A stretch of DNA of 64,000 nucleotides, taken from a plasmid. A program made the position numbers and the translations under genes. Positions 1 through 64,000 of the stretch are shown piece by piece; the first letter of the stretch is position 1, and the number at the start of each line of letters is the position of its first letter. The stretch lies in the sequence record NZ_MK262712.1, one strand, 5' to 3'. The notes beneath the pieces were generated by a model. That model was not told where the DNA came from. It saw only the letters and a list, made by a program, of their open reading frames with translations, and made no database searches.

Positions 1-286
1 CTTCACCATACGGCGTAGAGTGATCGGATTTGGACGATATTTACTGTTTAACGGAGCACGAAAAGGAGTAACTCTTTTGAAAATAGGTATAACGTCATTT
101 TCTCCAAAACAGTCAACATTAAAGTGCTCGTTTGCACGGACAATAATGTATTCCTCTTCATCTTGATATTCTATAGCCTTGGTTAACTCATGAGGTTCGA
201 AATATTTAATTTCTAAGTCAGAGTTAACATTCAAAGTTAGAATTTTTGCATTGTTGTTAGCAGTAGTAGCGGGTGTCATATATAAC
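1..286 (-). CDS. Partial CDS running off the window start; hypothetical protein
   Basis: Minus-strand ATG at 286-284 (MTPATTANNNAKILTLNVNSDLEIKYFEPHELTKAIEYQ...). It is open to the window edge and co-oriented with the downstream operon. No recognisable motif. Confidence 0.3.
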
Positions 287-306
287 TCCGTTGGATATTT
301 ATGAAA

Positions 307-1143
307 TTAAAGGTTTTTGATAATGGCTTTCGAAGTGCTGAAAAGTAATCCGTAATCAAAACCGTATACATGAGATATTACCTTACATGCATCGGAATAT
401 AACCACTCAACATAATCCACAGCTTCGGTTTTAAGAACATAAGAATCGGTATTCTGATCCAAAGTCCAGGCACCATTTTCACTTAGATTTTCAAGGATAA
501 TCATTTGCTCATCGAAAATCTTTTTAAAGAGTTTCAATCTGTCAGCTATTGACCATTTAATGATCAATGATCTCCTTGTATAACAATATCTATCATCTAA
601 GAAATCTGACCATTTAATCGGGCCTATAATAGGATGAGAAAATGTTAAGTTGTCAGTTTCTAAAGATTTAATAAGATCTTGCCTTGACTCTCTTGAACGT
701 ATTGCAAGAAGAAGTCTTGACTTAATAAAATCAATAATTTCATCTGGGTCATATCCGAAGCGATGACACACAATTTGAAATTGTTTAGTACAATACCAAT
801 CTAACTCCAATTTTAATTTCGGTGTTAGATATCGAAACCCATTGGCATCAATTTTATAGACCATCGATTGGTCTATATGGTACTGAACGGTTACAAAAGA
901 TGACTCCATTATTTTATAGAAGAACGTACATATATGTTCATCTGTCCAAATGAAATCATCTAGCTCTTGATAATCATGGTTCGGTACTTTGTTACCATGA
1001 TCTTCAACTATTGAGTTTGATTCCACAGGTATATATACCTTTTCTTTAATTCCATCATCCTCAAAGAAGAATCTGAAACTAAGTTGGTTTTCATTCTCAA
1101 TCTTTCTTAATTTACTACTTAAATGCATGATAGGTTTCTCCAT
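307..1143 (-). CDS. Hypothetical protein, 278 aa
   Basis: Long ORF, co-directional with the helicase operon, no recognisable motif. Confidence 0.4.
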   Translation of the reverse strand: MEKPIMHLSSKLRKIENENQLSFRFFFEDDGIKEKVYIPVESNSIVEDHGNKVPNHDYQELDDFIWTDEHICTFFYKIMESSFVTVQYHIDQSMVYKIDANGFRYLTPKLKLELDWYCTKQFQIVCHRFGYDPDEIIDFIKSRLLLAIRSRESRQDLIKSLETDNLTFSHPIIGPIKWSDFLDDRYCYTRRSLIIKWSIADRLKLFKKIFDEQMIILENLSENGAWTLDQNTDSYVLKTEAVDYVEWLYSDACKVISHVYGFDYGLLFSTSKAIIKNL

Positions 1144-1189
1144 AGGAGAAACCCAAATGGGATTTCTCCCAATAGGGGTTAAAAAATTA

Positions 1190-1543
1190 TTAACGTGTTA
1201 AGAACCTTGAACCGCCGAAACCTTCAATAGGCTTAGGAGCTCGGTGAATCAATTTCTGGGCCTGGACTCTAACAACCGTCAATTCACCAGAGTGAACTTT
1301 ATCAGTCACCAGACAACCAGTTATCATCAGGTTATCGCCTCGAATAATCTCTTTAAACTCCTTATCATACAGGTCTTGAGGTATTTTCACTTGGATCGAT
1401 GAAACTACCATTTCTATTTTACCATTTCTTTCCATTTCCTGTTTGTTATCCAGTATTAGCATAATAGTGTCATATTCATTACGAACAATCACCTTATTAA
1501 CCTCGCCGGAAACGCAAACAGTATTTATGTGATTTGTAAACAT
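1190..1543 (-). CDS. Small OB-fold-like protein (SSB/PriB-like ssDNA-binding candidate), 117 aa
   Basis: Alternating hydrophobic beta-strand pattern (VCVSGEVNKVIVRNEYDTIMLIL...LMITGCLVTDK...ELTVVRVQAQKL) resembles OB-fold SSB/PriB cores. It lacks the acidic SSB tail, so this is weak. Confidence 0.3.
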   Translation of the reverse strand: MFTNHINTVCVSGEVNKVIVRNEYDTIMLILDNKQEMERNGKIEMVVSSIQVKIPQDLYDKEFKEIIRGDNLMITGCLVTDKVHSGELTVVRVQAQKLIHRAPKPIEGFGGSRFLTR

Positions 1544-1560
1544 GTTAGGCCTCTTTTAAA

Positions 1561-1595
1561 AAACAAAAAGAGACCCAAAAGGAGTCTCTTTTTCT
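1561..1595. terminator. Rho-independent terminator-like hairpin between two minus-strand genes
   Basis: Stem AGAGACC / GGAGTCTCT, flanked by an A-run and a T-run. Confidence 0.45.
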
Positions 1596-1687
1596 CCTTA
1601 TGGATGTGTGATTAAACAAAATTTAGAAGATGATACCTTTTTATAAAGGACAACTTTTATAGTTGAACTCCATGAATAAGATAAGTA

Positions 1688-2716
1688 TCAATTATAGCCA
1701 ATGAAGTTCATAATAGTTGAGATTCCGAAATAGAGAATGGCAACACAAGCAGCACCTTTCAGTACTCTTGATACCGTATTATCATATCCCTTTACAAAAC
1801 TATTATTTTCTACAGCTTTAATTTCTTGAGCTTGATTTGTTTCCATAGCTGCTTTAGCTTTCATTTCATCATCTTTCAATGATGCTTCAAGTTTAAGCAG
1901 TCGTGGCATTAAATCTGCAACTACAAAATCAAAACTATTTACTTTGTGAATCATCATCTCGTTAAATGATAAGTCATAGTATTTGTCTTGAAGCCCGAAT
2001 TCACTCATCAAAGGCTTCAATTTACCATAAAGGTCATTGAGGTCCTCATGACGAGATTCAACGGTCTCAACAAAGTGCTGACGTTTATAAAAAACATGCA
2101 CCTCATCAATAACCATATCAAGCCATTGACTTACTTTAACAGCACCCAGCTTGGTCAGTTTATCTTTACCGAAGTGAAGAGACTCTGAAGTAACAATGGA
2201 GCTGATATTCAACTCAACAAGCTTTTCATCAAGAGATGATAAAAAAGCTTCGAGCGTTTTTTCACGTGGGATGTCGGGAAATTCTTCAAGAAGTTGTTCA
2301 GCCTCATCGAGGTTGATCTCATTAATGAAGACATCACCAACATTCACGCTGTAAATCACAGAACGTTCACAACCAACTAAATGCTTCAGTTTAGAACTTT
2401 CTTCAAGCGCCTTTAACTCAATTACACGGCTGACAGATTCTGTCATATACCAGATGTAACTCTTATCGTCATCGGTGCCTTTTTCTATTTTACAAATATC
2501 ACTGCCAGTATTCGATGGTGGAATTTCTTCACCATAAAACGCTTTGGAATAAGCCATCAAAATTGAATCTTTCTCAATTTTGTCAGCAGCCGGGCGTGAC
2601 GGTTTAGCACTGGTGGCGGTTTTAGCACGTGTTGGGGTTTTAGCTTTGGGTTTAGCAGTAGTAGCAGTAGTCATTTTATATACCTTTAAGTTTAGAATTA
2701 AATCCGGAAAAACCAT
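1688..2716 (-). CDS. Hypothetical protein with Lys/Ala/Thr/Pro-rich N-terminus and hydrophobic C-terminal segment, 342 aa
   Basis: N-terminus TTATTAKPKAKTPTRAKTATSAKPSRPAADK is a low-complexity basic region of the histone-H1/AT-hook kind. C-terminus AACVAILYFGISTIMNFIGYN is a predicted TM helix. An alternative start is at 2674. Confidence 0.45.
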   Translation of the reverse strand: MVFPDLILNLKVYKMTTATTAKPKAKTPTRAKTATSAKPSRPAADKIEKDSILMAYSKAFYGEEIPPSNTGSDICKIEKGTDDDKSYIWYMTESVSRVIELKALEESSKLKHLVGCERSVIYSVNVGDVFINEINLDEAEQLLEEFPDIPREKTLEAFLSSLDEKLVELNISSIVTSESLHFGKDKLTKLGAVKVSQWLDMVIDEVHVFYKRQHFVETVESRHEDLNDLYGKLKPLMSEFGLQDKYYDLSFNEMMIHKVNSFDFVVADLMPRLLKLEASLKDDEMKAKAAMETNQAQEIKAVENNSFVKGYDNTVSRVLKGAACVAILYFGISTIMNFIGYN

Positions 2717-3007
2717 TTACGCAGTTTATTTAGAAATTGGCGAAAGCCGTCGTTTATCACCCTGAAGCAACAAACCGCCTGAGTTTATACTTTTCTGGCA
2801 TTAGAAAGTCCGTAGAAAGTTACTTTTTGAAAGCAATTTAACTACGAGTTGTGGTAAGACAGATGTGAGTTATCGCACCAGCGCCATTCTTTTGGAAAGA
2901 GGCTCTGGTGTCGAAACTCAAAATTGAGCTACCCATTTATGGATATCTTAGAAGGTATAAAGGTATTAAAAGTAAAACTATTGAGAAATTTATACATCAA
3001 CCCTGTA

Positions 3008-4831
3008 TCATTGTAAACACATATCTTCACTTCCCTCAATAATTGGTATTTCTTCAGCTAACTCAACTACTTTCGGGAACGACTCAGTGATAAACTCTGA
3101 CGGTTTCCCATGCCAGGTAATGTAAAGCTCAAGCTCTGCCCTTGTCATCCCAACAAAAAATAAACGACGCTCCTCTTCTATCCCTTCATCACCGATAACC
3201 TTCGGTGAGGGTATTTGGTCGTGGTTGCAGTTGATGATTAGTACTTTTTTCCATTCCAGTCCTTTGGAACCATGGAGCGTGCAGAGACAGATTCCACTTT
3301 GCTCTGTTTCACTAGATTCCACTTTGTTACCCATGGTCATGCCAGCTGCAATATTTAGCATCTTAAGCCATCCATCTTTCATTGCCCAACGGTAGCATGA
3401 CATTAAAGAAATCCGGGTTACTGACGAATCACCTTTCGTATTGGACATCTTGTATCCGGCCATTTCTAACCATTCTTTAATTTTTTTAAAACGGTTTTCA
3501 ATTTCTTCTTTGACTCGTGTATCAGTCATCATCGGTGCCATGTGCTTGTGTAGGGTTTTGGTAAGGACTGATGCATCAGGAGGTAAATCAGTTTGTTGAA
3601 AAGTAACTTTTTTGGAACTCATATGCTTCCACACTGTGTCCAAAACTTGTTCATCCTCATTGAGGAAAGATAGAACTCGTTTCATCAGACCGATGTTACC
3701 TGGCTGTCGGAAAAAGGAGAACAGATGGAGAATGTTACTTGGCTCTAATCCCTCCCAGAAGGATTTTCCCCCTATCCTCGTAACCGGAACTTCAAGATAA
3801 CTTTCCATTTTGTCGAGTGTCGTGTTGTTTCGGCTTAAAATCGCCCAATCATGAGGGTTTTTCTCCACCAGCTCCTTGATCACATCAAATTGGTCGTCTG
3901 CCTTATCCGATCTTATAAAAGTTACTTTTCCTTTATCCCCATTTCTGCCTGACACGAGACTCTTTTCATAGCGGGCTTTGTTCTTTCTGATCACTGTATC
4001 AGCAAATTTAAGGATCAATGGTGCACACCTGAAACATTTGGTCAGGTGAAAAACGTTAGGATTATATGCTTTATCAAACTGACGAAAGATCTTAACTCCA
4101 CCTGCATCTCTGAAACTGTATATTGTCTGGTCATCATCGCCTACGATTGTGGTGTTGATGCCCCTCTTTGCGTGCTCAGATATCCAAGTGAATTGAATAC
4201 CATCGGTGTCCTGTACTTCATCAACAATCAGATGAGTAATACTTAAAGGCCTCATCTTATCGGCACTCAACATGCCCACTACATACTTTGAAAGTGAGTT
4301 AAAATCTGCAACATTATCCTTTTTGCAAAAGCTCATGTACTCGTTGTAGAACGCCACCTGGTCGCGTGTATATTTAATCCTGATAATGTCCGGGTTAAGC
4401 TCCCGGCCAATGCCGTCGATGAATGGCATTATGTCGTTCACACTTTCATGGTAGTTAAGATGTTTTTGTACCCGTGATACCATCGCCATTTGTTTGTGTC
4501 CGATTAGAAGCCCTCCTTTCCAACCGGTCTGGTTTACCATTTTTTTTATAAAACCGTGAAAGGTATCGACCTCTATACGGTTGAGAAACCTCGGCTCTAT
4601 CATTTTCTGGAGGCTATTTTTTAAAGAGTCTGTGGCCGCACGGGTAAAGGTTACCAGGGATACCCGGGCCAATGGATGACGTTGAAAAATGGCTTTTGTT
4701 CCCTCCTTCATGGTGAAGGATTTGCCACTCCCTGGACAGGCAATGACCATCGTGTTTTTATCCATATTTTGTATAACACGCTCTTGTTCTTCTGTACTCG
4801 ATGACATCTTAGCTCCTTCCTGTTCCGGCAT
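3008..4831 (-). CDS. UvrD/Rep-family superfamily-1 DNA helicase
   Basis: N-terminal UvrD signature (EEQERVIQN...MVIACPGSGKSFTM, Walker A), DExx box (LIVDEVQDTD), and characteristic later helicase motifs (VGDDDQTIYSFRDAGG ... LCTLHGSKGLEWKKV ... FVGMTRA). Confidence 0.8.
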   Translation of the reverse strand: MPEQEGAKMSSSTEEQERVIQNMDKNTMVIACPGSGKSFTMKEGTKAIFQRHPLARVSLVTFTRAATDSLKNSLQKMIEPRFLNRIEVDTFHGFIKKMVNQTGWKGGLLIGHKQMAMVSRVQKHLNYHESVNDIMPFIDGIGRELNPDIIRIKYTRDQVAFYNEYMSFCKKDNVADFNSLSKYVVGMLSADKMRPLSITHLIVDEVQDTDGIQFTWISEHAKRGINTTIVGDDDQTIYSFRDAGGVKIFRQFDKAYNPNVFHLTKCFRCAPLILKFADTVIRKNKARYEKSLVSGRNGDKGKVTFIRSDKADDQFDVIKELVEKNPHDWAILSRNNTTLDKMESYLEVPVTRIGGKSFWEGLEPSNILHLFSFFRQPGNIGLMKRVLSFLNEDEQVLDTVWKHMSSKKVTFQQTDLPPDASVLTKTLHKHMAPMMTDTRVKEEIENRFKKIKEWLEMAGYKMSNTKGDSSVTRISLMSCYRWAMKDGWLKMLNIAAGMTMGNKVESSETEQSGICLCTLHGSKGLEWKKVLIINCNHDQIPSPKVIGDEGIEEERRLFFVGMTRAELELYITWHGKPSEFITESFPKVVELAEEIPIIEGSEDMCLQ

Positions 4832-5097
4832 AAATCATGTCACATTCAGGAAAGAATTTTCTGAAATAGAGGCTGTTTTTCGTTTTATCTTCAGTATTTT
4901 GTATCATTGACTGCTCCCCGCCCAGAATGTACTGCACCTTTACTCAGTTGGAGTTCAACTTTTGGGATGCAGTTCAAAACAGGGCGAGGATTCCAACCCG
5001 CACGGGACGAGATTTCTAGGGAACTTAACTGATAAAAGCACCTTTAAAAGCACTCTTAAGCGTGCTATAATTGAGACTCTGAACAGGAGGTTTTTTT

Positions 5098-5346
5098 ATG
5101 GCATTTCAGGTACTAACCACTACTGCAGCAAGCATCACAGAGCTTAAACGTGATCCTATGGGCACTTTCAATGCAGGAGAAGGTGCCCCTGTAGCCATAC
5201 TGAATCGCAACGAACCCGCTTTTTACTGTGTACCGCCTGCTCTGTATGCTCAACTGATGGAGCTTCTTGAAGATCAGGAGCTGGGTCGTATTGCTGATGA
5301 GCGAATTGGTGAGGCGGTAATCGAGGTCAGTCTAGATGACTTATAA
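5098..5346 (+). CDS. Type II antitoxin, Phd/YefM-RelB (StbD-like) family
   Basis: 82 aa. The conserved Phd/YefM core (ITELKRDPMGT...APVAILNRNEPAFYCVPPALYAQLMELLED) overlaps the downstream toxin gene by 11 nt. Confidence 0.75.
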   Translation: MAFQVLTTTAASITELKRDPMGTFNAGEGAPVAILNRNEPAFYCVPPALYAQLMELLEDQELGRIADERIGEAVIEVSLDDL

Positions 5347-5620
5347 GCTGGCCTTTAATGAATCAGCTCTGAAAGAATGGAAAAAATTGGGCCATACCAT
5401 TCGGGAACAATTCAAAAAGAAGCTCGCTGAGCGCCTGTTGAACCCACGGGTGCCCGCATCGCAACTACATGGACGCAAAGACCAATACAAAATAAAGCTC
5501 CGTGGCGCAGGCTACCGACTGGTTTACAGTGTCAACGATGATGTTGTGACGGTCACCGTAATTGGCGTCGGTAAACGTGAGAATGATGATATTTACAATT
5601 TAACCAAACACAGAAATTAA
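5336..5620 (+). CDS. Type II toxin, RelE/ParE (StbE-like) family
   Basis: 94 aa. Typical RelE/ParE features (LAFNESALKEWKKL ... YKIKLRGAGYRLVYSVNDDVVTVTVIGVGKREN), translationally coupled to the upstream antitoxin. Confidence 0.75.
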   Translation: MTYKLAFNESALKEWKKLGHTIREQFKKKLAERLLNPRVPASQLHGRKDQYKIKLRGAGYRLVYSVNDDVVTVTVIGVGKRENDDIYNLTKHRN

Positions 5621-5639
5621 GAGCCCATTCGTTCAGGTA

Positions 5640-7048
5640 TTTAGTCACAAAAACAATCTTTACATGTAATAAATAGTCGGAATACCGACTTCTGTTTATT
5701 TCCTGCACCTGTTGACTCCGTGATATATATATGGTTATTTATACAGGTTGTCTCAATACACTCTGAATGCAAAATGCTAATCCAGAAAGCGTATAAATAC
5801 AGACTCAACCCGACAGATGCACAGGCGCAACGACTGCGTCAGATGTGCGGCTGCGCCCGTTTTGTCTGGAATTACGCCCTGGCAGAGACGCAGCGTATTC
5901 TTGAGGCCGGACAAAAACTCCCTTCCGCCTTTGAGCTGAATAAAATGCTGACAGGATGGAAGAAATTACCTGACCTGGCGTTTTTATCTGATGCCTACAC
6001 CGACAACCTTCAGCAGAAACTGAAAGACCTGCACGGGGCATGGATACGGTGCTTTGATAAAAAACTGGCAGCGAAAGCGCCCGTGTTCAAACGTAAAACC
6101 CACGGCAATGATTCCGTTCGTTTCGTCAATTTTGACAAATACTGCCAGCTTGAGTACAGACGCGTTAAGTTACCCTCGGGGCTGGGCTGGGTGACATTCC
6201 GGCAGTCCCGGGCCGTTGTGGGTAAAATCAAAAACGCAACGGTCAGCCAGCACGCTGGCGGCTGGTATATCTCGTTTCAGGTAGAAATGGAGGTCGAACA
6301 GCCCGCGCACCCGTCAACGTCTGCTGTCGGCCTGGATGCCGGTATCTGCAAGCTGGTAACGCTGTCAGACGGCACGGTGTTTGAACCTGTCAACAGTTTT
6401 AAACAGAACCAAAGCAGACTGGCAAGGTTACAGCGCCAGCTTGCCCGTAAAGTGAAATTCAGCGCAAACTGGAAGAAGCAGAAAGCAAAAATTTCCCGCT
6501 TACACGCGCATATCACCAATATCCGCCGCGATTACCTTCATAAAGTCACGACAACAATCAGCAAAAACCACGCGATGATCGTTATTGAAGATTTGAAGGT
6601 TTCCAACATGGCGAAATCGGCAGCGGGTACGGCAGACGAGCCGGGGCGCAACGTTACGGCAAAATCAGGTCTTAACCGGGCGATACTGGATCAGGGCTGG
6701 TACGAAATGCGCCGCCAGCTCGAATATAAGCAGCGATGGCGCGGCGGTGAGGTGCTGGCAGTAAATCCGGCCTACACCAGCCAGAAATGCGCCTGCTGTG
6801 GTCATACCTCGAAGGAAAACCGTCAATCGCAGGCCACATTTGTCTGCGTGGCGTGTGGATACGAAGCGAATGCTGATGTAAACGGCGCTTGTAATATTTT
6901 AGCGGCAGGACATGCCGTACTTGCCTGTGGAGGGACGGTGCAGTCAGTCCGCCCGATGAAGCAGGAACCTGGCACTGAGCGATCAGTCGTCACCCACTAA
7001 TGGGAATCCCCCTCCTGAATCGCGCAGCGTGAAGGTGGGGAGGATGTC
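5640..7048 (+). mobile_element. Partial IS200/IS605-family element: tnpB with only a tnpA 5' remnant (solo-tnpB copy)
   Basis: Bases 5640-5773 are about 90% identical to 7909-8037 of the full copy, including the first codons of tnpA. tnpA is otherwise missing. The subterminal hairpin right end gggaatccccctcctga...gtgaaggtggggagga is shared with copy 2. Confidence 0.7.
5774..7000 (+). CDS. tnpB: IS200/IS605-family TnpB (OrfB) RuvC-like nuclease, copy 1
   Basis: [17 protein letters not shown]...; C-terminal zinc finger CACCGH...[18 protein letters not shown]. Nearly identical to copy 2 except for the last ~25 codons. Confidence 0.85.
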
Positions 7049-7053
7049 AAATT

Positions 7054-7116
7054 CCGTATAACACGTTCTTGTTCTTCAGTACTTGATTACATCTTAATTC
7101 CCTTATGTTCCTGCAT
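7054..7116 (-). pseudogene. Duplicated 5' fragment (about 20 codons plus promoter) of the UvrD-like helicase gene, truncated at the IS end
   Basis: 7054-7175 is about 75% identical to 4790-4900 (the helicase start and upstream region). The minus-strand reading MQEHKGIK*SSTEEQERVIRN matches helicase MPEQEGAKMSSSTEEQERVIQN but carries an in-frame stop. Confidence 0.45.
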
Positions 7117-7270
7117 AAATCATTTCACATTCAGGAATTATTTTTGGAAATATAGGCTTTTTAGTTTTTTTCATGATTTTTTCCTCGTCACCGGTAGCTC
7201 AAGTTAACAGCCTCCCCCTCTCTGAAGAAGGGCGAGGATTACCACTTCAACGCAACCTACCTAAACCACA

Positions 7271-7480
7271 TTAAGCGGCTTTAGGGTTTACAGTCGCTCC
7301 GTGGGCTAATGTGATCAGCCCGACCGCTTTTATATTCTTCGCCGCATTTACGTCACTATCATGGTTAGCCCCACATTCAGGGCAAATCCATGACCTGACG
7401 TTAAGCGCCATTTTTGTCATGGTATAGACGCAACCGCTATAGCGTTTTGAGGACGGGAAAAACTGGTCAATGGCGACCAC
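7271..7480 (-). pseudogene. C-terminal fragment of a different IS200/IS605-family tnpB
   Basis: 69-aa ORF ends with the TnpB zinc finger CPECGANHDSDVNAAKNI and has no N-terminal RuvC part. A hairpin-rich end follows at 7185-7270. Confidence 0.55.
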
Positions 7481-7573
7481 GGATCGCCCCGACCATCTTT
7501 TGTCTCAAAGGGTACTCCCACCGTGGCAGGCGGGAGGGGAATTTGAATTGACGCGCTAGCGTTAAAGGAACAT

Positions 7574-7972
7574 TTAGCCGCGCTGGTGCTGAATGTAGCG
7601 CTTTACGACTTCCAGCGGTGCTCCACCACATGACCCAACAAAGTAGCTGCGTGACCAGAGAACAGGCTTATTGTACGCCTCCCGCAAATCCAGAAATTCA
7701 TTCCGTAGCCGCCGACTTGTGACGGCTTTCAGGCTGTTAACCAGTTTTGACAGTTGCACAGTTGGTGGGTATTCGACCAGCATGTGAACATGATCGGCTT
7801 CTCCGTCACATTCTTTCAGTACAGCACCGAAATCACCGCAAACTTCACCTGCATACTGATTTACTTTTTCCAGATGTAACTCACCGAAAACTTTACGGCG
7901 GTACTTAGTCACAAAAACAATGTGAACATGTAATAAATAGGCAGAATGACGACTTCTGTTTATTTCCTGCAC
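7574..7972 (-). CDS. tnpA: IS200-type Y1 HuH transposase TnpA
   Basis: 132 aa with HuH motif HVHMLV and the conserved SRSYFVGSCGG tail. Confidence 0.85.
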   Translation of the reverse strand: MQEINRSRHSAYLLHVHIVFVTKYRRKVFGELHLEKVNQYAGEVCGDFGAVLKECDGEADHVHMLVEYPPTVQLSKLVNSLKAVTSRRLRNEFLDLREAYNKPVLWSRSYFVGSCGGAPLEVVKRYIQHQRG

Positions 7973-8037
7973 CTGTTGACTCCGTGATGTACATATGGTT
8001 ATTTATACAGGTTATCTCAATACACACTGAATGCAAA

Positions 8038-9225
8038 ATGCTAATCCAGAAAGCGTATAAATACAGACTCAATCCGACAGATGCACAGGCGCAACGACTG
8101 CGTCAGATGTGCGGCTGCGCCCGTTTTGTCTGGAATTACGCCCTGGCAGAGACGCAGCGTATTCTTGAGGCCGGACAAAAACTCCCTTCCGCCTTTGAGC
8201 TGAATAAAATGCTGACAGGATGGAAGAAATTACCTGACCTGGCGTTTTTATCTGATGCCTACACCGACAACCTTCAGCAGAAACTGAAAGACCTGCACGG
8301 GGCATGGATACGGTGCTTTGATAAAAAACTGGCAGCGAAAGCGCCCGTGTTCAAACGTAAAACCCACGGCAATGATTCCGTTCGTTTCGTCAATTTTGAC
8401 AAATACTGCCAGCTTGAGTACAGACGCGTTAAGTTACCCTCGGGGCTGGGCTGGGTGACATTCCGGCAGTCCCGGGCCGTTGTGGGTAAAATCAAAAACG
8501 CAACGGTCAGCCAGCACGCTGGCGGCTGGTATATCTCGTTTCAGGTAGAAATGGAGGTCGAACAGCCCGCGCACCCGTCAACGTCTGCTGTCGGCCTGGA
8601 TGCCGGTATCTGCAAGCTGGTAACGCTGTCAGACGGCACGGTGTTTGAACCTGTCAACAGTTTTAAACAGAACCAAAGCAGACTGGCAAGGTTACAGCGC
8701 CAGCTTGCCCGTAAAGTGAAATTCAGTGCGAACTGGAAGAAGCAGAAAGCAAGAATTTCCCGCTTACATTCGCATATCGCCAACATCCGCCGCGATTACC
8801 TTCACAAAGTCACGACAACAATCAGCAAAAACCACGCGATGATCGTTATTGAAGATTTGAAGGTTTCCAACATGTCGAAATCGGCAGCGGGTACGGTAGA
8901 CGAGCCGGGGCGCAACGTTGCGGCAAAATCAGGTCTTAACCGGGCGATACTGGATCAGGGCTGGTACGAAATGCGCCGCCAGCTCGAATATAAGCAGCGA
9001 TGGCGCGGCGGTGAGGTGCTGGCAGTAAATCCGGCATATACCAGCCAGAAATGCGCGCGTTGCGGTCATACAGTAAAGGAAAATCGTCAATCGCAGGCAG
9101 TATTTGTCTGCGTGGCGTGTGGATACGAAGCGAACGCCGACATAAACGGCGCTCAAAATATTCTCGCGGCAGGACATGCCGTGTTGTCCGGGATTAACCC
9201 CGGACGCGCCCGTAAGGCGGCGTAA
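8038..9225 (+). CDS. tnpB: IS200/IS605-family TnpB (OrfB), copy 2
   Basis: Same as copy 1. Zinc finger CARCGH...[18 protein letters not shown]. Confidence 0.85.
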   Translation: MLIQKAYKYRLNPTDAQAQRLRQMCGCARFVWNYALAETQRILEAGQKLPSAFELNKMLTGWKKLPDLAFLSDAYTDNLQQKLKDLHGAWIRCFDKKLAAKAPVFKRKTHGNDSVRFVNFDKYCQLEYRRVKLPSGLGWVTFRQSRAVVGKIKNATVSQHAGGWYISFQVEMEVEQPAHPSTSAVGLDAGICKLVTLSDGTVFEPVNSFKQNQSRLARLQRQLARKVKFSANWKKQKARISRLHSHIANIRRDYLHKVTTTISKNHAMIVIEDLKVSNMSKSAAGTVDEPGRNVAAKSGLNRAILDQGWYEMRRQLEYKQRWRGGEVLAVNPAYTSQKCARCGHTVKENRQSQAVFVCVACGYEANADINGAQNILAAGHAVLSGINPGRARKAA

Positions 9226-9326
9226 GCCGTTAAGCGAGGAACCGGGCAATGCGGTAACGCGTTGCTACCCTACAAAGGGAATCCCCTTCCTGATTCACGT
9301 AGTGAGAAGGTGGGGGAGGATGTCAA

Positions 9327-10420
9327 GTAGCTGAACATTTCCAGGAACGATATTGCAGCGCCTGAGATGTTCAGCCAGAGTTGCCCTTGACTGACCATGG
9401 CGTTGGTTCGTTTCATGCTCGCTTCGAAGAGTTGGTAATCTGCGGCGATACCCAACGACTTGCGATACTGCAGCACACCTTTATCTATTTGGTTGAGGAC
9501 AAAAGCCCCTGTGGTGATATCGTGAGCCTGACCAGCGCTTCCAAAAAGCGAAGACGCCACACCTTGCAGAAAGTCACTTTTTTGTCCTGACTCTTCTTTA
9601 GCCGATTCAACAAACTGATTCATCTGCCCTATACGTTTCATGATAGATACGCCCAGGCGTCGGAACAGGATGCATACTGCAGTCCGGTGGATGTCACCAT
9701 GTGGACGCTGGCCGTCTTCAGGCTGTTTGTCGTCATTGAATCCATCACCGTTTCTATTGAACCAAGATCAGTGACATAGATTTCATTTAACGCCACCCCT
9801 CTTAGTGGGGTCTGAACCTCTGAGTCCTGGGTCGTTTTAATACAATCGCGTGCAATAGACTGGATGATTCTGCAGACATCAAAGGCGACAGGTTTTTCAC
9901 TCCCGCTCATCGTATTCGGGAAAGCCTGACAGAACCCACTGGATTCCCCGCCCCACTCCATATATTTGACCATTTTTGTCATTGGCCCCAGCGTCAGGCT
10001 GTCATCGAGCGTGTCAGTGACCTGCCCCACCGGCGTAAGCGGGTCAAACGCTGCTCGCCAGTCCGTAATTAGCCCGTGAAGTAATCCGGTTGTCAGTTAA
10101 CCGGTTGACGCGATAAATAACGGTACATTGTCTATGTTCCTGACCTCCCCTGTTTTAACCGATTCCAGAGTGACATCGGCTTTAATGACGGGAATTGAAT
10201 AGAACAGCAACCCCATTATCCAGCAGAAGATCGGGACTTCGTTTTTTGTGGGGGCAAGGACCCACCGCAGGGATTTATAAAAAAGTCCAATTGCTGCTGC
10301 ATATTCAGCAAATCTGAGCCATTCATTGGATCCGTGAGTGGAAATAATCAGCGCGATCCCGTAAAAGCCGTATAAACAAAATCGATATCACTAATGGTAT
10401 ATATAGTAAAGTTGCTCATT
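9327..10420 (-). pseudogene. traG/trhG-like (F-type mating-pair-stabilisation protein) N-terminal fragment, frameshifted and truncated by the IS
   Basis: Minus-strand reading MSNFTIYTISDIDF then shifts frame to ...GIALIISTHGSNEWLRFAEYAAAIGLFYKSLRWVLAP...VKTGEVRNIDNVPLFIASTG*. This resembles the F TraG N-domain (...VKVHRVDNVPVGLA...). It continues in ORFs 9638..10030 and 9270..9641. The last 19 codons are read from the IS right end. Confidence 0.4.
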
Positions 10421-10925
10421 TACCCCCCTACACTGTATTGAGGGTAGCTGACCTCTATTAGATACGTTGAATCTATGCCGAAAACGACGTCTCATGTTGA
10501 GTTTGAAAGTTGCATTAAATCGACTCCTGACAGTACTACTGGGAAAAGTAACTCTTCTAAAAAAGTTACTTTTTGGTAGTTTCTCCTCGAAGGTTTCGAG
10601 GCATGGTGTAAAGCACTTATGCCTCCTGGTAGAAGGTTCACTTTTTTCTCGCCATACAAACAATTAACAACGCTGAGTATCTTTCTATGTCTTATCATCT
10701 TTTCAGCCCATTGGTGCAATCTATATATTTTCACATAGTTGAATTTTATTTCTTCCAAATAAGGGTAGGGAAAATCGAAAAAGTTGATTTTTTTTTGGAC
10801 AGGTATATTTTCAACTTTAACGCCTGTTTTTGAGTTTGGTTACTCAGATGTCCAACCGAAAAATAGTATCTTGCACGTGCATAATTTTATGAAATAATGA
10901 TGGAAACAACCACTGGGGCATTTCA

Positions 10926-11774
10926 ATGAAAAAAACATTATTAGCTATCCTCACATGCACTCTTCTGGCCGGATGCGCCACTCAACCACAGAGCCCAGAT
11001 AACCGTATGTTCACAAAAGAACACGGTGTTTACTGGCATGCAGATCCTCAAAAATCGGTGGCAACGAACGCATACGCACTTGCAGGTGTACCAGTAAATG
11101 TAGATGAAGCAGAGAATGCAGGAGGGGGAGTTGATGAAGGTCTTGCTTCAAAAATGCTTCTGAACACTGCTACCGGTGTAATAACAGGCGGGCTTAAAGC
11201 TGGAATTGGGATGTTTACGGCATCACTCTACAGCGAGGCTGATGCTGAATTTCTCATGGTTCCACAGAGTGTGGTTTTCGTTTCAAATCCTCGCAATCTT
11301 CCTTATGACGACCCATCACTTATAAAAGAAGGGGCCAGAATTGTTATCGAGTCAATAAAGGAACAACCTAAAATTTTAGGTGCAACTTATGAGGGTCAAA
11401 TAAACGCCTTGAACGCATGCACAATCTCAAAATCTTCAATGGGACCTTGGGATAGTTGCGAACTTAAATCAAAGGTAGAAAACTCAGGGGATGTAGGAAG
11501 TGAGTTCTTCAAATACCAGGTTATCCGGCCAGCAACTGGTGATGAATTAGCTCAGCTTTCGTTGCCAAAAGGTAATTACTCGATAATTCGATATACTAAT
11601 ATTTTTAGTAAGAATGCTACATTTATGACTAATAACTTTCCAGGTTTTATTCTACAGCCTCAATCAAAGAAAACAGCACCTGGATTTCCTAGTGTGACAA
11701 TTAATAATCTTGAATATTATTTTATTAAAGGTGATCTTGGAAAGAAAGGATTTCCTCATAAGAAAGAAATATAA
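10926..11774 (+). CDS. Lipoprotein, 282 aa
   Basis: Signal peptide plus lipobox (LLAGC|ATQPQ). Confidence 0.5.
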   Translation: MKKTLLAILTCTLLAGCATQPQSPDNRMFTKEHGVYWHADPQKSVATNAYALAGVPVNVDEAENAGGGVDEGLASKMLLNTATGVITGGLKAGIGMFTASLYSEADAEFLMVPQSVVFVSNPRNLPYDDPSLIKEGARIVIESIKEQPKILGATYEGQINALNACTISKSSMGPWDSCELKSKVENSGDVGSEFFKYQVIRPATGDELAQLSLPKGNYSIIRYTNIFSKNATFMTNNFPGFILQPQSKKTAPGFPSVTINNLEYYFIKGDLGKKGFPHKKEI

Positions 11775-11794
11775 TCCGGATTTGTCAGTGAACG

Positions 11795-11826
11795 GAAAGG
11801 CCGGGTCTCCGGCCTCCTACTTTTAA
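11795..11826. terminator. Rho-independent terminator between convergent genes
   Basis: Hairpin AGGCCGG-gtct-CCGGCCT followed by CTACTTTT. Confidence 0.5.
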
Positions 11827-14800
11827 TTAATTGAATTACCAGTTACAGGATCAACGTAGACAGAGCCTACCTCACATACACTTGGTCTCGGAAGGTATGA
11901 ACAATCTACATTGTTGCCATTAATTGCCTGCACATTCTCTTCTCTCGCTTTGGTCATATTGATACTACCCCCCATCGACTCCAGTGTTCGCTCCGAGGAC
12001 AATTGCGCCTCGTTATTTTTATATGGACCCATATTAGCTACAGAACTCTCTGTGAATGCTGCGTATTCATCCGGGACTTCCCCCGCGACAACTGCTGATT
12101 CAATATACTCAGTCATATCTATTTTATCCCAGTCAAGTTGCTGGACCTGTGAGATAGTTAATCCCACACAACCACTTTCTACAGGATTAATTCCCAATTG
12201 CGGATATGCCTGCTGCATTATTACCCTTGATAATAAAGAGTTATAACAGCACATGTCGGTTGCTTTTTTAATGCACTTCTTAGTGAAGCCAACGTTGAGA
12301 TATTTAACGCAACGATCTGTATCAATAACAAAACATGCCCCTTGGTTTTTGTGAATTGACGCTTCCATCTCTTTTTGGTCACAAGCCAGAAGCATTTCGA
12401 GAAGCATTTTTGTGATTTGATAAGCAGTATATATCCAACCAACTATGTTTAAAGCTAACATAAAATTCTGAACAGCACTTGAGAAAACTGCCTGTCCAAG
12501 TTGTGTGGTGGCCGTCTTATCAAACACAAAGTCCCTGATTGCATCGGGCAACATATCGTAAGCTTTATTCATCAACTGCTGTTTTATTGCAGCGAGACCG
12601 CCGGTCTGTAACCCATCTTTGGTGAGCTCTGTTGTAACAGCTGAACCTCCCCCTTCAACTGTTGAAGAGCCAATAAGTCTCGAGACGTTTCCTGCTATTG
12701 ATTCATAAGCAGAAGTTAGTGGTTCAGTCACGCGTTGCCACATTTGGCCCACGCTTGAAGATACACCGGAGGTCCATTGTCCGACAGAGTTCGTCATCGA
12801 TGCCCACGTACCTGACTCACCACCAGTCCAGGTTGTCAGCTTTGCTGATATTTTTTCCCAGTTTGTGTTTCTGAGCATTGTCCCGGCTAAGATAATTGCC
12901 TCTAGTTTTCCGGCTGCACCTTTAGGAGCTTCGCAGCAATCTGTTTTTGCCAACCCGTTTACAAAGCCTACAGAACGGCCACACCATTGCTTCTCTCCGG
13001 AGAAGACAATGCAACTATTGGGGTCGTTAGGGTCACTACACATAGCATCGCCCTGCATGTTCTGAACCATGCTGCTATAGGCTGCGACCTTACCGAAATC
13101 ACTGTTTTGTTCATTCGCACCGGTATTACAAGTACCTCCTGAACATGGGATCATGCCTACGCAGGTGTTTGCTTCGTTTGTTACTGTCACAGTCCTTGTT
13201 ATTCCTTCATCACAGGTCCACTTTTGTTCGTACATGTAACATTGATTAGTAGCAGAATCGAACCATCCCTCAGCGCATGTTTGACTGGACATAGTGCATG
13301 CAGAGTTTGTAGAGTATTTTGAACATGCATCAGGCATATTCTTTATCTGGTCATAATTGTAACAAGCCTCATTGCCATTCTCATCTTTAAGAATATTTCC
13401 TGATGCATCATACTGACATAATTTTTCTTTCCCTAACGGATCGCAAAAATATCCTTCTAGATTAGTTTTCCAGGTTAAGTTACCTTGGTCTCCTTCATAT
13501 AAAGGTGATGCATATTGCAATATCGATTGTGGTAAACGTTTAGTGCCTACATCAAGATCGGCAAAACGATCAAACCTGCAAAATGAACCTGTTTGTTTAA
13601 CAACATCGTAGCAGCCAGGTGGGTCCTGTATATGTTTATCTTCAAGTTTGATATTTTCAAAAATTAGTTCTACTTCAAAGTACCCTTCACCGTTACCCCC
13701 GACCCATACAGTAGATGACATTTCAACTTCGTGGTCACTTTCTTTGTACACGGATTCTGAAACTTGGCGCGTTATATCAATAGGTTCCTTTAATTTATTC
13801 GATTTATTTCTCTCCATGCCATTACGTGGTGGGCCATAACCAGGTTCGCGATATTCACCATCGATATGAGCAAAAATCTGCTTGCCATCAAGATTAACTT
13901 GCATGTGGTCATCCCACTCAGCATTTACTATGCTTGCTGATTTTAAGATAGCGTCCTGGTGGAAATGAAGCGTCATGCTATTGTCATAAACACCACCAGA
14001 CCAGTAGTCATTACCACGCTTTCCGAACCAGATACGTATACAGTTATCGCCACATACGCTTAGGTCACCATTACCACCAGAGATGTAAACTGGTACACTG
14101 AAGTCACGTGTAATAGTGCAACTACCATAATTATCTTTTTTAGGTGCGTTACAGTAATATTCCTTATAATCAGGAATATGTTTTTCTTTTGTTGTAGTTG
14201 TGGTCTGTGTTGAACAGTTTTGCAACCATTGACCCGTACCAGCCGCTGCGTTTGCTATTTCATTTCTGCCACTTGTAAACATTGGGTCATTTGGCGAAAT
14301 ATTAGGGGCTGGATTGGATTTTGTTGCAGCCACCAGCGAACGATATGCTTGCCCATCATAACTATTAGCAGTGAATAATTGACTCTTACGAGTTTTTATA
14401 TCGTTAATGAATCCTTTCTCGTCACCATAACTATCACCAGCATTAAACTGAACATCAGCATTATTTTGCTCTGAACTATACATTTCAGCTGTATTGGTAC
14501 TAGTGATCGCGCCTCCAGGATTGGGGTTGTTACTTATAGATATACTTCCATCCTGGTTACGTGAAAGTAACTTTCCACCGTTTTCTGAACCTTTTATGTT
14601 TATATTATTACCGTTCATGTTGGGTAGCATTACCGTACCAGCGATGTCCGAACCATCAGTTTTGGCATAATTCAAAACATCATCATTTGTGAATGTTTTT
14701 CCACCATATTTCTTCAGGTCCATTGACGAACTGTTAGTACTATCAAAACCATTTATTTTGTCGGTATAAGAAGGATTTTCACTATTCTTATATTTTTCTA

Positions 14801-15008
14801 AAATGTCCTCTGTAGTTACTGTTGAAGTTCTGTTCGCTGCAGGATTAGCAAGATCAAAATTGTTTTCCAGTTGTTCATAAATTTCGTTTGCCGCATATAC
14901 TTTCGGTGCCATCACAATATTGAGAAGCGTGACATAATACGCCCAACTGAGCGTATTAGTTACGATTGACACAGCTACGGCTAAGGAAACAGCCCTTTTA
15001 AATATCAT
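11823..15008 (-). CDS. trhN: TraN-like mating-pair-stabilisation protein (TrhN-like), 1061 aa
   Basis: Signal peptide, very Cys-rich secreted protein, position and size match TrhN of H-type plasmids; assigned by synteny (trhP-trhW-trhU-trhN). Confidence 0.65.
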   Translation of the reverse strand: MIFKRAVSLAVAVSIVTNTLSWAYYVTLLNIVMAPKVYAANEIYEQLENNFDLANPAANRTSTVTTEDILEKYKNSENPSYTDKINGFDSTNSSSMDLKKYGGKTFTNDDVLNYAKTDGSDIAGTVMLPNMNGNNINIKGSENGGKLLSRNQDGSISISNNPNPGGAITSTNTAEMYSSEQNNADVQFNAGDSYGDEKGFINDIKTRKSQLFTANSYDGQAYRSLVAATKSNPAPNISPNDPMFTSGRNEIANAAAGTGQWLQNCSTQTTTTTKEKHIPDYKEYYCNAPKKDNYGSCTITRDFSVPVYISGGNGDLSVCGDNCIRIWFGKRGNDYWSGGVYDNSMTLHFHQDAILKSASIVNAEWDDHMQVNLDGKQIFAHIDGEYREPGYGPPRNGMERNKSNKLKEPIDITRQVSESVYKESDHEVEMSSTVWVGGNGEGYFEVELIFENIKLEDKHIQDPPGCYDVVKQTGSFCRFDRFADLDVGTKRLPQSILQYASPLYEGDQGNLTWKTNLEGYFCDPLGKEKLCQYDASGNILKDENGNEACYNYDQIKNMPDACSKYSTNSACTMSSQTCAEGWFDSATNQCYMYEQKWTCDEGITRTVTVTNEANTCVGMIPCSGGTCNTGANEQNSDFGKVAAYSSMVQNMQGDAMCSDPNDPNSCIVFSGEKQWCGRSVGFVNGLAKTDCCEAPKGAAGKLEAIILAGTMLRNTNWEKISAKLTTWTGGESGTWASMTNSVGQWTSGVSSSVGQMWQRVTEPLTSAYESIAGNVSRLIGSSTVEGGGSAVTTELTKDGLQTGGLAAIKQQLMNKAYDMLPDAIRDFVFDKTATTQLGQAVFSSAVQNFMLALNIVGWIYTAYQITKMLLEMLLACDQKEMEASIHKNQGACFVIDTDRCVKYLNVGFTKKCIKKATDMCCYNSLLSRVIMQQAYPQLGINPVESGCVGLTISQVQQLDWDKIDMTEYIESAVVAGEVPDEYAAFTESSVANMGPYKNNEAQLSSERTLESMGGSINMTKAREENVQAINGNNVDCSYLPRPSVCEVGSVYVDPVTGNSIN

Positions 15009-15017
15009 CTTGACCCC

Positions 15018-16055
15018 TTAACCAAGCCACCTTACGCAGCAATCGTTATAACGCCAAAGCATGTATACATAGTTATTTACACCTATACGTTTTCGTCCGC
15101 CCTTCCGTGTCGACCAGTCATGAACAGAATCACCAAGTCTATGACAACATTCCGGTCCTTCTGCTTCCGGTACGGGATACAGCATCGATAGCCTGTACTG
15201 TGATCTAGGCATGAAATAACTGAACCTGCGTTCGCACATAGCGTCCTGGCCCATGGTTTTCATCAACATTCCTTGCCTGTGCAACTTGGTAATCATTCGT
15301 TGAGTTAATAATGAGGAAACCCGGACTGAATCGTCATTCGCAAAAACATGGCCGGTTAGCGGATAGAGGTTACCATCACAACCTGCACAAAAGTGGGCAC
15401 TCAGATTGTCAGCCCCAGCTGTAACCTTCACACAGTCAGCTGCGCACCACATTGAAGCAATAGGATTTGCGAAAACAACTGCCTCAGGATTTAATACGAG
15501 TGTAAGCAGGTCATTTTCCCAGAGCGGATCAACTTCGCTAATGTAGGTAAGAGACGGGTCAATATAAGGCTCAGCGGTACAATCCCCCATAATGAGGAGC
15601 TTAAGCATCACTAGGATCGGAAACTCCCATAAGTGAACATCATAAAACCCTGCCTCATTACCCCCTTTGGGCCTGTTAGTTGCTCCTTTCCCCATATCGA
15701 AGCTTGAAGACTGAAGACTAACCCCTTCAAGGAATGGCGAACACCATGGTGACTGTACAACCTCTACTATTTTTACTGGTTGGAAAAACGACAGTTGCCA
15801 TCCTACCTCTGGGACCCCATTTTGATCTGTGCAATAACATACGGGTTGTGACGGTGCAGCCCCTTCTGGTGAGGAGCCTACTCCCATAATGCGCATTGGA
15901 AAAATACAGCTCCAACAGATGTTTTTAATCAAACCTTTCCAAACACCGGCCGATTGACAGATTCCGCTACCCGTCTCAGCCCCAATCGCCATTCCTGGTA
16001 AAGCCAGGCTGAGCATGACAGCAGTGAATGCTGACAAAAGTAACTTTCGTATCAT
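15018..16055 (-). CDS. trhU: TraU-like T4SS protein (TrhU)
   Basis: Signal peptide and the TraU hallmark ICWSCIFPMRIMG. ATGA overlap with the upstream gene. Confidence 0.8.
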   Translation of the reverse strand: MIRKLLLSAFTAVMLSLALPGMAIGAETGSGICQSAGVWKGLIKNICWSCIFPMRIMGVGSSPEGAAPSQPVCYCTDQNGVPEVGWQLSFFQPVKIVEVVQSPWCSPFLEGVSLQSSSFDMGKGATNRPKGGNEAGFYDVHLWEFPILVMLKLLIMGDCTAEPYIDPSLTYISEVDPLWENDLLTLVLNPEAVVFANPIASMWCAADCVKVTAGADNLSAHFCAGCDGNLYPLTGHVFANDDSVRVSSLLTQRMITKLHRQGMLMKTMGQDAMCERRFSYFMPRSQYRLSMLYPVPEAEGPECCHRLGDSVHDWSTRKGGRKRIGVNNYVYMLWRYNDCCVRWLG

Positions 16056-17413
16056 TGAGCCGCCTCTTTTTCTGATTGCTGATTTATACGCGTATACTCG
16101 CGTACATCTGCCTGAGCAAACTGCTGTACTTTGAAGTAGGTTCCTTCAACCGATATGATTGTAGGGGTGGACTTAATCAGGAACCGGCTAATGATTTCAG
16201 GGTTGATCTTGTACATCTGCCCATAGAACTGGCCGCGCAACTCCTCTAAATGCTTCCAGCCATCATCACGTTTGATTCGCGTAAAAATGGGCATAACTTT
16301 TCCTTCGCCGAAACGGTGACGAAACTGTATTTTGGCCCATGTCAGCTGCTCAGAATTCATTGGGTCAAAAACGATCATTGTCAGTTTCTGTGGAAATTGA
16401 GCAAGAGGATTTCCCTTCTGCCCTGCGGCAGCAATGAGGTTACCTTGGTTATCTCTAATATCTTGGTTTACCTGAATTGTTGGGTCGATATACCAGATTT
16501 TATTCTCGTCAGATACGGGAAGGGACGCCATCCACTGATTTTGCCAAGTTGATTTTATTGCGTTCTTTTTGGCCGCCTCCCAGTCATATTTATTACTTCT
16601 CTCCTCAAGTTCCTGTACAATACTTTTCTCTTTTATAGGGAATGTTTGGGCTGAAACCGGGAAGGTTGTTTTTTCTGGGTTTTCCTCGATCTGTTTCATG
16701 AAATACTTAATGTTAATCGACCCACTAATCTTGTAGGTTTTATCATCTTTTCTGTACACCATCGTTGGAACTTCTTTTACGCTATACTGGGTAAAACTTT
16801 CCGGATCGAGGGTGACTAAAGGTTCTTTTTTTATTTTTGCTTTAGATATATAATCACGCAGCACTACCTGCATCTGAATAAGGTTTTCTACACCTTCCTT
16901 AAGCCCCCTGAACACCACGCGCGCATTGTTTTCCGATGCTGTTTTAATCAGGTCTATCAATACATAGTCTGGCATGCTGAATGATGCAAATATTGTCAAG
17001 CCATTATCAGTCGATAGTTCTTCATTTTTGTTGTTATCTAATTTACGTTCGAAGTCCTGTGCAGTAATCCCCGACTTCCCAAACATTTTTTCAACGTTGG
17101 AAGACTGGGTTCGCATTGACTCGTTTTTTGACTTGTTAATTGTGTCTGCCTCTTCAGAGAAGGCCTCTGTAGACTGATTCTTTTTTATGTCCTGCGCAAT
17201 ATCACTCATCGCTTCCACTTCACGCAGCTTACCTGTGTGTTCTATCACCGCACGCACACTGTCGGAGACAGAGCTGGGATTGTACCGGGGTGTGCCGACA
17301 ATCGACTCTATGCTTTGAGTCTTTGCATGATCAATAGAGTCATCGGCATATGACAGAGATGTAGCTAACAGGCAGCTAAAAAGTAACTTTTTAATACATT
17401 CAGAAGATGGCAT
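16052..17413 (-). CDS. trhW: TraW/TrbC-fusion-like T4SS protein (TrhW-like)
   Basis: Size and position match the H-type TrhW, which fuses TrbC and TraW. A likely signal peptide starts at MPSSECIKKLLFSCLLATSLSYA (start 17413). The ORF track extends to 17488. Confidence 0.6.
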   Translation of the reverse strand: MPSSECIKKLLFSCLLATSLSYADDSIDHAKTQSIESIVGTPRYNPSSVSDSVRAVIEHTGKLREVEAMSDIAQDIKKNQSTEAFSEEADTINKSKNESMRTQSSNVEKMFGKSGITAQDFERKLDNNKNEELSTDNGLTIFASFSMPDYVLIDLIKTASENNARVVFRGLKEGVENLIQMQVVLRDYISKAKIKKEPLVTLDPESFTQYSVKEVPTMVYRKDDKTYKISGSINIKYFMKQIEENPEKTTFPVSAQTFPIKEKSIVQELEERSNKYDWEAAKKNAIKSTWQNQWMASLPVSDENKIWYIDPTIQVNQDIRDNQGNLIAAAGQKGNPLAQFPQKLTMIVFDPMNSEQLTWAKIQFRHRFGEGKVMPIFTRIKRDDGWKHLEELRGQFYGQMYKINPEIISRFLIKSTPTIISVEGTYFKVQQFAQADVREYTRINQQSEKEAAQ

Positions 17414-17924
17414 ATGCTTTTCCTGTGATTGTCGTTTCTGGTATTGTTCCCCAAAAACGGGAATCCCATGAGTAATCGGTCTGGCCAACTACGAAAATGT
17501 GTCCAGCTGGAACCGTGATTTCACGGTTCAGAATTTGCGGTTCAATATGGTATTTTTTGGCAATACGCCTTCCGTCAACCCGGAAAATACGGTCGCCGTT
17601 TTTAACGTATGTTTCTGTAATCTGGATTTTGTCCCCACCCTTACCAGCAACGATTTTTATTACCTTCTCCCCAGGTTTAATGAATCGAACATCTCTGTCC
17701 ATGGTGAAGTTAATCATATCCCCAATTTCATAGCCCTTATCATATTTATCCACCATGTAATAATCAGCTGGAATACAGCCATGCAGGAGTCCATGCCCCA
17801 GAGTGAAGCGGGAAAAGAACAGATGCATTAATACCGAGATGATCACCAGGTGCAGAATCAGTGATTTATCAACTCGTAAAACACCTCTTCTGTGCGGAGA
17901 AAGATATCTAAGGGACATCAACAT
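17400..17924 (-). CDS. trhP: TraF-type signal/leader peptidase (S26 family; TrhP-like)
   Basis: N-terminal TM segment and S26 peptidase motifs (...KPGEKVIKIVAGKGGDKI...YSWDSRFWGTIPETTITGKAYAIF). Confidence 0.75.
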   Translation of the reverse strand: MLMSLRYLSPHRRGVLRVDKSLILHLVIISVLMHLFFSRFTLGHGLLHGCIPADYYMVDKYDKGYEIGDMINFTMDRDVRFIKPGEKVIKIVAGKGGDKIQITETYVKNGDRIFRVDGRRIAKKYHIEPQILNREITVPAGHIFVVGQTDYSWDSRFWGTIPETTITGKAYAIF

Positions 17925-18011
17925 GAGATGGGTCCTGAATGATTATTTCAGGATATTATGCCCGAAAGGAAGAGGCCATTTGCTGAATAACAAGATGATT
18001 TTAATCATTTA

Positions 18012-18042
18012 CCAAAAAAAATAGCCCCTGACTCAGGGGCTA
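18012..18042 (-). terminator. Rho-independent terminator of the large minus-strand gene
   Basis: Perfect hairpin AGCCCCTGA-c-TCAGGGGCT, followed on the minus strand by T8. Confidence 0.55.
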
Positions 18043-18061
18043 CTCAAGAGAATGACTTATG

Positions 18062-21000
18062 TCAGTTATTCAACGTAATGAAACTTGTCGCTGAATCACC
18101 GCTGTCATCGTAAGCAGTTATAGACACCACCAGCTTACCCTTATTTTGAGCTTTGGACAGTGTTGCAGTACTTCCGAACACACCACGAACCTGATCATTC
18201 ACCTTCCAAACATAACTGGAAATCTTGCCGTCAGGATCACTGCATTTTGCAGTAAATGCCCAGCTCAGTTGCGTTTCAGTGTATGTCAGGTTACATGTAG
18301 GAGGCGTGTTCGGTATCACGTCAAAATCAACCACAACAACCCCTCTCTGACCCTGCGTACTGACAACGTCCATTTCCAGTTTATAACTACCTTCCATGAT
18401 GTTCTCAAACGTCTGTGACCAGTAATTTTTGCCACCATCGACAGGCTTACCATTCAGCTTAAACGTCACATTGTCAATTGAGTCTGCCGAGTGGGCCAGC
18501 TTAACACTGGACCTCAAGGACAGGTCCAGCGGGGCCCTCATGAACTTGTTAGAGTATTTGGGAGTAACGCTAATTTCCATCGGACTCTGTTCGTTCACGA
18601 TAAAAGTGTAATCAACCCGGGCTTCATTGTTCCTGTTATCCTTCAGGACATACGTCAACGTATGTGTACCCGATTTTGTTACCTGGAACACTTTCGTCCC
18701 GTTATTGTCGCTGGACAGCGTCATCATATTTTTGTCGTATTGCCAGTCCTGGGTGAACACAACTCCAGGATAAGAAACATCCACACCAGAGACTGATACG
18801 GTGAGTTCCGAAGGTATCATGGTGTATTTCAGTTTTGTATTCAGGCGTGGCTCCGGGAATTTGTATACCCAAGATTTTACGCTGATTTTCCGTTTTGCTA
18901 TGGTTCTGTCTTTTGCCTCCGGCATGTAGGCCTGATACGTAAACGTTGCATACCCACGTTCATCTAACATGTCTTCGGTCAGGACGGTATCAAGCAGCCC
19001 CCCCTGTTTTACGCTTCCATCAGGGAGCACCCACTCCTGGACAACTTTAGCATCAGATGAGTACTCGATATTAGGGTTCGTGTAGGTACCCTGCAAAGTA
19101 ACTTTTTTACCTACCTCTACCTGCGAGTTCCCCTCAACCTTAACCGACAATTTCTTATGCTTAATGACAGTGACACGAGCACGAGTTTCTTTCCATGCCG
19201 ATTTCCCGGCCATTTCGTCGGTTTCGGTATACCGTACTTTTGCAAAGATATACTTGGGCACCTCCGAGGACGTAATCATGTATTTAACCCCCCCCTCAGT
19301 CCATTCCTCTCCATCCTCTGACCACTGGACTTCAACTGCACTACCTTGTACATCTTCATTGTTATCAGTCAGTGTCACCGGGATGCTGTGCCCCTCAAGA
19401 ACCTTTCCAACCGAGATAACAGGTTTAGGTTCCCGGTAAGCAACCACCGTGAGATTATCGGTATATGAGACCTTACCTGTGTATTTGTTGGTCAGTTTGG
19501 CGCGGTAAAGCCACTTACCTACTTCTTTTTGTTTGATGCTTACGCTTCGAAGTCCGGTCATATCTTCAAGCGTATTCCAGGTTGATCCATTGTTACTGGA
19601 CATCTGCCATTCAGTTGGACTCAGGGAATCATAATCATCGGTACTTTTCGTTCTGAATGAGACCATTGCTGACAGAGGAACTCGGCCTACAATAAGCGAT
19701 TTAGACAGCCCACCTTCGAGGTTGGCCCCTTTATACACCCTGATACTTGTTGTTGATGTCTCACGTTTGAGTACAAAATCTTTAAACGGACTGCGTACCG
19801 TAGCTACTGCGATGATGCGGTGACTACCCAGAGTCAGATCGTCCATGTTGAGCTCACCGGTCGCAATCCCCTCAGAGTTAACGGGCAGATCACCGGTCAG
19901 AGGAGTTCGCTCAGTTACCGAAACATCTTTACCGGTTTCTTCATCCGTAACCCATTTAGAGGTAACTTTGTAAACCACCACATCCCACTGCCCCATTGTG
20001 GAGGCATCGTACAATGTACAGTTACAGCTGTTATTCCATTGGCCGATGTTTACCGATACCGGTACTTTCAAACTCGTTGCTGATTTACGCTCTGCAACTT
20101 TCATATAGGCACGAATACTGAAGTTTGGAACAGTATAAACTTTGAGCACACTGGATGACTTTATACTGGCTTCATTTTCGTAGGAAGCTTCGATGTTTAC
20201 ATTCGTTTGCGTCCACAATGGCGCTGCAGGTACTTTTATACGCTCAGAATAAGTTACCGGCGTATCACCACCTGATTTATTCTTGTAGGTTTTAGTTTCA
20301 GCGTCCTGGCCTTCAACCTTAGTTGTAAGGACAACGTTAGCCGGTACTGATTTTGCAAGCACCTTAGCTGCGTCCCCACCAGTGATATAAACCAGTGCTG
20401 TATCCTTACCAAGAGTCTCTACCGTTTTACTCATCTTGTATGAAATTTCAGGTGCAAACGGTTCAACGGCTTTAACGGTTTTACGGTTATGAGTGGCAAT
20501 GGCTTTAGAGCCTTTTGTATTAATCACATAGACGTTGTAGTCAAGGACGTTATCGCCAACTTTAGAGAAGTAACCCGTCAGGCCAGGAACTTTAGACTTC
20601 GAGTAAAATTCGAGACCAGATGGAACGTTGTTCCACTGAACATAACAGGCCGTTCCATAAACCGCAGTTCCGAACTGGCTAAGAAACGCCTGAGCGTCTT
20701 CTTCAGTAGAGAAAATCTTACAGGTATTCCCTGATTGCTGAGTAACCAGCGAAGTGTAAGGACGGACGTAACCGTAAATCGTAGACGCTGATTCGATGGA
20801 CTTCAGAGTGAAAGTCATCGGCATATAGGTAAAATCGATTGAATAGGTTTTGGATATACCGTTAACATTCTCAGCAACAACCGTCAAAGTATGGACTTTG
20901 TTTGTTTCGAGTGACGGCATCGGCTTTAACCGGTAGATCCCTTTGACGTTTGTGGGAGTGTATGAAGCCATGACGTTATCAATGACAACGCTCTTGATGT

Positions 21001-22303
21001 CGGCAACACCCTCTTCGCCCTGGAATGCAGCAATAACGATCTCATTCAGGAAGTACACCTGGTCCCGCTTAACAAGCTCTGAGCCGTCCTTGAAAACGGA
21101 AACAGATGGTTCATCAGACAGTATAAGTTTAGATTCCGGTTCGGTATAACTGGAATCATTGCCCGCTGTATTAGACACAGAATATGTTGCAACGTAAGAA
21201 GCGCTGGCCAGATCGCTTATATCAAAAAAATAAACAAATTTACCCGCAACTTCCTGATATCCGGCGACAGGTTGAAGAGTTCGACGGGACGGAGTTGACC
21301 AAATTTTGTTAAAATTAAGCTCCGTACCATCATCTAAAGTAACTTTTGTCATTGGAGAGAAGCTACCATCAGGAGCAAGTGTGAGCGACATTGCAGCAGG
21401 TTTCCACCAGTCATTGGTATCTGACCGGGCAGGAACCGAGACAGCTACAGCGATCGTCTGCGGAGCAACGTAGATATCTTTATCTCCGATCTTGAATGAC
21501 CGAGCTTCTTTAGAGACGTTCCAGAAGGTATTGTCTATCGCTGGAGCGCGGTAATCCCAGCTTAATCTCACCTTAGAGGTTACTGGTGGGGAGAAGTAAT
21601 TATTGAACGAGTTTAAGGTTACGCCTACATCCCTGCTTCCGAAATCGGAACCCCCATCACTGATGCCTACGCTTCCGGTCGTTATAGAACATTTTGAGGC
21701 TCCTGCAGCAATGGCGCAGGATGTCCCAGAACCGACAGACGCGACCATATCGTAGTCTCGGGGTTCAACGGTTATATCAATATTTGAGAGTGTCTCGTTT
21801 TTAATGTATGACGTCAGTGTTGAACCGGAAGAACCGTTGCTCATTGAACCTTTTATAGAAGTAATCACAGGAGCTACAGGCGCAACAGTCTTGAAGTTGT
21901 ACTCCCCTTCCTTGACTATGACTTTTTCACGTTCTGAGCCCGAGTAGTAAACGATTTGCCATGGAAGTTTGATATCCCCAGCTATGGCAGGGATGCCCTT
22001 CAGTGAGAACCCATTAGCAATCGGCATACCGGAATTATTAGGTAACCATTCAAACACACATTTCAGGCTACCAGCCGTACTTTTGACATTAGGATCAGAG
22101 GACACCTCGCATCCCTCAGATACCGGAATAGCTGTAACCGTACTTTCTTTCACGAAGGCCGTATTTACTTGTGAACTGGTAGAAAATTTGACATCTGGTA
22201 ATGACGTTTCCAGGGTACCGGAAACCATTATCGATTCTGCGTTTGAAAAAGCACTGAACACAGAACAGAACATCAGGAAAGAGATTTTATTAATTTTAGT
22301 CAT
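18062..22303 (-). CDS. Giant exported Ig-like (Big-domain-type) surface protein, 1413 aa; possibly RSP-like
   Basis: Signal peptide MTKINKISFLMFCSVFSAFSNA. Long beta-rich Thr/Ser/Val-rich sequence with recurring ~90-100 aa Ig-like segments. An RSP-like identity is recalled from IncHI1 plasmid R27, not verified. Confidence 0.55.
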   Translation of the reverse strand: MTKINKISFLMFCSVFSAFSNAESIMVSGTLETSLPDVKFSTSSQVNTAFVKESTVTAIPVSEGCEVSSDPNVKSTAGSLKCVFEWLPNNSGMPIANGFSLKGIPAIAGDIKLPWQIVYYSGSEREKVIVKEGEYNFKTVAPVAPVITSIKGSMSNGSSGSTLTSYIKNETLSNIDITVEPRDYDMVASVGSGTSCAIAAGASKCSITTGSVGISDGGSDFGSRDVGVTLNSFNNYFSPPVTSKVRLSWDYRAPAIDNTFWNVSKEARSFKIGDKDIYVAPQTIAVAVSVPARSDTNDWWKPAAMSLTLAPDGSFSPMTKVTLDDGTELNFNKIWSTPSRRTLQPVAGYQEVAGKFVYFFDISDLASASYVATYSVSNTAGNDSSYTEPESKLILSDEPSVSVFKDGSELVKRDQVYFLNEIVIAAFQGEEGVADIKSVVIDNVMASYTPTNVKGIYRLKPMPSLETNKVHTLTVVAENVNGISKTYSIDFTYMPMTFTLKSIESASTIYGYVRPYTSLVTQQSGNTCKIFSTEEDAQAFLSQFGTAVYGTACYVQWNNVPSGLEFYSKSKVPGLTGYFSKVGDNVLDYNVYVINTKGSKAIATHNRKTVKAVEPFAPEISYKMSKTVETLGKDTALVYITGGDAAKVLAKSVPANVVLTTKVEGQDAETKTYKNKSGGDTPVTYSERIKVPAAPLWTQTNVNIEASYENEASIKSSSVLKVYTVPNFSIRAYMKVAERKSATSLKVPVSVNIGQWNNSCNCTLYDASTMGQWDVVVYKVTSKWVTDEETGKDVSVTERTPLTGDLPVNSEGIATGELNMDDLTLGSHRIIAVATVRSPFKDFVLKRETSTTSIRVYKGANLEGGLSKSLIVGRVPLSAMVSFRTKSTDDYDSLSPTEWQMSSNNGSTWNTLEDMTGLRSVSIKQKEVGKWLYRAKLTNKYTGKVSYTDNLTVVAYREPKPVISVGKVLEGHSIPVTLTDNNEDVQGSAVEVQWSEDGEEWTEGGVKYMITSSEVPKYIFAKVRYTETDEMAGKSAWKETRARVTVIKHKKLSVKVEGNSQVEVGKKVTLQGTYTNPNIEYSSDAKVVQEWVLPDGSVKQGGLLDTVLTEDMLDERGYATFTYQAYMPEAKDRTIAKRKISVKSWVYKFPEPRLNTKLKYTMIPSELTVSVSGVDVSYPGVVFTQDWQYDKNMMTLSSDNNGTKVFQVTKSGTHTLTYVLKDNRNNEARVDYTFIVNEQSPMEISVTPKYSNKFMRAPLDLSLRSSVKLAHSADSIDNVTFKLNGKPVDGGKNYWSQTFENIMEGSYKLEMDVVSTQGQRGVVVVDFDVIPNTPPTCNLTYTETQLSWAFTAKCSDPDGKISSYVWKVNDQVRGVFGSTATLSKAQNKGKLVVSITAYDDSGDSATSFITLNN

Positions 22304-22430
22304 GGAACGCTCTGATCGTAGTTATGCCATAGTTACATCTAATGTATCCTATGAACAGAGCGTATTTTTCCCATTAAGGGAAGTATCTTCATTGAAATTC
22401 CCGTAAAACGGGAATGGCTGGACAGAAAAG

Positions 22431-22970
22431 TTACTTTTGTAGTTGAGCATTTGCATTAAGACGCATGCACGTTAGAACCGCGTCAGATGGAACCCCTGGA
22501 TTTCGGGCCAGTATGACGGATAAGAGGAAAAGACCTAAGCGAAGGCAGGCGGCAGGATCAATACTAATTTTATGTATAAAGTTAATGTCTCGCTCGTCTT
22601 TGTTGATAGCTACAACGCCCCCCTCCAACATTGCTGTGGATTTACCATCAAAAGTAACTTTTACGTTTTTGTAGACTTGCTTATTATGGTGCTTTGTTTT
22701 TTTATCTTTCAGAACAGCCTCACGAGTAAGGCGAAGAAACGCCATACACAAAGCGATCACTTCATCATCACTCAGCTTTGTTGAAAAGGCCTTTTGCCCA
22801 GTCCAGTCAAACGCGCCCGGCTTAGATGCTAAAGGCCCAGCAAGGATAAGATTCACACTGCCATTTGTCTCAGAATAATTGAGCTCAAGTGCAGTCTTGC
22901 CGGAATTAAATACCTTTTCATTTCGGTAAGGTTGATGCTGTGGAACATCATTATTTATATTTTCCACCAA
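22431..22970 (-). CDS. Hypothetical protein, 179 aa
   Basis: ORF in a three-gene minus-strand cluster, no recognised motif. Confidence 0.4.
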   Translation of the reverse strand: MVENINNDVPQHQPYRNEKVFNSGKTALELNYSETNGSVNLILAGPLASKPGAFDWTGQKAFSTKLSDDEVIALCMAFLRLTREAVLKDKKTKHHNKQVYKNVKVTFDGKSTAMLEGGVVAINKDERDINFIHKISIDPAACLRLGLFLLSVILARNPGVPSDAVLTCMRLNANAQLQK

Positions 22971-23437
22971 ATATGTCCTTCACCTTCGTTGATTAAATCC
23001 TTCACCAGACCAATGTAGGTATTCCCTCCAGATTGCTTCATCGCAAAAATATAAGCACTGGTCTCTAGCATTAGATAGTCTCCCGATGGAGCACCAGGTG
23101 GAACCTCTGTAGAGCTAAGACTTTTAATGTACTCCTTTTTAACAATAGAAGGAATGTTGTTTATCATTATTGTTTTTTCATCAACGATCTTAAAATTCAT
23201 ACTGGTTTCAGCGCCCGCCAGACTTACGGCATGAACCGAGTTTTGCTTAAAGCTCGACAGGCTTGGTTTATTCATAGTTAGAGAATAAATACCTAGCAGG
23301 GTAATAAGTGGAACTATGAAGAAACTAACTTTTTTAATACTCACTATCTTCATCGTCATCAAATCCCCCTTGGGTCTGGCATGCAGTAATGTAAAGAATT
23401 CTAAGTTGATGTAGGAAATTTTCTGCTGTAGCACCAC
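22955..23437 (-). CDS. Hypothetical exported/membrane protein
   Basis: Likely start MTMKIVSIKKVSFFIVPLITLLGIYSL (about 23362), with an N-terminal TM or signal segment. Confidence 0.4.
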   Translation of the reverse strand: MVLQQKISYINLEFFTLLHARPKGDLMTMKIVSIKKVSFFIVPLITLLGIYSLTMNKPSLSSFKQNSVHAVSLAGAETSMNFKIVDEKTIMINNIPSIVKKEYIKSLSSTEVPPGAPSGDYLMLETSAYIFAMKQSGGNTYIGLVKDLINEGEGHIWWKI

Positions 23438-23792
23438 CTACAAATGTTATCATTCTGTTAATTCTGATGCCTGCATCTTCAAGTTCAAACTCAGCTATTC
23501 CACAATCCGACATTATTGTCATCGTGTTTTCATCTGGGTCTTCATCAAGCGAAGGGGGTATAATAATGGATAAGATAACAGTATCTACTGGAGCTATTTC
23601 CCAATTGTGTTCCTCTCGGGCCATAGGAATTATCTGAATAAAATACCCATCCAGGATCAAAGAAAGTGGATTGCGGGTGTTGTCAGCAAACCCAAAATTA
23701 CTGGTTGCTTCTTCGAAGTTTAAGCCAGAGCGCTCAATAATCTTGAGAAGTTCCTGCTTTCGTACCCCATGGTAAATCATGCCATCTGTCAT
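23334..23792 (-). CDS. Hypothetical protein with acidic C-terminus, 152 aa
   Basis: ORF. The C-terminus is GGFDDDEDSEY. Confidence 0.35.
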   Translation of the reverse strand: MTDGMIYHGVRKQELLKIIERSGLNFEEATSNFGFADNTRNPLSLILDGYFIQIIPMAREEHNWEIAPVDTVILSIIIPPSLDEDPDENTMTIMSDCGIAEFELEDAGIRINRMITFVGGATAENFLHQLRILYITACQTQGGFDDDEDSEY

Positions 23793-24475
23793 CTGTAGTT
23801 ACTCATGTGCTTTGATGGATAGTGTGTCGCTAAAAATCATACCAAAAACAAAGTATTCCTACCTCAGCCAGAGTGAGAAAAAGTTAACTTTCGCTCTGAA
23901 CCTGTAGGTTTATCTAATCTTAGCTTAACATGTAAGCTACCGATATCTGCACCGCTCATAATTCTAAGGGCTCGTATTATTCACTTGTTGAACTAGATCA
24001 TCAATCGAAAGGAACACATTACAACGCGCCAAAAGTTACTTTTATCAGAATGCACACAATTTAGCTCGAATAAGAATCTGGATTGTGATTTGGTAACAGG
24101 ATCTTTAACTTTAGCAATCAGAGTATGCCTTGCTTTTACATTGCAGTATCACCATTTAAAACAATAAGTTATAACGAAACACCAAGTGTTTGATAACATG
24201 CATTTTCACTGGATCTGCGCTTACGAATGTGGCACTGAGGCAATTCTTTAACCTTGTAAAGAATGAGTGAGCCCGCGCTGGAGGTCAGACCTTTGGTTGC
24301 ATTTAAACCACGTGTGTTACATGCCTACATGGGAATGATTCTCATCAACTATTAAAAAGTCACTTTTACATAAATCTAACAATGTACTGAAAAAAAATAT
24401 TGTAAAAATAGCTTTTTTCCTCTCTGGCGACGTCATCACATCCCTCATAAATGTATGATCACACAGAGGTGATAA
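23793..24475. promoter_or_regulatory. 680-bp AT-rich divergent promoter region carrying palindrome-motif copies
   Basis: Separates divergent operons. Contains AAAAGTTACTTTTA (24031), AAAAAGTCACTTTTA (24355) and the near-match AAAAAGTTAACTTT (23878). Confidence 0.45.
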
Positions 24476-25279
24476 ATGACTATTCTTTCAAATCTAAGTA
24501 TTGACCTTACTGATTTTACAGGACGAATTCTTATCGTCAGTGACCTTTATGGACATTTTGAACTGTTACTCAAGGGCCTTTCAAAACTGACCCAGTCCGG
24601 TGATGAAGTGGTTGTTATAACTACTGGTAATTTGTTTGACTGGGGCCCTTCCCCCTGTCAGCTGCTTGAGGCAGTGGTTTACAAAAAATTTGGTGACAGG
24701 AAAGTTCATTTTTTCACTGTGGTAGGTTTTCATGAATTACTTATGACAGATGCTATTACTCAAAAGTACCTTAAAACCTTCAGGTACTTTCCGGATACAC
24801 ATACTCGTAAACACTGGAGAAGTTTAGGTGGAAGCTGGCATGACTCTTACGACCAGATTTTGCTTGAACGTGATATTTATAAAATCGATTACCCACTGGT
24901 AATAAATCTCAAAACAAAACTAGGAACATACATAATTGGTTCGTCAGATATCCCCCACGATGGTGGTGACTGGAACACTCTCATGGCAACCTTGAACAAG
25001 TTGGATAACCAAAACTTACGCATTATGGCGAGTAATATAACCAGAACTAGGTATTTTCTAGAATCAGGAAAGACAATTGATGATATATCGCTTGTAGTAT
25101 TAGGAGTGCATCAACCTGATCAATTAAAACGAATTCTCTCAGGGCAAACTGAACTAGCTAAATCAACCTTGTGTCTGTTCCCTAACAACTGGGATGGACT
25201 CTCAAATGCACCACTGGATTTCAAAATTAGATTTCTTGACATCACTGAAAGTGAATATGGGAGTTGCTATGAGTTTTAA
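24476..25279 (+). CDS. Degenerate lambda-phosphatase/PrpA-like metallophosphoesterase-fold protein (probable pseudo-phosphatase)
   Basis: It aligns to the three N-terminal metallophosphatase motifs with substituted ligands: SDLYG for GDxHG, GNLFDWG for GDxxDRG, VGFHE for GNHE. Confidence 0.5.
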   Translation: MTILSNLSIDLTDFTGRILIVSDLYGHFELLLKGLSKLTQSGDEVVVITTGNLFDWGPSPCQLLEAVVYKKFGDRKVHFFTVVGFHELLMTDAITQKYLKTFRYFPDTHTRKHWRSLGGSWHDSYDQILLERDIYKIDYPLVINLKTKLGTYIIGSSDIPHDGGDWNTLMATLNKLDNQNLRIMASNITRTRYFLESGKTIDDISLVVLGVHQPDQLKRILSGQTELAKSTLCLFPNNWDGLSNAPLDFKIRFLDITESEYGSCYEF

Positions 25280-25985
25280 GAATTTAGCTTGTGTTATCTT
25301 ATTGTTACCAAACGCAAGCTACGTAATGGCAGGCTCTCAGCTCCAGCTAAGTTCTAATGTTATGGTTGACCAGAAAATGAAAAACATTGTTGTCCAAACA
25401 AGTTATTTTAAAAACAAAATTGACAACACAAAATTTATTCGAATTAGCAATCACACAAGATCATTCCCATTAATCCTCTCCTTACCGGAAATTAAATACT
25501 CTGTCATCATAAAAAATGGACACAGTACGCTTCTCTCAGAAGATGATGGCATGATTTGGGTAGAACCTGGGAGTAACGTCATACTAAAAATTAAAGAAGC
25601 TGAAAAACTCTACGATTTCATTCCAATAGTCTACATTACAGGGAAAAAGAAACCAAATGTACTTACTGTTTTACCCGGTAAAGCAATTAGTGCTGCAAAA
25701 GAGACAAAGCTAATTGAATATAAAGTTTCACCAAATCAAAAAAGAATGTCACATGATGACAAGGTTGTTAAGCTATCAGGCTTTGGTAATATAAATAAAC
25801 TGAAGAAAGGTTTTTATGAAGTACAGGTCGACAAATTTACTTCTGTGAGCTTTGATAAGGAGGCTTTTATAATTACCCGAAATAATATGCTTGCGGGATC
25901 ACAATATTACACTAAAAATCTTGTTGCCTATCCGCATGAAAAAATAATAATGAACATTAGCGGAGAAACTCATGTTGAAAAATAG
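25268..25985 (+). CDS. Exported hypothetical protein
   Basis: Signal peptide MSFKNLACVILLLPNASYVMA. Overlaps the upstream stop, so operon-coupled. Confidence 0.5.
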
Positions 25986-26472
25986 TCTGATGTTCCTTGT
26001 AATAATTTTACTAACAGCTTGTCAGCACCCCCCAGGATGGCATAAAACGCTACCCGCGATTAACTTTAGCCCTGTTAAAACAGTTGAAATGACAGGGAAG
26101 GTTACAGGGGAATATTCTGTTCGCGTAGTCAATGCAGGTATCGACGTATATATAATAATTGACAATGGTTATAATGAGTTTATGACTGTAGATAAACTTT
26201 CCTTATACGGGAATCGTTGCGGATATGAGTCTCAGGGGGAGTTGCTCATTCCTCCCGCTGCAGTCAGTACATATATGGTTCCTAATGTAGCATTATTAGG
26301 TCTGTGCTATACAGATGATATAAAGTTGATTTTCATTAACAATACATTCAATGGTTTGTCCAAGGATAAGAAGGATACAACTGTCCCTATTGAAGTGATG
26401 ATGCAGTTTAAGCTTACTTCTGCTAAAGAAAAAGAGGAATTTAATGATGTTATTTATAGCTCGTGGAATTAA
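25972..26472 (+). CDS. Lipoprotein, 166 aa
   Basis: Lipobox LLTAC|QHPPG. Overlaps the neighbouring genes. Confidence 0.5.
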   Translation: MLKNSLMFLVIILLTACQHPPGWHKTLPAINFSPVKTVEMTGKVTGEYSVRVVNAGIDVYIIIDNGYNEFMTVDKLSLYGNRCGYESQGELLIPPAAVSTYMVPNVALLGLCYTDDIKLIFINNTFNGLSKDKKDTTVPIEVMMQFKLTSAKEKEEFNDVIYSSWN

Positions 26473-26860
26473 AAAAGTTTGCTTAGCTGGATTCGCTATT
26501 GTTCTGACAACAAGTGCATCATGGGCCTTTACCTATACGATTGACTCAAATCCCCAAGGAGCTGTAGTCATTAATGTGATCACAAAGGAAAGAATGGGTT
26601 TGACACCAATTAAAGTGGATATACCAGATACACAGGAAGGAAAAACATTTGGTATCCTTTACAAAGACTACCGAAATGTTGCCCTCATGATATACAAACC
26701 AGCACCAACCGCAGAGAGAGCTTTTACTAATAGTCCACCCGTTGTGGTCACTAGCGCTCTTCCTGGTGAATATCCCTTAAGTGTAAATATTGATGAAGTA
26801 CGGGATAAAGTTGTTGTGGATTTGCGTCCAGTCATGTCACAACCTGTTACTTTACAATAA
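26444..26860 (+). CDS. Exported hypothetical protein, 138 aa
   Basis: Signal peptide ...VCLAGFAIVLTTSASWA. Confidence 0.45.
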   Translation: MMLFIARGIKKVCLAGFAIVLTTSASWAFTYTIDSNPQGAVVINVITKERMGLTPIKVDIPDTQEGKTFGILYKDYRNVALMIYKPAPTAERAFTNSPPVVVTSALPGEYPLSVNIDEVRDKVVVDLRPVMSQPVTLQ

Positions 26861-26886
26861 AAAAGGGGCTTATGCCCCTTTTCTCT
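26859..26886. terminator. Bidirectional rho-independent terminator
   Basis: GGGGC-ttat-GCCCC hairpin flanked by an A-run and a T-run, between convergent genes. Confidence 0.6.
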
Positions 26887-29604
26887 TTAAGCAACCTGCC
26901 TTGTTTTCATGCCTAACTGTACTAGCTCTTCTTCATAAACCCTGTCAATTGCTTCGGCATACGTATATCCGTCATTAACAAGGTTCCATATTTTACGTCG
27001 GTCAGACGGGTCTGTAGTAAAACAAAGTTCCATTTTACGATCAACATAAAGACGGACGATTTGTTGCACGTTCTCAAAACGAATCATAATCTCTGAAAAA
27101 ACATACTTTACAGTCCTGATCATCTTCATCCGTTCATATTCTGATGCTGATGCTGAAATATATTTATTTTTCTCCATTGAATCAATCGCCTCTGGGCTCT
27201 GCTTCATAATAAATTTCCATGGTGAGTTGTTGGCTATCGCTACACCGATTGGCGACTTGTAGAAGTCTTCGAAGCTCTGTGTAATACAGATCCCTGCACA
27301 GTTTGTTTTACGGAAACGACGCCATGCTGCTTCAAGGAATTTAGTAAAAAAGTTAACAGCAGCATCATCACCATTACTTTCGCCGATATACTCCCAGGCC
27401 TCATCAAGTATAAACAAACGACGACGACCATCCTTTTTAATAAACATAGCATGCTGTGCTGCCTGGATTATCGACATTAACACAACCCACTGAAGATGTG
27501 GTGTAGGTTTGAGTTCTTCAAGTTCAAGTACAATGAAGCGGCTATTAAAATTAATGGGTGGCAATGATGTTGTAAACCTCCTACCGTAAATGCCGCCTTC
27601 ACACCAAGGTCCAAGTTGAATGCCTATATCTTTAATTTCTTGTTTCTCATGCTTCATGCATTTTTTAGCGAAGCCAGTAACTGAAGGAAGATATCCATCT
27701 TCAGGGCTATTTGATTCCTCAGCAATAAGACGAAGCATTACTGCTTCCTGTAAAGAACTAATGTTACCATTACTTGAAGCCATTAGTTTTAGTTGATTCA
27801 GAACCATGATTGTTTGAGCAATAATGTCTGATTCTTTACTTTCTTCGCCTGAATTTCCCGTTAATCCCTCCAATGATTCATCTCCTGTATATTTTCTCAC
27901 CAGGAAAGCGAAAGGGTTAAGAGAAAAGGTAGCGTCAACTCCAAAATCAATAAATTGAGAGTCCTCAAATTGCTCAGCAAGCCCTTGATATGAACGTCCG
28001 ATATCAACAACAAACACCTGAGCACCATCTGGTGACGCATTAAATTTGCCATTCAGGTCCAGAGGCGGATCGTATTTATCTGCCGTAAGCAGATCTCTAA
28101 TATCATCAAAATGATAAAGCGGATTTATATGCTCGCCAGAACAAAGATAGTTGAGAATAATGTTGTTTGCTGCAAATGATTTACCTGCCCCTGAGGTAGC
28201 CCCAACGCATACGTTGTAACTGGCTGAAGTTTCGAAAATATCAATCATAACCAACTGTCCCTCGCGGGTTACAAATGGAATGACTGGATTTGTGGAGTTT
28301 CCTTTCCACGGGCCAAAGATAGGAGCTAGGTGAGCCGCACCCGTATTAGTCATTACATCACCACGATCCATATCTCTAAAAGTCGCCGGATCATTACATA
28401 AAGGTAAAGCCGACATGACACCTGAAAAACAAATATAACTATCATCAGCCACAACGATTTTTTTCTCGCTGTAATAGTTAATTAGACTTTTTGCAGCTAT
28501 TTTCACTTTTTCCAGTGTATTATCCATGACGATAAATGTCATGTAAGTTTGTAGTAGTTTAGCTTTATCCTCCAACTCTCTAGTCAATGCCGAGTAATCC
28601 TTGTCCATATCGGCAAGGCGAGGAAGATATTTTAAAACAATAGGTATTTTTGACTGATTATCTGTTATCGCTTTATAACGAAGATACTCTTTCTGTATTT
28701 TCTTTTGATGTGGGAATTGTATACAGAAGTTGATAATAAAAGGAGAGAAAATGGTTTTGCTTCCAGTCATCCAGTCAACAACCAACTCGTAAACAGCACC
28801 AAAGTTGACATATTCAGGGAATTTTGTCATCGACAAATGCTTAAAATATCGTTGAGCTGTCTCATCATCATCAGCAGACAATGACGCGAAATAATCCTCC
28901 CCCACCTCATATTTCCTTCCTGGAATGTTGACCTGATTATTTAATGGCATTAATGTACTAGCTTCAAGTCCACCATATTTCCATCTGGAGTCTTTTCCGG
29001 GGTTTAATATTTTATCAACACTGTACAACCATGTGTCAGCATTACCAACAATTGGTGACAAGGTTAAACCTTCTAGTTTAGATAGAAGGTCTTTAAAAAG
29101 GCCATCCAGTCGCATGGATTCGGATTCATTAGGAGAAAAACCTTTAATAGGTATCCTAACCGTTACCCACAACTCGAAATTCCTAAGCTTCAAATCATCA
29201 GCTTGCGTGATCTTAATGCCATCAGCTTCTTTCAAAGGCTCATATTGACTTTTTGTCAGGTAATCCAGTGAGTATACGGTAAGGAGATCCGCTTTTTCAT
29301 TATCCCTACCTCCCATCCTGTTACCTCTGCGACGTAACCAACGGGACAATGATATGTTGACATCCGGTAAAGCAGCCAGTGTCATTTGCATAATGGACTC
29401 CGCAGGAAAATCCATTTTAAACAGATCCGTCAATAGGTTTTGTTGGTTATCATACAATCCAGGAGAAGGGTTGCAGACAAAAAAGAAACCTACCGCGTTA
29501 TCTTCCAGCAAAAAATAAGGGGCATCCACCATTCTGTCGACCACGGGAATGAAGTGCCCTAAGTTATATCTTTCAAGTTCTTTTGCGAGACGTGAATTGT
29601 TCAT
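26887..29604 (-). CDS. trhC: T4SS ATPase TraC/VirB4 (TrhC-like)
   Basis: Walker A GATSGAGKSF, Walker B RRLFILDEAWEY, size 905 aa. Confidence 0.9.
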   Translation of the reverse strand: MNNSRLAKELERYNLGHFIPVVDRMVDAPYFLLEDNAVGFFFVCNPSPGLYDNQQNLLTDLFKMDFPAESIMQMTLAALPDVNISLSRWLRRRGNRMGGRDNEKADLLTVYSLDYLTKSQYEPLKEADGIKITQADDLKLRNFELWVTVRIPIKGFSPNESESMRLDGLFKDLLSKLEGLTLSPIVGNADTWLYSVDKILNPGKDSRWKYGGLEASTLMPLNNQVNIPGRKYEVGEDYFASLSADDDETAQRYFKHLSMTKFPEYVNFGAVYELVVDWMTGSKTIFSPFIINFCIQFPHQKKIQKEYLRYKAITDNQSKIPIVLKYLPRLADMDKDYSALTRELEDKAKLLQTYMTFIVMDNTLEKVKIAAKSLINYYSEKKIVVADDSYICFSGVMSALPLCNDPATFRDMDRGDVMTNTGAAHLAPIFGPWKGNSTNPVIPFVTREGQLVMIDIFETSASYNVCVGATSGAGKSFAANNIILNYLCSGEHINPLYHFDDIRDLLTADKYDPPLDLNGKFNASPDGAQVFVVDIGRSYQGLAEQFEDSQFIDFGVDATFSLNPFAFLVRKYTGDESLEGLTGNSGEESKESDIIAQTIMVLNQLKLMASSNGNISSLQEAVMLRLIAEESNSPEDGYLPSVTGFAKKCMKHEKQEIKDIGIQLGPWCEGGIYGRRFTTSLPPINFNSRFIVLELEELKPTPHLQWVVLMSIIQAAQHAMFIKKDGRRRLFILDEAWEYIGESNGDDAAVNFFTKFLEAAWRRFRKTNCAGICITQSFEDFYKSPIGVAIANNSPWKFIMKQSPEAIDSMEKNKYISASASEYERMKMIRTVKYVFSEIMIRFENVQQIVRLYVDRKMELCFTTDPSDRRKIWNLVNDGYTYAEAIDRVYEEELVQLGMKTRQVA

Positions 29605-29648
29605 ACTGTTACCTTACATTCCGTGGAACACTATATTTATGCGTGTGG

Positions 29649-30386
29649 CTAGAAAGAACTACCGGTAACCCCATTCGCCGTTACGCCTTTAGTACTACGT
29701 TGCTGCTGCTGCATGTTGTCACGAGCGCGTTCCTGAATTTCCAGTGGGACAATTCGCGCCGGATTTTTTAATGCTGAATCACCTGCCACCCACGTTTGAG
29801 GCTTAACATTGACATATACATAGCCAGGGAGGTTCAAAGCGTCGTTATCGTCTGTGTAAGGCGCGATAAGCACACGCATAACTTTGCCTTGTCTTAACAC
29901 AGCCAGCGGCTCAGGAGCGATAACAGCTTGTCTCGTACCCTGTACCTGATACTGACGCTCTTGATATGAACTCAGCGTTGGGTTTACCGGCTTGCCATCA
30001 AATTCTGAATACAGTCCCTTTCCTGCTGGTACGCGCTGCTGCGACACATAACTCGCTGTTGTCAGCGGCTTCACCGGCTTAGAAGTTCCGGTGAACAAGG
30101 GTTTAGGGCCAGCACTTACTACCGGTTTCTTTGGGTACTGCACGCCCGGTGGCGGAGTCAACGACGTTGGATATTTGCTATCTGCAATATCCTGCTTTCC
30201 CTCATCACCTTCCTTTTTTAAATATTTGAGATCGTCATGATTGTTAGTTGCTTCCATAATTGCCCGTGGCCCCATACACAGCACACCTTTTTCAATACCT
30301 GGGCAGCTGCTCTCAGATTGACCTATGCACCCTGATAAAGAAGACACCGCAGCAACAGACATGAGAAATTTCGTGATGTTGTTCAT
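29649..30386 (-). CDS. trhV: TraV-like outer-membrane lipoprotein (TrhV-like)
   Basis: Lipobox LSGC. The Pro-rich lipoprotein and its position between traB and traC homologues fit MPF-F TraV. Confidence 0.55.
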   Translation of the reverse strand: MNNITKFLMSVAAVSSLSGCIGQSESSCPGIEKGVLCMGPRAIMEATNNHDDLKYLKKEGDEGKQDIADSKYPTSLTPPPGVQYPKKPVVSAGPKPLFTGTSKPVKPLTTASYVSQQRVPAGKGLYSEFDGKPVNPTLSSYQERQYQVQGTRQAVIAPEPLAVLRQGKVMRVLIAPYTDDNDALNLPGYVYVNVKPQTWVAGDSALKNPARIVPLEIQERARDNMQQQQRSTKGVTANGVTGSSF

Positions 30387-30395
30387 TTATATACC

Positions 30396-31253
30396 TTATT
30401 TGTTAAAGGGATTTTTAAGCAAAGGTTGTAAATTCAGTTTTAACCAGTTTTTATAATCAGTCGGTAATCCATTGCCCAACACTCCATCTTCACGAACTAC
30501 AGATGGGATGCCTTGAACGTTATAAATGGATGCCAGGTATAGACCTGTAACAATAGGTTCTACTGAACAATCTTTCAGATTTTCATGAGGAATAAGCCGG
30601 TTGTTTATATCTTCTGATTTTCCTAATAACGACTGAAGAATATCATAATTGGTAATTTTACCAGCTTTAACAGAGCACCACATTTGTTTTACCCGTTTAG
30701 CTGATTCGCCAGGGCTGGGTAAAATAACAATATCAAAGCGAACAAGTTCCCTTTCTTCATTCATCTTTTTCAGAAAGTCAATACAATCTTGACAATCAAG
30801 AGAAATGAATATAACTGCCTGTCGTTTGAGGGACGGATTCCCGAACTGGATAGTAAAGGCATCCTCAGGTTTGAACGGTGCTTCGTTCAATGGTAAAAAG
30901 TAACTTTCTCGGATATCTGATATCGATTGAACTTGTTTTTTCCTGAGAACATCATAAACTTTACCTTCTGAAAAAGAGTAGCGACCCGTTGTGGTAACTA
31001 GGGTGAGGCCACTTCGCTGATCCTCAAATAAAAAAATCCCACCCGTCGGTAAGTAGACAGCATCCTTTGGCTGGTAAGGACTAAGCTTGCTAACTAATCC
31101 CCTTGACGACTGATTTAAAGCGAGACCATTTTCAGCAGCAGCGCGTGTTAACGCCGCAGCTTCTGCATCATACTTATCAGCTGCAGCAGAATGAGTTGAA
31201 TTGAGTAGTGCTATACACACGAGCAACTTGATAAGTAACTTTCTCATAATCAC
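30396..31253 (-). CDS. Periplasmic thioredoxin-fold disulfide isomerase, DsbC/TrbB-like
   Basis: Signal peptide and a CxxC active site (SLDCQDCIDF). F-type systems carry a TrbB disulfide isomerase. Confidence 0.55.
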   Translation of the reverse strand: MIMRKLLIKLLVCIALLNSTHSAAADKYDAEAAALTRAAAENGLALNQSSRGLVSKLSPYQPKDAVYLPTGGIFLFEDQRSGLTLVTTTGRYSFSEGKVYDVLRKKQVQSISDIRESYFLPLNEAPFKPEDAFTIQFGNPSLKRQAVIFISLDCQDCIDFLKKMNEERELVRFDIVILPSPGESAKRVKQMWCSVKAGKITNYDILQSLLGKSEDINNRLIPHENLKDCSVEPIVTGLYLASIYNVQGIPSVVREDGVLGNGLPTDYKNWLKLNLQPLLKNPFNK

Positions 31254-31714
31254 TGTTTACCCTCAAAATATTTAGGGTCTATACCATATTCAGTCAGTTC
31301 GCTTTCTACTTCTGATTCATCTATGTAAGCTACTTCATTTACTGTTGATGGTCGTGTAATGACATAATTCATATCGAGCACCAGGAAATCACGTGCCCGG
31401 TAAAGTGCCATCAACTTGCGAATATAAGGGAGATAACCTTCACCTTTTCCATTGTGTGCTTTTAAATACTGTTCATTTAAAGCAGAAGGGTTAAGAACGG
31501 CAATTTTTACGCTCTTATGAAACAGTCCTACTCCTTCATTCATTCTCTTCCCAATATACACTGAAATACATACCAGGATAGCGACGACAATGATGATTTT
31601 AACAGCCTTTTCGACTAAAGAATAAGACAGTGAGAATGTCAGGCTTTTCTGTTCGCTTGACACTTTTTCAAAATCAGCGTCATGTTGGTCTTCATCTTTA
31701 ACTGGTTGAGTCAT
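31250..31714 (-). CDS. Small inner-membrane protein, 154 aa
   Basis: Single TM (IIIVVAILVCISVYIG), between the traB-like and DsbC-like genes. Confidence 0.4.
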   Translation of the reverse strand: MTQPVKDEDQHDADFEKVSSEQKSLTFSLSYSLVEKAVKIIIVVAILVCISVYIGKRMNEGVGLFHKSVKIAVLNPSALNEQYLKAHNGKGEGYLPYIRKLMALYRARDFLVLDMNYVITRPSTVNEVAYIDESEVESELTEYGIDPKYFEGKQ

Positions 31715-31716
31715 GT

Positions 31717-33087
31717 TTATTTCGCCGATAAATTGGTTGGGATGGATGCACCACTAAGAACGACAAAAGTCGCATTAATACCCGGAGAAAGCTCTACAAC
31801 TGGCCACTGCTGATCAATCATGTGGGTATACCAGTCTGTCAGCTTGTTTAATCCTCCTGAGACCATACCGCTTGCACCCACAGCGCCAAGAGCACCAATA
31901 TTAGGTCCCTGGTATTGTGCTTGTGAGTTAGGGTCGATATTCAACTGGCTAACTTTGCTTGGGCTCAGTCCCTGCGCCAGCGCACTAAGTCCACCTGCAA
32001 AAGCACTACCCATAATTGCGTTACCGTTTCTGGAGATAAGCGTACCTTTGATACCGGCTTTACCATCGATTTCACTAACAGCGTATGCCTCCAATTTGAT
32101 ATCAAAGCTTTTGCCTTTAGAATTAACACAGCTCAGACTAGTTGTGCGGATATAGACTCGTTCAGAAGCCATATCTCCACGAGCAGTACCTAAGAGGTTG
32201 CAGTCACGTAGATCCATTCTGTAGTTATTGGGTAAAAACACATCGCGTTTAACCCTGAACGTTACTCCCAAAGGTTCTTCTTGAGACGACAATGAGGTCG
32301 GCGCTTCAACACCTGTCACCAGAACTGCATACAGTTGAGACGTAGCAGGCAAATACTGGTCTTCAGCACGCTTTGAGTGGCGAGCATTGCTATCAACCGG
32401 CTTAGTACCATCTCCTGCGATAGCAGCTCCAGGTCCAGCTTTAACGACCCGCTTTTGATTCGCGTTAGTAATGTTCTTTTCAACAATTGGTGTGACTTCA
32501 AGAACACCGTTATTGGCCGTGGTAATGCTGTTGCTGGTTATAGTGCGTACCAACTGAGTGCGTTGAGGCGCAATCCCTCCTGCAACTGGTATTTCCTGAT
32601 TGCGATTCCCTTCTGCATTACGGTTTAGCTGATAGGCTGGATTTTGCTGCTGATTTTCATAGACCGGCTGGCCTACGCGGTTATCAAGACTACGATTGCT
32701 CGCAGGTCCCTTTCCATTCTGCATATCAGAGATCTGTTGGTTCAGTTGCTTAATTTGGATTTTAAGTTCAGTCAGCTCACTGGAATTTTCGGCCTTATAT
32801 TTTTCCATTTGCTTTACCTGATCCAACATGTTTTGTTGATCTTTACGGTTTTCCTGCTGAACTGTTTGCAAAAACCTTTTCTGACCTTCTTCATCCATAT
32901 TGACGATGGAAGAAGTGTCAAGCAAGTTAGTCACAGGCTTAATTTTTTTAGCTTTCTTGCTCGAATCATCTCCGCCCATAAGCGTGATGGTTACCATCAC
33001 AAGAGCCGCTAATGCTAGGACAAGCAAAAAAGCAATTCGAATTGCTTTATTTTCTTCCCACAATTCCTTCAGCTTCAAAGTTTTCAT
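31717..33087 (-). CDS. trhB: TraB/VirB10-like T4SS protein (TrhB-like)
   Basis: N-terminal TM (AIRIAFLLVLALAALVMVTITLMGG), coiled-coil/Gln-rich linker, Gly-rich beta C-domain, and its position. Confidence 0.6.
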   Translation of the reverse strand: MKTLKLKELWEENKAIRIAFLLVLALAALVMVTITLMGGDDSSKKAKKIKPVTNLLDTSSIVNMDEEGQKRFLQTVQQENRKDQQNMLDQVKQMEKYKAENSSELTELKIQIKQLNQQISDMQNGKGPASNRSLDNRVGQPVYENQQQNPAYQLNRNAEGNRNQEIPVAGGIAPQRTQLVRTITSNSITTANNGVLEVTPIVEKNITNANQKRVVKAGPGAAIAGDGTKPVDSNARHSKRAEDQYLPATSQLYAVLVTGVEAPTSLSSQEEPLGVTFRVKRDVFLPNNYRMDLRDCNLLGTARGDMASERVYIRTTSLSCVNSKGKSFDIKLEAYAVSEIDGKAGIKGTLISRNGNAIMGSAFAGGLSALAQGLSPSKVSQLNIDPNSQAQYQGPNIGALGAVGASGMVSGGLNKLTDWYTHMIDQQWPVVELSPGINATFVVLSGASIPTNLSAK

Positions 33088-33565
33088 TATATTGACCTTT
33101 ATTACTTGGTGGTAAATATCTCTTTACCCTCAATGACCTGACCTTTTCATCTATCTGCGGTACAGAGTAAGGAGGCTCAGCCCGTAAATTTTTGAAAACG
33201 TTATTTTCGAGTTGCTCATAGAACTGACTATCACTATCCAGTTCAATGTGAGGCAACTCTATTGCCTGTTCATTGGTTTTCTGATCAAGTGTGGTGATGC
33301 TTTTTTCATCAAAACTTTCATCCGGTTTTGAATCAAAGCTACCCTTTCGAGTGAAATCCTTATCAGATAGCAATTTGTCAGAGTCATATACCTTAAAATC
33401 ATCAAAGCCAGGGGGCGCTGATTCTTGCACTGTATATTCCGATGGCACAATTTGAACTATCGCGGTGCGTTCCTTTGCTAAATTCCCTATAAAAAACCCC
33501 ATCCCTAGACCGACACTGAACAAAATGCCCCAAGTGAAAATTGAAAAGTTACTTTTTTTTGTCAT
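33047..33565 (-). CDS. Membrane protein, 172 aa
   Basis: TM (NFSIFTWGILFSVGLGMGFFIGNL). ATGA overlap with the traK-like stop. Confidence 0.4.
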   Translation of the reverse strand: MTKKSNFSIFTWGILFSVGLGMGFFIGNLAKERTAIVQIVPSEYTVQESAPPGFDDFKVYDSDKLLSDKDFTRKGSFDSKPDESFDEKSITTLDQKTNEQAIELPHIELDSDSQFYEQLENNVFKNLRAEPPYSVPQIDEKVRSLRVKRYLPPSNKGQYNENFEAEGIVGRK

Positions 33566-34731
33566 TCATTAATCAGACTTGGTCGTTTAGTTACACGTGA
33601 CTCCCGTTCCTGGTAAAGCTTGTCACGAAGGATATACAGCTCAGTTTTTTCACCCGGTTGTAAGAATGCTTTATCAAAGATTGCTGTAGCAATCACACCT
33701 GGTGTTATGCATTTTTGGTCATCAACAACCGATGGATATGTCAGTGTGTTTTGCACAAGAATGACATCAACCAGTTCACGAGCCCCAATAAGACGTTGCC
33801 CAAGTTTTGCGTAAAAATTAAACCGGCAAGGGGATTTTTCGTTATTAGGTATAACCGAAAGTTTATCTAGTTGGAGTGCAAAACCGGTAGGTACCTCACC
33901 GTTAGCAACGGGATAAAGAATATCTATTATCCTTTGTTTGCGGTCATCCTGAGCAATAGCTTTTTCGTCAAGCTCACCCGATTGCGCTTTTTCAAGAAGT
34001 TCTTTATTTGTGTTTTCAGCGATATGGCGATCACGTTCAATGGCCATGTTTCGCGTTAACTGTGTTTGAACACGAATCATAGCTCCCGGTACATCGATGG
34101 GGATCAATGTCAGGTTATATGTTGATTCAGGAACCCCTTCTTCGGACAACATGATACCTATAGGCGCATCTTTTACAGTTGTTATAAAGACACTGCCACC
34201 TTCTACATAGATGGTTGTATCTTCTGACGGTGCAGTTGTAGAAACGCTTACGTTCTTAAAAGTCGTCTGGATACGGTTTTGTAAACCTAATGAAACAGGG
34301 AGAACAATGTTTCCACCCGGCGGCACCGTGACGTTTTGCATTGGCTGATACCGTTTTTTTGCTTCGTTTACCGCTTTCTGCCCAGGCCCCTCAGAAGGGG
34401 TATTGTTCAACAGGGAATCGGTCATTGACCGAACCGCTGGTGAAGAAGCACTCGCTGGTGAAAGTCCGGGGGCAGCAGGTAGTGCAGTTGTCGGGCGGTT
34501 CGAATTAACAGGCGGCTGATTGCTGTCAATTGGTGGTTGATTAACAGCCACTGTCCCCGGAACTTGTTTAACTGCATTAGTTACAATATTCATAGCTTCG
34601 GCGGAATCTGGTGGTTCATCGAAAGCTTGTGTATTCACTGCCGACGCCGGAATACTGAACGGTTCATCTGCATGAACAAATGGAGCCAGCACGTTTAATG
34701 TGATTAGTATACCTAAGAGTTTTCTTTTCAT
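33562..34731 (-). CDS. trhK: TraK/VirB9-like secretin-type T4SS protein (TrhK-like)
   Basis: Signal peptide MKRKLLGILITLNVLAPFVHA and a Pro-rich linker. Position after the traE-like gene. Confidence 0.55.
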   Translation of the reverse strand: MKRKLLGILITLNVLAPFVHADEPFSIPASAVNTQAFDEPPDSAEAMNIVTNAVKQVPGTVAVNQPPIDSNQPPVNSNRPTTALPAAPGLSPASASSPAVRSMTDSLLNNTPSEGPGQKAVNEAKKRYQPMQNVTVPPGGNIVLPVSLGLQNRIQTTFKNVSVSTTAPSEDTTIYVEGGSVFITTVKDAPIGIMLSEEGVPESTYNLTLIPIDVPGAMIRVQTQLTRNMAIERDRHIAENTNKELLEKAQSGELDEKAIAQDDRKQRIIDILYPVANGEVPTGFALQLDKLSVIPNNEKSPCRFNFYAKLGQRLIGARELVDVILVQNTLTYPSVVDDQKCITPGVIATAIFDKAFLQPGEKTELYILRDKLYQERESRVTKRPSLINE

Positions 34732-34732
34732 A

Positions 34733-35593
34733 TTATTGAGCTTCTGCTTCGTTCAGTTGCTTGTTCATATCGGTATTTTCAGTGAACTCTTTTTCCAATA
34801 CCTTCCCGTTAACTGTGACTTTTTTGATATTAGGGGTCCCTGAATACTGGTTCAGATACAGTATTCGAGGTCGCCCACTTTTCACACTCAAAACCATCTC
34901 GTAAGTCCAACGCTCAGTTTGTTCCTTATCAGAGACGTTTAGGAATTTAGTTTTGCGAGTACCCCATACATAAAGAACATTATCACTGGGTAAAAAGTTG
35001 ACGTCCTCTGCAACAAATGTTTGATCAACCTTTCTTGCAAGCATTAAATCCGAGGCTTTTTTGAGTTCTGCTTCTAACTCGCTCTGTTTAGATGCCGGAA
35101 ACATCTTAAGAATATAACTGGTAACGAAAGTAACATTTTTAGGGTTAATGTTCCCCAATGTGGTTGCTATAAATAGCCCCCATTGCGTCTTATATGACTC
35201 ACTTGCCTTACTTCCGGCTACGGAAACTTCCTCAGTCATATCCGGAGGGATGGCAATGACCTCAGTTGTGGAAAAAAAGACCACTTTAATTACCAAAAGG
35301 CCAGCAATCACCGTCAATAATCCATTGTTTAAGATTAATTTTTTGTCACGCTGAATTAACTGACTGTAGGTAAGTTCAGCACCCGTTTTCTTCCCTTTTT
35401 TAGGAGGCTCGAGTTCTTTTGACAAATTCAGGATGGACTTATGACGCTGAATTTTATCATTGCTGTAACTTTCAGTTTTTTCATACTGGACGTCGTCAGC
35501 CTCATCATCCTTTGATTTATCAACTGTCTTCTTCTTCGGTACAAACCTGAAGAAGTTCATGACGTTTTCTAAAAGTGACTTTTTCTCGTTCAT
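34733..35593 (-). CDS. trhE: TraE/VirB8-like T4SS protein (TrhE-like)
   Basis: Bitopic: cytoplasmic Lys-rich N-terminus, one TM (LLTVIAGLLVIKVVFF), periplasmic domain. Position. Confidence 0.55.
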   Translation of the reverse strand: MNEKKSLLENVMNFFRFVPKKKTVDKSKDDEADDVQYEKTESYSNDKIQRHKSILNLSKELEPPKKGKKTGAELTYSQLIQRDKKLILNNGLLTVIAGLLVIKVVFFSTTEVIAIPPDMTEEVSVAGSKASESYKTQWGLFIATTLGNINPKNVTFVTSYILKMFPASKQSELEAELKKASDLMLARKVDQTFVAEDVNFLPSDNVLYVWGTRKTKFLNVSDKEQTERWTYEMVLSVKSGRPRILYLNQYSGTPNIKKVTVNGKVLEKEFTENTDMNKQLNEAEAQ

Positions 35594-35611
35594 AACTTCT
35601 CCGGGGTTAAT

Positions 35612-35914
35612 TTAGCTGTACAGCACTCTCATAAAGGGATCAGAGAAATATCGACTCTGGTAAACAGTTCTTCCAGGAAGAAAACCATTCCACCAAAGTT
35701 TATGTTTCAATCTCCCCCGTACAGAGCTTTCCTTAGCTTTGTTGTATGAGACCCAGTAAACAACTGCGGTTACTGTGGCTATCGTCATGCATTCAAAAAT
35801 GTTCCCGAATGCCAAGAGTCCCATAACAACACCAATCTGCTTTGCATCAAAAAAGAGAATCAGCAAAGGTAAATTAATCCGGTACGGAAAGCGGTATGTG
35901 TAGTTATTTTCCAT
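35612..35914 (-). CDS. trhL: TraL/VirB3-like T4SS protein (TrhL-like)
   Basis: 100 aa. YRFP motif, two TM helices and a LWWNG motif, as in F TraL. Confidence 0.65.
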   Translation of the reverse strand: MENNYTYRFPYRINLPLLILFFDAKQIGVVMGLLAFGNIFECMTIATVTAVVYWVSYNKAKESSVRGRLKHKLWWNGFLPGRTVYQSRYFSDPFMRVLYS

Positions 35915-35957
35915 TCAGTTACCACCAGTAGTCATCATGCTCTCTATTGTACAGGTA

Positions 35958-35982
35958 ATAAAAAGGGGACTTTCGTCCCCAA
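35958..35982 (-). terminator. Attenuator/terminator hairpin downstream of the pilin gene
   Basis: GGGGAC-tttc-GTCCCC followed on the minus strand by T5, between the pilin and traL-like genes. Confidence 0.45.
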
Positions 35983-36015
35983 ATTGTTGTTTTGCTCGTT
36001 TAGCAAAAATTTTTT

Positions 36016-36438
36016 TTAAAGCACAACACCCGCATCAAGGAATCCGGTGATGATTTTTTCGCCGTTAGCCAAAATCATCATCATAAGGAATGAAACGAGT
36101 GCCAAACCCGGGTTCGGACGGCCGATGGAGAAGTAGAATGCAGAGATCAGCATACATGCGGCCAGGGCCTTCCCGGGCGCGCCACTTAAAGCTTCTGAAA
36201 GTTGGGTCCAAATTTCACCCAAGGCTCCGTCATCCCCGCCCGCCAAAGCAATAGATGAGAACAACGCAGCGCACAACAGCGCAATAAATACCTGGAACAT
36301 TTTATTGCTAAGCATATTACGCAGGCTTTCAGCCAGAGTGTAGTTAGCAGTAGTGCCGCTCATAGCCATTGATTTCTGGATCATTGTGAAACTCCTGAAT
36401 GCGAATATTGTATATGTGTTCTGGTGACTAACCAGCAA
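36016..36438 (-). CDS. trhA: Conjugative pilin precursor (TraA/TrhA-like)
   Basis: First gene of the traA-L-E-K-B order. Long leader, two hydrophobic segments, Ala/Gly-rich (AALFSSIALAGGDDGALGEIW...). An alternative start is at 36387. Confidence 0.6.
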   Translation of the reverse strand: MLVSHQNTYTIFAFRSFTMIQKSMAMSGTTANYTLAESLRNMLSNKMFQVFIALLCAALFSSIALAGGDDGALGEIWTQLSEALSGAPGKALAACMLISAFYFSIGRPNPGLALVSFLMMMILANGEKIITGFLDAGVVL

Positions 36439-36439
36439 T

Positions 36440-36870
36440 TGGAGAATACCCTGGGTTAATTTTTGATTTTCAAACTAAGGAACAAATTTTTTAAACAAAA
36501 AAGAGAAAACGCTGAAGTTATAAAAGTTACTTTTCAATGAGTTTTTTTCTTATCGACATGTCATTATCAATTAGTTACAAAATTCGCCCTGTTTCATTCA
36601 TTTCACTTTGCCAAAGAAAACATATTGATTTTAAAGTAGATTTTGACAACCTCTTTTCTCCCGTAATCCTTTTTATCCTCCTGTACATTCTTGGTTTCTT
36701 CGAAAAAGTCACTTTTTTGTCCATGCAAACACTGTTTTTGCGATCATAAAAGTAACTTTTGGACCTGATAAATTACGATGTCCTTTAAAAAAGTGACTAT
36801 TGGTCACCATCTTAATGTTCACTTCTTGAGCAAGGACAACCAGGGAGTTGAGAAAAGTCACTTTTTGGCT
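36440..36870. promoter_or_regulatory. Regulatory hub upstream of the pilin operon with five palindrome-motif copies
   Basis: AAAAGTTACTTTT (36521), AAAAAGTCACTTTTTT (36702), AAAAGTAACTTTT (36746), AAAAAAGTGACTATTGGTCAC (36786), AAAAGTCACTTTTT (36852). Confidence 0.55.
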
Positions 36871-37199
36871 GTGATACAGTTCAGGTGTTAATTTTCCCCT
36901 TCCAGCTTAACTACCATAATTAGTGGGTCATCAAAAGAGGCGCACAGATCCTCCAAAAATGGTCCTAGAATGTAGAGAAAATGGAGAAATTTTGAATAAT
37001 TTGTAACCCACATAACATATTGATCTTTAATAGTTTAATGTTATTTTTGGAATAATTATCTAAATGACTACGGTTACACATAGCACTTTGGAACATAATC
37101 AGCTATAGAAGATAAAACTTATGCTTTTACCCTCTTCCCATGGGCCATTTCTAAATGTAAATTTAGGAGAATTCTTATGTTTGTCATGAAAGGAATATC

Positions 37200-37514
37200 A
37201 TGAAAAGTCGGATGGTAGAGGTCGCTGGGTTAAATCTTAAAATTACCATACATAACAACATGTTAGCTTTGAGTTATAATATTGACGGGCTCAGTATTTA
37301 CAATTCAAGTCGTATTATTCGCAACTCAAAACTAACCGAATCTGAGATTTTCGCAAGAATTGACGCTGATTTGGTTAGCAAAGTTTTTTCTGTAAATATC
37401 AAGCAGATAAACAACATCGTACACTCTAATGTCTGCGTAATACCTATACAGACTCAAGCTAAACAGGTTAACTTTGCGGCTGGAGTAATGGCGTCTTGTT
37501 TCAAGAATTTCTGA
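37200..37514 (+). CDS. Hypothetical protein, 104 aa
   Basis: ORF only. Confidence 0.3.
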   Translation: MKSRMVEVAGLNLKITIHNNMLALSYNIDGLSIYNSSRIIRNSKLTESEIFARIDADLVSKVFSVNIKQINNIVHSNVCVIPIQTQAKQVNFAAGVMASCFKNF

Positions 37515-37643
37515 TTAATAGTCTAGATACCATAGGGATAATCGGAAGTATTATCGCTCCCCTGCTCGTGATGTCAGCTGGTTCTGGTGACATAAAAATA
37601 CCCCCTTACCTAGCGATCTTTTCCTGATAGGATAGGAATATTT

Positions 37644-38327
37644 GTGAGGGGGGTAAATATGTGGGTCACAAAAGATAATGAAATTATCTCAGATGCTGAA
37701 CCGGATTCAGACGGTTTTATGGAAGTTCGCCGTCCATGCCCTGACTGTTTAGGTTCAGGTATAAACTGCCTCCAGTGTGCGGGTTCTGGCTCATTGCCGG
37801 CTGTTATGGAAAAAGTATATCCTGTGTACGAGTGGGCTTCTAAAAACTCTCTACAGATGCCATTTAAATCACCTGAACAAGCACTTATTAAAAGCTTTCT
37901 TAAAGTTATTTTAGAGGCACCCAATCAGGGTAAAAGTAATTTTTACTCAGCACTCATCCAAAAATTGGATAAAAGTTACTTTCCTACAAAGTTACAATTT
38001 CGATGTCTGAAACCTAATGGATATAGAAAAAGTTCAGCAGTCAGCCTTCAAGTACGGCCCTTTACTGCCAAAATCGGTACCAAACTGTATCTGGCTCTCA
38101 CCGTAATTAAAATTCAGGTGCTCACCAGAAAATGTTCTTCTGAGAGTTTTTCATCTTTACTTTTGGAGACCTCTGACCACCGGCATTTTATTGCTTATGA
38201 TACGCACCCATCAGGGTTTATTCTTGGTAATATAATTAATTGCAATGTCCAAGTTGTTAAACGACTCTGGGTTAATAATATGAGTATATTGCTGGTGAAA
38301 ATGATTTCATCTTCTCTGATTAAGTGA
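37644..38327 (+). CDS. Hypothetical protein with N-terminal CxxC-x8-CxxC zinc-ribbon-like motif
   Basis: RRPCPDCLGSGINCLQCAGSGS. Confidence 0.4.
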   Translation: MRGVNMWVTKDNEIISDAEPDSDGFMEVRRPCPDCLGSGINCLQCAGSGSLPAVMEKVYPVYEWASKNSLQMPFKSPEQALIKSFLKVILEAPNQGKSNFYSALIQKLDKSYFPTKLQFRCLKPNGYRKSSAVSLQVRPFTAKIGTKLYLALTVIKIQVLTRKCSSESFSSLLLETSDHRHFIAYDTHPSGFILGNIINCNVQVVKRLWVNNMSILLVKMISSSLIK

Positions 38328-38382
38328 CAGTGGTTACCAAACACAAGTTATAAGTCTTTTAAAGAGGCAATACTTACTCGTT

Positions 38383-39147
38383 ATGAATAGTCATAAGAAT
38401 TACAAAGAGTTAGGGTTATTGCAGGATTTTTTTAGAAAAAACCATAAAGCTACCTTTAATTGTGATCAAAATAAAGTTGAGATCACCTCTAGTGATATCA
38501 CTCCACTTCTTGTTAAAGGTAAAAGTAACTTTCAACAGGCTAAGTTTTGTTTATCCGGACCGGTGATGCATTTACGGTATCAACCTTTATGGTTTGCTAT
38601 TTTGCTGGGACTGAACGCTAGACAACCAATCCATCAAGAACTTCAGTTCAGTATTTCACTTGTTGAACTTATAGAAAAATCGGGACGTGTTTGTCAGGCA
38701 CTCGGAATCAGGCAAGTCAACTATACACTTGCTGAAGTTTCTTACTTTTTGTTGCTACTCATAGAGTTCAGAATCGAGATACAAAAAAGTAATATCTGTC
38801 AGACCTGTTCGGTTTTTACAGAAATCAGTCACGATATAGATTTTCAGTCTATCAGCATGGCTAGTGTTACTATCAATCCTAGAGTGGTTGACAAACTTTG
38901 GGAACTGACTAATTCGGCGTCAGTTTTTTTGACAACTCTCTTTTTTGCCAAGCGCCCGGAACTATACAGCCTACTGCAAAAGTTACTTTCAAAAACTGAA
39001 GAGGTTTCCCTTAGCGACATTGCTCCTGCAACGTTTCAACACGTACAGTTGTTATGCCGTCATGGCCTCGTCACCTACACTAAAAAGCATAAAATACTTG
39101 ATATTCATAGTGTTAGTGTTTTAATTGAAGGCCTCCACCCATTGTAA
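38383..39147 (+). CDS. Hypothetical protein, 254 aa
   Basis: ORF in the divergent accessory operon. Confidence 0.4.
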   Translation: MNSHKNYKELGLLQDFFRKNHKATFNCDQNKVEITSSDITPLLVKGKSNFQQAKFCLSGPVMHLRYQPLWFAILLGLNARQPIHQELQFSISLVELIEKSGRVCQALGIRQVNYTLAEVSYFLLLLIEFRIEIQKSNICQTCSVFTEISHDIDFQSISMASVTINPRVVDKLWELTNSASVFLTTLFFAKRPELYSLLQKLLSKTEEVSLSDIAPATFQHVQLLCRHGLVTYTKKHKILDIHSVSVLIEGLHPL

Positions 39148-39274
39148 ACAACCAGTAAAAGTAACTTTCATAAAAAATTTACCAAACTGGCTTTTTTGAC
39201 CACATAGCGAGAAACTTTTACAAAATAATACTGTACAGTCTAATTTCAGGAATGGTTCAGTCATAGGTAAGAAA

Positions 39275-40453
39275 ATGAAACAAACAGCTGACTTTTTTAT
39301 CTCTACAGAGCGGAACGGGAGGCTAGTCAAAAATTTGCGTGAATTTAGTGACGCAAATCCTGACATTTGCCACAAAGCGGTTAATGGCCAACCGTTTATG
39401 ATCGACCCAAGGGCATTAGTGTTAGTTCCAAACTGGAACTGCCGTGAGATGGGTCTGGGAGAGGCATACTACAAATTACCTAAACCTGCCGAGCATATTC
39501 AGAATCTTAAAAAAGCATTTCTGAATGGGGCAGACATTGACCCTATAACTGTCGTTATTGTTGACGGTAAACCACTGGTTCGACAGGGGAACTGTCGTAC
39601 AAGAGCTGCGCTTTTGGCTCAACAAGAATCAGGTCTCCCCATCCTAGTTAGATTGCGTGAGTTCCAGGGTGACGAGATAGAACAAGAATGGCATTCTCTG
39701 GATGGGGCGAAATCTCTCCCCCTTTGCCCCGTAGGTCGCGGCATTGCCTATAGCAGACTGGTAAATGATGCCGGGATGTCTGTTGAGCAGGTTGCACAAC
39801 GGGAAAACATTTCTGAAATGGCAGTTCGCCAAATCATTTCTCTTGCAACCATCGATGACGAATTAAAGACGTTGATTAGTCAGGATGTTATTTCGTACAC
39901 ACTCTGTCTTGAATTAATTCGTGATCTTGGTGAAAAGGAAGCTCTTGATAAAATTCGGGCCGACCTAAACGCCAAGATAATGGTTATTAATAGTTCCACC
40001 GGGAGTGATACCCTTCCTCTGAATGTTGCCGAAATAATTAAGTCTCATGGTAGTCCTAAGGCTGTCAGGGTCACTAAATCTTCACTGGGAGTGCAACCAA
40101 TTCCTCGTAAACTGGCACAAAATCTCGCAGCCAGTACTAAAGAGGTTTGCAACAGATTACGAGCCTCCCTTCCCTCTTCGTTTGATCTCAATCAGATTGG
40201 ACCCAACGAAAAAATAAATATTGAAGTTGACAGACATCTAATTGAACTTATATTTAATTCAGATGACTCTATTCGTGGCCATGAAGCTAAGCTCGAGCGT
40301 AAAACAACAAAGGGAAAACTTTCTAGTTCTGCCCCATCAGTAACATCAGAGGTAAACTCTAATGCGCTGCCAGCTAATGATCCTATGGAGGAGCCCGCTT
40401 CAGAAAGTCAGGAAAATGAATTTTCGCTATTGAATTTACATTCCGCAGTTTGA
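39275..40453 (+). CDS. ParB/KorB-like DNA-binding protein (ParB N-domain-like plus HTH), 392 aa
   Basis: Degenerate ParB-box-like IVDGKPLVRQGNCRTRAALLA, HTH MSVEQVAQRENISEMAVRQIISLA, acidic C-terminal tail. It is distinct from the SopB-like ParB at 48131. Confidence 0.55.
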   Translation: MKQTADFFISTERNGRLVKNLREFSDANPDICHKAVNGQPFMIDPRALVLVPNWNCREMGLGEAYYKLPKPAEHIQNLKKAFLNGADIDPITVVIVDGKPLVRQGNCRTRAALLAQQESGLPILVRLREFQGDEIEQEWHSLDGAKSLPLCPVGRGIAYSRLVNDAGMSVEQVAQRENISEMAVRQIISLATIDDELKTLISQDVISYTLCLELIRDLGEKEALDKIRADLNAKIMVINSSTGSDTLPLNVAEIIKSHGSPKAVRVTKSSLGVQPIPRKLAQNLAASTKEVCNRLRASLPSSFDLNQIGPNEKINIEVDRHLIELIFNSDDSIRGHEAKLERKTTKGKLSSSAPSVTSEVNSNALPANDPMEEPASESQENEFSLLNLHSAV

Positions 40454-40817
40454 ATTTAAACAACGAGATAATTTAAATGATAGAGGGTTGGACTATGTCT
40501 GATAGTAAAATCAACGAGATGCAGGGAATCCCCCCTTTTCCAGAAAATGGAGAACCTATTGCAGTATTGGTTCCCCCGGTAGCAATGAATAATTTTCCGT
40601 TGGCTAATCCAGAAGAGGATTAACTACTCTTTGAACCTACTCGTCTTTAAAGTAAGGGGCTATTTTACAGCTCCTTATTTTATTGTAACTTAACCTAAAA
40701 ACACCCCCCTATCGTTATAGACACTGAATAAAATCAATTCCGCTGTTTTTATTGAATGTTTTTGATTTCTATAGATTAACTCCTTGTTCTCCCTTTTTTG
40801 TATTTTTAAAATAGGGT

Positions 40818-41339
40818 ATGTACAAGCCTTTTTCATTTGATTTAATTGTGTCATACATAACGAGATGGTGGGGCCTATCCATGACACATTCGAATGAAAG
40901 ATGGTATTCAGTTGACGGTCAGTTAATTGATAATAAACTTGTTTTCAATATTAATGAATTCAACGGCACTGCTCGGTACGAAAAAAATTTTATCTGCTCA
41001 TATTGTAAAGGCTCAGGTCGTCATCGTATCAGTTATGCAAATTCTTCAGGAAAATGTTCCGCGTGTAAAGGTACGGGCAAACAAGGTACCTTAATAAAAG
41101 AGTGTTTCACGCTTCAAATGCTTTTTAAAAAGAATTATCTAGCTGCTAAAAAGATTGTTTCTTCACGACACTGTCGTGAGAGTCAAGGAAAAAATTTATC
41201 AGCCCTTGAGAGACAAATCATGTCTTCAAGCAACAAAAACCCCTTCCTTAAAAGCCTTACGCTTACGATTCAAAGTGGTCGTCATCTTTCAACTAAGCAG
41301 ATTGCTGTAGCAGAAAGTATCCTTTCCCAACTTAGCTGA
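40818..41339 (+). CDS. Small protein with two DnaJ-type CxxCxGxG zinc-finger repeats
   Basis: CSYCKGSGRH ... CSACKGTGKQ. Confidence 0.4.
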   Translation: MYKPFSFDLIVSYITRWWGLSMTHSNERWYSVDGQLIDNKLVFNINEFNGTARYEKNFICSYCKGSGRHRISYANSSGKCSACKGTGKQGTLIKECFTLQMLFKKNYLAAKKIVSSRHCRESQGKNLSALERQIMSSSNKNPFLKSLTLTIQSGRHLSTKQIAVAESILSQLS

Positions 41340-41498
41340 ACCTCCGAGTTAAAATGTCACTATCAAAAGATGGTGACATTTCTTTCTTTTGCTCTCTTAT
41401 GTCGGAAACCCAAAAATTTCACATGATACTATTCTCGTATAGACCTATGAGTGTCTTTGAAAAGTAACTTTCGTGGCTTCTCACATAAAAGGTTTCCT

Positions 41499-43937
41499 AT
41501 GCGCTTTTCACTATTCTTAAATCATTTTGCTTTAGCTTTGAGTCTCTCAATAGCCACGAGCATGTTTTCCAACGCCCAGGCCCGGGTATACGAGTACACC
41601 TTTACAGATATCAATGGGGCGCAAAAAAGTGTCCCTGAAAGTGCGCCCTATCTTAATCCACATGGGAATTTTAACGCTCTCCTCATTGGTGGCTTGGACC
41701 AACAAATCCGCTTAACCGTAACTCGCGATGCTGATAACAGTGCTGTTTACAGCACAACAACAAGTATCATCTCTGTTGATGACAGGATTTCTTCCGCTAA
41801 TGGAAATATGTTTTACGGAAAGACTGTCACTATTCCACCTATCAGTGATGGTCGTTACACCATAAAATCTGAGATTTTAGACTCAAAATCGACCGTTGTT
41901 TCAACAACATCCCATCCTTTTATAATAGATACGGTAGGCCCTACGTCTGATAACTTCTCTGTACCATGGATTCCTGGGTACAACATGGTTGTAACGGGAC
42001 CTCGCTGGGAACTTGGCCAAGGTCAAGAATCTGCCATAAATCTTGCAATTAAGAATATCAATGATCTATCTGGTTTTGATAAGGCTATTGTTCAAATAAT
42101 AAAACCAGATGGATCAATACAATCCAGCTATACGATGGCCTACGACGATGGGTCAAGAGCTGCTACAGCCCCTATAACTAAAGGTGGTGGAGCGATAGCT
42201 AAAGCTACATGGATGCCAGTGTCGGATGCCGATGTAGAGTTTCGCTTTCGAGCATTCCTTTATGATAAAGCCGGAAATGTTACTCAAGTCCCCGACCAAA
42301 AATTTGTATTTGATTCTTCTGCAGGTGAATATGAGCTATTTGCAGTTGCAGACCCCAATTCTTCAACTAGTGTTGTTCCCGGCATTTCGTCTGGCTACAT
42401 TAAATATTCAGCAGGGATGACTGTTAATACTAACCCTGTTACTCTTGTGTACAAGATTCCCAAACATAATTATAGGGCTTATAACAAAGCTGGTTTATCC
42501 TTCGGTTCTTTGCTTACTGAAGATAATAGTTATGTATATATAAAACAATCCACCCCAGTTGGTACATCATTTACTATTCATAATGGATACCAATACGGAG
42601 GAGGTAACGCTTCGTATAATGTTAAGTTAAGTTCAATCGCTCCGAAATCCCCATCAATAAAATCCTACTCAGCAAACTTTTCAACAATTGGCGATTTTTC
42701 TGCTGGCACAATGAAATTCACAAACATAGATTTGCCAGGTGAGTATCAAAGTATAACTGTGTTTGTAGACCCTAGGGATTATGTGCAGTCATTTTATAAC
42801 CTTACACAAGGCTACGAAGTTTGTACTATTGAGCCCGGAGAAAGTTCTTGCACTGGTCCTTTTTCATACGCAATAAATAAGGGGAATGGTTACATAGCTC
42901 ATTATTTTATAGTTCGCAATCAAGATAAGACACTTACATCAAATCAATTTGAGATTCGTAGCATCTGGAATACGGATTTAATACCTAAGATCACAGGGTA
43001 TGATTACAAAGAAGAGAATAAATCTGTCCTTGTTTATGTCACACAACCCGGCAATGGCAATTGGCGTGATGTCTTGATGCTTTCTAAGCTAGAGATACTG
43101 GATACAATTTCTAATACGGTTCTTCTGACGGGCACAAAAGCCGCGATGTCTGGAGAGGACTATACTTATGCATTTGATTTATCGGCTATACCTGAAGGGA
43201 AGTATGATTTAACCTTCAGGGCCACTGATACTTTTAACAACAGTTCTCAGTTGCCGTTCAGATCTCTTATTATAGATAACTCCCCTCCTTCAATTTCATT
43301 TTCGTATGAAGGGAAACCACTGTTATCAGAAAGTACAGTCTATGGATTAGAAAACATCTCAGTAGCTGTATCTGATGCTTTAAGTAAGTCCAAGATCTCT
43401 CAAATGGTTCTTCAAGGAGGCCCTGCATCAGATGATGTAGAATTAGGATTTACCCATAACACAGATGGTTCATACACACCACTTTATCCTCGTTTGTTTC
43501 CTTCACTTGATGAAAAAACTGATAAATACACACTTGTAGTTAAAGCTATAGATGATGCAGGTAATGAGTCATCAAAATCTATCCGTTTTGCATATTATCC
43601 TAAGAATCTCATTGTTCTTGATAAACTTAATACCCTTGCGGTTAACAAACCTTTAAACCTTTCTTCAGGTGAACCTCTGGCTGTTCTTAAAGCAAGTCAG
43701 TTACGCCGTAATGATGGTTCCTTAGCAAAAGGCGTACAGACAGCTTTAATTACTGTTAGGGGTGACTCAGCATTCCCAATTAGTGTTAATGGAAACCTTG
43801 TTTCTCCAGGTGAAACGAAAGAAATTCAAATAGATTTAGGTTCTGTAGGAAATGACGTTGTTGTCCCTATATTCCCAGGAGTATCTGGCGTTGTCGGTGC
43901 CTCCGGTTTTATTGTTGAATTCCCTCAACTAAAATAA
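41499..43937 (+). CDS. Exported ~810-aa surface protein, paralogue A of a four-member family
   Basis: Signal peptide ...SMFSNAQA|RVYEYTF. The C-terminal ~200 aa are highly similar to paralogues B-D and end in IVEFPQLK. Palindrome motif at 41458 in the 5' UTR. The ORF track starts at 41451. Confidence 0.65.
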   Translation: MRFSLFLNHFALALSLSIATSMFSNAQARVYEYTFTDINGAQKSVPESAPYLNPHGNFNALLIGGLDQQIRLTVTRDADNSAVYSTTTSIISVDDRISSANGNMFYGKTVTIPPISDGRYTIKSEILDSKSTVVSTTSHPFIIDTVGPTSDNFSVPWIPGYNMVVTGPRWELGQGQESAINLAIKNINDLSGFDKAIVQIIKPDGSIQSSYTMAYDDGSRAATAPITKGGGAIAKATWMPVSDADVEFRFRAFLYDKAGNVTQVPDQKFVFDSSAGEYELFAVADPNSSTSVVPGISSGYIKYSAGMTVNTNPVTLVYKIPKHNYRAYNKAGLSFGSLLTEDNSYVYIKQSTPVGTSFTIHNGYQYGGGNASYNVKLSSIAPKSPSIKSYSANFSTIGDFSAGTMKFTNIDLPGEYQSITVFVDPRDYVQSFYNLTQGYEVCTIEPGESSCTGPFSYAINKGNGYIAHYFIVRNQDKTLTSNQFEIRSIWNTDLIPKITGYDYKEENKSVLVYVTQPGNGNWRDVLMLSKLEILDTISNTVLLTGTKAAMSGEDYTYAFDLSAIPEGKYDLTFRATDTFNNSSQLPFRSLIIDNSPPSISFSYEGKPLLSESTVYGLENISVAVSDALSKSKISQMVLQGGPASDDVELGFTHNTDGSYTPLYPRLFPSLDEKTDKYTLVVKAIDDAGNESSKSIRFAYYPKNLIVLDKLNTLAVNKPLNLSSGEPLAVLKASQLRRNDGSLAKGVQTALITVRGDSAFPISVNGNLVSPGETKEIQIDLGSVGNDVVVPIFPGVSGVVGASGFIVEFPQLK

Positions 43938-43951
43938 TTATTAACCACGCC

Positions 43952-43976
43952 AAAAACCAGCTTCTGGCTGGTTTTT
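43952..43976. terminator. Rho-independent terminator after paralogue A
   Basis: AAAAACCAGC-ttctg-GCTGGTTTTT. Confidence 0.55.
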
Positions 43977-44204
43977 GTATTTTTTTAATAAAGATGGCTG
44001 ATATGCCTAGCCCCCTCCCCTTTTCTTTTACATGACCTGAAAACCCATCTTCTTTTTTTTCACATATCCTCCCCCTTCGATATTTACCAGTCATCCCCTG
44101 AGCTTCCGCAATTACCTGAAGTGATAATATGCTGAACACCTCCCCTCTTCCCGGTGATTTACTTGTGACTTAACTTACTCATGAAGACCTGTATGAATAA
44201 AATC

Positions 44205-46450
44205 ATCCCGTTATTCGCAGCTACATCCCGGAAGCCTCTAAATTCTGATGATGCCCCACATATGCAGTACGATCCCTGTTCGCAGTCGTATATCTTAAGC
44301 CTCAGCGGATTCCTGATGCGCAGCAGCTGAAAACAACCCCCTTGTTCGCAGTCAGATACCTTAAGCCTCATCAGTCTCCTGATGTGCAGCAGTTGAAAAC
44401 AACCCCGTAGTTCGCAGTCGGATACCAGAGTCACAGCAGACTCATAATGTGCAGCTGGTGAAAACAACCCCGTTGTTCGCAGTCGGATACCAGAAGCCAC
44501 AGCAGACACATAATGTGCAGCCGGTGAAAACAATCCCGTTGTTCGCAGTCAGATACCTCCAGCCTCATCAGCCCCCCGATGCGCAGCAAGTAAAACCCCA
44601 TGTTCGCAGACGCATACCTGAAGCCACAGCAGACTCATGATGTGCAGGAGGTGAAGACAACCCCGTTGTTCGCAGGCTGATACCTGAAGCCACAGCAGAC
44701 TCATAATGTGCAGCCGGTGAAAACAACCCCGTTGTTCGCAGTCGGTTACCAGAAGCCACAGCAGACTCATAATGTGCAGCCGGTGAAACAACCCCGTTGT
44801 TCGCAGTCGGATACCTCCAGCCTCATCAGACTCCCGATGCGTAGCAAGTTAACCCCCCTCAGCTTGTCCGCAGTCGGATACCCGAAGCCACCACAGACTC
44901 ATGATGTGCAGCAGGTGAATACAACCCCGTTGTTCGCAGTCGGATACCAGAAGCCACAGAAAACTCATAATTTGCAGCCGGTGAAAACAACCCCGTTGTT
45001 CGCAGTCGGTTACCAGAAACCACAGCAGACTCATAATGTGCAGCCGGTGAAAACAACCCCGTTGTTCGCAGTCGGTTACCAGAAACCACAGCAGACTCAT
45101 AATGTGCAGCCGGTGAAAACAATCCCGTTGTTCGCAGTCAGATACCTCCAGCCTCATCAGCCTCCCGATGCGCAGCAAGTTAAACCCCATGTTCGCAGTC
45201 GGATACCAGAAGCCACAGCAGACTCATTATGTGCAGCTGGTGAATACAACCCCGTTGTTCGCAATCGGATACCAGAAGCCACTGCAGACTCATGATGTAC
45301 AGCATGTGATAACAATTCCCTGTTCGCAGTCAGATACCTCCATCCTCATCAGACCCTTGATGCGCAGCAAGTTAAACCCCCTCAGCTTGTCCTCATTTGG
45401 TTACCTGAAGTCTCTTCAGGCTACCGATGTGTAGCCAGTTAAACCCCTTGTTCGCAGACGCATACCTGAAGCCACAGCAGACTCATAATGTGCAGCCGGT
45501 GAAACAACCCCGTTGTTCGCAGTCGGATACCTCCAGCCTCATTAGACTCCCGATGCATAGCAAGTAAACCCCCCTCAGCTTGTCCGCAGTCGGATACCCG
45601 AAGCCACCACAGACTCATGATGTGCAGCAGGTGAATACAACCCCGTTGTTCGCAGTCGGATACCAGAAGCCACAGCAGACTCATAATGTGCAGCCGTTGA
45701 AAACAACCCCGTTGTTCGCAGGCTGATACCTGAAGCCACAGCAGACTCATAGTGTGCAGCCGGTGAATACAAACCCGTTGTTCGCAGGCTGATACCTGAA
45801 GCCACAGCAGACTCATAGTGTGCAGCCGGTGAAAACAACCCCGTTGTTCGCAGTCGGTTACCAGAAGCCACAGCAGACTCATGATGCGTAGCGAGTTAAA
45901 ACAACCCCCTTGTTCGCCGTCATTAAGTGAAGCCTCTACTGACTGATGAAGTTCAGCCAGTGAATACAACGCCGTTATTCGTAGTCGTTACGTGAAACCT
46001 CAGCGGATGAATGATGTGCAGCCGGTGAAAACAACCTCGTTGTTCGCACTATACTCATGTGAGCCTCTCGTAACTCCCGAAGCCCCATAGATGATTTCAA
46101 CTCCTTTTTATAAAATCGGCTATCTGAATCCTCAGACTATTCCAGATATCTTGCAGATAAAACCATCCCGCTGTCTGTTCGCAGTCGGCTATCTTAAGCC
46201 TTATCAGATTCCTGATGCTTGCAGGTGTAAAAATCCTTTTGTTCGTAATCGGATCCAAGGATTCTCTGGACACCCATGAAGTCCACAGATGAAATGCAAC
46301 TCCGCTGTTCGCAGTCTGGTCATGCGTGCCCATGGAGACTCATGAAGCCCCACAGATGCAATCAAACAACGTTTCACAAAGTCGGTATCAGAATCCACAG
46401 AAGAATCCTAATGCCTTGTAGATGAAAACCCATTGTTCGTAGTCGGCAAT
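44205..46450. repeat. Tandem array of about 34 x 66-bp repeats (candidate centromere/iteron array)
   Basis: Period of exactly 66 (for example 44981 to 45047). The consensus unit GTGAAAACAACCCCGTTGTTCGCAGTCGGATACCAGAAGCCACAGCAGACTCATAATGTGCAGCC contains the inverted repeat AACAAC-ccc-GTTGTT. Two alternating unit subtypes. Edge units are more degenerate. Confidence 0.85.
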
Positions 46451-46553
46451 TCTGGTCTGGAGCCCCAATAAGTTGAACAGCCATGTTTTCGACCTCGAAA
46501 TTTGGGAAGGTATACATCGTTAAACCGGCCTCCAGTAGATAGGTGAAAGAGAA

Positions 46554-46585
46554 GGGCAGGGCAGGGCAGGGCAGGGCAGGGCATG
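46554..46585 (+). repeat. (GGGCA)6 pentanucleotide microsatellite / G-quadruplex-type motif
   Basis: gggcagggcagggcagggcagggcagggca read directly. Confidence 0.8.
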
Positions 46586-46803
46586 GTAAAGGGGTGGCAT
46601 AGTCATTTGCGCCCATGGGTTCTAGCTAAATTTTAAAAATTGAGTATGGATGGCTGGGAAAAAGTCTCAGAATTCACCAAATCTGTGAATTTTGCCTAGT
46701 TAAATTAGATTTCTTTTAATATCAATACCTTGAGAATCATTTGTACATTTCTCGCCCAAAAAAGACTGTGCACGAAATCTCATTTTGAGCGCATGATGTG
46801 ATA

Positions 46804-46827
46804 AAAGTGCATTGTAATGCACTTTTA
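46804..46827. promoter_or_regulatory. 24-bp palindrome about 55 bp upstream of parA (candidate ParA/ParB autoregulatory operator)
   Basis: AAAAGTGCATT-gt-AATGCACTTTT. Confidence 0.4.
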
Positions 46828-46883
46828 CCTTGTAATACGCTCAATCCTCATGAATAATGTGAAGACTAACCTAAGGAGAGATC

Positions 46884-48131
46884 ATGAGCATATTAGATGA
46901 TATTCGTACTATCGGCCTAAAGATGAAAAATGAACAAGCAAGCCTCAAGGAAATAATCTTGGAGTCGAGTCGGGTTGATGTTTCGGATGAACAAGTCGAT
47001 GGCTTAGATCGTCTTATCTATAACCATTGTTTAAATAAAAAAACTCTTTCGGACTTCTTTGGTAAATCAAGAAACACTTTTAGTAGAATTCTTGCTGAAC
47101 TACATGAGAAAAAAGTGATCGGTGAACCTATCTTCCAGAATAAGAGTCACCTGTATACACGTTGGGATGTTCAAAAAATAATGGAAGCGATGGGCACTAT
47201 TCAATATCGTGAAATGTATTTGCCCCGAGTTATTGTTACGGAAAACCATAAAGGTGGGACAGGTAAAAGTACAACAACAGCAACACTTGCTACCGCGGCC
47301 GCTTTGGATCTTAATCTGAATGCAAAAATCTGCGTAATTGATCTTGACCCCCAAGGCTCGTTAGGCAATAACCTTATCCACTCAACTAGTGAAGATAGTG
47401 TTTACCTAACCATAACCGATGTTCTGCTTAGTGAAATTGAAGATAATGACTTTACACAATATATAAAACAGGGATATACGGAAGCACAAATTATTGGTGC
47501 TATGGCATTTTCAACCCATCTCCCTAACATGGATGTTATAACTGCATTCCCGACAGATGATAGATTTACTGATAAATATTGGAGCCTCGATAAGGAGTCA
47601 AGACTCAAACTTCTTACACGTTTTCGTGATGTGGTTATACCTGTATTAAAGGAAAAATATGACCTTATATTTATAGATACTCCGCCACAAGATTCTCCAA
47701 TTATTTGGTCAACAAACGAAGCAGCTGATGCAATACTTGTTCCCATTACACCACGAGAATATGATTTTGCATCAACCACAAACTATATGATTACGATTTC
47801 AGACCGACTTGAGCAGCTTCCATCTAAGGGAACAAATATTAAATGGATTAATGTTCTTGCAGTAAACGTAGATGATAGAAGTCAACATGAGATTCGTACT
47901 TTAAATAAACTAGTAAGAACTGTACGTGATCGGTTCATGACAACAAATATTAAACATTCAGAGGCTTTCGTTGCAGCGGCTGAAAAAGGTCGTACTGTAC
48001 TCGATATTAAAAAATCAGAAGAACTTTGTTCTTCGAAACAATATGATATTGCTGAAATGTCGGTTCAGTCGGTGTATCAACAACTTATCAATGAAATTAA
48101 AAGCTTCTCAGTTAGGGAGGAGGGTAAATAA
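46884..48131 (+). CDS. parA: Type Ia partition ATPase ParA/SopA-like with N-terminal HTH extension
   Basis: Deviant Walker A KGGTGKSTTTATLA about 110 aa from the N-terminus, followed by DLDPQGS. 415 aa is consistent with SopA/P1 ParA. Confidence 0.85.
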   Translation: MSILDDIRTIGLKMKNEQASLKEIILESSRVDVSDEQVDGLDRLIYNHCLNKKTLSDFFGKSRNTFSRILAELHEKKVIGEPIFQNKSHLYTRWDVQKIMEAMGTIQYREMYLPRVIVTENHKGGTGKSTTTATLATAAALDLNLNAKICVIDLDPQGSLGNNLIHSTSEDSVYLTITDVLLSEIEDNDFTQYIKQGYTEAQIIGAMAFSTHLPNMDVITAFPTDDRFTDKYWSLDKESRLKLLTRFRDVVIPVLKEKYDLIFIDTPPQDSPIIWSTNEAADAILVPITPREYDFASTTNYMITISDRLEQLPSKGTNIKWINVLAVNVDDRSQHEIRTLNKLVRTVRDRFMTTNIKHSEAFVAAAEKGRTVLDIKKSEELCSSKQYDIAEMSVQSVYQQLINEIKSFSVREEGK

Positions 48132-49141
48132 TGAGTGATGTTGAACGCGGTACAAGCAAAGACAAATACTTAACCGGAAACAGCAAACGTACATTTGTCG
48201 ATCAAAAAAGCGGACTTCCACCTTTACGTACTTCTCCTACACAGAAGCGACTATTTACTCTAGCAAATGGGCGTAAAGTTGAAGCTCGCTACGTTGTCGT
48301 CCCTGGCTCAGAAGTTGCTAATAAAACGCTCGTTCATGAACTAAACCCACGAAATCAAGAGGCAGTTGACGATCTCTCTACAAGAGAAATTCTTCCTTTA
48401 ATTAAAGAGAATGGGGTTACAACTGAAGCTATTGCCGTCTACCGGGACGGCCAATTTTACCTAATTGAAGGAAGTAGGCGTCGTTTCTGCTGCATAAAAT
48501 GTTCGGTTGATTTACCTTTATGGGCCTTCGATGTAGAGGTTAGCCGTGAAGATGTCGATTGTATTGTTAATGCTGCACAAACGGCAAAACGATTCTCGTA
48601 TCGTGAAGTTGGAATTAAATACCTTGAAATCATGAAGAATAAGGGTTTTAAAACTAATGAGGAACTTGCTTCTTATCTTAATATTGGTATTGAATCGATA
48701 AGAAAGAGAATTCAGGCTGCAAAAATCAGTAAAGAACTTATTAGAATATTCCCAGATAGTGAGGGGATACCTAATACTTATTATAGTAAATTGGCTAGAA
48801 TTGAAAAAACCGCTAATGCTAATAACATTCCTCTGACAGAGCTAACATCTGAAGTAGGGGCGGATGACAATAAAATTACTAACATTAATGATATTGAGGA
48901 AGTTCAGAAGTCAATTTTAGATGGTTTACATTCAGTTCTTAGTATTCTTTGTAATGATGTAAATAAACCGCAAAACTGGACAGTGACTGATATTGCTGCT
49001 TTTGATAATAAGGATACTTACGCTAGGGTAAAAAGAAGCGCCGATGGCCAGAAAGTAAGCTTTGAATTTAAGCGTATTGGTCAATCAACAATAAATGAGA
49101 TTGAACGCTTAATTAAAGTTAGTATTAGCAAAGCAAAATAA
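48131..49141 (+). CDS. parB: Partition protein ParB/SopB-like
   Basis: ATGA-coupled to parA. ParB N-domain motif YLIEGSRRRF, 336 aa. Confidence 0.7.
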   Translation: MSDVERGTSKDKYLTGNSKRTFVDQKSGLPPLRTSPTQKRLFTLANGRKVEARYVVVPGSEVANKTLVHELNPRNQEAVDDLSTREILPLIKENGVTTEAIAVYRDGQFYLIEGSRRRFCCIKCSVDLPLWAFDVEVSREDVDCIVNAAQTAKRFSYREVGIKYLEIMKNKGFKTNEELASYLNIGIESIRKRIQAAKISKELIRIFPDSEGIPNTYYSKLARIEKTANANNIPLTELTSEVGADDNKITNINDIEEVQKSILDGLHSVLSILCNDVNKPQNWTVTDIAAFDNKDTYARVKRSADGQKVSFEFKRIGQSTINEIERLIKVSISKAK

Positions 49142-49325
49142 TTATTTTATTTTTAGTCATGATTCTTTAACAGGGATCATGACTTTCTCATTTATGCAAC
49201 TCACATGTACGACTTTGACACTGGAGGTTCTAACAGCTTTCTGTTCCACTCTTGGCAGAGAAGAATCCCTTTGCTCAAGTCCATCTCTTGGTGCTCCGGC
49301 AGCTTTCAGAAGCATCGTTGACAAA

Positions 49326-49480
49326 AACAACCCCATTGTTCGCAGTCGGATACCTGAAGCCACCGCAGACTCATGATGTACTGCAGGTGAAAACAACCCC
49401 GTTGTTCGCAGTCGGATACCAGAAGCCACGGCAGACTGATTCTGTGCAGCAGATGAATACAACCCCATTGTTCGCAGTCT
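49326..49480. repeat. Mini-array of about 2.5 units of the same 66-bp repeat, downstream of parB
   Basis: TTGTTCGCAGTC cores at 49335, 49401 and 49467 (66-bp spacing), same AACAACCCC-GTTGTT feature. Confidence 0.75.
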
Positions 49481-49862
49481 GTTTCTTGTTGCTCTTGAAA
49501 CCTTCTGGTGCACCGTTATGATTATACAACCAGCCTAACTAGTTAGGGCTGCGCCCAGCCTACTCACGAATAACCCTGACAATGTACCGTCCTAAAGAAC
49601 TCTATAACCCTTATACTGGGGGAGGGGGCAACACCAACTAACGGGTCTGATCATGTCGAAATTCGACTCTGATCATTTCTGGAAAATTTCCAGCAAAGCT
49701 GGTATCTATTGCCCTGATGTGAAAATTAACCTATCTGGTGGGTAGTTAGAAAGTTACTTTTTATTGTTACTTTCTATAGTTAGACGATGAATCTATGCCT
49801 AACGTCCCTAATCAGTATGAACCTGATCAGGGCACATTTTTTGATTAATGCATGTTACTTGG

Positions 49863-52268
49863 TTACTTGATTTGCGGAAATTCGATTATGAAATTGCTTT
49901 CCCCTGTAGAACCGTTTTCTGCTGTGAAAATAGGAACAGTTGAGTTTTCACCGGTTCCAAGGTCTATCTGAATTTCTTTTGTCTCCCCGGGATGAATAAC
50001 GTTCCCAAGGATGTTTATCGCATAATCTGCGTCCTTCCTGACCGTGATGTTTGCCGTTTGTATACCCTTAGCCAGTGAGCCATCGTTACGTCGTAGCTGT
50101 CCCGTCCGCATGACGGCCAACGGTGTGTTGTCACTGGTTTTTAGCGCCTTTACAACACCCAAAGTTTTCAGCTTCTCAAGGGTGACCAGGTTTTTTGGGT
50201 AATAGGCGAACTGAATGCTTTTTTGAGTAGTGTTACCTTTCGCGTCGGTAGCATATGCGGTTAGTGTATATTTGTCCGTGTTTGCATCCAGACTGGGGAA
50301 GAGACGAGGGTAATCAGGTGTATAACTACCGTCCGTATTCTGGTTAAACCCCAAGATAACGCTATCCGACGCTGGTCCTCCTTTAAGTTCAAGTCTGACA
50401 AGGCTGGGTGCTGTTAACTCATCATTTAGCGTTATACTGATGTTCTCAAGCCCGAAAACAGTAGCACCGGGGGATAGCGGCGCATTTTCATATTTAAAAT
50501 TAACAACAGGAGGTGTCTTGTCGTTAATCAGATTTATGAATGGTGATGAAGTTTCATTGTTAAAGCTGTCCTTTGCCAGAAAGCCTAAATTGTATTTACC
50601 TTCGGCCAGTTTGCTGAGATCAAAACTATATGTGTAATCCTCGCCAGATAGAGCTGTTTGGATACCTGACAGTAGTTGGTCCCCGGTATCTGAATCAATC
50701 AGAGCAGCAGATTTGAGTTGCAACAAATCGCGGAATTTTCCGCGCCCTGGTTGCGTCACAAATAAGAGTACAGTTTTGTTTTCCTCTTGGTAACTGTATC
50801 CGGTTATTTTGGGTAAAAGATCAGTGTTCCAGTGATGTCTCTTTTCTACGGTGACTGATGAAAGGGTTTTATCCATATCAGTCAATTTGAAGGCATAAGT
50901 TGTAATACCATTACCTGATTTTGGAATAGACCATGATACCGCACCGGTACACTCAGTCTCACCAGCTGGTATCTGACATATCTCAGTGTTTCCACTCATC
51001 GCCCTCTGACCATAATTTCGTGGAGACGCAGTGATCCTTACAGAACTGAATTTCACGGGCAGATCTATGGTATCCCAAAGGTAGCTACTCGAATTCATTT
51101 CTCCTTTTTTATCTGAAGTTAACCATACTTCAGGTGCTGCCGGGCTGGCCGGAGCCTCACTTCCTAAATTGATATTATAGGAGAGTGAGCCTCCACCCCA
51201 TTGATATCCGTTATGGATGACGTAAGCTACCTTATAGGCCGTTTTCGCGGATACATAACTGTATCCATTCGCTTCGGAAATAATTGTGCCAAATTTCAAA
51301 CCAGCTTTACTGTATTCCCTTCGATTATTCGATGGAACCCTGTACACGAGTGTTAAAGGGTTTTGGTTAACGGTCATTCCCGGCTTATATGCTATGTAAC
51401 CTTCACTAAATCCCGGAACTACGCTTGTTTTAGAAGTCGGGTCATAAACAGCAAATAAAGTATATTCACCAAGATCTGAGTCAAATATGAACTTCTGATC
51501 CGGCAAAACTTTACGGTTTCCCGCTTTATCATAGAGCGTCACACGGAAACGATATTCCACATCAGCGTTTGATACAGGCATCCATGATGACCGACTCATA
51601 TTCCCTTTTGTCCACGGTATTGAAAGGGATGCTGATCCACTGTCATAAACCATATCTGTAGTTGAAAAAACAGTATCATCAGGTTTTATCACCTGAATAG
51701 TCGCTTTATCAAAACCGGTGGCAGATTTGACGTTTTTCACATTCAGGTACAGCTTTGCTTCAGCCCCGAGGCCCAGTTCCCAACGCTCACCTGTTAAGAC
51801 CATATCATATCCGGGGTTTTGGTCCACGCTCAGGTTATCTGACGAAGGCCCTACAGTATCAATAATAAAATTGTGAGACGTGCTGTCGATAACAGTGTTT
51901 TGAGTATTCAGGATATCTGACGTTATTACATAACTTCCATCACTCAGTGGTGGCAATGTCAGCGTTTTACCATAAAATTCTTCACCAGTTGATGCCTTTA
52001 TACGGTCATTGACCGTCACGCTCTCAGTAGTAAAGCTATATACTCCAACATTGTCTTTCTTTACTGTTACCTGAATTTTTCTGTCGAGTCCCGATATTAT
52101 TCTTACCTGAATTTTTTCATTGGTATTTAGGATACCTGCTTCCGCACTGACTGATTTATCCGTTCCATAGACATCCTTGAATACATATTCATACACACGA
52201 GCATATGAGGGGAGTGAAAAAGCGGAGAGGGCAATTAGTATTAAAGTAGTCTGTAAATTAATTTTCAT
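49863..52268 (-). CDS. Exported 801-aa surface protein, paralogue B
   Basis: Signal peptide MKINLQTTLILIALSAFSLPSYA|RVYEY. C-terminus IIEFPQIK. Palindrome at 52313 in the 5' UTR. Confidence 0.7.
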   Translation of the reverse strand: MKINLQTTLILIALSAFSLPSYARVYEYVFKDVYGTDKSVSAEAGILNTNEKIQVRIISGLDRKIQVTVKKDNVGVYSFTTESVTVNDRIKASTGEEFYGKTLTLPPLSDGSYVITSDILNTQNTVIDSTSHNFIIDTVGPSSDNLSVDQNPGYDMVLTGERWELGLGAEAKLYLNVKNVKSATGFDKATIQVIKPDDTVFSTTDMVYDSGSASLSIPWTKGNMSRSSWMPVSNADVEYRFRVTLYDKAGNRKVLPDQKFIFDSDLGEYTLFAVYDPTSKTSVVPGFSEGYIAYKPGMTVNQNPLTLVYRVPSNNRREYSKAGLKFGTIISEANGYSYVSAKTAYKVAYVIHNGYQWGGGSLSYNINLGSEAPASPAAPEVWLTSDKKGEMNSSSYLWDTIDLPVKFSSVRITASPRNYGQRAMSGNTEICQIPAGETECTGAVSWSIPKSGNGITTYAFKLTDMDKTLSSVTVEKRHHWNTDLLPKITGYSYQEENKTVLLFVTQPGRGKFRDLLQLKSAALIDSDTGDQLLSGIQTALSGEDYTYSFDLSKLAEGKYNLGFLAKDSFNNETSSPFINLINDKTPPVVNFKYENAPLSPGATVFGLENISITLNDELTAPSLVRLELKGGPASDSVILGFNQNTDGSYTPDYPRLFPSLDANTDKYTLTAYATDAKGNTTQKSIQFAYYPKNLVTLEKLKTLGVVKALKTSDNTPLAVMRTGQLRRNDGSLAKGIQTANITVRKDADYAINILGNVIHPGETKEIQIDLGTGENSTVPIFTAENGSTGESNFIIEFPQIK

Positions 52269-52406
52269 ATCAAATTATTAATCCAAAAAATTCGTGAAGT
52301 TTATGCCTTGGAGAAAGTTACTTTTTTCTGATTGCATGCTTTTAACAACACCATTTGGTACGAAACGCCACCAGCCCCACATAGCAGAGGCGGTGGCCGT
52401 CGATAG

Positions 52407-54812
52407 TTAGTTAAGTTGTGGGAACTCGATGATGAAGTTGCTTTGACCCGTAGACCCGTTGATAGCCGGAAAAATCGGAACCGTAGAGTTTTCACCAGTT
52501 CCGAGGTCAAGCTGTATTTCTTTAGTTTCCCCGGGATGGATCACCGTTCCCAGAATGTTGATGGCATACTCAGCGTCGCTTCTGACCGTGATATTTGCCG
52601 TCTGCATACCCTGGGCAAGAGAGCCATCGTTCCTTCTCAACTGGCCGGTACGCATGACTGCCAGAGGTGTGTTGTCACTGGTTTTGAGTGCTTTAACCAC
52701 GCCCAGTGTTTTCAGTTTCTCCAGGGTAACGAGATTTTTAGGGAAGTAGGCGAACTGAATACTTTTTTGGGACGTATTACCTTTAGCATCTGTGGCATAT
52801 GCAGTGAGAGTGTATTTATCTGTCGACGTATCCAGAGTAGGAAACAGCCGTGGGTAATCAGGTGTGTAGCTACCATCAACATTCTGGTTGAAACCAAGGA
52901 CTACGCTATCAGATGCAGGCCCCCCTCGTAGTTCCAGGCGGAGAAGAGTAGGTTTAGTCAGCTCATCGTTTAGTTTAATGGATATATTCTCCAGACCATA
53001 GACCGTGTTGCCGGAGGTGAGCGGGGCATTGTCGTAGTTAAAGCTGATCTCAGGGGGAGTCATATCATGCACTAACGTGATGAATGGAGAAGATGTTTCA
53101 TTTTCGAAGGTATCTTTTGCCAGAAAGTTTAAGTCGTATCTTCCTTCAGCCAACTTACTTAAGTCAAACGCATAAGTATAATCTTCACCAGAAAGCGCTA
53201 TTTTGGCTCCATTCAGCACCTGCATACCTGAATTAGCATCAATCAGTTCAGCGGACTTAAGCTGAAGTTGATCTCTGAAGGTACCATTACCGGGTTGGGT
53301 AACAAATAAAAGTACTTTTTTCTTATCTTCCTGATAGTCATATCCCTTTATCCTCGGTAGAAGGTTTGTGTTCCAGTAGTTCCTCCTTTCCTGATTAATT
53401 GATGAAAGTGTCTTGTCCTCATTATACATTTTAAAAGAATATGTCACGCCTCCATTGCCACTTTTAGCAATTGACCACGGTACCGGCCCGCTGCACTCAG
53501 TCTCACCTGGTTGGATTTGACAGATTTCCAGGTTACCTGTAAATGCTCTCTGGATATAATTTCTCGCAGAAGCACGGATCCTCGCTGAAATAAATTTCAC
53601 CGGTAGATCACTTGTTTTCCATAAATAGTTAAAAGAATTAATTTCACCTTTTGTGTCCGTCGTGAGCCAAACGCTACTAAGCATTTCCGGTCCGACAGGC
53701 GTGTCGGGACCCAGTTTAAGGTTATAGTTTGCAGTAGCGCCGCCCCATTGGTACCCGTTATGTATATCGTACCTGTTGTTATATGCTGTTGTTGCCGCCA
53801 CATAGGCGTAACCGTTAGCTTCTGAAATGATAGAGCCAAAACTTAAACCAGCTTTGTTGTATTTCCTTACATTGTTGATGGGGATACGATAGATTAAGGT
53901 AATCGGGTTTTGATTAACTGTCATACCCGCTTTATAAGCTATATAACCCGAAGTGAACCCTGGAACAACGCTTGTTTGCGCTTCGGGGTCCCGTATAGCA
54001 ATAAGAGTGTATTCACCCAGTTGGTCATCAAATACAAATTTCTGTTCCGGTAATACTTTTCGGGAGCCTGCTTTGTCAAAGAGTGTAACCCGGAAACGAT
54101 ACTCTACATCAGCATTTGATGAAGGCATCCAGGAGGCCTTTTTCCGGTTCCCTAAAGTCCATGCAGCAGACAGGGAGGAAGACCCGCTATCATAGTCCAT
54201 AGCAGTAATGGAATAGACGCTATTATCGGGATTAATAACCTGTAATGTAGCTTTATCGAAACCAGCGACTGCTTTAACGTTGTTAACGTTCACATATAGT
54301 TTTTGGTCGGCTCCAAGGCCCAGTTCCCACCTTTCTCCCTGGGTGACCATTTCATACCCCGGTTTCTGTAAAATGCTCAAATCGTCCGCTGTAGGGCCCA
54401 CACTATCTATGGTGAAATCCTGTGTGGTGGAGTCGACCATAGCACCCTGTGTGTTAAGTATTTCAGAGATAACCTGATACGGTCCATCACTCAGGGGAGG
54501 AAGCGTGATGATTTTCCCGTAGAACTCTTCACCTGTTGATGCCTTAATTCGATCACTTACCTTAATGCTATCGGTTGTCGTGCTGTAAACCTCCGTTCCT
54601 GACTTCCGGACAGATACGTGTACTTTGCGATCTAGGCCGGAAATCAGGCTCAACTGAATTTTTTCGTTAGTGTTAAGAATGCCGGTTTCCGCACTGACTG
54701 ATTTCTCCGCACCGTAGATATCCTTAATGGTGTACTCATAGACCCGTGAATGCGATGAAAAGGACATCGTCGCGAGGATTATCGTTGTCAGCAGTTTTAT
54801 CTTGGTATTCAT
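52407..54812 (-). CDS. Exported 801-aa surface protein, paralogue C
   Basis: Signal peptide ...SFSSHS|RVYEY. C-terminus IIEFPQLN. Palindrome at 54849 in the 5' UTR. Confidence 0.7.
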   Translation of the reverse strand: MNTKIKLLTTIILATMSFSSHSRVYEYTIKDIYGAEKSVSAETGILNTNEKIQLSLISGLDRKVHVSVRKSGTEVYSTTTDSIKVSDRIKASTGEEFYGKIITLPPLSDGPYQVISEILNTQGAMVDSTTQDFTIDSVGPTADDLSILQKPGYEMVTQGERWELGLGADQKLYVNVNNVKAVAGFDKATLQVINPDNSVYSITAMDYDSGSSSLSAAWTLGNRKKASWMPSSNADVEYRFRVTLFDKAGSRKVLPEQKFVFDDQLGEYTLIAIRDPEAQTSVVPGFTSGYIAYKAGMTVNQNPITLIYRIPINNVRKYNKAGLSFGSIISEANGYAYVAATTAYNNRYDIHNGYQWGGATANYNLKLGPDTPVGPEMLSSVWLTTDTKGEINSFNYLWKTSDLPVKFISARIRASARNYIQRAFTGNLEICQIQPGETECSGPVPWSIAKSGNGGVTYSFKMYNEDKTLSSINQERRNYWNTNLLPRIKGYDYQEDKKKVLLFVTQPGNGTFRDQLQLKSAELIDANSGMQVLNGAKIALSGEDYTYAFDLSKLAEGRYDLNFLAKDTFENETSSPFITLVHDMTPPEISFNYDNAPLTSGNTVYGLENISIKLNDELTKPTLLRLELRGGPASDSVVLGFNQNVDGSYTPDYPRLFPTLDTSTDKYTLTAYATDAKGNTSQKSIQFAYFPKNLVTLEKLKTLGVVKALKTSDNTPLAVMRTGQLRRNDGSLAQGMQTANITVRSDAEYAINILGTVIHPGETKEIQLDLGTGENSTVPIFPAINGSTGQSNFIIEFPQLN

Positions 54813-54947
54813 TTCAGATCATTCCCAGCAGGCTTGTAATCAGAGTTGAGAAAGTAACTTTTCTCTCTTCCTGGCCGTCATATTCGGCGTTGTCGTGTTT
54901 ATCCAAAAATTACCGGCCCAACAGCAGGGACCCGTAATCGTGAGTCG

Positions 54948-57353
54948 CTATTTAATTTGCGGAAACTCAATGATGAAATCGCTTTGCCCGGTAGCGCCGT
55001 TTGTTGCCGGGAAAATTGGGACCGTTGTGTTAACACCAGCGCCGAGGTCTATCTGGATGTCTTTGGTTTCGCCCGGCTGAATGACAGTACCCAGTATGTT
55101 GATCGCATAATTAGCGTCAGTCCTGAGCGTGATGTTGGCAGTTTGTACACCCTGAACCAAGGAGCCATCGTTCCGCCTAAACTGCCCGGTACGCATGACG
55201 GCCAGCGGAGTGTTGTCGCTGGTTTTCAGCGCCTTCACCACACCCAGCGTTTTGAGTTTTTCCAGGGTCACAAGATTTTTCGGATAATAGGCGAACTGAA
55301 TGCTTTTCTGAGTGGAGTTCCCTTTGGTATCCGTTGCATACGCCGTCAGGGTATATTTATCGGTATTTTCGACAAGGGTAGGGAACAGACGTGGATAATC
55401 TGGCGTATAGGAGCCATCGGCATTCTGGTTGAAACCAAGAATCACGCTATCAGATGCGGGGCCACCTTTCAGCTCAAGGCGTTCGAGAACAGGCTTTGTC
55501 AGCGCGTCATTCAGGCTAATCGCGATGTTCTCCAGCCCATACACGGTAGAACCGGAAGCAAGCGGGGCATTTTCATAATTAAATATGACGTCTGGGGGGG
55601 TCATATCGTTCACCAGCGTGATGAACGGCGATGACGATTCATTATCGAAGGTGTCTTTGGCAAGGAAGGAAAGGTTATATTTGCCTTCCGGGAGAGCTCC
55701 CAAATCAAACGTGTAGGTGTAATCATCACCAGCAATCGCTGTATTGGTACCGGTTAACACCTGGACATTTGAATCCGCATTAATTAGAACCGCAGACTTG
55801 AGCTGCAATTTGTACCGTAAACTGCCGTTCCCCGGTAGATTCACAAATAGCAGAACCTTTTTCTTGTCTTCCTGATAATCATAACCAGTAATTCTGGGCA
55901 ACTGGTCAGCATTCCAGTATTGCCGCCTTTCAGCATATTGTGAGAAAAGGGTGCCATCTGAGTTGGTCATCTTGAAGAAAAAACCCATATGGCCGTTACC
56001 ACTTTTTTGAATATTCCCAACAATTTTCCCTTCACACTCCAGCTCGCCGACAGGAATGTTACATAAGAAACCTCCGGTATTAGACATAGCCTTTTGAATG
56101 TAATTTCGTGCCGACGCTTTCACGCGGGCAGTAAGAAATGTCACCGGGAGATCGGATGTTTTCCAGAGGAAATCATATGAGCTTACCGAGCTTTTCTTGT
56201 CCGAGGTAATCCACACGTCAGGAGTAGTCGGGCTTACCGGCGCATCTGCACCCATTTTAATATTGTAGGTTACACTGGCCCCCCCCCACTGATAACCGTT
56301 ATGGATAACAGAGAGCGTCTGGTAAGGGGTCGTGACCGACACATAGCTGTAGCCGTTAGCCTCAGAAATTATGTTCCCGAAGGCCAGCCCACCTTTTCTG
56401 TACTCCCTGCGGTTCGTAGAAGGGACACGGTAGACAAAAGTAATGGGATTCAGATTGACCGTCATCCCCGATTTATATTCAACATACCCTTTACTGAATC
56501 CGGGTATAACACTGGTTTCAGCTGTAGGGTCATACACCGCGACTAGCGTGTATTCGCCTAAATCCGAGTCAAAGAGGAACTTCTGATCCGGCAGGACTTT
56601 TCGGGTACCTGCCTTGTCGTATAGCGTGACACGAAAGCGATATTCTGTATCCGCATTGGACACCGGCATCCAGTCGGCTTTAACCGCGCTCCCCTTAGTC
56701 CACGGAACAGAAAGCGATGCAGAACCGCTGTCGTAAACCATGTCCATTTTGGAATAGACGGTATTATCGGGATTTAAGATCTGGATAGTAGCTTTATCAA
56801 AACCGGCCGTCGCTTTCACATTTTTGACGGTGACATATAGTTTTGCTTCTGCCCCCAACCCCAGTTCCCAGAGATTTCCGGTAAGCACCATGTCATATCC
56901 CGGACGCTGGTCAATCCTCATGTTATCGGCTGTGGGGCCAGACGTATCAATCAGGAATGATTGAGTTGTCGAATCAATAAGGGCATCCTGGGTATTCAAT
57001 ATTTCCGAGGTAATGGTATACAGCCCTTCACTTAACGGTGGCATGGTTATAACTTTCCCGTAAAACTCTTCATCTGATGATGATTTGATGCGATCGGCAA
57101 CTTTCACGCTTTCTGTCGTCGTGCTGTAGACATTCGCGTCGCCTTTTTTCACCGTCACACGGATTTTCCTGTCCAGCCCTGAAATCAGGCTAAGCTGGAT
57201 TTTCTCCGTGGTGTTCAGCTTCGCTGAATCGGCGCTAACGGATTTCTCCACACCGTAGATATCTTTTATTGTGTACTCATAAACACGGGAATGGCCCGGC
57301 AATGAAAGGGTGCCGAGGATTAATGCCGCCAGAAGTTTGAGTTTGAATTTCAT
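54948..57353 (-). CDS. Exported 801-aa surface protein, paralogue D
   Basis: Signal peptide ...SLPGHS|RVYEY. C-terminus IIEFPQIK. Palindrome at 57431 upstream. Confidence 0.7.
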   Translation of the reverse strand: MKFKLKLLAALILGTLSLPGHSRVYEYTIKDIYGVEKSVSADSAKLNTTEKIQLSLISGLDRKIRVTVKKGDANVYSTTTESVKVADRIKSSSDEEFYGKVITMPPLSEGLYTITSEILNTQDALIDSTTQSFLIDTSGPTADNMRIDQRPGYDMVLTGNLWELGLGAEAKLYVTVKNVKATAGFDKATIQILNPDNTVYSKMDMVYDSGSASLSVPWTKGSAVKADWMPVSNADTEYRFRVTLYDKAGTRKVLPDQKFLFDSDLGEYTLVAVYDPTAETSVIPGFSKGYVEYKSGMTVNLNPITFVYRVPSTNRREYRKGGLAFGNIISEANGYSYVSVTTPYQTLSVIHNGYQWGGASVTYNIKMGADAPVSPTTPDVWITSDKKSSVSSYDFLWKTSDLPVTFLTARVKASARNYIQKAMSNTGGFLCNIPVGELECEGKIVGNIQKSGNGHMGFFFKMTNSDGTLFSQYAERRQYWNADQLPRITGYDYQEDKKKVLLFVNLPGNGSLRYKLQLKSAVLINADSNVQVLTGTNTAIAGDDYTYTFDLGALPEGKYNLSFLAKDTFDNESSSPFITLVNDMTPPDVIFNYENAPLASGSTVYGLENIAISLNDALTKPVLERLELKGGPASDSVILGFNQNADGSYTPDYPRLFPTLVENTDKYTLTAYATDTKGNSTQKSIQFAYYPKNLVTLEKLKTLGVVKALKTSDNTPLAVMRTGQFRRNDGSLVQGVQTANITLRTDANYAINILGTVIQPGETKDIQIDLGAGVNTTVPIFPATNGATGQSDFIIEFPQIK

Positions 57354-57499
57354 ATCAGTACCAGTCTAAATCATGGTTAAAAGGTCGCATTGTGAGTCGC
57401 TCTTAACCACTGACGGAGCGATACATGCCAAAAAAGTTACTTTCCTTCTCCGTTGCAAAAACAACGCATGTTTATGATTCTGCTCACCTGGCCTACGGC

Positions 57500-58177
57500 T
57501 TATTTCACCTGCTCGAGAACAGCACGCCTGCTCTTCTGGGCTGGCGAATGTAATGAGCGATTCCAGACCAGCGTTTTTTCGTAAATCGTGATGAAACCAA
57601 GACGAATTAGCTCCTGCTTAATCCGCTCGTTCAGCAATGAGCAGGATTTTTGCCCTGTCACATTTGAAAGGTAATTTTGTAAGCCCATTGGCGTGGCCGG
57701 GAGCGATTTAGGGGAGGATGCGCAGGAAAGCTTCAGTCTGTTAATCCAGTACCCCATGTCATGCTCTTTGGCTTTCATCACTTTCTTTGTTGAAGCCGTG
57801 TCTTTAACCGGCTGCGGAGCGGGCAGGGCTGGAGAGAACCTTGTACAGCTGATCCCTGCTGCTTTAAGACGGGCAATAATGCCGTCATAGCCCTTGTCAC
57901 GGGAGATAACAGAGAAGTGTGACGTATCCCCGGACAATGCGGTCAGCTGGCCGAGTTCCAGAACCAGATGGAAATCAACATTGTTTTTGGATACCTCAGT
58001 CGCCGGAATAATGCATACAGAAATTGCAGAGCTCAGGGACGTAACGGGAATTTTAATGTTTTCCTGTTTAGCGCCCGTGAAGAAAAGCACTTTGTCAAAG
58101 TCATGAAGGGAAACCCCCTCAAGGCTTCCGATATTTTCATAATCAATCAGGGCAATTCTGGTTTTGGAACTGAGCAT
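57500..58177 (-). CDS. NYN/PIN-like (LabA-like) nuclease-domain protein, 225 aa
   Basis: N-terminal RIALIDYENIGS...VLFFTGAKQ pattern typical of NYN/LabA PIN-like domains. Basic C-terminal half. Confidence 0.4.
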   Translation of the reverse strand: MLSSKTRIALIDYENIGSLEGVSLHDFDKVLFFTGAKQENIKIPVTSLSSAISVCIIPATEVSKNNVDFHLVLELGQLTALSGDTSHFSVISRDKGYDGIIARLKAAGISCTRFSPALPAPQPVKDTASTKKVMKAKEHDMGYWINRLKLSCASSPKSLPATPMGLQNYLSNVTGQKSCSLLNERIKQELIRLGFITIYEKTLVWNRSLHSPAQKSRRAVLEQVK

Positions 58178-58306
58178 TATTCTCTCCCGAAAAATAGGTT
58201 GGACTAAATATCAACTTAATCACCACCAGCAGCCCAAAAGTAACTTTTGGGCCTATGTACACTCCCGCCACCCGGTAAAAGTGACTTTTTACGGCGCACA
58301 TACTGA

Positions 58307-58726
58307 CTAAACGTGCTGGTTCTGATTAAACATGGCTACGGCCATTGGTCTGGAACCACTGGTATCATCTACCTCTACGGCAATATCTATCCAATGGTCG
58401 GGGTCGGATACCCAGTCAATCAGCTCTTTAAGGGACAGGCTGTATCTGAACTTAATTTTCTTAATGCTGTCATTGCCAAACCAGTTAATTCGGTTCACAT
58501 GCTGTTTGATGTAGTACACATCCCATGAGCCATGGCCCAGAAAGTCCTTACCCCACTGCCGCTTATGCTCTCGCCAGTCACAGGGCAGAACGTCTGCACG
58601 AAAAAGACTGTCTGTTATCTGATAGATATCTGAAAACCCGACCTCGCTATCGGGGATCATTTCCAGGTACAGGTATCCGGCAACCGGATGCTTCGTGCTA
58701 ATGACCACGTGTTTCGAGCTCATCAT
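58307..58726 (-). CDS. Hypothetical protein, 139 aa
   Basis: ORF. Two palindrome copies lie just upstream at 58237 and 58277. Confidence 0.35.
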   Translation of the reverse strand: MMSSKHVVISTKHPVAGYLYLEMIPDSEVGFSDIYQITDSLFRADVLPCDWREHKRQWGKDFLGHGSWDVYYIKQHVNRINWFGNDSIKKIKFRYSLSLKELIDWVSDPDHWIDIAVEVDDTSGSRPMAVAMFNQNQHV

Positions 58727-59271
58727 AGTTCCGTTTTCCGTATGAACAGACCTAACGCCAATAATCCAGTTATATCAAAATTTGTTTCAGAAATTCCTGA
58801 ATAACAGGACAAAAAAAATCCAGAGAGGAAAGAAATGCGGGACAAAAAGGGTCTTTCAGGATCGCTTATTTTGATATCGTCAATTAACTATTCCATCCCG
58901 AGATGTTCAAATGACGCCAGTATGCAGCGCGGGAAATGTCAAAACAGAATGTGCAGAAAGAAGAAAACGACATAGAAGGAGAGGGAGGCTCATTCACATC
59001 ACTGATGACAGCTATATTAACAGCAGAATGCTTGATCAGATATCCGACGACGTGATGTATCAGGAAGCATTCAGAAAAGGAACTTAACGACGAACGTAAA
59101 AAAACACACTCCACGGCCTTAAAGTACCTTTAAGTCGGGAAAAACCAAAATTTTCTATGTTAGATTATTATCTGTTTTAGTAGGCCAGAACTAAACCAGT
59201 GCCCTGTCTGGTAAAAGGGAGTGGCGGTAGCTTCTGAAAATTCAGTTTAACTTCCAGGTTATTCAAGCGGG

Positions 59272-59631
59272 ATGTATATGCATGCAACTCATCTGACGAA
59301 AAAATTTAATGTTTTGGCGGTCGTCTATTTCACAATCATTGCTTGTGGTCAGATTGTTCTGTTCCCACATTCTCAGCCCATTTTCCTGTTCCTCGTGACT
59401 ATGGCTATGGCGGTTCGCTTATTTACCCTGCGGCCTCAATATAAAAATTTACGATTTCTGGTTTTGTCCATCATCTCACACCACCTTGTTTTTACCATTC
59501 TTTCACTCATCCAACTCTATATCAATGCAAGGTATAGCAATGCCAGTTTCATTGAGTATCAGATGGTTTACGCGCCTTTGCTCATCGGGATGGGATATGT
59601 GTATTTCAACGTCTGGAGAGCGCGTACCTAA
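59272..59631 (+). CDS. Small multi-TM membrane protein
   Basis: Three hydrophobic helices. Confidence 0.3.
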   Translation: MYMHATHLTKKFNVLAVVYFTIIACGQIVLFPHSQPIFLFLVTMAMAVRLFTLRPQYKNLRFLVLSIISHHLVFTILSLIQLYINARYSNASFIEYQMVYAPLLIGMGYVYFNVWRART

Positions 59632-59822
59632 CATCCTTCCGACTTCTTTGGTAAAAAGAGCCTGCATGAATCGTTCTACCCACAAAGCCATACCGCTGAC
59701 CTTTTCTTGTGAAGTGGCAACAGGTACAGGTGTCCCCGTTAAGGGGTCAGACTGTTGTACGTTACCGGGTTAATAACGAGTATCGGGAATTGACCAGCGA
59801 TACTCATTAGATAGGATTAAAC

Positions 59823-60287
59823 ATGTTGATTAACAATAAAGTTAAAAAAGAAATAAAGGCAAAAAGAAAGAAGGCGTCCAATATATTTTGGACGTGCCAT
59901 TACATCGAAAAGAAATATCTAGAACCTATTGTACTAGCCCTACTCTGGTTATCTGGGATACCATTGCTGGCATATCTTAAGCTATCCCCGCAATGTTCAC
60001 CTTTGACTGCATTGCTGATATACGGATTTGGGATTATTACAGTACTTTCTGTATGGTTCTATTTGGATCTTCCTAAAAGCTGGATTGATTTACTTGACCG
60101 TCAAATTTTGAAGTACCGATCAGATACATCATTCATTGATGTACTCAAAAATGTGCACACTGAAGACTTTATTGACCATGGCAAGATAATAGTACCAATT
60201 CTCGACATTAAATATTGGGCTGTTAGCCAAGAATGCCAACTGAATAGACTGCTTAGGAAAGAAAATAGCGTCAAAATCAAAAAATAG
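59823..60287 (+). CDS. Membrane protein, 154 aa
   Basis: Two or three TM helices after a basic N-terminus. Confidence 0.35.
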   Translation: MLINNKVKKEIKAKRKKASNIFWTCHYIEKKYLEPIVLALLWLSGIPLLAYLKLSPQCSPLTALLIYGFGIITVLSVWFYLDLPKSWIDLLDRQILKYRSDTSFIDVLKNVHTEDFIDHGKIIVPILDIKYWAVSQECQLNRLLRKENSVKIKK

Positions 60288-60386
60288 GTAGTTGTTAACC
60301 TTAAAAGTTTTGAAAGTAAAAAGGATTGATGTCCATTCATTAATTTTCAATTATCAAATTGCAGAAAGTTACTTTCTGGGGGATCT

Positions 60387-60965
60387 ATGTCTGAAAAGAT
60401 AATCAAAAGGGGGGGGGAGCTCATAGAGTTGCCCTCTCACAACAACAATGCCGTAAAAACCGAGATGCAGACCAGGACAGAAAAACCCAAAACGACAATC
60501 ACCAAAGCGCAAAGAGAAGAGCTCAGATTAAAATTTGCGTGCAGGTGTGCCTACTGCGGCTGTGAACTGAAGGAAAAGGGCTGGCATGCCGATCATGTAG
60601 AGCCAGTTCGTAGAGATTTCGATATAGTTCGCGCGCCCCAGGGGAGTAGGGTGAGTCACGTCGCACGCAGCAATGGACGAGTATTTCATCCTGATCGCCA
60701 TGATTTAGATAATCTTTTCCCTGCGTGTTCAGCATGCAACCTTTTCAAAGCGACATATTCGATCGAAGGGTTCAGGGAACAGATTGCCCACCAGCCTGAG
60801 CGTGCTCAGGCATACTCAGTCAATTTCCGCACAGCCCAACGATTTGGGCTGGTAACGGTTATTGAGAAACCTGTGGTTTTCTGGTTTGAGGCGTACGATG
60901 CCTCAAAAGAACTTGAACCCCAGCTTTCTTATTTTTTGGCACACCGGGAGGCTTATCAGGATTGA
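60387..60965 (+). CDS. HNH-family endonuclease
   Basis: CRCAYCGC...GWHADHVEPV...DNLFPACSACNLFK, the classic CxxC-HxDH-N-CxxCN HNH pattern. Palindrome GAAAGTTACTTTC lies 10 nt upstream. Confidence 0.65.
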   Translation: MSEKIIKRGGELIELPSHNNNAVKTEMQTRTEKPKTTITKAQREELRLKFACRCAYCGCELKEKGWHADHVEPVRRDFDIVRAPQGSRVSHVARSNGRVFHPDRHDLDNLFPACSACNLFKATYSIEGFREQIAHQPERAQAYSVNFRTAQRFGLVTVIEKPVVFWFEAYDASKELEPQLSYFLAHREAYQD

Positions 60966-61279
60966 GGTTTGCTGTCTTTTCTTGGACTGATGTCGGCTTC
61001 TTTAATCCGTTCCTCAGCTTGCATTCCGGTATAGATACATATAGCACTATTGTAATTATTAAAAGCAATCTGACTTTTGAAATCACAAAAATATGCAGGG
61101 TTCTTTGTCGCTATAGTATCGCCTTTCTGGCACTTCCCCTTCAGGCCTTCAATCAATGAGTCATTATCGGTGCCCATACATGCTTTGCCAGTTGGGGTTA
61201 TACCTTCTTCCTTACAGCCAGAAAGAAAGACTGTGGCACAGATCAACACTGTAAGCATTTTTTTTTGCATTGTTCCCAT
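60956..61279 (-). CDS. Small lipoprotein, 107 aa
   Basis: Lipobox VFLSGC|KEE. Confidence 0.4.
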   Translation of the reverse strand: MGTMQKKMLTVLICATVFLSGCKEEGITPTGKACMGTDNDSLIEGLKGKCQKGDTIATKNPAYFCDFKSQIAFNNYNSAICIYTGMQAEERIKEADISPRKDSKPQS

Positions 61280-61373
61280 TCCCTGTTATACATGGTTTTT
61301 CAATTATAGACATTACCTGGTCTGATGCATCTACCAGTAATTGTATCGCGTCTATCTGGCTTAATGCCTCAAC

Positions 61374-61805
61374 ATGGTAAAAACGGATAAACGCATACCA
61401 TCTCAGCTCCCCCTTGACCCAAAACTTCCGGCCAATTTTGATGACACCCCTAATAGTGAACGAAGCAAAGAACAGCTAGATGAATGGTGGGATCATCCTT
61501 ATGGGATCACTAAACCAGACGGCTCATTTACTGACAGATGTCTTAACGGTGGAGCGAGGGACCGCTCATCGGTGCTTGGAAAGGTAAGAACTTACGAAGA
61601 GGCTTGTGTCCTGGCTCACGACGCCCAGGCAAAATGGGTCAATACCCGTCTGAAACCTATCTTCATGTACTCTAACGAACCGCCCTTCAGGCTAGTGGTT
61701 CAGTCCCAGCGACCAGATTACGAAGAAAGCATCATTGAGGAGTTCAATACTATTGATGAAATTAATTTGTTCTTGTTAAAGCAGCACCCCACCCGAACTA
61801 CTTGA
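61374..61805 (+). CDS. Hypothetical protein, 143 aa
   Basis: ORF only. Confidence 0.3.
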   Translation: MVKTDKRIPSQLPLDPKLPANFDDTPNSERSKEQLDEWWDHPYGITKPDGSFTDRCLNGGARDRSSVLGKVRTYEEACVLAHDAQAKWVNTRLKPIFMYSNEPPFRLVVQSQRPDYEESIIEEFNTIDEINLFLLKQHPTRTT

Positions 61806-61989
61806 ATTACCTCCGACCATCGACACAAAACTCATTGATCTTGAGGCCGTGGCCTGGTATGGGAAAGAGCTTGATCTCGCTGCCTCCAGACTAAAGGCTG
61901 AGCTTATGGCCATTTCTGTTTTGCGTGAGGAGGTCAGTATGGCCGTTCGTAGGAAAAAAGGAGACGCCAGTTAGCGGCGGACTGTGGGA

Positions 61990-62349
61990 TTACCGGCGTT
62001 TATCAATAGTGTCAACTATCAAGCTTATGTAAGCAGACCTCGAATCTTCACTGTCGGACTGTCTTGCATAGGCTTTTTTTATTGCTCCATCGGAGAGTGG
62101 ATGCTTCATATTGAGGAATAACATTACCACCAACACATCAATACAGCGGGCGGATGCAAAATACTCATAGATATAATCGTACGTCGTTTTTTTAAAATCG
62201 CCCCCCACTGAGCCGAGGTCAATCAGCGCTGCGATTATCTCTCCTGCCTCGCCATTCCTAACAGTTGGCTTCAACTGGCTTAGTTTTCGTTTCAGAGCCT
62301 CATCGCGATCTCGTTGTTGCTGTAGATAATCAGAAAGGCTATTAAACAT
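61990..62349 (-). CDS. Hypothetical protein, 119 aa
   Basis: ORF only. Confidence 0.3.
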   Translation of the reverse strand: MFNSLSDYLQQQRDRDEALKRKLSQLKPTVRNGEAGEIIAALIDLGSVGGDFKKTTYDYIYEYFASARCIDVLVVMLFLNMKHPLSDGAIKKAYARQSDSEDSRSAYISLIVDTIDKRR

Positions 62350-62579
62350 TCAAACTGGTCCTGTGCATTCTAATCTCACCTATCATACGGACATTCTTAA
62401 AATCTTGGAACCAGGGAAAGATACGGTCGGATCTAGACCGGTAGTGGGGGAGTATCGACTTTTACCTTTCGAAAAAACAGTCGTTTTATAAAAGGGGTTG
62501 CAGCGTACCTAAAATAAGGTACAATTTGTTTGAAAGGGAAGGCTACGGAGCCGCCCATTAACTGCCTAAGGAGGCGTTC

Positions 62580-63023
62580 ATGTCAACTATCCCTCAATTA
62601 GCTAAGCTGGGTTTTTCCTCAGATGTTGTTCCTGTGATCAATACCCCAGCGCCCAATATGACTCGCGGATTTGAGCGCTTTCATATCAGCTATAACAGTT
62701 CATCTGCCGGGTATGGCTGCGATACAACCGCTCTGGTTCTGGATGGCCGTGTGTTTTTCGTACTGAACGGGGACCATGCCTGTGATATGACCAAAGCTGC
62801 CGCAGCACGCGGTATCGATGGCTGCATTGACGTCTTCATAGACCGTATCGAGTCGGCTAGTCGACACAGCGAGCATAAAATGGCTATTGGTCTGACAAAC
62901 GATGAGTTCGGATTGATGCCGACCGCGCTCGCTGTCATCGGAGAAGAGAACATCCTCCGTCTTCTATCTGCTGTGACAGGAAACGTTCAGGACTTTTCAG
63001 CGTACGGTATTAATCAGGATTAA
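62580..63023 (+). CDS. Hypothetical protein, 147 aa
   Basis: Reasonable RBS (aggagg) 6 nt upstream. No motif recognised. Confidence 0.35.
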   Translation: MSTIPQLAKLGFSSDVVPVINTPAPNMTRGFERFHISYNSSSAGYGCDTTALVLDGRVFFVLNGDHACDMTKAAAARGIDGCIDVFIDRIESASRHSEHKMAIGLTNDEFGLMPTALAVIGEENILRLLSAVTGNVQDFSAYGINQD

Positions 63024-63264
63024 CCATTCTCAGCCCCTACTGACCCATAACTTTTGAGGCTTGCATGAAACTTGAAGATTTAACAGGTGACGACCGTACT
63101 CTGGTTGTAGTCGCTCTCCAGGCTCTTTTCCGGGAGCGAAGTAACTCATATCATGCAGCCTGCACCGCCTGCCAGCTTGCAGGCGAGAAACCACCAGCTG
63201 AGAATCTTTTTGGCGTGGAGGAAAGTATTTCGGCAATTCGCCGGATGGGAGCTCTCCCGCAGAG

Positions 63265-63537
63265 ATGAAGCCAGATATGAAATCAACCAATGAGAACGAA
63301 AACAGACGCGGATTGCTCATCAGTGCAGGTCAGTTGCTGTTTGGTGAGCGCTGGCAAACAGAACTCGCCAGAGCCCTTGGACTGTCGGACGGCAGACGCA
63401 TCCGGCAGTGGCTTTCTGGTGACAGACCAATACCTGTCGGTATATGGGATGACCTGCGTGAACTCCTGGAGGACAGAAGCTCCAAAATGGAGCTGATAGT
63501 TAAACAGATTCAAGCCAGTAAGAAAGATAAAATGTAG
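63265..63537 (+). CDS. Small Cro/XRE-like HTH regulator candidate, 90 aa
   Basis: ELARALGLSDGRRIRQWLSGDRPIP resembles a Cro-type HTH. Overlaps the 67-aa upstream ORF (63065..63268). Confidence 0.35.
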   Translation: MKPDMKSTNENENRRGLLISAGQLLFGERWQTELARALGLSDGRRIRQWLSGDRPIPVGIWDDLRELLEDRSSKMELIVKQIQASKKDKM

Positions 63538-63569
63538 GTACCTGCAGCTGACCATTAACAGGAGGCATA

Positions 63570-64000
63570 ATGACGCAACAATTTTCTCCTCCGTATGAGG
63601 TGGTGGAAATGTCCCGGCGTATTTTTGAAAATTTAATCTCCAGTACTCTTAAGACATCTGATACCACAGGAACCTGCATGTATGGTTCGATTCTGGTTTC
63701 CATGCTACTGGAGAAATTTTCTGGGGTCAGGACGCGTATCGCCGGTGGTGATGGTGTTGGTGATGGCGGAATTGTCACCCCTGAAGGCATGAAAGGGCAT
63801 TACTGGGTTGTCGCTAACGTTCATGGCATGCACTTTATTGTAGATATAACTGCCGATCAGTTCGGTATGGACAGTATCATATACAAAGGTCTTAAGGATG
63901 CCCCGGAGTACGTGGAAGGGCACCAGGCTGTAGTAGATGAGCATGTTGCTGATAGTTTTCAGAAGCTTTTTCAAAGCTACTCTTCAGAGGATACCCGGCT
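63570..64000 (+). CDS. Partial CDS running off the window end; hypothetical
   Basis: ATG at 63570 (MTQQFSPPYEVVEMSRR...) after ggaggcataa. No stop within the window. Confidence 0.3.
   Translation, partial: MTQQFSPPYEVVEMSRRIFENLISSTLKTSDTTGTCMYGSILVSMLLEKFSGVRTRIAGGDGVGDGGIVTPEGMKGHYWVVANVHGMHFIVDITADQFGMDSIIYKGLKDAPEYVEGHQAVVDEHVADSFQKLFQSYSSEDTR

Follow-up and report, generated by a model that had tools for sequence, protein, structure and literature searches.

An orphan ParB-type protein shared by IncHI plasmids, with a dispersed exact palindrome as its candidate binding site

The window, by which we mean the whole stretch of 64,000 nucleotides analysed here, is part of an IncHI1B/IncFIB conjugative plasmid of Klebsiella. 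In its Tra2 region, well away from the mobI/relaxase (oriT) region, it carries an orphan ParB-like gene (lineage 'a') with a product of 392 aa; RefSeq gives the identical ORF 39275..40453 (WP_004196657.1), labelled 'hypothetical' or 'DNA-binding protein'. The gene belongs to a string of plus-strand genes (37659..41339) divergent from trhA, and a terminator-like hairpin at 41352..41381 probably closes its transcription unit. The features of the locus are as follows.

36016..36384, minus strand: trhA pilin gene, first of the divergent AC transfer operon, 55% identical to R27 TrhA
36523..36864: four exact palindromes in the divergent control region of trhA and the plus-strand operon
37659..39147, plus strand: zinc-finger-like gene and a hypothetical gene, both upstream and co-oriented, syntenic with R27 R0039/R0040
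37972..38989: three palindromes (37972, 38522, 38979) within the two upstream ORFs
39158..39168: palindrome AAAGTAACTTT, 112 bp 5' of the ParB-like start codon
39275..40453, plus strand: orphan ParB-like ORF (392 aa, ATG start), from the ORF list and annotation
39395..39970, plus strand: ParB-CTPase-fold N-domain and ParB-type HTH domain (residues 41-232)
39587..39610, plus strand: degenerate arginine box GNCRTRAA (residues 105-112), by alignment to B. subtilis Spo0J 6sdk
39776..39847, plus strand: HTH MSVEQVAQRENISEMAVRQIISLA (residues 168-191), containing the putative recognition helix SEMAVRQIISL
39932..40324, plus strand: helical C-terminal region (residues 220-350), helices predicted at moderate confidence
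40325..40450, plus strand: predicted disordered acidic tail (pLDDT <40), ending in EFSLLNLHSAV
40881..41381, plus strand: YuiA-family zinc-finger gene and terminator-like hairpin, downstream
44464..49407, plus strand: Par1 module (66-bp repeats with AACAACCCCGTTGTT, parA, parB)
44464..46045, with one further copy at 49393: 66-bp repeat array carrying AACAACCCCGTTGTT
46884..48131, plus strand: parA of Par1
48131..49141, plus strand: P1/SopB-type parB of Par1 (PF08775 P1-type ParB)

No ParA-type or ParM-type NTPase gene lies next to the ParB-like gene, whose neighbours are zinc-finger and hypothetical genes, and no centromere-like repeat array adjoins it; the 66-bp array flanks Par1, the sole ParA/ParB pair of the window (46884..49141). 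The preliminary description had recognized two ParB-type proteins in the window, a SopB-like ParB most plausibly serving the 66-bp repeats and a stand-alone 392-aa protein encoded in a plus-strand string divergent from the pilin operon, with no parA beside it. This arrangement was recovered in full, the repeats having their own palindrome AACAACCCCGTTGTT, and the GNCRTRAA and HTH motifs and acidic tail that it had ascribed to the orphan were located as listed.

Our bioinformatic analysis agrees with the earlier assignment of the 392-aa protein to the ParB family. The TIGR00180 profile matches it (E 7e-8), PHROG_1033 ('ParB-like partition protein') matches residues 41-232 (E 5e-23), and the family profile of the protein matches Spo0J (1vz0, E 1e-14) and KorB (8qa8, E 7e-7), with Noc structures among the top matches. 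Since ParB-family profile matches were found, the assignment stands; of the ParB_N/KorB profile comparison that had been suggested, the ParB-family part and the match to KorB 8qa8 were borne out, and no Pfam KorB domain was detected by profile search. The protein has both an N-terminal ParB/Srx nucleotide-binding fold and a ParB-type HTH DNA-binding domain. Its resemblance to sulfiredoxin is by fold only, sulfiredoxin being absent from the sequence searches, and PADLOC defence models gave no matches. In an AF2 model computed from an alignment of 55 diverse sequences, residues 220-350 form a predicted helical region that is a possible dimerisation module, for which a structure search gave no match. 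The last ~42 residues (7 acidic, 1 basic and 1 His) are predicted to be disordered, and the terminal EFSLLNLHSAV is kept among homologs with at least 75% identity. The GRLVKNL segment loosely resembles LG[RK]GLxxLL, which we take to be the ParA-stimulating peptide motif. It is very probable that the protein is a sequence-specific DNA binder of ParB fold with a role other than partition.

The nucleotide pocket has a composition of its own. Alignment to 6sdk shows GNCR in place of GERR, as the term 'degenerate arginine box' in the preliminary description implied: relative to the canonical GERRxRAA, the GNCRTRAA box has Cys107 for the first Arg and Asn106 for the catalytic Glu. In the same alignment box I is N55..R57 and the ENLQR position reads D-G-A-K-S; the full set of canonical CTP-pocket motifs (box I Q..R, GERRxR, ENLQR) is not present. 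The pocket retains the GxxR phosphate-binding motif, whose G105 and R108 do not vary in either set of family members (51 and 55), together with the box-I Arg, while the two residues required for canonical ParB CTP hydrolysis, the first Arg of GERR (replaced by Cys) and the ENLQR box have been replaced. Position 107 is Cys in 42 of 51 family representatives, and the arginine box of the family has His in 37 of the 51; the family consensus is GHCRxRA and T-S-N-D-G, and FNxR...GHCRxRA is a family-specific pocket pattern. These substitutions suggest that nucleotide hydrolysis by the 392-aa protein may be slow or absent, or that the nucleotide may be other than CTP.

The 392-aa protein is the IncHI1B ortholog of R0042 of R27 (32.8% identity, conserved synteny), and syntenic orthologs occur in IncHI1 and IncHI2; proteins of this kind are present throughout the IncHI resistance plasmids. 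The order common with R27 is trhA operon, zinc-finger gene, hypothetical gene, [Dam], ParB-like gene and Ig-like RSP-type gene, with Dam and DUF4942 methylase genes inserted around the ParB-like ortholog in R27 and IncHI2. A tblastn search with the 392-aa protein (2458 records) has IncHI or IncC-type MOBH plasmids, and no F-type record, among the matches listed. Each IncHI plasmid has two or three orphan ParB-like paralogs: paralog 'b', of the same GHCR-type fold family, lies outside the window (NZ_CP055011.1 20986..22227; R27 92336..93541), and a third (R0037) is found in R27 and IncHI2 and is missing from the Klebsiella plasmid. R0042, annotated 'partition protein' in R27, gives in arrays (PMC7366339 Tables S3/S4) one of R27's most abundant transcripts, repressed by HtdA, with 6132 units at 25 C and 2278 at 37 C beside mostly roughly 40-240 units for its neighbours (PMC7366339). 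In an htdA mutant it reaches 20561 units at 25 C and 8514 at 37 C (PMC7366339), that is, it is derepressed at both temperatures. HtdA affects 139 of the 181 expressed R27 genes, the non-responders being mainly transposition and accessory resistance/metabolic genes plus Par1 parA/parB (PMC7366339). No functional study of R0042 was found in the literature beyond this array paper.

The window also contains a dispersed palindrome, present as 16 copies of AAAAGTNACTTTT against 0.05 expected and 33 copies of the core AAAGTNACTTT (AAAGT-N-ACTTT) against 0.13 expected. The 33 exact copies are accompanied by 8 sequences with one mismatch and 70 with two; the palindrome network is real, and it is exact in an all-or-none manner. 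There are at least 82 copies on the Klebsiella plasmid and 46 on R27, all restricted to the IncHI backbone; no copy was found near Par1 parA/parB, in R27's tetracycline-resistance segment or in the Klebsiella plasmid's resistance region, and every IncHI-type locus sampled has the palindrome. Its positions are orthologous across IncHI1, IncHI2 and IncHI1B; many lie deep within ORFs, and intragenic copies occupy orthologous positions in R27 and the Klebsiella plasmid though their flanks have diverged. The copy in front of the ParB-like gene (39158..39168) is found at the same position in a plasmid group of 76% identity, and R27 and IncHI2 have the variant AAAAAGTACCTTTTT ~95 bp upstream of their orthologs. 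The densest palindrome cluster had been placed near the ParB-like gene, which is correct within the window; plasmid-wide, the densest is the group of six in 750 bp (NZ_CP055011.1 20118..20865) upstream of paralog 'b'. No fixed -10/-35 spacing was seen beside the palindromes, and a scan of genome contigs for paired palindromes gave only chance or unrelated matches. We found no description of the palindrome in the searchable literature, and no published cis-element for the HtdA/TrhRY and temperature control of IncHI transfer. An RNA hairpin was rejected, as the 1-nt centre leaves just a short A-U stem, and so was a methylase target, for which 11-13 exact bases are too long; as to the C5-methyltransferase in particular, IncC, which has no palindrome, is annotated with a DNA cytosine methyltransferase of equal length.

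Three precedents make a ParB-type palindrome reader plausible by analogy. KorB acts at 13-bp OB palindromes inside and outside genes (PMC11790492), and the IncHI sequence is likewise a dispersed palindrome of 13 bp whose central base is free and which occurs both in promoters and at a distance from them. However, KorB of RK2/RP4 doubles as a partition ParB encoded beside its ParA (IncC), whereas the 392-aa protein has no parA partner, lacks the Pfam KorB domain and has GNCR where KorB has a canonical GERR-type box; the at least 82 palindromes of the Klebsiella plasmid also compare with 12 OB sites for KorB. In IncC/IncA, a sister MOBH/MPF_F family, an exact palindrome is again scattered through the backbone and also occurs inside ORFs; the IncC ParB binds 14 dispersed parS in EMSA (PMC10954446), and we re-found these sites (TTTCACATGTGAAA core) in the sequence. 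In IncC the protein shown to bind these sites is the ParA-linked ParB, which carries a KorB domain, rather than the orphan homolog (PMC10954446). The latter, 'R55_24/parB-like regulator', is 27% identical to the 392-aa protein overall and 35% over residues 37-219, its gene is merely near one parS site, and IncC-type homologs retain GHRRRRA. The only palindrome enriched in 50 kb of IncC was the known parS; no dispersed site specific to the orphan homolog was found in these 50 kb, and nothing stood out near its gene. The third precedent, BisD of ICEclc, is a ParB-like CTP clamp that loads at odd-length palindromes (bisS) inside genes, activates transfer genes with BisC and controls the transfer regulon (PMC12409273). 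By its published description it resembles the 392-aa protein in being an orphan of ParB type, in its home on a conjugative element and in its additional C-terminal module, but it hydrolyses CTP, its pocket is of the canonical GxxR/ENxxR type, unlike the one here, and it uses just two loading sites. For TrhY, considered as an FlhC-like (BisC-type) partner, PDB and NCBIfam searches gave no such signal.

Noc and VirB offer a further likeness as orphan ParB paralogs that bind palindromes and serve a function other than segregation, Noc with about 70 dispersed sites and VirB by counteracting H-NS on an AT-rich plasmid; their pocket motifs differ from those of the 392-aa protein. IncHI transfer is silenced by H-NS/Hha (PMC7366339). 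R0042 of R27 is the direct ortholog, yet only 33% identical.

With these systems as models, we infer that a dimer of the 392-aa protein would load on a specific palindromic site through its HTH, with the N-terminal nucleotide-binding fold serving as a gate, and that the loaded protein would modulate how the DNA of the transfer-linked IncHI backbone is transcribed or organised. The best candidate loading site would be the exact AAAGT-N-ACTTT palindrome, perhaps shared with or belonging to paralog 'b'. This overall explanation, an orphan ParB-CTPase/HTH protein of the KorB/BisD/VirB kind with the palindrome as its best candidate site, falls only a little short of an even chance, and we give nearly even chances to the statement that the reader of the palindrome is one of the orphan paralogs. 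That the 392-aa protein itself is the reader is unlikely. Across IncHI1, IncHI2 and IncHI1B the site does not vary, whereas identity between groups is only 40-45% in the DNA-binding domain; in the recognition helix, IncHI1B and R27 share 3/11 residues, and its Arg-Gln pair is missing in R27 and IncHI2. The orthologs in R27 and IncHI2 have no exact promoter palindrome but just the one-position variant, which makes the apparent autoregulatory signature of this gene weaker than that of paralog 'b'. The number of sites per plasmid (at least 82) is far above that of KorB, IncC ParB or BisD, the comparable palindrome of the sister family IncC goes with the partition ParB, and the pocket is without most canonical CTP contacts.

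Doubtful, though with a real share of the probability, is the alternative that a non-ParB factor reads the palindrome, be it the TrhR/TrhY-HtdA circuit, a further uncharacterised IncHI protein or a DNA-binding protein of the host that evolves slowly, in which case the ParB-like gene would be just one target among others and have a function of its own. The breadth of the HtdA response in R27 fits such a factor, as does the fact that Par1 parA/parB, non-responsive in R27 (PMC7366339), also have no palindrome nearby, and palindromes lie upstream of trhR in both R27 and the Klebsiella plasmid. On the other hand, the palindrome is absent from the TrhRY/HtdA-dependent F-operon promoter regions of both plasmids and from the R27 Z-operon promoter, apart from a Zn-ribbon in TrhY no DNA-binding domain is recognisable in TrhR, TrhY or HtdA, and both the many copies deep in ORFs and the all-or-none exactness are atypical, the former of promoter activators and the latter of ordinary transcription-factor regulons. 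TrhR, TrhY, HtdA and both ParB-like lineages are all just 30-36% identical between R27 and IncHI1B. Because the plasmid regulators have diverged to this extent and the site is invariant, a conserved host reader would fit best; we know of no enterobacterial factor with AAAGT-N-ACTTT as its site. A whole-plasmid ortholog comparison of R27 with IncHI1B revealed no small, highly conserved DNA-binding protein, the best-conserved proteins being Tra components, ParA, the C5-methyltransferase and Hha.

As a candidate reader, paralog 'b' is equally good as the 392-aa protein. An exact palindrome lies ~96-121 bp upstream of 'b' in IncHI1B, the K. variicola plasmid, R27 and IncHI2, a second lies ~222 bp upstream in R27 and IncHI2, and the six-copy cluster lies directly upstream of the gene; these palindromes, however, are a sign of regulon membership and not of authorship. 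The recognition helix of 'b' retains the pattern H-x-R-[KQ] in every group, but by plain identity it is as diverged as that of 'a' (3-4/11). Given such similar identities (30-36% for the proteins, helices 3/11 in both lineages), conservation cannot separate the candidates. The specific scenario in which 'b', as a member of the same fold family, reads the palindrome while the 392-aa protein binds a different site or acts via protein contacts is quite unlikely.

Very improbable is an action like that of HerB (YfjB of F), a clamp binding the host chromosome and reprogramming host transcription after plasmid entry. The 392-aa protein shares with it the orphan ParB-like character, the conjugative plasmid and the extra C-terminal module, and HerB homologs have been reported on MobH plasmids too (PMC13370423). 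Yet the tblastn matches are mainly IncHI/IncC-type MOBH with F-type absent among those listed, the gene lies in Tra2 away from oriT, and its expression is strong in established donors. The 392-aa protein is not a partition protein: a second centromere-binding role, for which the ParB fold with HTH and the label of the R27 ortholog (PMC7366339) would speak, is extremely improbable with no adjacent ParA-/ParM-type NTPase or centromere-like array, with Par1 already in IncHI and ParMR additionally in R27, and with the R27 ortholog co-regulated with the transfer genes where parA/parB are HtdA-independent.

IncHI plasmids are vehicles of multidrug resistance in typhoid Salmonella, of mcr-1 in E. coli and of NDM in Klebsiella, and the temperature- and HtdA/TrhRY-dependent control of their transfer is only partly understood. 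The present analysis links a conserved, uncharacterised orphan ParB family, highly expressed in R27 and marked by the FNxR...GHCRxRA pocket, with an exact palindrome, at a time when KorB, BisD, IncC ParB and HerB have recently provided precedents for ParB-type clamps that regulate conjugative elements. We put forward, as a tentative and rather doubtful proposal, that IncHI1, IncHI2 and IncHI1B run a plasmid-wide network in which orphan GHCR ParB-fold protein(s) load at exact 13-bp palindromes and control or organise the transfer-linked backbone; such a network may be Noc-sized and KorB/BisD-like, with a non-canonical pocket that is possibly non-hydrolysing or redox-sensitive. If neither orphan reads the palindrome, the network would still need a reader and the ParB-like gene would be one of its targets. 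If one of them does, the palindrome network would constitute a testable global switch for IncHI transfer and backbone expression, and the ParB-CTPase fold would gain a variant with Cys for the first arginine of GERR.

The preliminary description had reported a stand-alone ParB/KorB-like protein with a degenerate arginine box, an HTH and an acidic tail, and these features are borne out. The 392-aa ORF at 39275..40453 (+) is identical in the RefSeq annotation, GNCRTRAA lies at residues 105-112 and the HTH at residues 168-191, the final ~42 residues are acidic and predicted to be disordered (this tail terminates in a conserved EFSLLNLHSAV), and no NTPase gene adjoins. The gene stands in a plus-strand string divergent from the pilin gene:

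36016..36384, pilin gene trhA
37659..41339, plus strand, gene string that includes the ORF
41352..41381, hairpin, probable end of the string

Small proteins encoded at both flanks of the ORF (37659-38327, 40881-41339) carry DnaJ-type CxxCxGxG zinc-finger signatures as weak Pfam matches, and the upstream one keeps its synteny in R27 (IncHI1) and IncHI2. Hundreds of Klebsiella plasmids of types IncHI1B/IncFIB, MOBH and MPF_F share the segment 36000..44000 at 100% identity. The window follows NZ_CP055011.1 191550..255549 almost base for base until about 58 kb, where an indel shifts the register, so that gene coordinates carried over from that record are unreliable at about 58000-64000. The IncHI Tra2 region falls within the window (trhA-trhC, trhW/U/N and the htdA operon, to which the large Ig-like RSP gene belongs), as do several genes for Ig-like surface proteins and a ParA/ParB module. 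An IS200/IS605 tnpA between two TnpB genes (5774-9225, GC up to 0.50-0.51) lies in the backbone, with a Phd/RelE pair on one side and the transfer genes on the other.

With a single sequence, Pfam returns HTH_ParB alone, slightly below the cut-off (22.2 vs 22.6 bits). The ParB/KorB-type assignment is nevertheless supported by TIGR00180 (E 7e-8), by the PHROG_1033 'ParB-like partition protein' profile (E 5e-23, residues 41-232) and by a family profile of 51 sequences, which matches structures of Spo0J/ParB/Noc at E 1e-14 to 1e-11 and of KorB at 7e-7. An AlphaFold model from 55 sequences (pLDDT 77.8; >85 across most of residues 10-230) has CTP-bound ParB, Noc and KorB as its best Foldseek matches; the helical residues 220-350 gave no match. 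The profiles, the model and Foldseek together establish membership in the ParB-CTPase/HTH superfamily.

Alignment to Bacillus subtilis Spo0J reveals an atypical nucleotide pocket, in which GERRFRAA is replaced by GNCRTRAA, the box-I Q..R by N55..R57 and ENLQR by D-G-A-K-S. An exhaustive HMMER search of 1.84 billion clusters yielded 397 proteins at E<1e-3, and among 51 representatives N55, R57, G105 and R108 are invariant, with Cys at the first-Arg position in 42 and His at the Glu position in 37. Judged by sequence, these 'FNxR...GHCRxRA' proteins are a distinct subfamily. In canonical ParB mutants, CTP hydrolysis requires the Gln and Glu, and binding requires both GERR arginines. Since those mutants show that the replaced residues matter, nucleotide use by the protein is probably altered. 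Orphan ParB folds are commonly carried by mobile elements and may bind ATP or GTP instead (PMC12704722).

The gene occurs in 2458 plasmid records by tblastn, with syntenic orthologs in IncHI1 (R27, 33% identity; R0042 by position and numbering) and IncHI2 (35%). Three orphan ParB-like lineages exist in IncHI plasmids, the third of which was not detected on IncHI1B plasmids:

lineage 'a': 39275..40453; R27 R0042; IncHI2 (L003) 4711
lineage 'b': NZ_CP055011.1 20986..22227; R27 92336..93541; IncHI2 (L176) 2959; Klebsiella variicola plasmid (L177)
lineage 'c': R27 R0037; IncHI2 (L003) 445

Paralog 'b' of NZ_CP055011.1 has 413 aa and the motif IRQGHCRHRA; the IncC/SXT-like homolog is shorter, with a canonical GHRRRRA. 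The IncHI plasmids examined retain two or three orphan ParB folds, and none of these plasmids showed a KorB-domain ParB.

R0042 is labeled 'partition protein' in the R27 array study, where its signal falls from 6132 units at 25 C to 2278 at 37 C, against about 40-240 for surrounding genes except R0045 (972) (PMC7366339). In the htdA mutant it rises to 20561 (25 C) and 8514 (37 C), which makes it one of the few genes, like trhR and trhY, derepressed at both temperatures (PMC7366339). Because R0042 is HtdA-repressed, whereas parA/parB, the genuine partition genes, do not respond to HtdA (PMC7366339), the protein is assigned to the conjugation circuit and not to partition. The expression level fits an abundant DNA-binding protein.

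The dispersed palindrome noticed earlier is far above chance in the window: the 13-bp form AAAAGTNACTTTT occurs 16 times (0.05 expected) and its core AAAGTNACTTT 33 times (0.13 expected). Exactness is all-or-none: besides the 33 exact sites (2816 to 60365), the window has 8 with one mismatch and 70 with two. Eighteen of the 33 copies are intergenic although intergenic DNA makes up 20% of the window (p 1e-5), and several of the others lie <=30 nt from gene starts. Adding 25, 12, 7 and 5 copies from other covered parts gives at least 82 on the plasmid, counted outside 100-141.5 kb; R27 has 46. The resistance region has none, the element being restricted to the IncHI backbone. Copies inside genes of this plasmid recur at matching places in the R27 orthologs (trhI ~1200, trhN ~440, trhU ~15, rsp ~960 and ~3200); they are translated in two frames (KVTF/L and KLLS/L), and their flanks have diverged (at the trhI site, for example, 37 of 84 nt agree). 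Among sampled metagenomic loci, every IncHI-type locus has the palindrome and the IncC-like loci have none. The palindrome is thus a DNA element under strong selection. No description of this network was found in the searchable literature.

The AAAGTNACTTT type is the sole dispersed palindrome in either plasmid. AACAACCCCGTTGTT palindromes are found in 66-bp repeats around the parA/parB module (Par1), presumably its centromere, and CCCCG...CGGGG palindromes belong to a CRISPR array (NZ_CP055011.1, L008 30075-31045, outside the window; 61-bp period) that has a Cas6-like and a helicase gene as neighbors and fits the type IV-A3 system reported from IncHI1B/IncFIB plasmids (PMC7434947). Three Ig-like surface-protein genes, each for 801 aa, stand in tandem; a single palindrome precedes every start by 44-85 bp, and another Ig-like gene (41451/41499) has one at its start (41461).

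44464-46045, 66-bp repeat array upstream of parA, AACAACCCCGTTGTT in each unit
49393, one further repeat copy downstream of parB
49863..57353, minus strand, tandem Ig-like genes
49750, 52314, 54851, 57433, palindromes at the tandem genes, one of them downstream of the array

R27 (L007 13436-13576, in the stretch from traH/mobI to trhR and presumably close to oriT) has four AAAGTGACCCT repeats, one inverted, which have the half-site AAAGTGAC in common with the palindrome.

Precedents for ParB-type readers exist. KorB OB sites resemble the IncHI palindrome in format and distribution, as do the bisS sites of BisD, odd-length palindromes within genes (PMC12409273). IncC parS (14 dispersed copies, core TTTCACATGTGAAA, 4/14 in ORFs) is similar in format and is bound by the plasmid partition ParB in EMSA (PMC10954446). 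These sites were re-found independently here as ACTTTCACATGTGAAAGT, dispersed in IncC/SXT-like elements (L130, L158-L170) and, in several marine or metagenomic relatives, preceding the orphan ParB-like gene by 50-170 bp.

16144, 33563, 36978, 48022 of the IncC plasmid L130, ACTTTCACATGTGAAAGT, the published parS

Reading by a non-ParB plasmid or host factor is a real possibility, if short of probable. The HtdA-responsive set of R27 (PMC7366339) broadly follows the palindrome-bearing backbone, and a conserved host reader is conceivable because all plasmid regulators have diverged to 30-36% identity. The palindrome is missing, however, from the F-operon promoter regions that depend on TrhRY/HtdA in both plasmids and from the R27 Z-operon promoter, and TrhR, TrhY and HtdA have no DNA-binding domain signal bar a Zn-ribbon. 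A ParB-type reader is favored by the palindromes upstream of orphan genes, by the two or three orphan ParB folds of the IncHI plasmids examined and by the high abundance of R0042 in R27 (PMC7366339). The 39275..40453 protein is a tentative, rather doubtful candidate. Against it, the site is invariant, yet the lineage 'a' DNA-binding domain is only 40-45% identical between groups (recognition helix 3/11), and in IncC the dispersed site is read by the partition ParB and not by the orphan homolog (PMC10954446). Lineage 'a' promoters of R27 and IncHI2 also lack the exact palindrome; the place taken in IncHI1B plasmids by the exact AAAGTAACTTT is filled there, ~95 bp ahead of the gene, only by AAAAAGTACCTTTTT, a conserved variant differing at one position:

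R27 (L006) 45094-45108, AAAAAGTACCTTTTT upstream of R0042
IncHI2 (L003) 4618-4632, AAAAAGTACCTTTTT upstream of the R0042-type gene

That paralog 'b' alone reads the palindrome is unlikely. Its gene has an exact copy ~96-121 bp upstream in all four groups (IncHI1B, R27, IncHI2, K. variicola plasmid), joined in R27 and IncHI2 by another at ~222 bp, and directly ahead of it the densest cluster on this plasmid (six in 750 bp; cluster and gene together at L008 20118-22227, outside the window), but by identity it has diverged as much as lineage 'a'. A HerB-like host-reprogramming role for the 39275..40453 protein is quite improbable and a second partition function still more so.

As a probable regulator with an orphan ParB fold, the 39275..40453 protein is a variant of a kind already known from mobile elements, and its proposed functional pairing with the palindrome has to be weighed alongside the same claim for one paralog or more. 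The palindrome network is more striking than the protein itself.

Follow-up and report, generated by a model that had tools for sequence, protein, structure and literature searches.

Four paralogous Ig-like proteins of a Klebsiella IncHI1B plasmid as probable members of the DUF4165-Big (RSP2-type) conjugation-accessory family

The DNA analyzed here, a 64-kb stretch referred to throughout as the window, matches a conjugative IncHI1B/IncFIB plasmid of Klebsiella (MOBH, MPF_F) at 100% identity and carries four paralogous genes, A to D, all labeled 'Ig-like domain-containing protein' in RefSeq. These genes and the backbone elements relevant to their interpretation are located as follows.

18062..22303, minus strand: RSP orthologue, 1413 aa, with signal peptide and Big_3_3 (Pfam match).
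39275..40453, plus strand: ParB-family 'DNA-binding protein', 392 aa (TIGR00180, E 7e-8; Spo0J 6sdk, E 0.02).
41499..43937, plus strand: paralogue A, 812 aa, with 28-aa signal peptide, DUF4165, Big_3_2, three unassigned beta-sandwich domains, Big_3_3 and C-terminal domain.
44277-46048: array of 27 x 66-bp repeats, between A and B-D.
46884-48131 and 48131-49141: parA and parB, between A and B-D.
49863..52268, minus strand: paralogue B, 801 aa, architecture as A; the copy used for the structure model.
52407..54812, minus strand: paralogue C, 801 aa, architecture as A.
54948..57353, minus strand: paralogue D, 801 aa, architecture as A.

These coordinates agree with the first-pass annotation, which had A inverted relative to B-D and bracketing with them the partition locus and repeats. 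For gene A, a longer open reading frame is possible from a GTG at 41451; its 812 aa are counted from the ATG at 41499. The leaders of the four proteins, which were called by rules, span 22-28 aa. They contain 1-3 K/R and a hydrophobic core, positions -3/-1 are occupied by small residues (A-x-A, S-x-A, S-x-S, G-x-S), and a conserved RVYEY comes directly after. The proposed four-member family of ~800-aa exported Ig-domain proteins is therefore upheld as far as reading frames and predicted Sec-type leaders can tell. The cleavage context had been given as RVYEY(T/V)(F/I)KD; RVYEY indeed follows all leaders, but A continues as RVYEYTFTD, with TD in place of KD. The relationships described among the paralogues were recovered as well, since pairwise identity is 70-72% within B/C/D and 50-53% between A and these three, while the shared C-terminal module reaches 84-96% identity within B/C/D and 60-72% for A over the last ~150 alignment columns. 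The most divergent stretch comprises residues ~355-490, and the most constrained the last ~130 residues.

The gaps separating A, B, C and D from their preceding genes measure 159, 138, 135 and 146 bp, respectively, and each contains one instance of AAAGTNACTTT, 27-79 nt before the ATG. The hairpins and palindromes surrounding the four genes, with their status in the related plasmids L006, L007 and L008 where it bears on them, are listed below.

41352..41381, plus strand: terminator-like hairpin after yuiA, 13-bp stem and T run; conserved in L006-L008.
41461..41471, no strand: palindrome AAAGTAACTTT, 27 nt ahead of the A start codon; kept upstream of A in L006, L007 and L008.
43951..43977, plus strand: terminator-like hairpin after A, 12-bp stem and T run.
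52314..52324, no strand: palindrome, 45 nt ahead of the B start codon; in the diverged L007, B has lost it.
52363..52397, minus strand: GC-rich, imperfect hairpin (GCCACC...GGTGGC) and then GTTT, after C and upstream of B.
54851..54861, no strand: palindrome, 38 nt ahead of the C start codon.
54915..54932, minus strand: terminator-like hairpin after D and upstream of C.
57433..57443, no strand: palindrome, 79 nt ahead of the D start codon.

The first of these hairpins separates A from the upstream operon, and the one at 52363..52397, whose loop exceeds the limit of the scanner, was read by eye. Each of the four genes is hence predicted to be a separate unit between terminator-like hairpins. 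Promoter prediction gave no sigma-70 consensus ahead of A, B, C or D, anchoring 18 sites on the palindrome brought out no -10 element at a constant distance, and an Rfam scan of 40500-58500 returned no credible known RNA element.

A domain search for Big-like folds, suggested by the first-pass annotation, identified DUF4165, Big_3_2 and Big_3_3 in all four proteins (Pfam E-values 1e-13 to 1e-47). The same domain boundaries have been published for RSP2 of plasmid R27, a 794-aa protein with a DUF4165 + Big + Big_3 architecture (PMC8730810). A profile search retrieved 441 cluster representatives at E<=1e-30, many of them ~800 aa long and aligned end to end, and a second class of matches of ~1820-1870 aa bearing the A-D-type module at the N-terminus. 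Two members of this DUF4165-Big family have been studied, namely RSP2 of R27 and ALG87338.1 of an IncA/C plasmid, which belongs to the family by its N-terminal 800 aa. Structure prediction, which had also been proposed, depicts B as an all-beta rod of ~7 tandem beta-sandwich domains (AF2, pLDDT 82.5); the model resembles only strings of Ig, FN3 or MG domains, including those of SiiE (2yn3) and an RTX adhesin extender (6xi1). Two cysteines are invariant across the four proteins. The Pfam scan of A-D revealed no beta-barrel, LPXTG motif or T1SS signal that could serve as an anchor. Assignment to the classical Big-domain adhesins, either intimin/invasin-like (T5SS) or SiiE/RTX-like (T1SS), was rejected on the absence of an N-terminal beta-barrel/LysM anchor and of a C-terminal T1SS signal with RTX repeats. 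On sequence grounds, A-D are best classified as genuine, long-diverged paralogues within the DUF4165-Big (RSP2-type) conjugation-accessory family of MOBH/MPF_F plasmids.

Comparison with R27 and R478 (IncHI2) refines this placement. Identity between A-D and R27 RSP2 is 29-34% over ~770 aligned residues, with 44-63% reached over the final ~100 columns, and identity to a second R27 paralogue, cut by IS30 (48925-51084), is 34-37% over the full length. In a neighbor-joining tree and in the identity matrix, A-D cluster with this IS30-cut copy and with R478 copies 1 and 2; in the same tree RSP2 clusters with P0028 and R478 copy 3. Strict orthology of A-D to RSP2 was therefore discarded, and the distance-based tree, rough at 25-40% identity, suggests that RSP2 and A-D represent two different ancient subfamilies. 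The four-copy family had been regarded as a distinctive feature of this plasmid, a view that does not survive the comparison, since multiple copies are the IncHI norm: R478 has three RSP2-family copies, and R27 has one intact, one IS30-interrupted and one degenerate (frameshifted) relative. The suggested connection to the IncHI protein RSP and a smaller second protein, on the other hand, proved sound, because the architecture of RSP2 is identical to that of A-D and the window encodes an RSP orthologue, 51% identical to R27 RSP over 1407 aa and syntenic with traN/trhU/trhW/trhF; both it and the tra genes are syntenic with R27. Since RSP and RSP2 interact in R27, this orthologue, which has the Big_3_3 region in common with A-D, is by analogy their likely partner.

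Published R27 work detected RSP2 in the secretome and showed that its export requires TrhC and, in part, RSP, that it binds flagella and pili, and that its loss cuts liquid conjugation ~100-fold. ALG87338.1 has been reported to be secreted and required for conjugation at 25 C. The locus studied here matches 568 plasmid records, 531 of which come from Klebsiella. Klebsiella is non-motile, and the flagellum-binding mechanism of RSP2 therefore cannot apply in the main host. More broadly, sampled plasmids bearing the family are predominantly conjugative and mostly of IncHI and IncA/C-like replicons (2734 of the 3051 matching plasmids); those with a single match, presumed to be IncA/C-type, give ~30% identity.

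The first-pass annotation likened A-D to variable surface adhesins, whose exposed regions would be shuffled by gene conversion and by recombination between inverted copies, inverting par in the process, and kept diverse by diversifying selection. The inverted plus tandem layout, the greater divergence of the middle relative to the C-terminus, the chimeric 5' ends seen in some plasmids and the allelic mosaic of B between the window and L008 are compatible with such a scheme. Selection on these genes, however, was not of the expected kind. Paralogue comparisons yield pS of 0.6-1.0 along the whole length and pN of 0.02-0.11 over the final ~130 codons; with synonymous sites at saturation, a paralogue-based test of positive selection is uninformative. 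Concerted evolution or gene conversion was ruled out as the source of C-terminal conservation, since pS there (0.6-0.8) is as elsewhere. Orthologue comparisons give dN/dS of 0.06-0.13 across A-D (0.07-0.08 for A, 0.06-0.13 for B) with dS up to ~2. Elevated values had been anticipated in the N-terminal and middle regions; instead, omega of the mature regions is 0.02-0.15 wherever dS allows measurement, one near-identical segment (dS 0.013) being uninformative. No 40-codon window in the orthologue comparison of A-D presents pN > pS, and the highest window omega, ~0.3, falls in columns 381-440 of A (estimated from pN 0.32 and pS 0.63). The signal peptide is the sole region where constraint is relaxed (omega 0.12-0.92 where measurable); from RVYEY onward the sequence is conserved again. 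At the scale of mature regions and 40-codon windows, positive selection on A-D was accordingly rejected in favor of purifying selection.

Recombination between A and B-D fares no better. Between A and B, C or D, nucleotide identity is 63-68% in patches only and the longest identical runs are 11-15 bp; the longest runs are 19-23 bp among B, C and D, close to chance expectation at ~70% identity. The relative orientation of A and B-D is the same in 6/6 plasmids examined, none of which shows an A x B-D inversion, and no A/B-D chimera could be resolved among 27 public protein clusters comprising thousands of sequences, the very divergent cluster P0023 alone being ambiguous. The predicted inversion of par thus finds no backing. 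The chimeric genes that had been envisaged do arise between adjacent tandem copies, where D/C and C/B chimeras derive from deletions within the array, but none was resolved between A and B-D. The only exchange seen between paralogues is an unequal crossover at the 5' ends of tandem copies, deleting one of them, and the resulting chimeras are rare products of copy loss and not a means of generating variation. Orthogroups are likewise clean across five further plasmids, with paralogue identities of ~50% and ~70% alike in each. The reading of A-D as a diversifying, invertible surface-protein family is therefore largely refuted, and we consider it very improbable.

The same data bear on whether one copy suffices, the others being redundant leftovers of old duplications drifting to loss. 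Related plasmids L005 and L008 lack D, L006 lacks C and has A split into two open reading frames, the missing copies having been lost by unequal crossover; R27, in turn, has its IS30-cut and frameshifted copies. Such losses and disruptions in individual lineages suggest partial redundancy among A-D. Drift to loss, however, is hard to reconcile with the low omega of all four genes over such synonymous distances, from which long-term maintenance of each copy follows, with paralogue sequences distinct since before the plasmid lineages split, or with the similar size of the four main protein clusters (1074-1785 member sequences). Orthologues of A are 77-100% identical in other plasmids, and those of D are the most conserved of the four (97-98%). 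Each of A-D is kept by purifying selection, and we judge drifting redundancy to be a quite unlikely account of the family.

The palindrome upstream of A-D is part of a wider pattern. RAAAGTNACTTTY, a perfect palindrome of 13 bp, occurs in 33 perfect copies in the 64-kb window versus 0.13 expected by chance, is also enriched in R27 and R478, and shows all-or-none conservation, with 33 perfect and 8 one-mismatch copies. The first-pass annotation assigned each gene its own palindrome-bearing 5' UTR; one copy per gap was confirmed, but the motif is plasmid-wide, and common to A-D, tra genes and rsp. An origin as a by-product of coding for K-V-T-F/L-type peptides was dismissed, as the motif in its exact form encodes 5/5 KVT[FL] peptides of annotated genes, against ~10% expected from codon usage. 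The densest palindrome cluster (36523-39158) lies directly upstream of the ParB-like gene at 39275..40453, the product of which is 33% identical to its R27 counterpart and presents GNCR in place of the ParB GERR motif. This protein is a candidate binder of the palindrome, and RAAAGTNACTTTY looks like the mark of an undescribed IncHI regulon. Within the collection of papers searched, nothing relevant turned up on the palindrome, on Ig-like proteins of pNDM-MAR or IncHI1B, or on KorB in IncHI.

The distribution of the palindrome also weighs against a third alternative, namely that A-D are adhesins or biofilm proteins that benefit the host through surface or tissue attachment, carried as backbone cargo without a role in DNA transfer. 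The fold of B, like adhesin Ig strings, would suit such a function, as would the transcription of A-D apart from the tra operons indicated by the predicted terminators. Moreover, R27 conjugates with its IS30-cut member of the A-D subfamily broken, and this subfamily may therefore be dispensable for transfer. Yet A-D sit in the backbone, between tra and par; they share the backbone palindrome with transfer genes and lack an anchor domain; the plasmids bearing the family are predominantly conjugative, and both tested family members, RSP2 and the IncA/C homologue, affect conjugation. A pure host-attachment role is consequently deemed unlikely.

The explanation that we favor, and hold to be probably correct as a whole, is that A-D are DUF4165-Big conjugation-accessory proteins of MOBH/MPF_F plasmids. 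By homology with the studied members, they would be exported by Sec, after which their release or display would depend on the plasmid type IV secretion system; in association with the conjugative pilus and the RSP orthologue, they would aid mating-pair formation, above all in liquid and at low temperature. The pattern of conservation would fit a C-terminal module acting as a common docking or export interface, which is pure inference, and divergent middle and N-terminal domains that may provide each paralogue with its own ligand. Because each of the four genes carries one copy of RAAAGTNACTTTY, they are probably co-regulated with the transfer backbone, and changes in their copy number would come solely from an occasional unequal crossover between neighboring genes of the tandem array. 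A bolder extension, offered tentatively and with limited expectation that it holds, casts A-D as mating adhesins of differing specificity, the C-terminus resting on RSP or the pilus and the middle regions addressing recipient surfaces, all switched on via RAAAGTNACTTTY bound by the 39275-40453 protein. Their job might then be analogous to the pairings of TraN with outer membrane proteins in F-like plasmids, here for capsulated, non-motile Klebsiella, and the extension, if true, would define a global regulon common to IncHI1, IncHI2 and IncHI1B.

These assignments have practical bearing, as in Klebsiella carbapenemase and hypervirulence genes are found on pNDM-MAR-type IncHI1B plasmids and on hybrids of these. 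Efficient transfer in IncHI1 depends on RSP and RSP2, two exposed Ig-like proteins that have been put forward as targets for antibodies or nanobodies (PMC6764697, PMC8730810, PMC11268884). Blocking Klebsiella plasmid transfer in this way must reckon with four RSP2-family proteins and an RSP orthologue, and the placement of all four in a subfamily other than that of RSP2 matters for such a strategy. The three copies in R478 also correct the published claim that IncHI2 plasmids are without RSP2 relatives, and the strongly selected, backbone-wide palindrome makes regulation of IncHI transfer genes directly testable.

Several known systems resemble parts of this locus. The IncHI palindrome recalls the KorB O_B operators of IncP RK2 and parS sites: it is a 13-bp perfect palindrome, multi-copy across the backbone, occurs both in promoter regions and within genes, and has a ParB-family gene beside its densest cluster; its sequence, however, is a different one. 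RSP (R0009) of R27 is a secreted Big_3 protein of the same plasmids, with a Big_3_3 region 25-30% identical to that of A-D, but at 1413-1432 aa and without DUF4165 or Big_3_2 it constitutes a distinct family. ALG87338.1 from the IncA/C plasmid pKAZ3 shares DUF4165, Big_3_2 and Big_3_3 with A-D, whereas its 1,843 aa are more than twice their length, include a C-terminal extension that they lack, and are encoded by a single copy. RSP2 (R0055) of R27 has the same ~800-aa length, an N-terminal hydrophobic leader and a place in a MOBH/MPF_F IncHI backbone alongside RSP, with one functional copy in R27 as against four genes in this plasmid. The closest relatives of A-D outside Klebsiella plasmids are the IS30-cut copy of R27 and R478 copies 1 and 2 (34-40% identity). 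These R27 and R478 relatives number two or three, with no tandem triple and with the R27 copy truncated by IS30, but they too flank a maintenance locus, which in R478 is repHI2, as inverted pairs and carry the same palindrome upstream.

Four large ORFs make up the family, each labelled 'Ig-like domain-containing protein' in RefSeq:

41499-43937, plus strand, A
49863-52268, minus strand, B, in tandem with C and D
52407-54812, minus strand, C, in tandem with B and D
54948-57353, minus strand, D, in tandem with B and C

B, C and D share 70-72% identity, rising to 84-96% over the final ~150 alignment columns, and A is 50-53% identical to the other three. Each protein begins with a leader of 22-28 aa containing 1-3 K/R, a hydrophobic core and small residues at -3/-1, followed immediately by the conserved RVYEY, and two cysteines in the mature part are invariant across the family. 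The genes parA and parB are situated between A and B, together with 27 copies of a 66-bp repeat upstream of parA (44277-46048) and 2.4 more downstream of parB (49324-49479), arrays that presumably constitute the centromere. ORF positions, measured identities, leaders and the bracketed par genes and repeats therefore all agree with the layout described in the first-pass annotation. The 17-kb stretch carrying A-D is 100% identical to NZ_CP055011.1, a 274-kb Klebsiella quasipneumoniae plasmid typed as IncFIB/IncHI1B with a MOBH relaxase and MPF_F mating-pair formation, and it matches 568 plasmid records, 531 of them from Klebsiella; variation in the 66-bp array splits the megablast matches in many related plasmids. 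Third-position GC climbs stepwise from A (0.30) through B (0.39) and C (0.455) to D (0.537), possibly as a result of different histories or different expression levels. Elsewhere, a GC-rich (~0.50) IS200/IS605 insertion with two TnpB genes and tnpA (5774-9225) breaks the AT-rich backbone and is adjoined by a Phd/RelE toxin-antitoxin pair (5098-5620).

All four proteins match the Pfam families DUF4165 (~residues 22-140), Big_3_2 (140-265) and Big_3_3 (544-700), with E-values of 1e-13 to 1e-47. The same arrangement has been published for RSP2 (R0055), encoded by IncHI1 plasmid R27 (794 aa; DUF4165 23-142, Big 143-254, Big_3 537-693; PMC8730810), to which A-D are 29-34% identical over their full length. 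RSP2 has been detected in the secretome and attaches to both flagella and conjugative pili. TrhC, a T4SS ATPase, is needed for its export, which also depends in part on RSP, a larger Ig-like protein. Deletion of RSP2 lowers liquid conjugation by about two logs; an IncA/C protein of 1,843 aa with the same domains, ALG87338.1, is likewise secreted and is required for conjugation at 25 C. An RSP orthologue of 1413 aa is encoded at 18062-22303 (51% identity to R27 RSP over 1407 residues), where its traN-trhU-trhW-trhF surroundings match those in R27. A signal peptidase I homologue (TrhF-like; 17400-17924, minus strand) lies directly downstream of it and a disulfide isomerase is encoded within the tra operon (30396-31247); each is a possible modifier of the exported Ig-like proteins, whose leaders are cleavable and which have two conserved cysteines. 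Searching 1.84 billion representative proteins with a profile returned 441 at E<=1e-30, many of them ~800 aa long and aligned end to end, and a second class of ~1820-1870 aa bearing the A-D-type module at the N-terminus. The AlphaFold2 model of B (mean pLDDT 82.5) is all-beta, with a disordered leader and about seven beta-sandwich domains in succession, and neither the Pfam domains of A-D nor this model includes a catalytic or anchoring domain.

Members of the family were also compared across IncHI plasmids. R27 carries, besides RSP2, a second full paralogue 3'-truncated by IS30 and one frameshifted fragment, and R478 (IncHI2) has three full-length members (9846-12302, 16576-18996 and 24174-26299 of the stretch analyzed), two of them inverted around repHI2 in an echo of A and B-D bracketing par. 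Subfamilies were assigned from an identity matrix and a neighbor-joining tree, a rough distance tree at 25-40% identity, in which RSP2 clusters with R478 copy 3 and the public proteins P0028 and P0029/30, and A-D make up a separate clade whose sisters are the IS30-cut R27 copy and R478 copies 1 and 2 (the R27 copy and R478 copy 1 are 81% identical). The RSP2-type family is multi-copy throughout the IncHI groups, and this rough tree suggests that it comprises two old subfamilies. With B as tblastn query, IncHI1B records holding the full set yield only four places, and those that have lost a copy three, although in R478 the same search picks up even the 25%-identical copy 3; IncHI1B plasmids hence seem to lack a strict RSP2 orthologue. 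Given this result and the tree grouping, A-D would represent a lineage-specific expansion of the subfamily to which RSP2 does not belong (subfamily II), and whose R27 member is broken. The presence of R478 copy 3, 38% identical to RSP2 and in the same group of the tree, conflicts with the literature report (PMC8730810) that IncHI2 lacks RSP2. Other Klebsiella and Raoultella plasmids hold further lineages of the family (protein clusters P0008-P0010, P0013, P0014, P0016, P0017 and P0023, the last ~50-65% identical to A), and in one such group, with ~72% identity to B, C and D, the N-terminal half resembles D and the remainder C/B; these clusters represent extra paralogue types or else old mosaics.

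The first-pass annotation had proposed that recombination between A and B-D would invert the par segment, had expected elevated dN/dS in the N-terminal and middle regions, and had likened the architecture to variable surface adhesins. The data do not support the inversion or the diversifying selection. The longest identical nucleotide runs are 11-15 bp between A and B/C/D and 19-23 bp among B, C and D, the latter roughly the chance level at ~70% identity, and RecA could not realistically use runs this short to drive an inversion. The order PIN/NYN - D - C - B - parB - parA - repeats - A - yuiA is kept in the same orientation in all five further plasmids compared, diverged lineages included. 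In every plasmid the paralogue identities remain at ~50% and ~70% and each paralogue groups with its own orthologues (A, 77-100%; B, 87-99%; C, 89-98%; D, 97-98% identity). No A/B-D chimera could be resolved in 27 public clusters, which represent thousands of sequences; the very divergent P0023 alone was ambiguous. Orthologues were analyzed by the Nei-Gojobori method over whole genes, regions and 40-codon windows. Whole-gene dN/dS is 0.06-0.13 and that of mature regions 0.02-0.15 wherever dS is measurable; the signal peptide, at 0.12-0.92, is the only region reaching such high values. In no 40-codon window of A-D does pN exceed pS, and constraint is weakest at A columns 381-440, where a pN of 0.32 and a pS of 0.63 give an estimate of ~0.3. 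Among paralogues, synonymous differences are saturated (proportion 0.6-1.0) in all 60-codon windows, those of the conserved C-terminus included, and the non-synonymous proportion, 0.15-0.38 before that point, is 0.02-0.11 over the final ~130 codons, so that C-terminal conservation reflects purifying selection on old duplicates. Gene conversion as its cause is ruled out by the saturated synonymous differences there.

Chimeric genes, also anticipated in the first-pass annotation, do exist, and those resolved join tandem copies. In two related loci missing D (L005, 14474-16879; L008, 9457-11862), a D-type upstream region and D-like signal peptide are fused to a 100% C mature part, and in a locus missing C (L006, 12001-14403) the par-proximal copy switches to B after a C-type upstream region, a C signal peptide and ~60 C-like codons. 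The same chimera types occur among public clusters (P0015, P0004). These sequences indicate that one tandem unit can be lost through unequal crossover near the 5' ends, a zone in which present-day nucleotide identity is low. The B gene of the window and that of L008 (12001-14406) show no synonymous difference over the first ~400 codons and a dS of 0.2-0.4 in the rest, a mosaic that indicates allelic, homologous exchange between plasmid lineages within one orthologue. In L006, A is present as two separate ORFs. Copy losses, chimeras and the split A point to some redundancy, not to programmed variation.

The analysis shows the homology, architecture, export signal, selection regime and gene organisation of A-D, and the most likely interpretation is that they are RSP2-family proteins with an accessory part in IncHI conjugation. 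Their export route, partners and effect on transfer are inferred: they would be Sec-exported as elongated Ig-domain rods and, together with the RSP orthologue, would promote mating at the pilus or cell surface, with the strongly constrained C-terminal module as a putative common interface and the divergent middle domains probably paralogue-specific. The studied RSP2 of R27 differs in belonging to the other subfamily, and R27 conjugates although its subfamily II copy is disrupted. Since Klebsiella has no flagella, the motility part of the published RSP2 mechanism cannot apply.

The gene units are punctuated by terminator-like hairpins:

41352-41381, after yuiA
43951-43977, after A
54932-54915, after D
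after C, read by eye

In the four gaps upstream of A-D, no sigma-70 consensus promoter was predicted and Rfam found no known RNA. Each gap holds one AAAGTNACTTT, which had been taken as a feature of these genes themselves; the window as a whole, however, contains 33 perfect copies (0.13 expected) spanning 2816-60375, versus only 8 one-mismatch copies (4.3 expected). The extended consensus of this 13-bp palindrome is RAAAGTNACTTTY, and 18 of the 33 copies are intergenic, though ~80% of the window is coding. Enrichment is equal in R27 (L002 and L003; 15 in 50 kb and 6 in 26 kb, with one site common to both stretches), R478 (L009; 7 in 26 kb) and a diverged Klebsiella plasmid (L007; 9 in 26 kb). 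Intragenic copies occupy matching positions here and in R27, at ~50% protein identity (nt from start):

rsp, first palindrome, +962 here, +965 in R27
rsp, second palindrome, +3203 here, +3209 in R27
traN/trhN, +439 here, +445 in R27
trhU, +13 here, +19 in R27
trhI-like helicase, +1202 here, +1199 in R27

From codon usage, ~10% of KVT[FL] peptides would be expected to use the exact motif; in annotated genes all five do, so the palindrome is selected at the DNA level. Its densest cluster (36523-39158) lies directly upstream of the following gene:

39275-40453, plus strand, ParB-family protein of 392 aa (TIGR00180, E 7e-8; Spo0J, E 0.02)

This protein, in which GNCR replaces the GERR box, is distinct from the partition ParB (48131-49141) and 33% identical to an R27 'DNA-binding protein' (45191-46348). 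The protein kind represented by A-D is already known and its family large; as far as the searched literature shows, the new elements are four conserved paralogues on IncHI1B Klebsiella plasmids, their membership of a subfamily apart from the studied RSP2, and the backbone-wide palindrome common to them, of which no description was found in the searchable literature. The putative palindrome regulon is a more surprising lead than the protein family, and the shared site may tie A-D expression to the backbone. The KorB operators of RK2 provide the model for comparison: by analogy with these and with parS sites, the palindrome looks like a parS/KorB-operator-type site of an IncHI-wide regulon, and the ParB-family protein at 39275-40453 is a candidate for its binder, a KorB-like regulator.

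Follow-up and report, generated by a model that had tools for sequence, protein, structure and literature searches.

The 66-bp repeat array upstream of parA on a Klebsiella IncHI1B/IncFIB (pNDM-MAR-type) conjugative plasmid is very probably the cis-acting, ParB-binding centromere (parS) of the adjoining ParA/ParB system. This reading is made from sequence and is based on the anatomy of the array, its synteny, the conservation of its core, the co-variation of site and protein and the restriction of the unit to the par locus. Apart from its unusually large size, the array is an ordinary case of a known kind of element. The window, i.e. the whole stretch of DNA analysed, comprises 64,000 nucleotides of record NZ_MK262712.1, and positions refer to it unless stated otherwise. 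A first-pass annotation, made from the letters of the window, had offered an oversized centromere or an iteron array for these repeats; synteny, core conservation, the layout of P1 parS and the site/ParB co-variation support the former.

Anatomy of the upstream array

By manual segmentation, 34 head-to-tail units occupy positions 44212-46434 of the plus strand and are followed by a 13-nt partial 35th core at 46435-46447, so that the array (44212-46447) ends 436 bp upstream of the parA ATG at 46884, a gap previously given as 430 bp. Tandem Repeats Finder (TRF) called a single array at 44277-46048 (period 66, 27.1 copies, 77% matches, 2% indels, score 1793), and a profile HMM trained on the clear units carried it in register across the degenerate units, left to 44214 and right to about 46430. 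The first-pass estimate of about 34 tandem repeats over about 2.2 kb, and the tandem-repeat check proposed with it, are thereby borne out. Unit lengths are 66 bp in 19 of the 34 units, 65 bp in six, 64 bp in three, 61 bp and 67 bp in two each and 62 bp and 69 bp in one each; because they span 61-69 bp, the period is modal rather than exact, as had been claimed.

The unit has the consensus GTTCGCAGTCGGATACCAGAAGCCACAGCAGACTCATAATGTGCAGCCGGTGAAAACAACCCCGTT, with the highest per-position information at TTGTTCGCAG, and the putative ParB-site core straddles the unit junctions (AAACAAC-CCC-GTTGT-TCGCAG). Allowing for one mismatch, the motif TTCGCAGTCGG was found 25 times in the window versus 0.41 matches expected from shuffled sequences, and all 25 lie in the upstream array or directly 3' of parB. 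The dyad AACAAC-N3-GTTGTT, which had been assigned to each unit, is real, but only 9 upstream units have it in exact form; 15 have ACAA-N5-TTGT followed by TCGCAG, and 23 have GTTCGCAG. The left dyad arm is damaged in roughly half of the units, and only about half combine an intact dyad with the TCGCAG hexamer. What had been called an invariant core is the best-conserved part of the unit, yet variable.

A unit-by-unit identity matrix delimited a homogenised centre (units 3-25, 44410-45911, plus strand) with 83-98% identity to the consensus, the subtype-B units excepted, versus 58-83% in units 0-2 and 26-33, as the first-pass description of degenerate ends and a homogenised centre had it. Block duplications are apparent in the centre: the unit at 44799 shares 95% identity with the one at 45515, and the unit at 44866 shares 100% with the one at 45582. 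The two unit subtypes described earlier exist, but they do not alternate: subtype-B units start at 44541, 44799, 45130, 45322, 45388 and 45515 and are scattered among the other subtype. Mean unit identity by offset gave weak peaks only (9 and 11 units), with no strict higher-order periodicity in the window array. The array forms a 51-53% GC island in surroundings of 36-42% GC, inside a Tra2-like region.

Since 66 bp equal 22 codons, the array might be the gene or pseudogene of a protein with 22-residue repeats, and it does contain open stretches of up to 204 codons, e.g. the ORF at 44708-45295 encoding repeats of TTPLFAVGYQKPQQTHNVQPVK. This is hardly conceivable, given 19-36 stop codons per frame in all six frames, units of 61, 62, 64, 65, 67 and 69 bp that disrupt the frame, and homologous arrays with periods of 43, 55, 56 and 67 bp that are not multiples of three and conserve the ~22-bp core alone. 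RefSeq annotates no gene inside the array; one 76-aa ORF overlaps its left edge. The coding option was rejected on the stops, the frame-breaking units and the periods, in agreement with the first-pass annotation, which had also rightly set CRISPR aside: the whole 66-bp unit repeats, its "spacer" part included. Rfam covariance models gave no match in the array and one chance-level hit outside it (E 0.76, 15.5 bits versus a gathering score of 40), and a structured RNA was likewise rejected.

The par operon and its flanking elements

The parA gene (46884-48131, plus strand, 415 aa; Pfam AAA_31 and CbiA, RefSeq ParA family) encodes a Walker-type ATPase with a long N-terminal extension, its P-loop domain beginning near residue 115. 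The PDB matches are full-length long ParAs, namely 7npd (E 6e-36), P7 ParA 3ez9 and P1 ParA 3ez2, to which the alignment begins at residue 60-95. The protein thus has the Walker ATPase and the N-terminal DNA-binding extension of about 100 aa that define type Ia. The start of parB overlaps the parA stop at 48131. The 336-aa ParB (48131-49141, plus strand) was assigned to the P1-ParB family by Pfam PF08775 (E 3.5e-11), by PDB 1zx4 and 2ntz (P1 ParB 142-333, E 1e-15), by TIGR00180 over residues 66-223, with a score under the cut-off, and by alignments, although its identity to P1 ParB is only 27%. It has the features of a type Ia ParB, encoded directly after parA: an SRRR arginine patch invariant in the alignment, a helix-turn-helix (HTH) carrying NIGIESIRKRIQAA and a C-terminal dimer/B-box domain carrying KDTYARVKRSADGQKVSFEFKRI. 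As for the F lineage, the matches lie far below cut-off, with 41 bits versus 274 for ParB against the NCBIfam model NF010252 (PRK13698) of plasmid partition ParB and 29.6 bits versus 725 for ParA against the SopA model. One annotation pipeline labels this ParB "VirB".

Between the array and parA, an inverted-repeat search found an imperfect inverted repeat with 29-nt arms (46785-46844), the centre of which (46803-46826, AAAAGTGCATTGTAATGCACTTTT) carries a perfect palindrome with 10-bp arms and a 2-bp spacer. By analogy with the annotated P1 ParA operator it is a candidate ParA operator. It is identical in six IncHI3-type relatives, carries 1-3 substitutions in IncHI5-type loci and has a similar counterpart upstream of Xenorhabdus parA. 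The candidate operator abuts or overlaps a sigma-70 promoter-like site found by consensus scan (TTGTAA, 17 nt, AATAAT; 46830-46858, plus strand), 26 bp upstream of the parA ATG, which is weak evidence taken alone, as such sites are no more frequent in the region than in shuffled sequence. Downstream of parB, a terminator-like hairpin from the same kind of scan (49155-49184, plus strand) precedes a mini-array at 49325-49481 with three cores and two 66-bp-period spacers (TRF period 66, 2.4 copies; unit-HMM matches at 49338 and 49404). These three cores, which share the strand of the upstream array, had been overlooked in the first-pass annotation.

Related loci and co-variation with ParB

Using positions 44000-49600 of the window as a query, we found 563 plasmids in PLSDB that match the par region, 527 of them from Klebsiella. 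Across plasmids, genomes and metagenomes, over 60 related loci have arrays or single sites adjoining parAB, and all sites but one stray lie on the parAB strand. The related arrays (IncHI1, IncHI2, IncHI5 and others) occupy the same place and orientation beside orthologous parAB, with periods of 43, 52-56, 66-67, 110 and 249 bp and unrelated spacers; what is kept is a ~22-bp core consisting of a short dyad around a C-run and then a TCGCNN hexamer. In Xenorhabdus, parAB has just a single site on either side, and in Photobacterium a single upstream site, so that the core by itself is the basic element. Several contigs end inside arrays, and the repeats account for the breaks of short-read assemblies beside parA.

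The core co-varies with ParB in two respects. The ACAA/TTGT arms always accompany a ParB with the HTH helix E-[ST]-x-R-K-R and the TTAA/TTAA arms one with H-V-S-V-x-K-R, while the hexamer TCGCAG goes with the C-terminal GQK..FEFKR and TCGCCA with GRK..FEFNR, similar to P1 (YEFNR). A Xenorhabdus locus is a hybrid on both sides, with an ESVR helix and FEFNR in ParB and ACAA arms and TCGCCA in the site. Furthermore, a 39%-identical lineage with an ESLRKR helix keeps the ACAA...TTGT arms, and the arm changes are mirror-symmetric (left TTAA to ACAA, right TTAA to TTGT). The co-variation is based on few independent lineages, i.e. two large clades and three outliers. For the locus scan, a protein alignment that included Photobacterium and P1 was too divergent, and another alignment was used.

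A comparison of unit number among related plasmids, one of the checks suggested at the outset, gave 16 to 37 copies among plasmids with at least 98% identical ParB. Clear higher-order periods were found in arrays of relatives; the IncHI5-type array has a five-unit period (334 bp at 90% match versus 67 bp at 80%). Together with the degenerate ends, homogenised centre and block duplications of the window array, and with the single sites that apparently suffice in Xenorhabdus and Photobacterium as one sopC repeat does in F, these data would fit a largely surplus satellite, with centromere activity confined to a few sites and the remaining units owed to neutral or selfish expansion through unequal crossing-over. 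We regard this as a possibility to be taken seriously, albeit not the likelier course; it qualifies the centromere reading and does not exclude it. However, all enterobacterial IncHI lineages that were sampled retain large arrays, none with fewer than about 6 units, which suggests some benefit of multiplicity.

Comparison with known partition sites

The annotated P1 parS (ATTTCAA-G-GTGAAAT-CGCCA) consists of an A-box, an inverted A-box and an overlapping B-box TCGCCA. The order of arm, inverted arm and abutting hexamer is shared with the window core and with the IncHI1 core ATTTAAC-CCC-CTTAA-TCGCCA, although in P1 the hexamer lies 1 bp closer to the A-box. The two systems also share the ParB family (PF08775; PDB 1zx4), a type Ia ParA and a separate operator upstream of parA, which in the window is a candidate. 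The P1 B-box is exactly the IncHI1/2 hexamer and agrees with the TCGCAG of the window at 4 of 6 positions; the hexamer varies between P1 (TCGCCA) and P7 (TTCCCA) in the same way as among the IncHI cores. In contrast, the P1 A-box ATTTCAC differs from the arms AACAAC/GTTGTT around a C-run, and P1 parS is a single composite site of ~80 bp that follows parB and whose two halves flank an IHF site, whereas the window has a half-site-like module about 34 + 3 times, mostly upstream. The IHF consensus WATCAANNNNTTR is absent from both strands of the array, and a P1-like IHF-bent architecture was rejected. In the classical type Ia systems P1 and F the centromere lies downstream of parB; the upstream position of most of the window repeats counts against the centromere reading, as do the differences from P1 in arms and hexamer, the missing IHF consensus, the damaged left arms and the small number of lineages behind the co-variation.

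In F, sopC is made up of 12 direct repeats of 43 bp, and SopB binds a 16-bp inverted repeat within each of them. Both type Ia systems thus have tandem direct repeats with one dyad site each, in both the spacer is less constrained than the site, and in both copy number varies among relatives; the Sop family has 3 to 17 sopC repeats, of which a single one suffices (PMC3177203). On the other hand, F has a different ParB lineage and an unrelated site lacking the hexamer, and sopC lies downstream of sopB, whereas the window repeats bracket the operon on both sides. With 2.2 kb versus 0.5 kb the window array is 4-5 times longer than sopC, in keeping with the earlier remark on its size.

Par1 of R27 (IncHI1) is the orthologous system (ParB 46% identical) and has the same position inside the Tra2 transfer region. 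An array with the sister core ATTTAACCCCCTTAATCGCCA likewise precedes its parA, but with TTAA/TTAA arms and TCGCCA in place of ACAA/TTGT and TCGCAG, a period of 52-54 bp, two blocks and no downstream sites. IncHI1/2 plasmids have a second, ParM/ParR module, whereas none is annotated on the window plasmid. PMC13245405, with reference to Lawley & Taylor 2003, gives Par1 as a functional partition system. Full-text searching of the literature turned up nothing that describes the 66-bp array or the cis site of R27 Par1; a paper on R27 "incC repeats" is about the RepFIA replicon, with deletions that omit the partition regions, and papers on IncHI5 and IncHI1B plasmids name parABC or partition in passing only.

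Plasmid context

On the rebuilt 274-kb plasmid, a search with the unit and the core gave no match outside the par locus. Of the two rep genes, one occupies record positions 1-1089 and the other 173512-174396, at distances from the array of about 38 kb and 62 kb; the second, of the RepB family, is adjoined by its own 21-bp repeats GCTGGCGGGTAAACCATCATT and an array of 27 42-bp repeats, all unrelated in sequence to the 66-bp unit. An iteron array, in which the units would bind the initiator of replication and, through titration or handcuffing, set the copy number, is therefore very unlikely. Iteron plasmids typically have large direct-repeat arrays, as this plasmid does beside its RepB-family gene, and iterons (P1 incA, the RepFIB-type 42-bp array) resemble the window array as long direct repeats that cause incompatibility by titrating a plasmid protein. 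They lie, however, beside rep genes or origins and are initiator-bound, whereas the window array neither adjoins a rep gene nor resembles the rep-adjacent repeats of the plasmid. Its core follows parAB across replicon types (IncHI1A, IncHI2A, IncHI1B/FIB, IncU-typed and untyped) and co-varies with ParB. The iteron reading was rejected on the whole-plasmid rebuild, and this half of the first-pass proposal is disfavoured.

The plasmid encodes H-NS and Hha homologues, and parAB is its only annotated partition system. VirB, a Shigella relative of ParB, relieves H-NS silencing. Instead of or besides a centromere, the array could serve ParB as a regulatory hub, with ParB spreading and silencing or acting in a VirB-like manner on flanking AT-rich tra genes, Ig-like genes or parAB itself. 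The GC island within the Tra2-like region, the VirB label, the H-NS and Hha homologues and the sites on both sides of the operon would fit; against this stand a full parA-parB operon, type Ia ParA included, as sole annotated partition system, and arrays that are conserved beside parAB and beside no particular cargo gene. We consider such a role improbable, if somewhat less so than iterons.

A model of plasmid partition

For the centromere, we infer ParB binding, the assignment of the reading domains and partition activity as follows. The dyad, proposed earlier as a ParB-type site, is probably ParB-bound, but the functional unit would be the dyad with the adjacent TCGCAG and not the dyad alone. 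An intact unit junction would then be one composite site, AAACAAC-CCC-GTTGT-TCGCAG, in which, by analogy with P1 ParB, the HTH domains of a ParB dimer may read both arms (ACAA/TTGT) and the C-terminal dimer domain the B-box equivalent TCGCAG. About 15-23 usable sites upstream and 3 downstream, bracketing parAB, could gather many ParB dimers in a single large partition complex, which would stimulate nucleoid-bound ParA-ATP and so distribute the copies to both sides of the division plane, passing this large resistance plasmid on to each daughter cell. Autoregulation of the operon by ParA probably takes place at the palindrome 46803-46826. The array is predicted to grow and shrink by unequal recombination; most copies would therefore be redundant.

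A more speculative and rather doubtful extension is that IncHI centromeres resemble miniature satellites with fast turnover, partly higher-order structure and a constant core of ~22 bp, in which the ParB HTH and the arms, and the C-terminal domain and the hexamer, have co-diversified. Expansion to 16-55 sites might then have come from competition for ParB between co-resident related plasmids, an analogue of centromere drive, and/or from an additional, VirB-like function of ParB within the transfer region under H-NS control. If so, partition specificity would fall into modular classes: TTAA+TCGCCA, ACAA+TCGCAG and the Xenorhabdus hybrid ACAA+TCGCCA.

Significance

In Klebsiella, carbapenemase and virulence genes are carried on plasmids of the pNDM-MAR-type IncHI1B/IncFIB group and on related plasmids. 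Because parAB is the sole annotated partition system, the centromere is a plausible target for plasmid curing or incompatibility-based displacement. IncHI3- and IncHI5-type plasmids share one core and mutual partition interference is therefore expected, while IncHI1- and IncHI2-type plasmids have a common core different from that of IncHI3/IncHI5; the parAB neighbours also differ between IncHI1/2 and IncHI3/5. The family moreover provides a natural series for partition biology, with single sites, 6, 20 and more than 50 sites at spacings of 43 to 249 bp, and with what looks like a modular exchange of the A-box and B-box specificities.

Anatomy and genetic setting of the repeat array

Using Tandem Repeats Finder, we recovered the main array at 44277-46048 (period 66, 27.1 copies, 77% matches, score 1793) and a short second array of the same 66-bp unit at 49324-49479. 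A profile HMM trained on the clear units extended the main array in both directions with degenerate, in-register units, from 44214 to approximately 46430; segmentation on the anchor GTTCGCAG gave 34 upstream units (44212-46434), followed by a partial core of 13 nt that ends at 46447. The first-pass annotation of about 34 tandem repeats upstream of parA (46884..48131, + strand) was essentially right, given corrections: 66 bp is the most common length (19 units) but not an exact period, the other units measuring 61-69 bp; the second subtype (61 or 67 bp, without the left dyad arm) exists but does not alternate with the first, being scattered over six positions; and the dyad attributed to every unit is present, but exactly as AACAAC-N3-GTTGTT in only 9 upstream units. 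The composite ACAA-N5-TTGT-TCGCAG occurs in 15 upstream units and in 3/3 sites immediately downstream of parB (49325-49481, + strand), which had been overlooked when the array was confined to the upstream block. The proposed degenerate ends and homogenised centre were borne out, with 83-98% identity to the consensus in units 3-25 and 58-83% in the outer units. Matches to the 11-mer TTCGCAGTCGG with at most one mismatch number 25 against 0.41 expected by chance, all on the + strand and confined to the upstream array and downstream sites. A perfect (AGGGC)6 pentanucleotide run (46553-46583) sits downstream of the array and ahead of the parA promoter region; close relatives have 2, 2, 4, 5, 5, 5 or 6 copies of the pentanucleotide, a variation that shifts the centromere-operator distance by up to 20 bp, and IncHI5-type loci lack the run.

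At 100% identity, the window corresponds to NZ_CP055011.1, a 274-kb plasmid of Klebsiella quasipneumoniae that types as IncFIB/IncHI1B and encodes a MOBH relaxase and a mating-pair system of the F type. Of the 563 PLSDB plasmids that match the par region of the window (44000-49600), 527 come from Klebsiella. The whole par locus sits within the IncHI Tra2-like transfer region, the array being flanked by an Ig-like-domain gene on one side and parA on the other. The 415-aa ParA is a Walker ATPase of the long, type Ia kind; ParB (336 aa; 48131..49141, + strand) is a match for Pfam PF08775 and, at E 1e-15, for two crystal structures of P1 ParB, 1zx4 and 2ntz. The plasmid annotation lists no partition genes besides parAB. 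Large Ig-like-domain genes (Big_3_2, Big_3_3, DUF4165) form a family around the locus: paralogues of ~800 aa upstream (41451-43937, + strand) and downstream of parAB (49863-52268, 52407-54812 and 54948-57353, - strand) and, further away, a gene encoding 1413 aa (18062-22303, - strand). The family presumably resembles the R27 Ig-like proteins reported as needed for IncHI conjugation. Also annotated are a Phd/YefM-RelE/ParE toxin-antitoxin pair (5098-5620) and two TnpB (RNA-guided endonuclease family) genes with an IS200/IS605 tnpA (5774-9225).

Coding, RNA, CRISPR and iteron readings

As the first-pass annotation had argued, the array is neither coding nor a CRISPR: every reading frame contains 19-36 stop codons and is broken by off-length units, the periods of homologous arrays elsewhere are not divisible by three, and the 66-bp unit repeats throughout, so that there are no unique spacers. 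A search of Rfam for a structured RNA gave nothing. Of the proposed "centromere or iteron", the iteron part fell, since neither the unit HMM nor the 23-nt core, when scanned across the whole reassembled plasmid, has a match outside the par locus. The two rep genes are ~38 kb and ~62 kb distant from the array, and one has its own 21-bp repeats and 42-bp x 27 array, unrelated in sequence to the 66-bp unit. These repeats (x2.9 and x26.8) flank a RepB-family (IncFIB-type) gene outside the window (NZ_CP055011.1 173358-173418 and 174521-175646) and have the motif GTTTACCCGCCAGC in common; the 42-bp array is a putative very large iteron or incompatibility array. A 424-bp tract of 9-nt-based, CAGAGCCAT/CAGAGCCGT-like repeats (NZ_CP055011.1 188343-188766, also outside the window; TRF periods 18, 27 and 45) lies inside a 2.1-kb hypothetical gene and is probably a coding repeat.

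A conserved core at related parAB loci

By tblastn, ParB orthologues were found in IncHI5-type plasmids (85% identity), IncHI1 and IncHI2 plasmids (46-49%) and Photobacterium and Xenorhabdus (39-51%); a further 64 loci came from scanning collections of genomes and metagenomes. At almost every locus reaching upstream of parA, that flank carries a tandem array oriented as parAB: IncHI1 has ~23 copies at 52-54 bp, IncHI2 has 11 at a spacing of ~249 bp and pCFA1707-type plasmids have 6 at 56 bp, and other genera show periods of 43, 54, 55 and 110 bp. The IncHI5-type Raoultella plasmid has 42 copies of 67 bp upstream and 13 more downstream, and a metagenome lineage whose ParB is 86% identical also has a 67-bp period, with a different spacer again. 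Spacers are unrelated between lineages, while a ~22-bp core is kept, ATTTAAC-CCC-CTTAA-TCGCCA in the IncHI1/2 group and AAACAAC-CCC-(C/G)TTGT-TCGCAG in the IncHI3/5 group, a pattern that reads as the phylogenetic footprint of a protein-binding site. Because the lineages keep the core and single sites occur in Xenorhabdus (one on each side of parAB) and Photobacterium (one, upstream), the array is a multiplied version of a single-site element.

The pCFA1707-type plasmids also have one isolated opposite-strand core ~3.9 kb upstream of the array (position 310 in locus L006, 2310 in L022 and L023); no other core on the reverse strand was seen at any locus. Distant relatives from a Phycisphaeraceae MAG (L028 and L083; ParB 31% identical) have four copies of the palindrome TTTTCGCATGCGAAAA in place of the IncHI-type core. 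Several short-read contigs start or stop inside par arrays (L010 1-442, L021 1-267, L025 1-187, L015 2-629); the arrays are a recurrent assembly break point, and lengths in draft assemblies are therefore unreliable.

The comparison of relatives proposed earlier revealed variable copy number: among plasmids with at least 98% identical ParB, detectable upstream units number 16, 29, 29, 29, 30, 35 or 37 and downstream units 2-3. Block duplications are seen inside the window's array, and higher-order periods of 334 bp (five units, 90% match) and 106 bp (two units) occur in the IncHI5-type plasmid and IncHI1, respectively. The sopC family is equally labile, with 3-17 repeats, a single one being sufficient (PMC3177203).

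Co-variation of sites and ParB

Wherever both the protein and its sites could be read, ACAA/TTGT arms always occur with the HTH recognition segment E-[ST]-x-R-K-R. TTAA/TTAA arms occur with H-V-S-V-x-K-R, and in the ParB C-terminal domain GQK…FEFKR accompanies TCGCAG and GRK…FEFNR accompanies TCGCCA (P1, also TCGCCA, has YEFNR). Xenorhabdus is hybrid in both partners, combining an E-[ST]-x-R-K-R-type helix and an FEFNR-type C-terminal domain with ACAA arms and TCGCCA. A lineage with 39%-identical ParB (ESLRKR) retains ACAA…TTGT arms around a G5 rather than C5 spacer; in its metagenome loci, AAAACAATGGGGGTTGTCACAGC, whose central run, read from the hexamer side, is G5 and not C5, occurs twice just after parB (L081 4900-4947, L082 6989-7036). 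The arms differ between site classes in mirror-symmetric fashion, which is what binding of a dyad by a dimer would predict. As independent lineages are few, this co-variation is supportive of ParB-core pairing, short of statistical proof.

A putative type Ia centromere

The annotated P1 parS, ATTTCAA-G-GTGAAAT-CGCCA, consists of two A-boxes, the second of them inverted, with an overlapping B-box, TCGCCA (TTCCCA in P7); the helix-turn-helix of P1 ParB reads the A-boxes and its C-terminal dimer domain the B-boxes (1zx4 structure, Pfam family description). IncHI cores share this element order, with a first-arm-to-hexamer offset one base longer, and the IncHI1/2 hexamer is identical to the P1 B-box. 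The locus is nevertheless not of P1 type, being an array without an IHF site rather than a single IHF-bent site, nor of sopC type, its P1-like composite sites not being SopB-type although likewise in tandem. As noted at first pass, it exceeds that classical centromere in size (2.2 kb versus 0.5 kb).

From this comparative evidence, which favours the centromere part of the original proposal, we infer ParB binding and a partition function, the array acting as a type Ia centromere. ParB dimers would bind each intact core, and ParB on the two arrays bracketing parAB, of which the upstream one is the main, would build one large partition complex that engages nucleoid-bound ParA and segregates plasmid copies. 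ParA probably represses the parAB operon at the conserved palindrome AAAAGTGCATTGTAATGCACTTTT (46803-46826), a candidate operator that adjoins a promoter-like site and has a counterpart in P1, where a ParA operator is annotated.

The searchable literature yielded no account of the array. PMC13245405, citing Lawley & Taylor 2003, reports the R27 Par1 module as functional, and the array is orthologous to whatever R27 Par1 relies on. It is large and medically relevant, yet unsurprising in principle.
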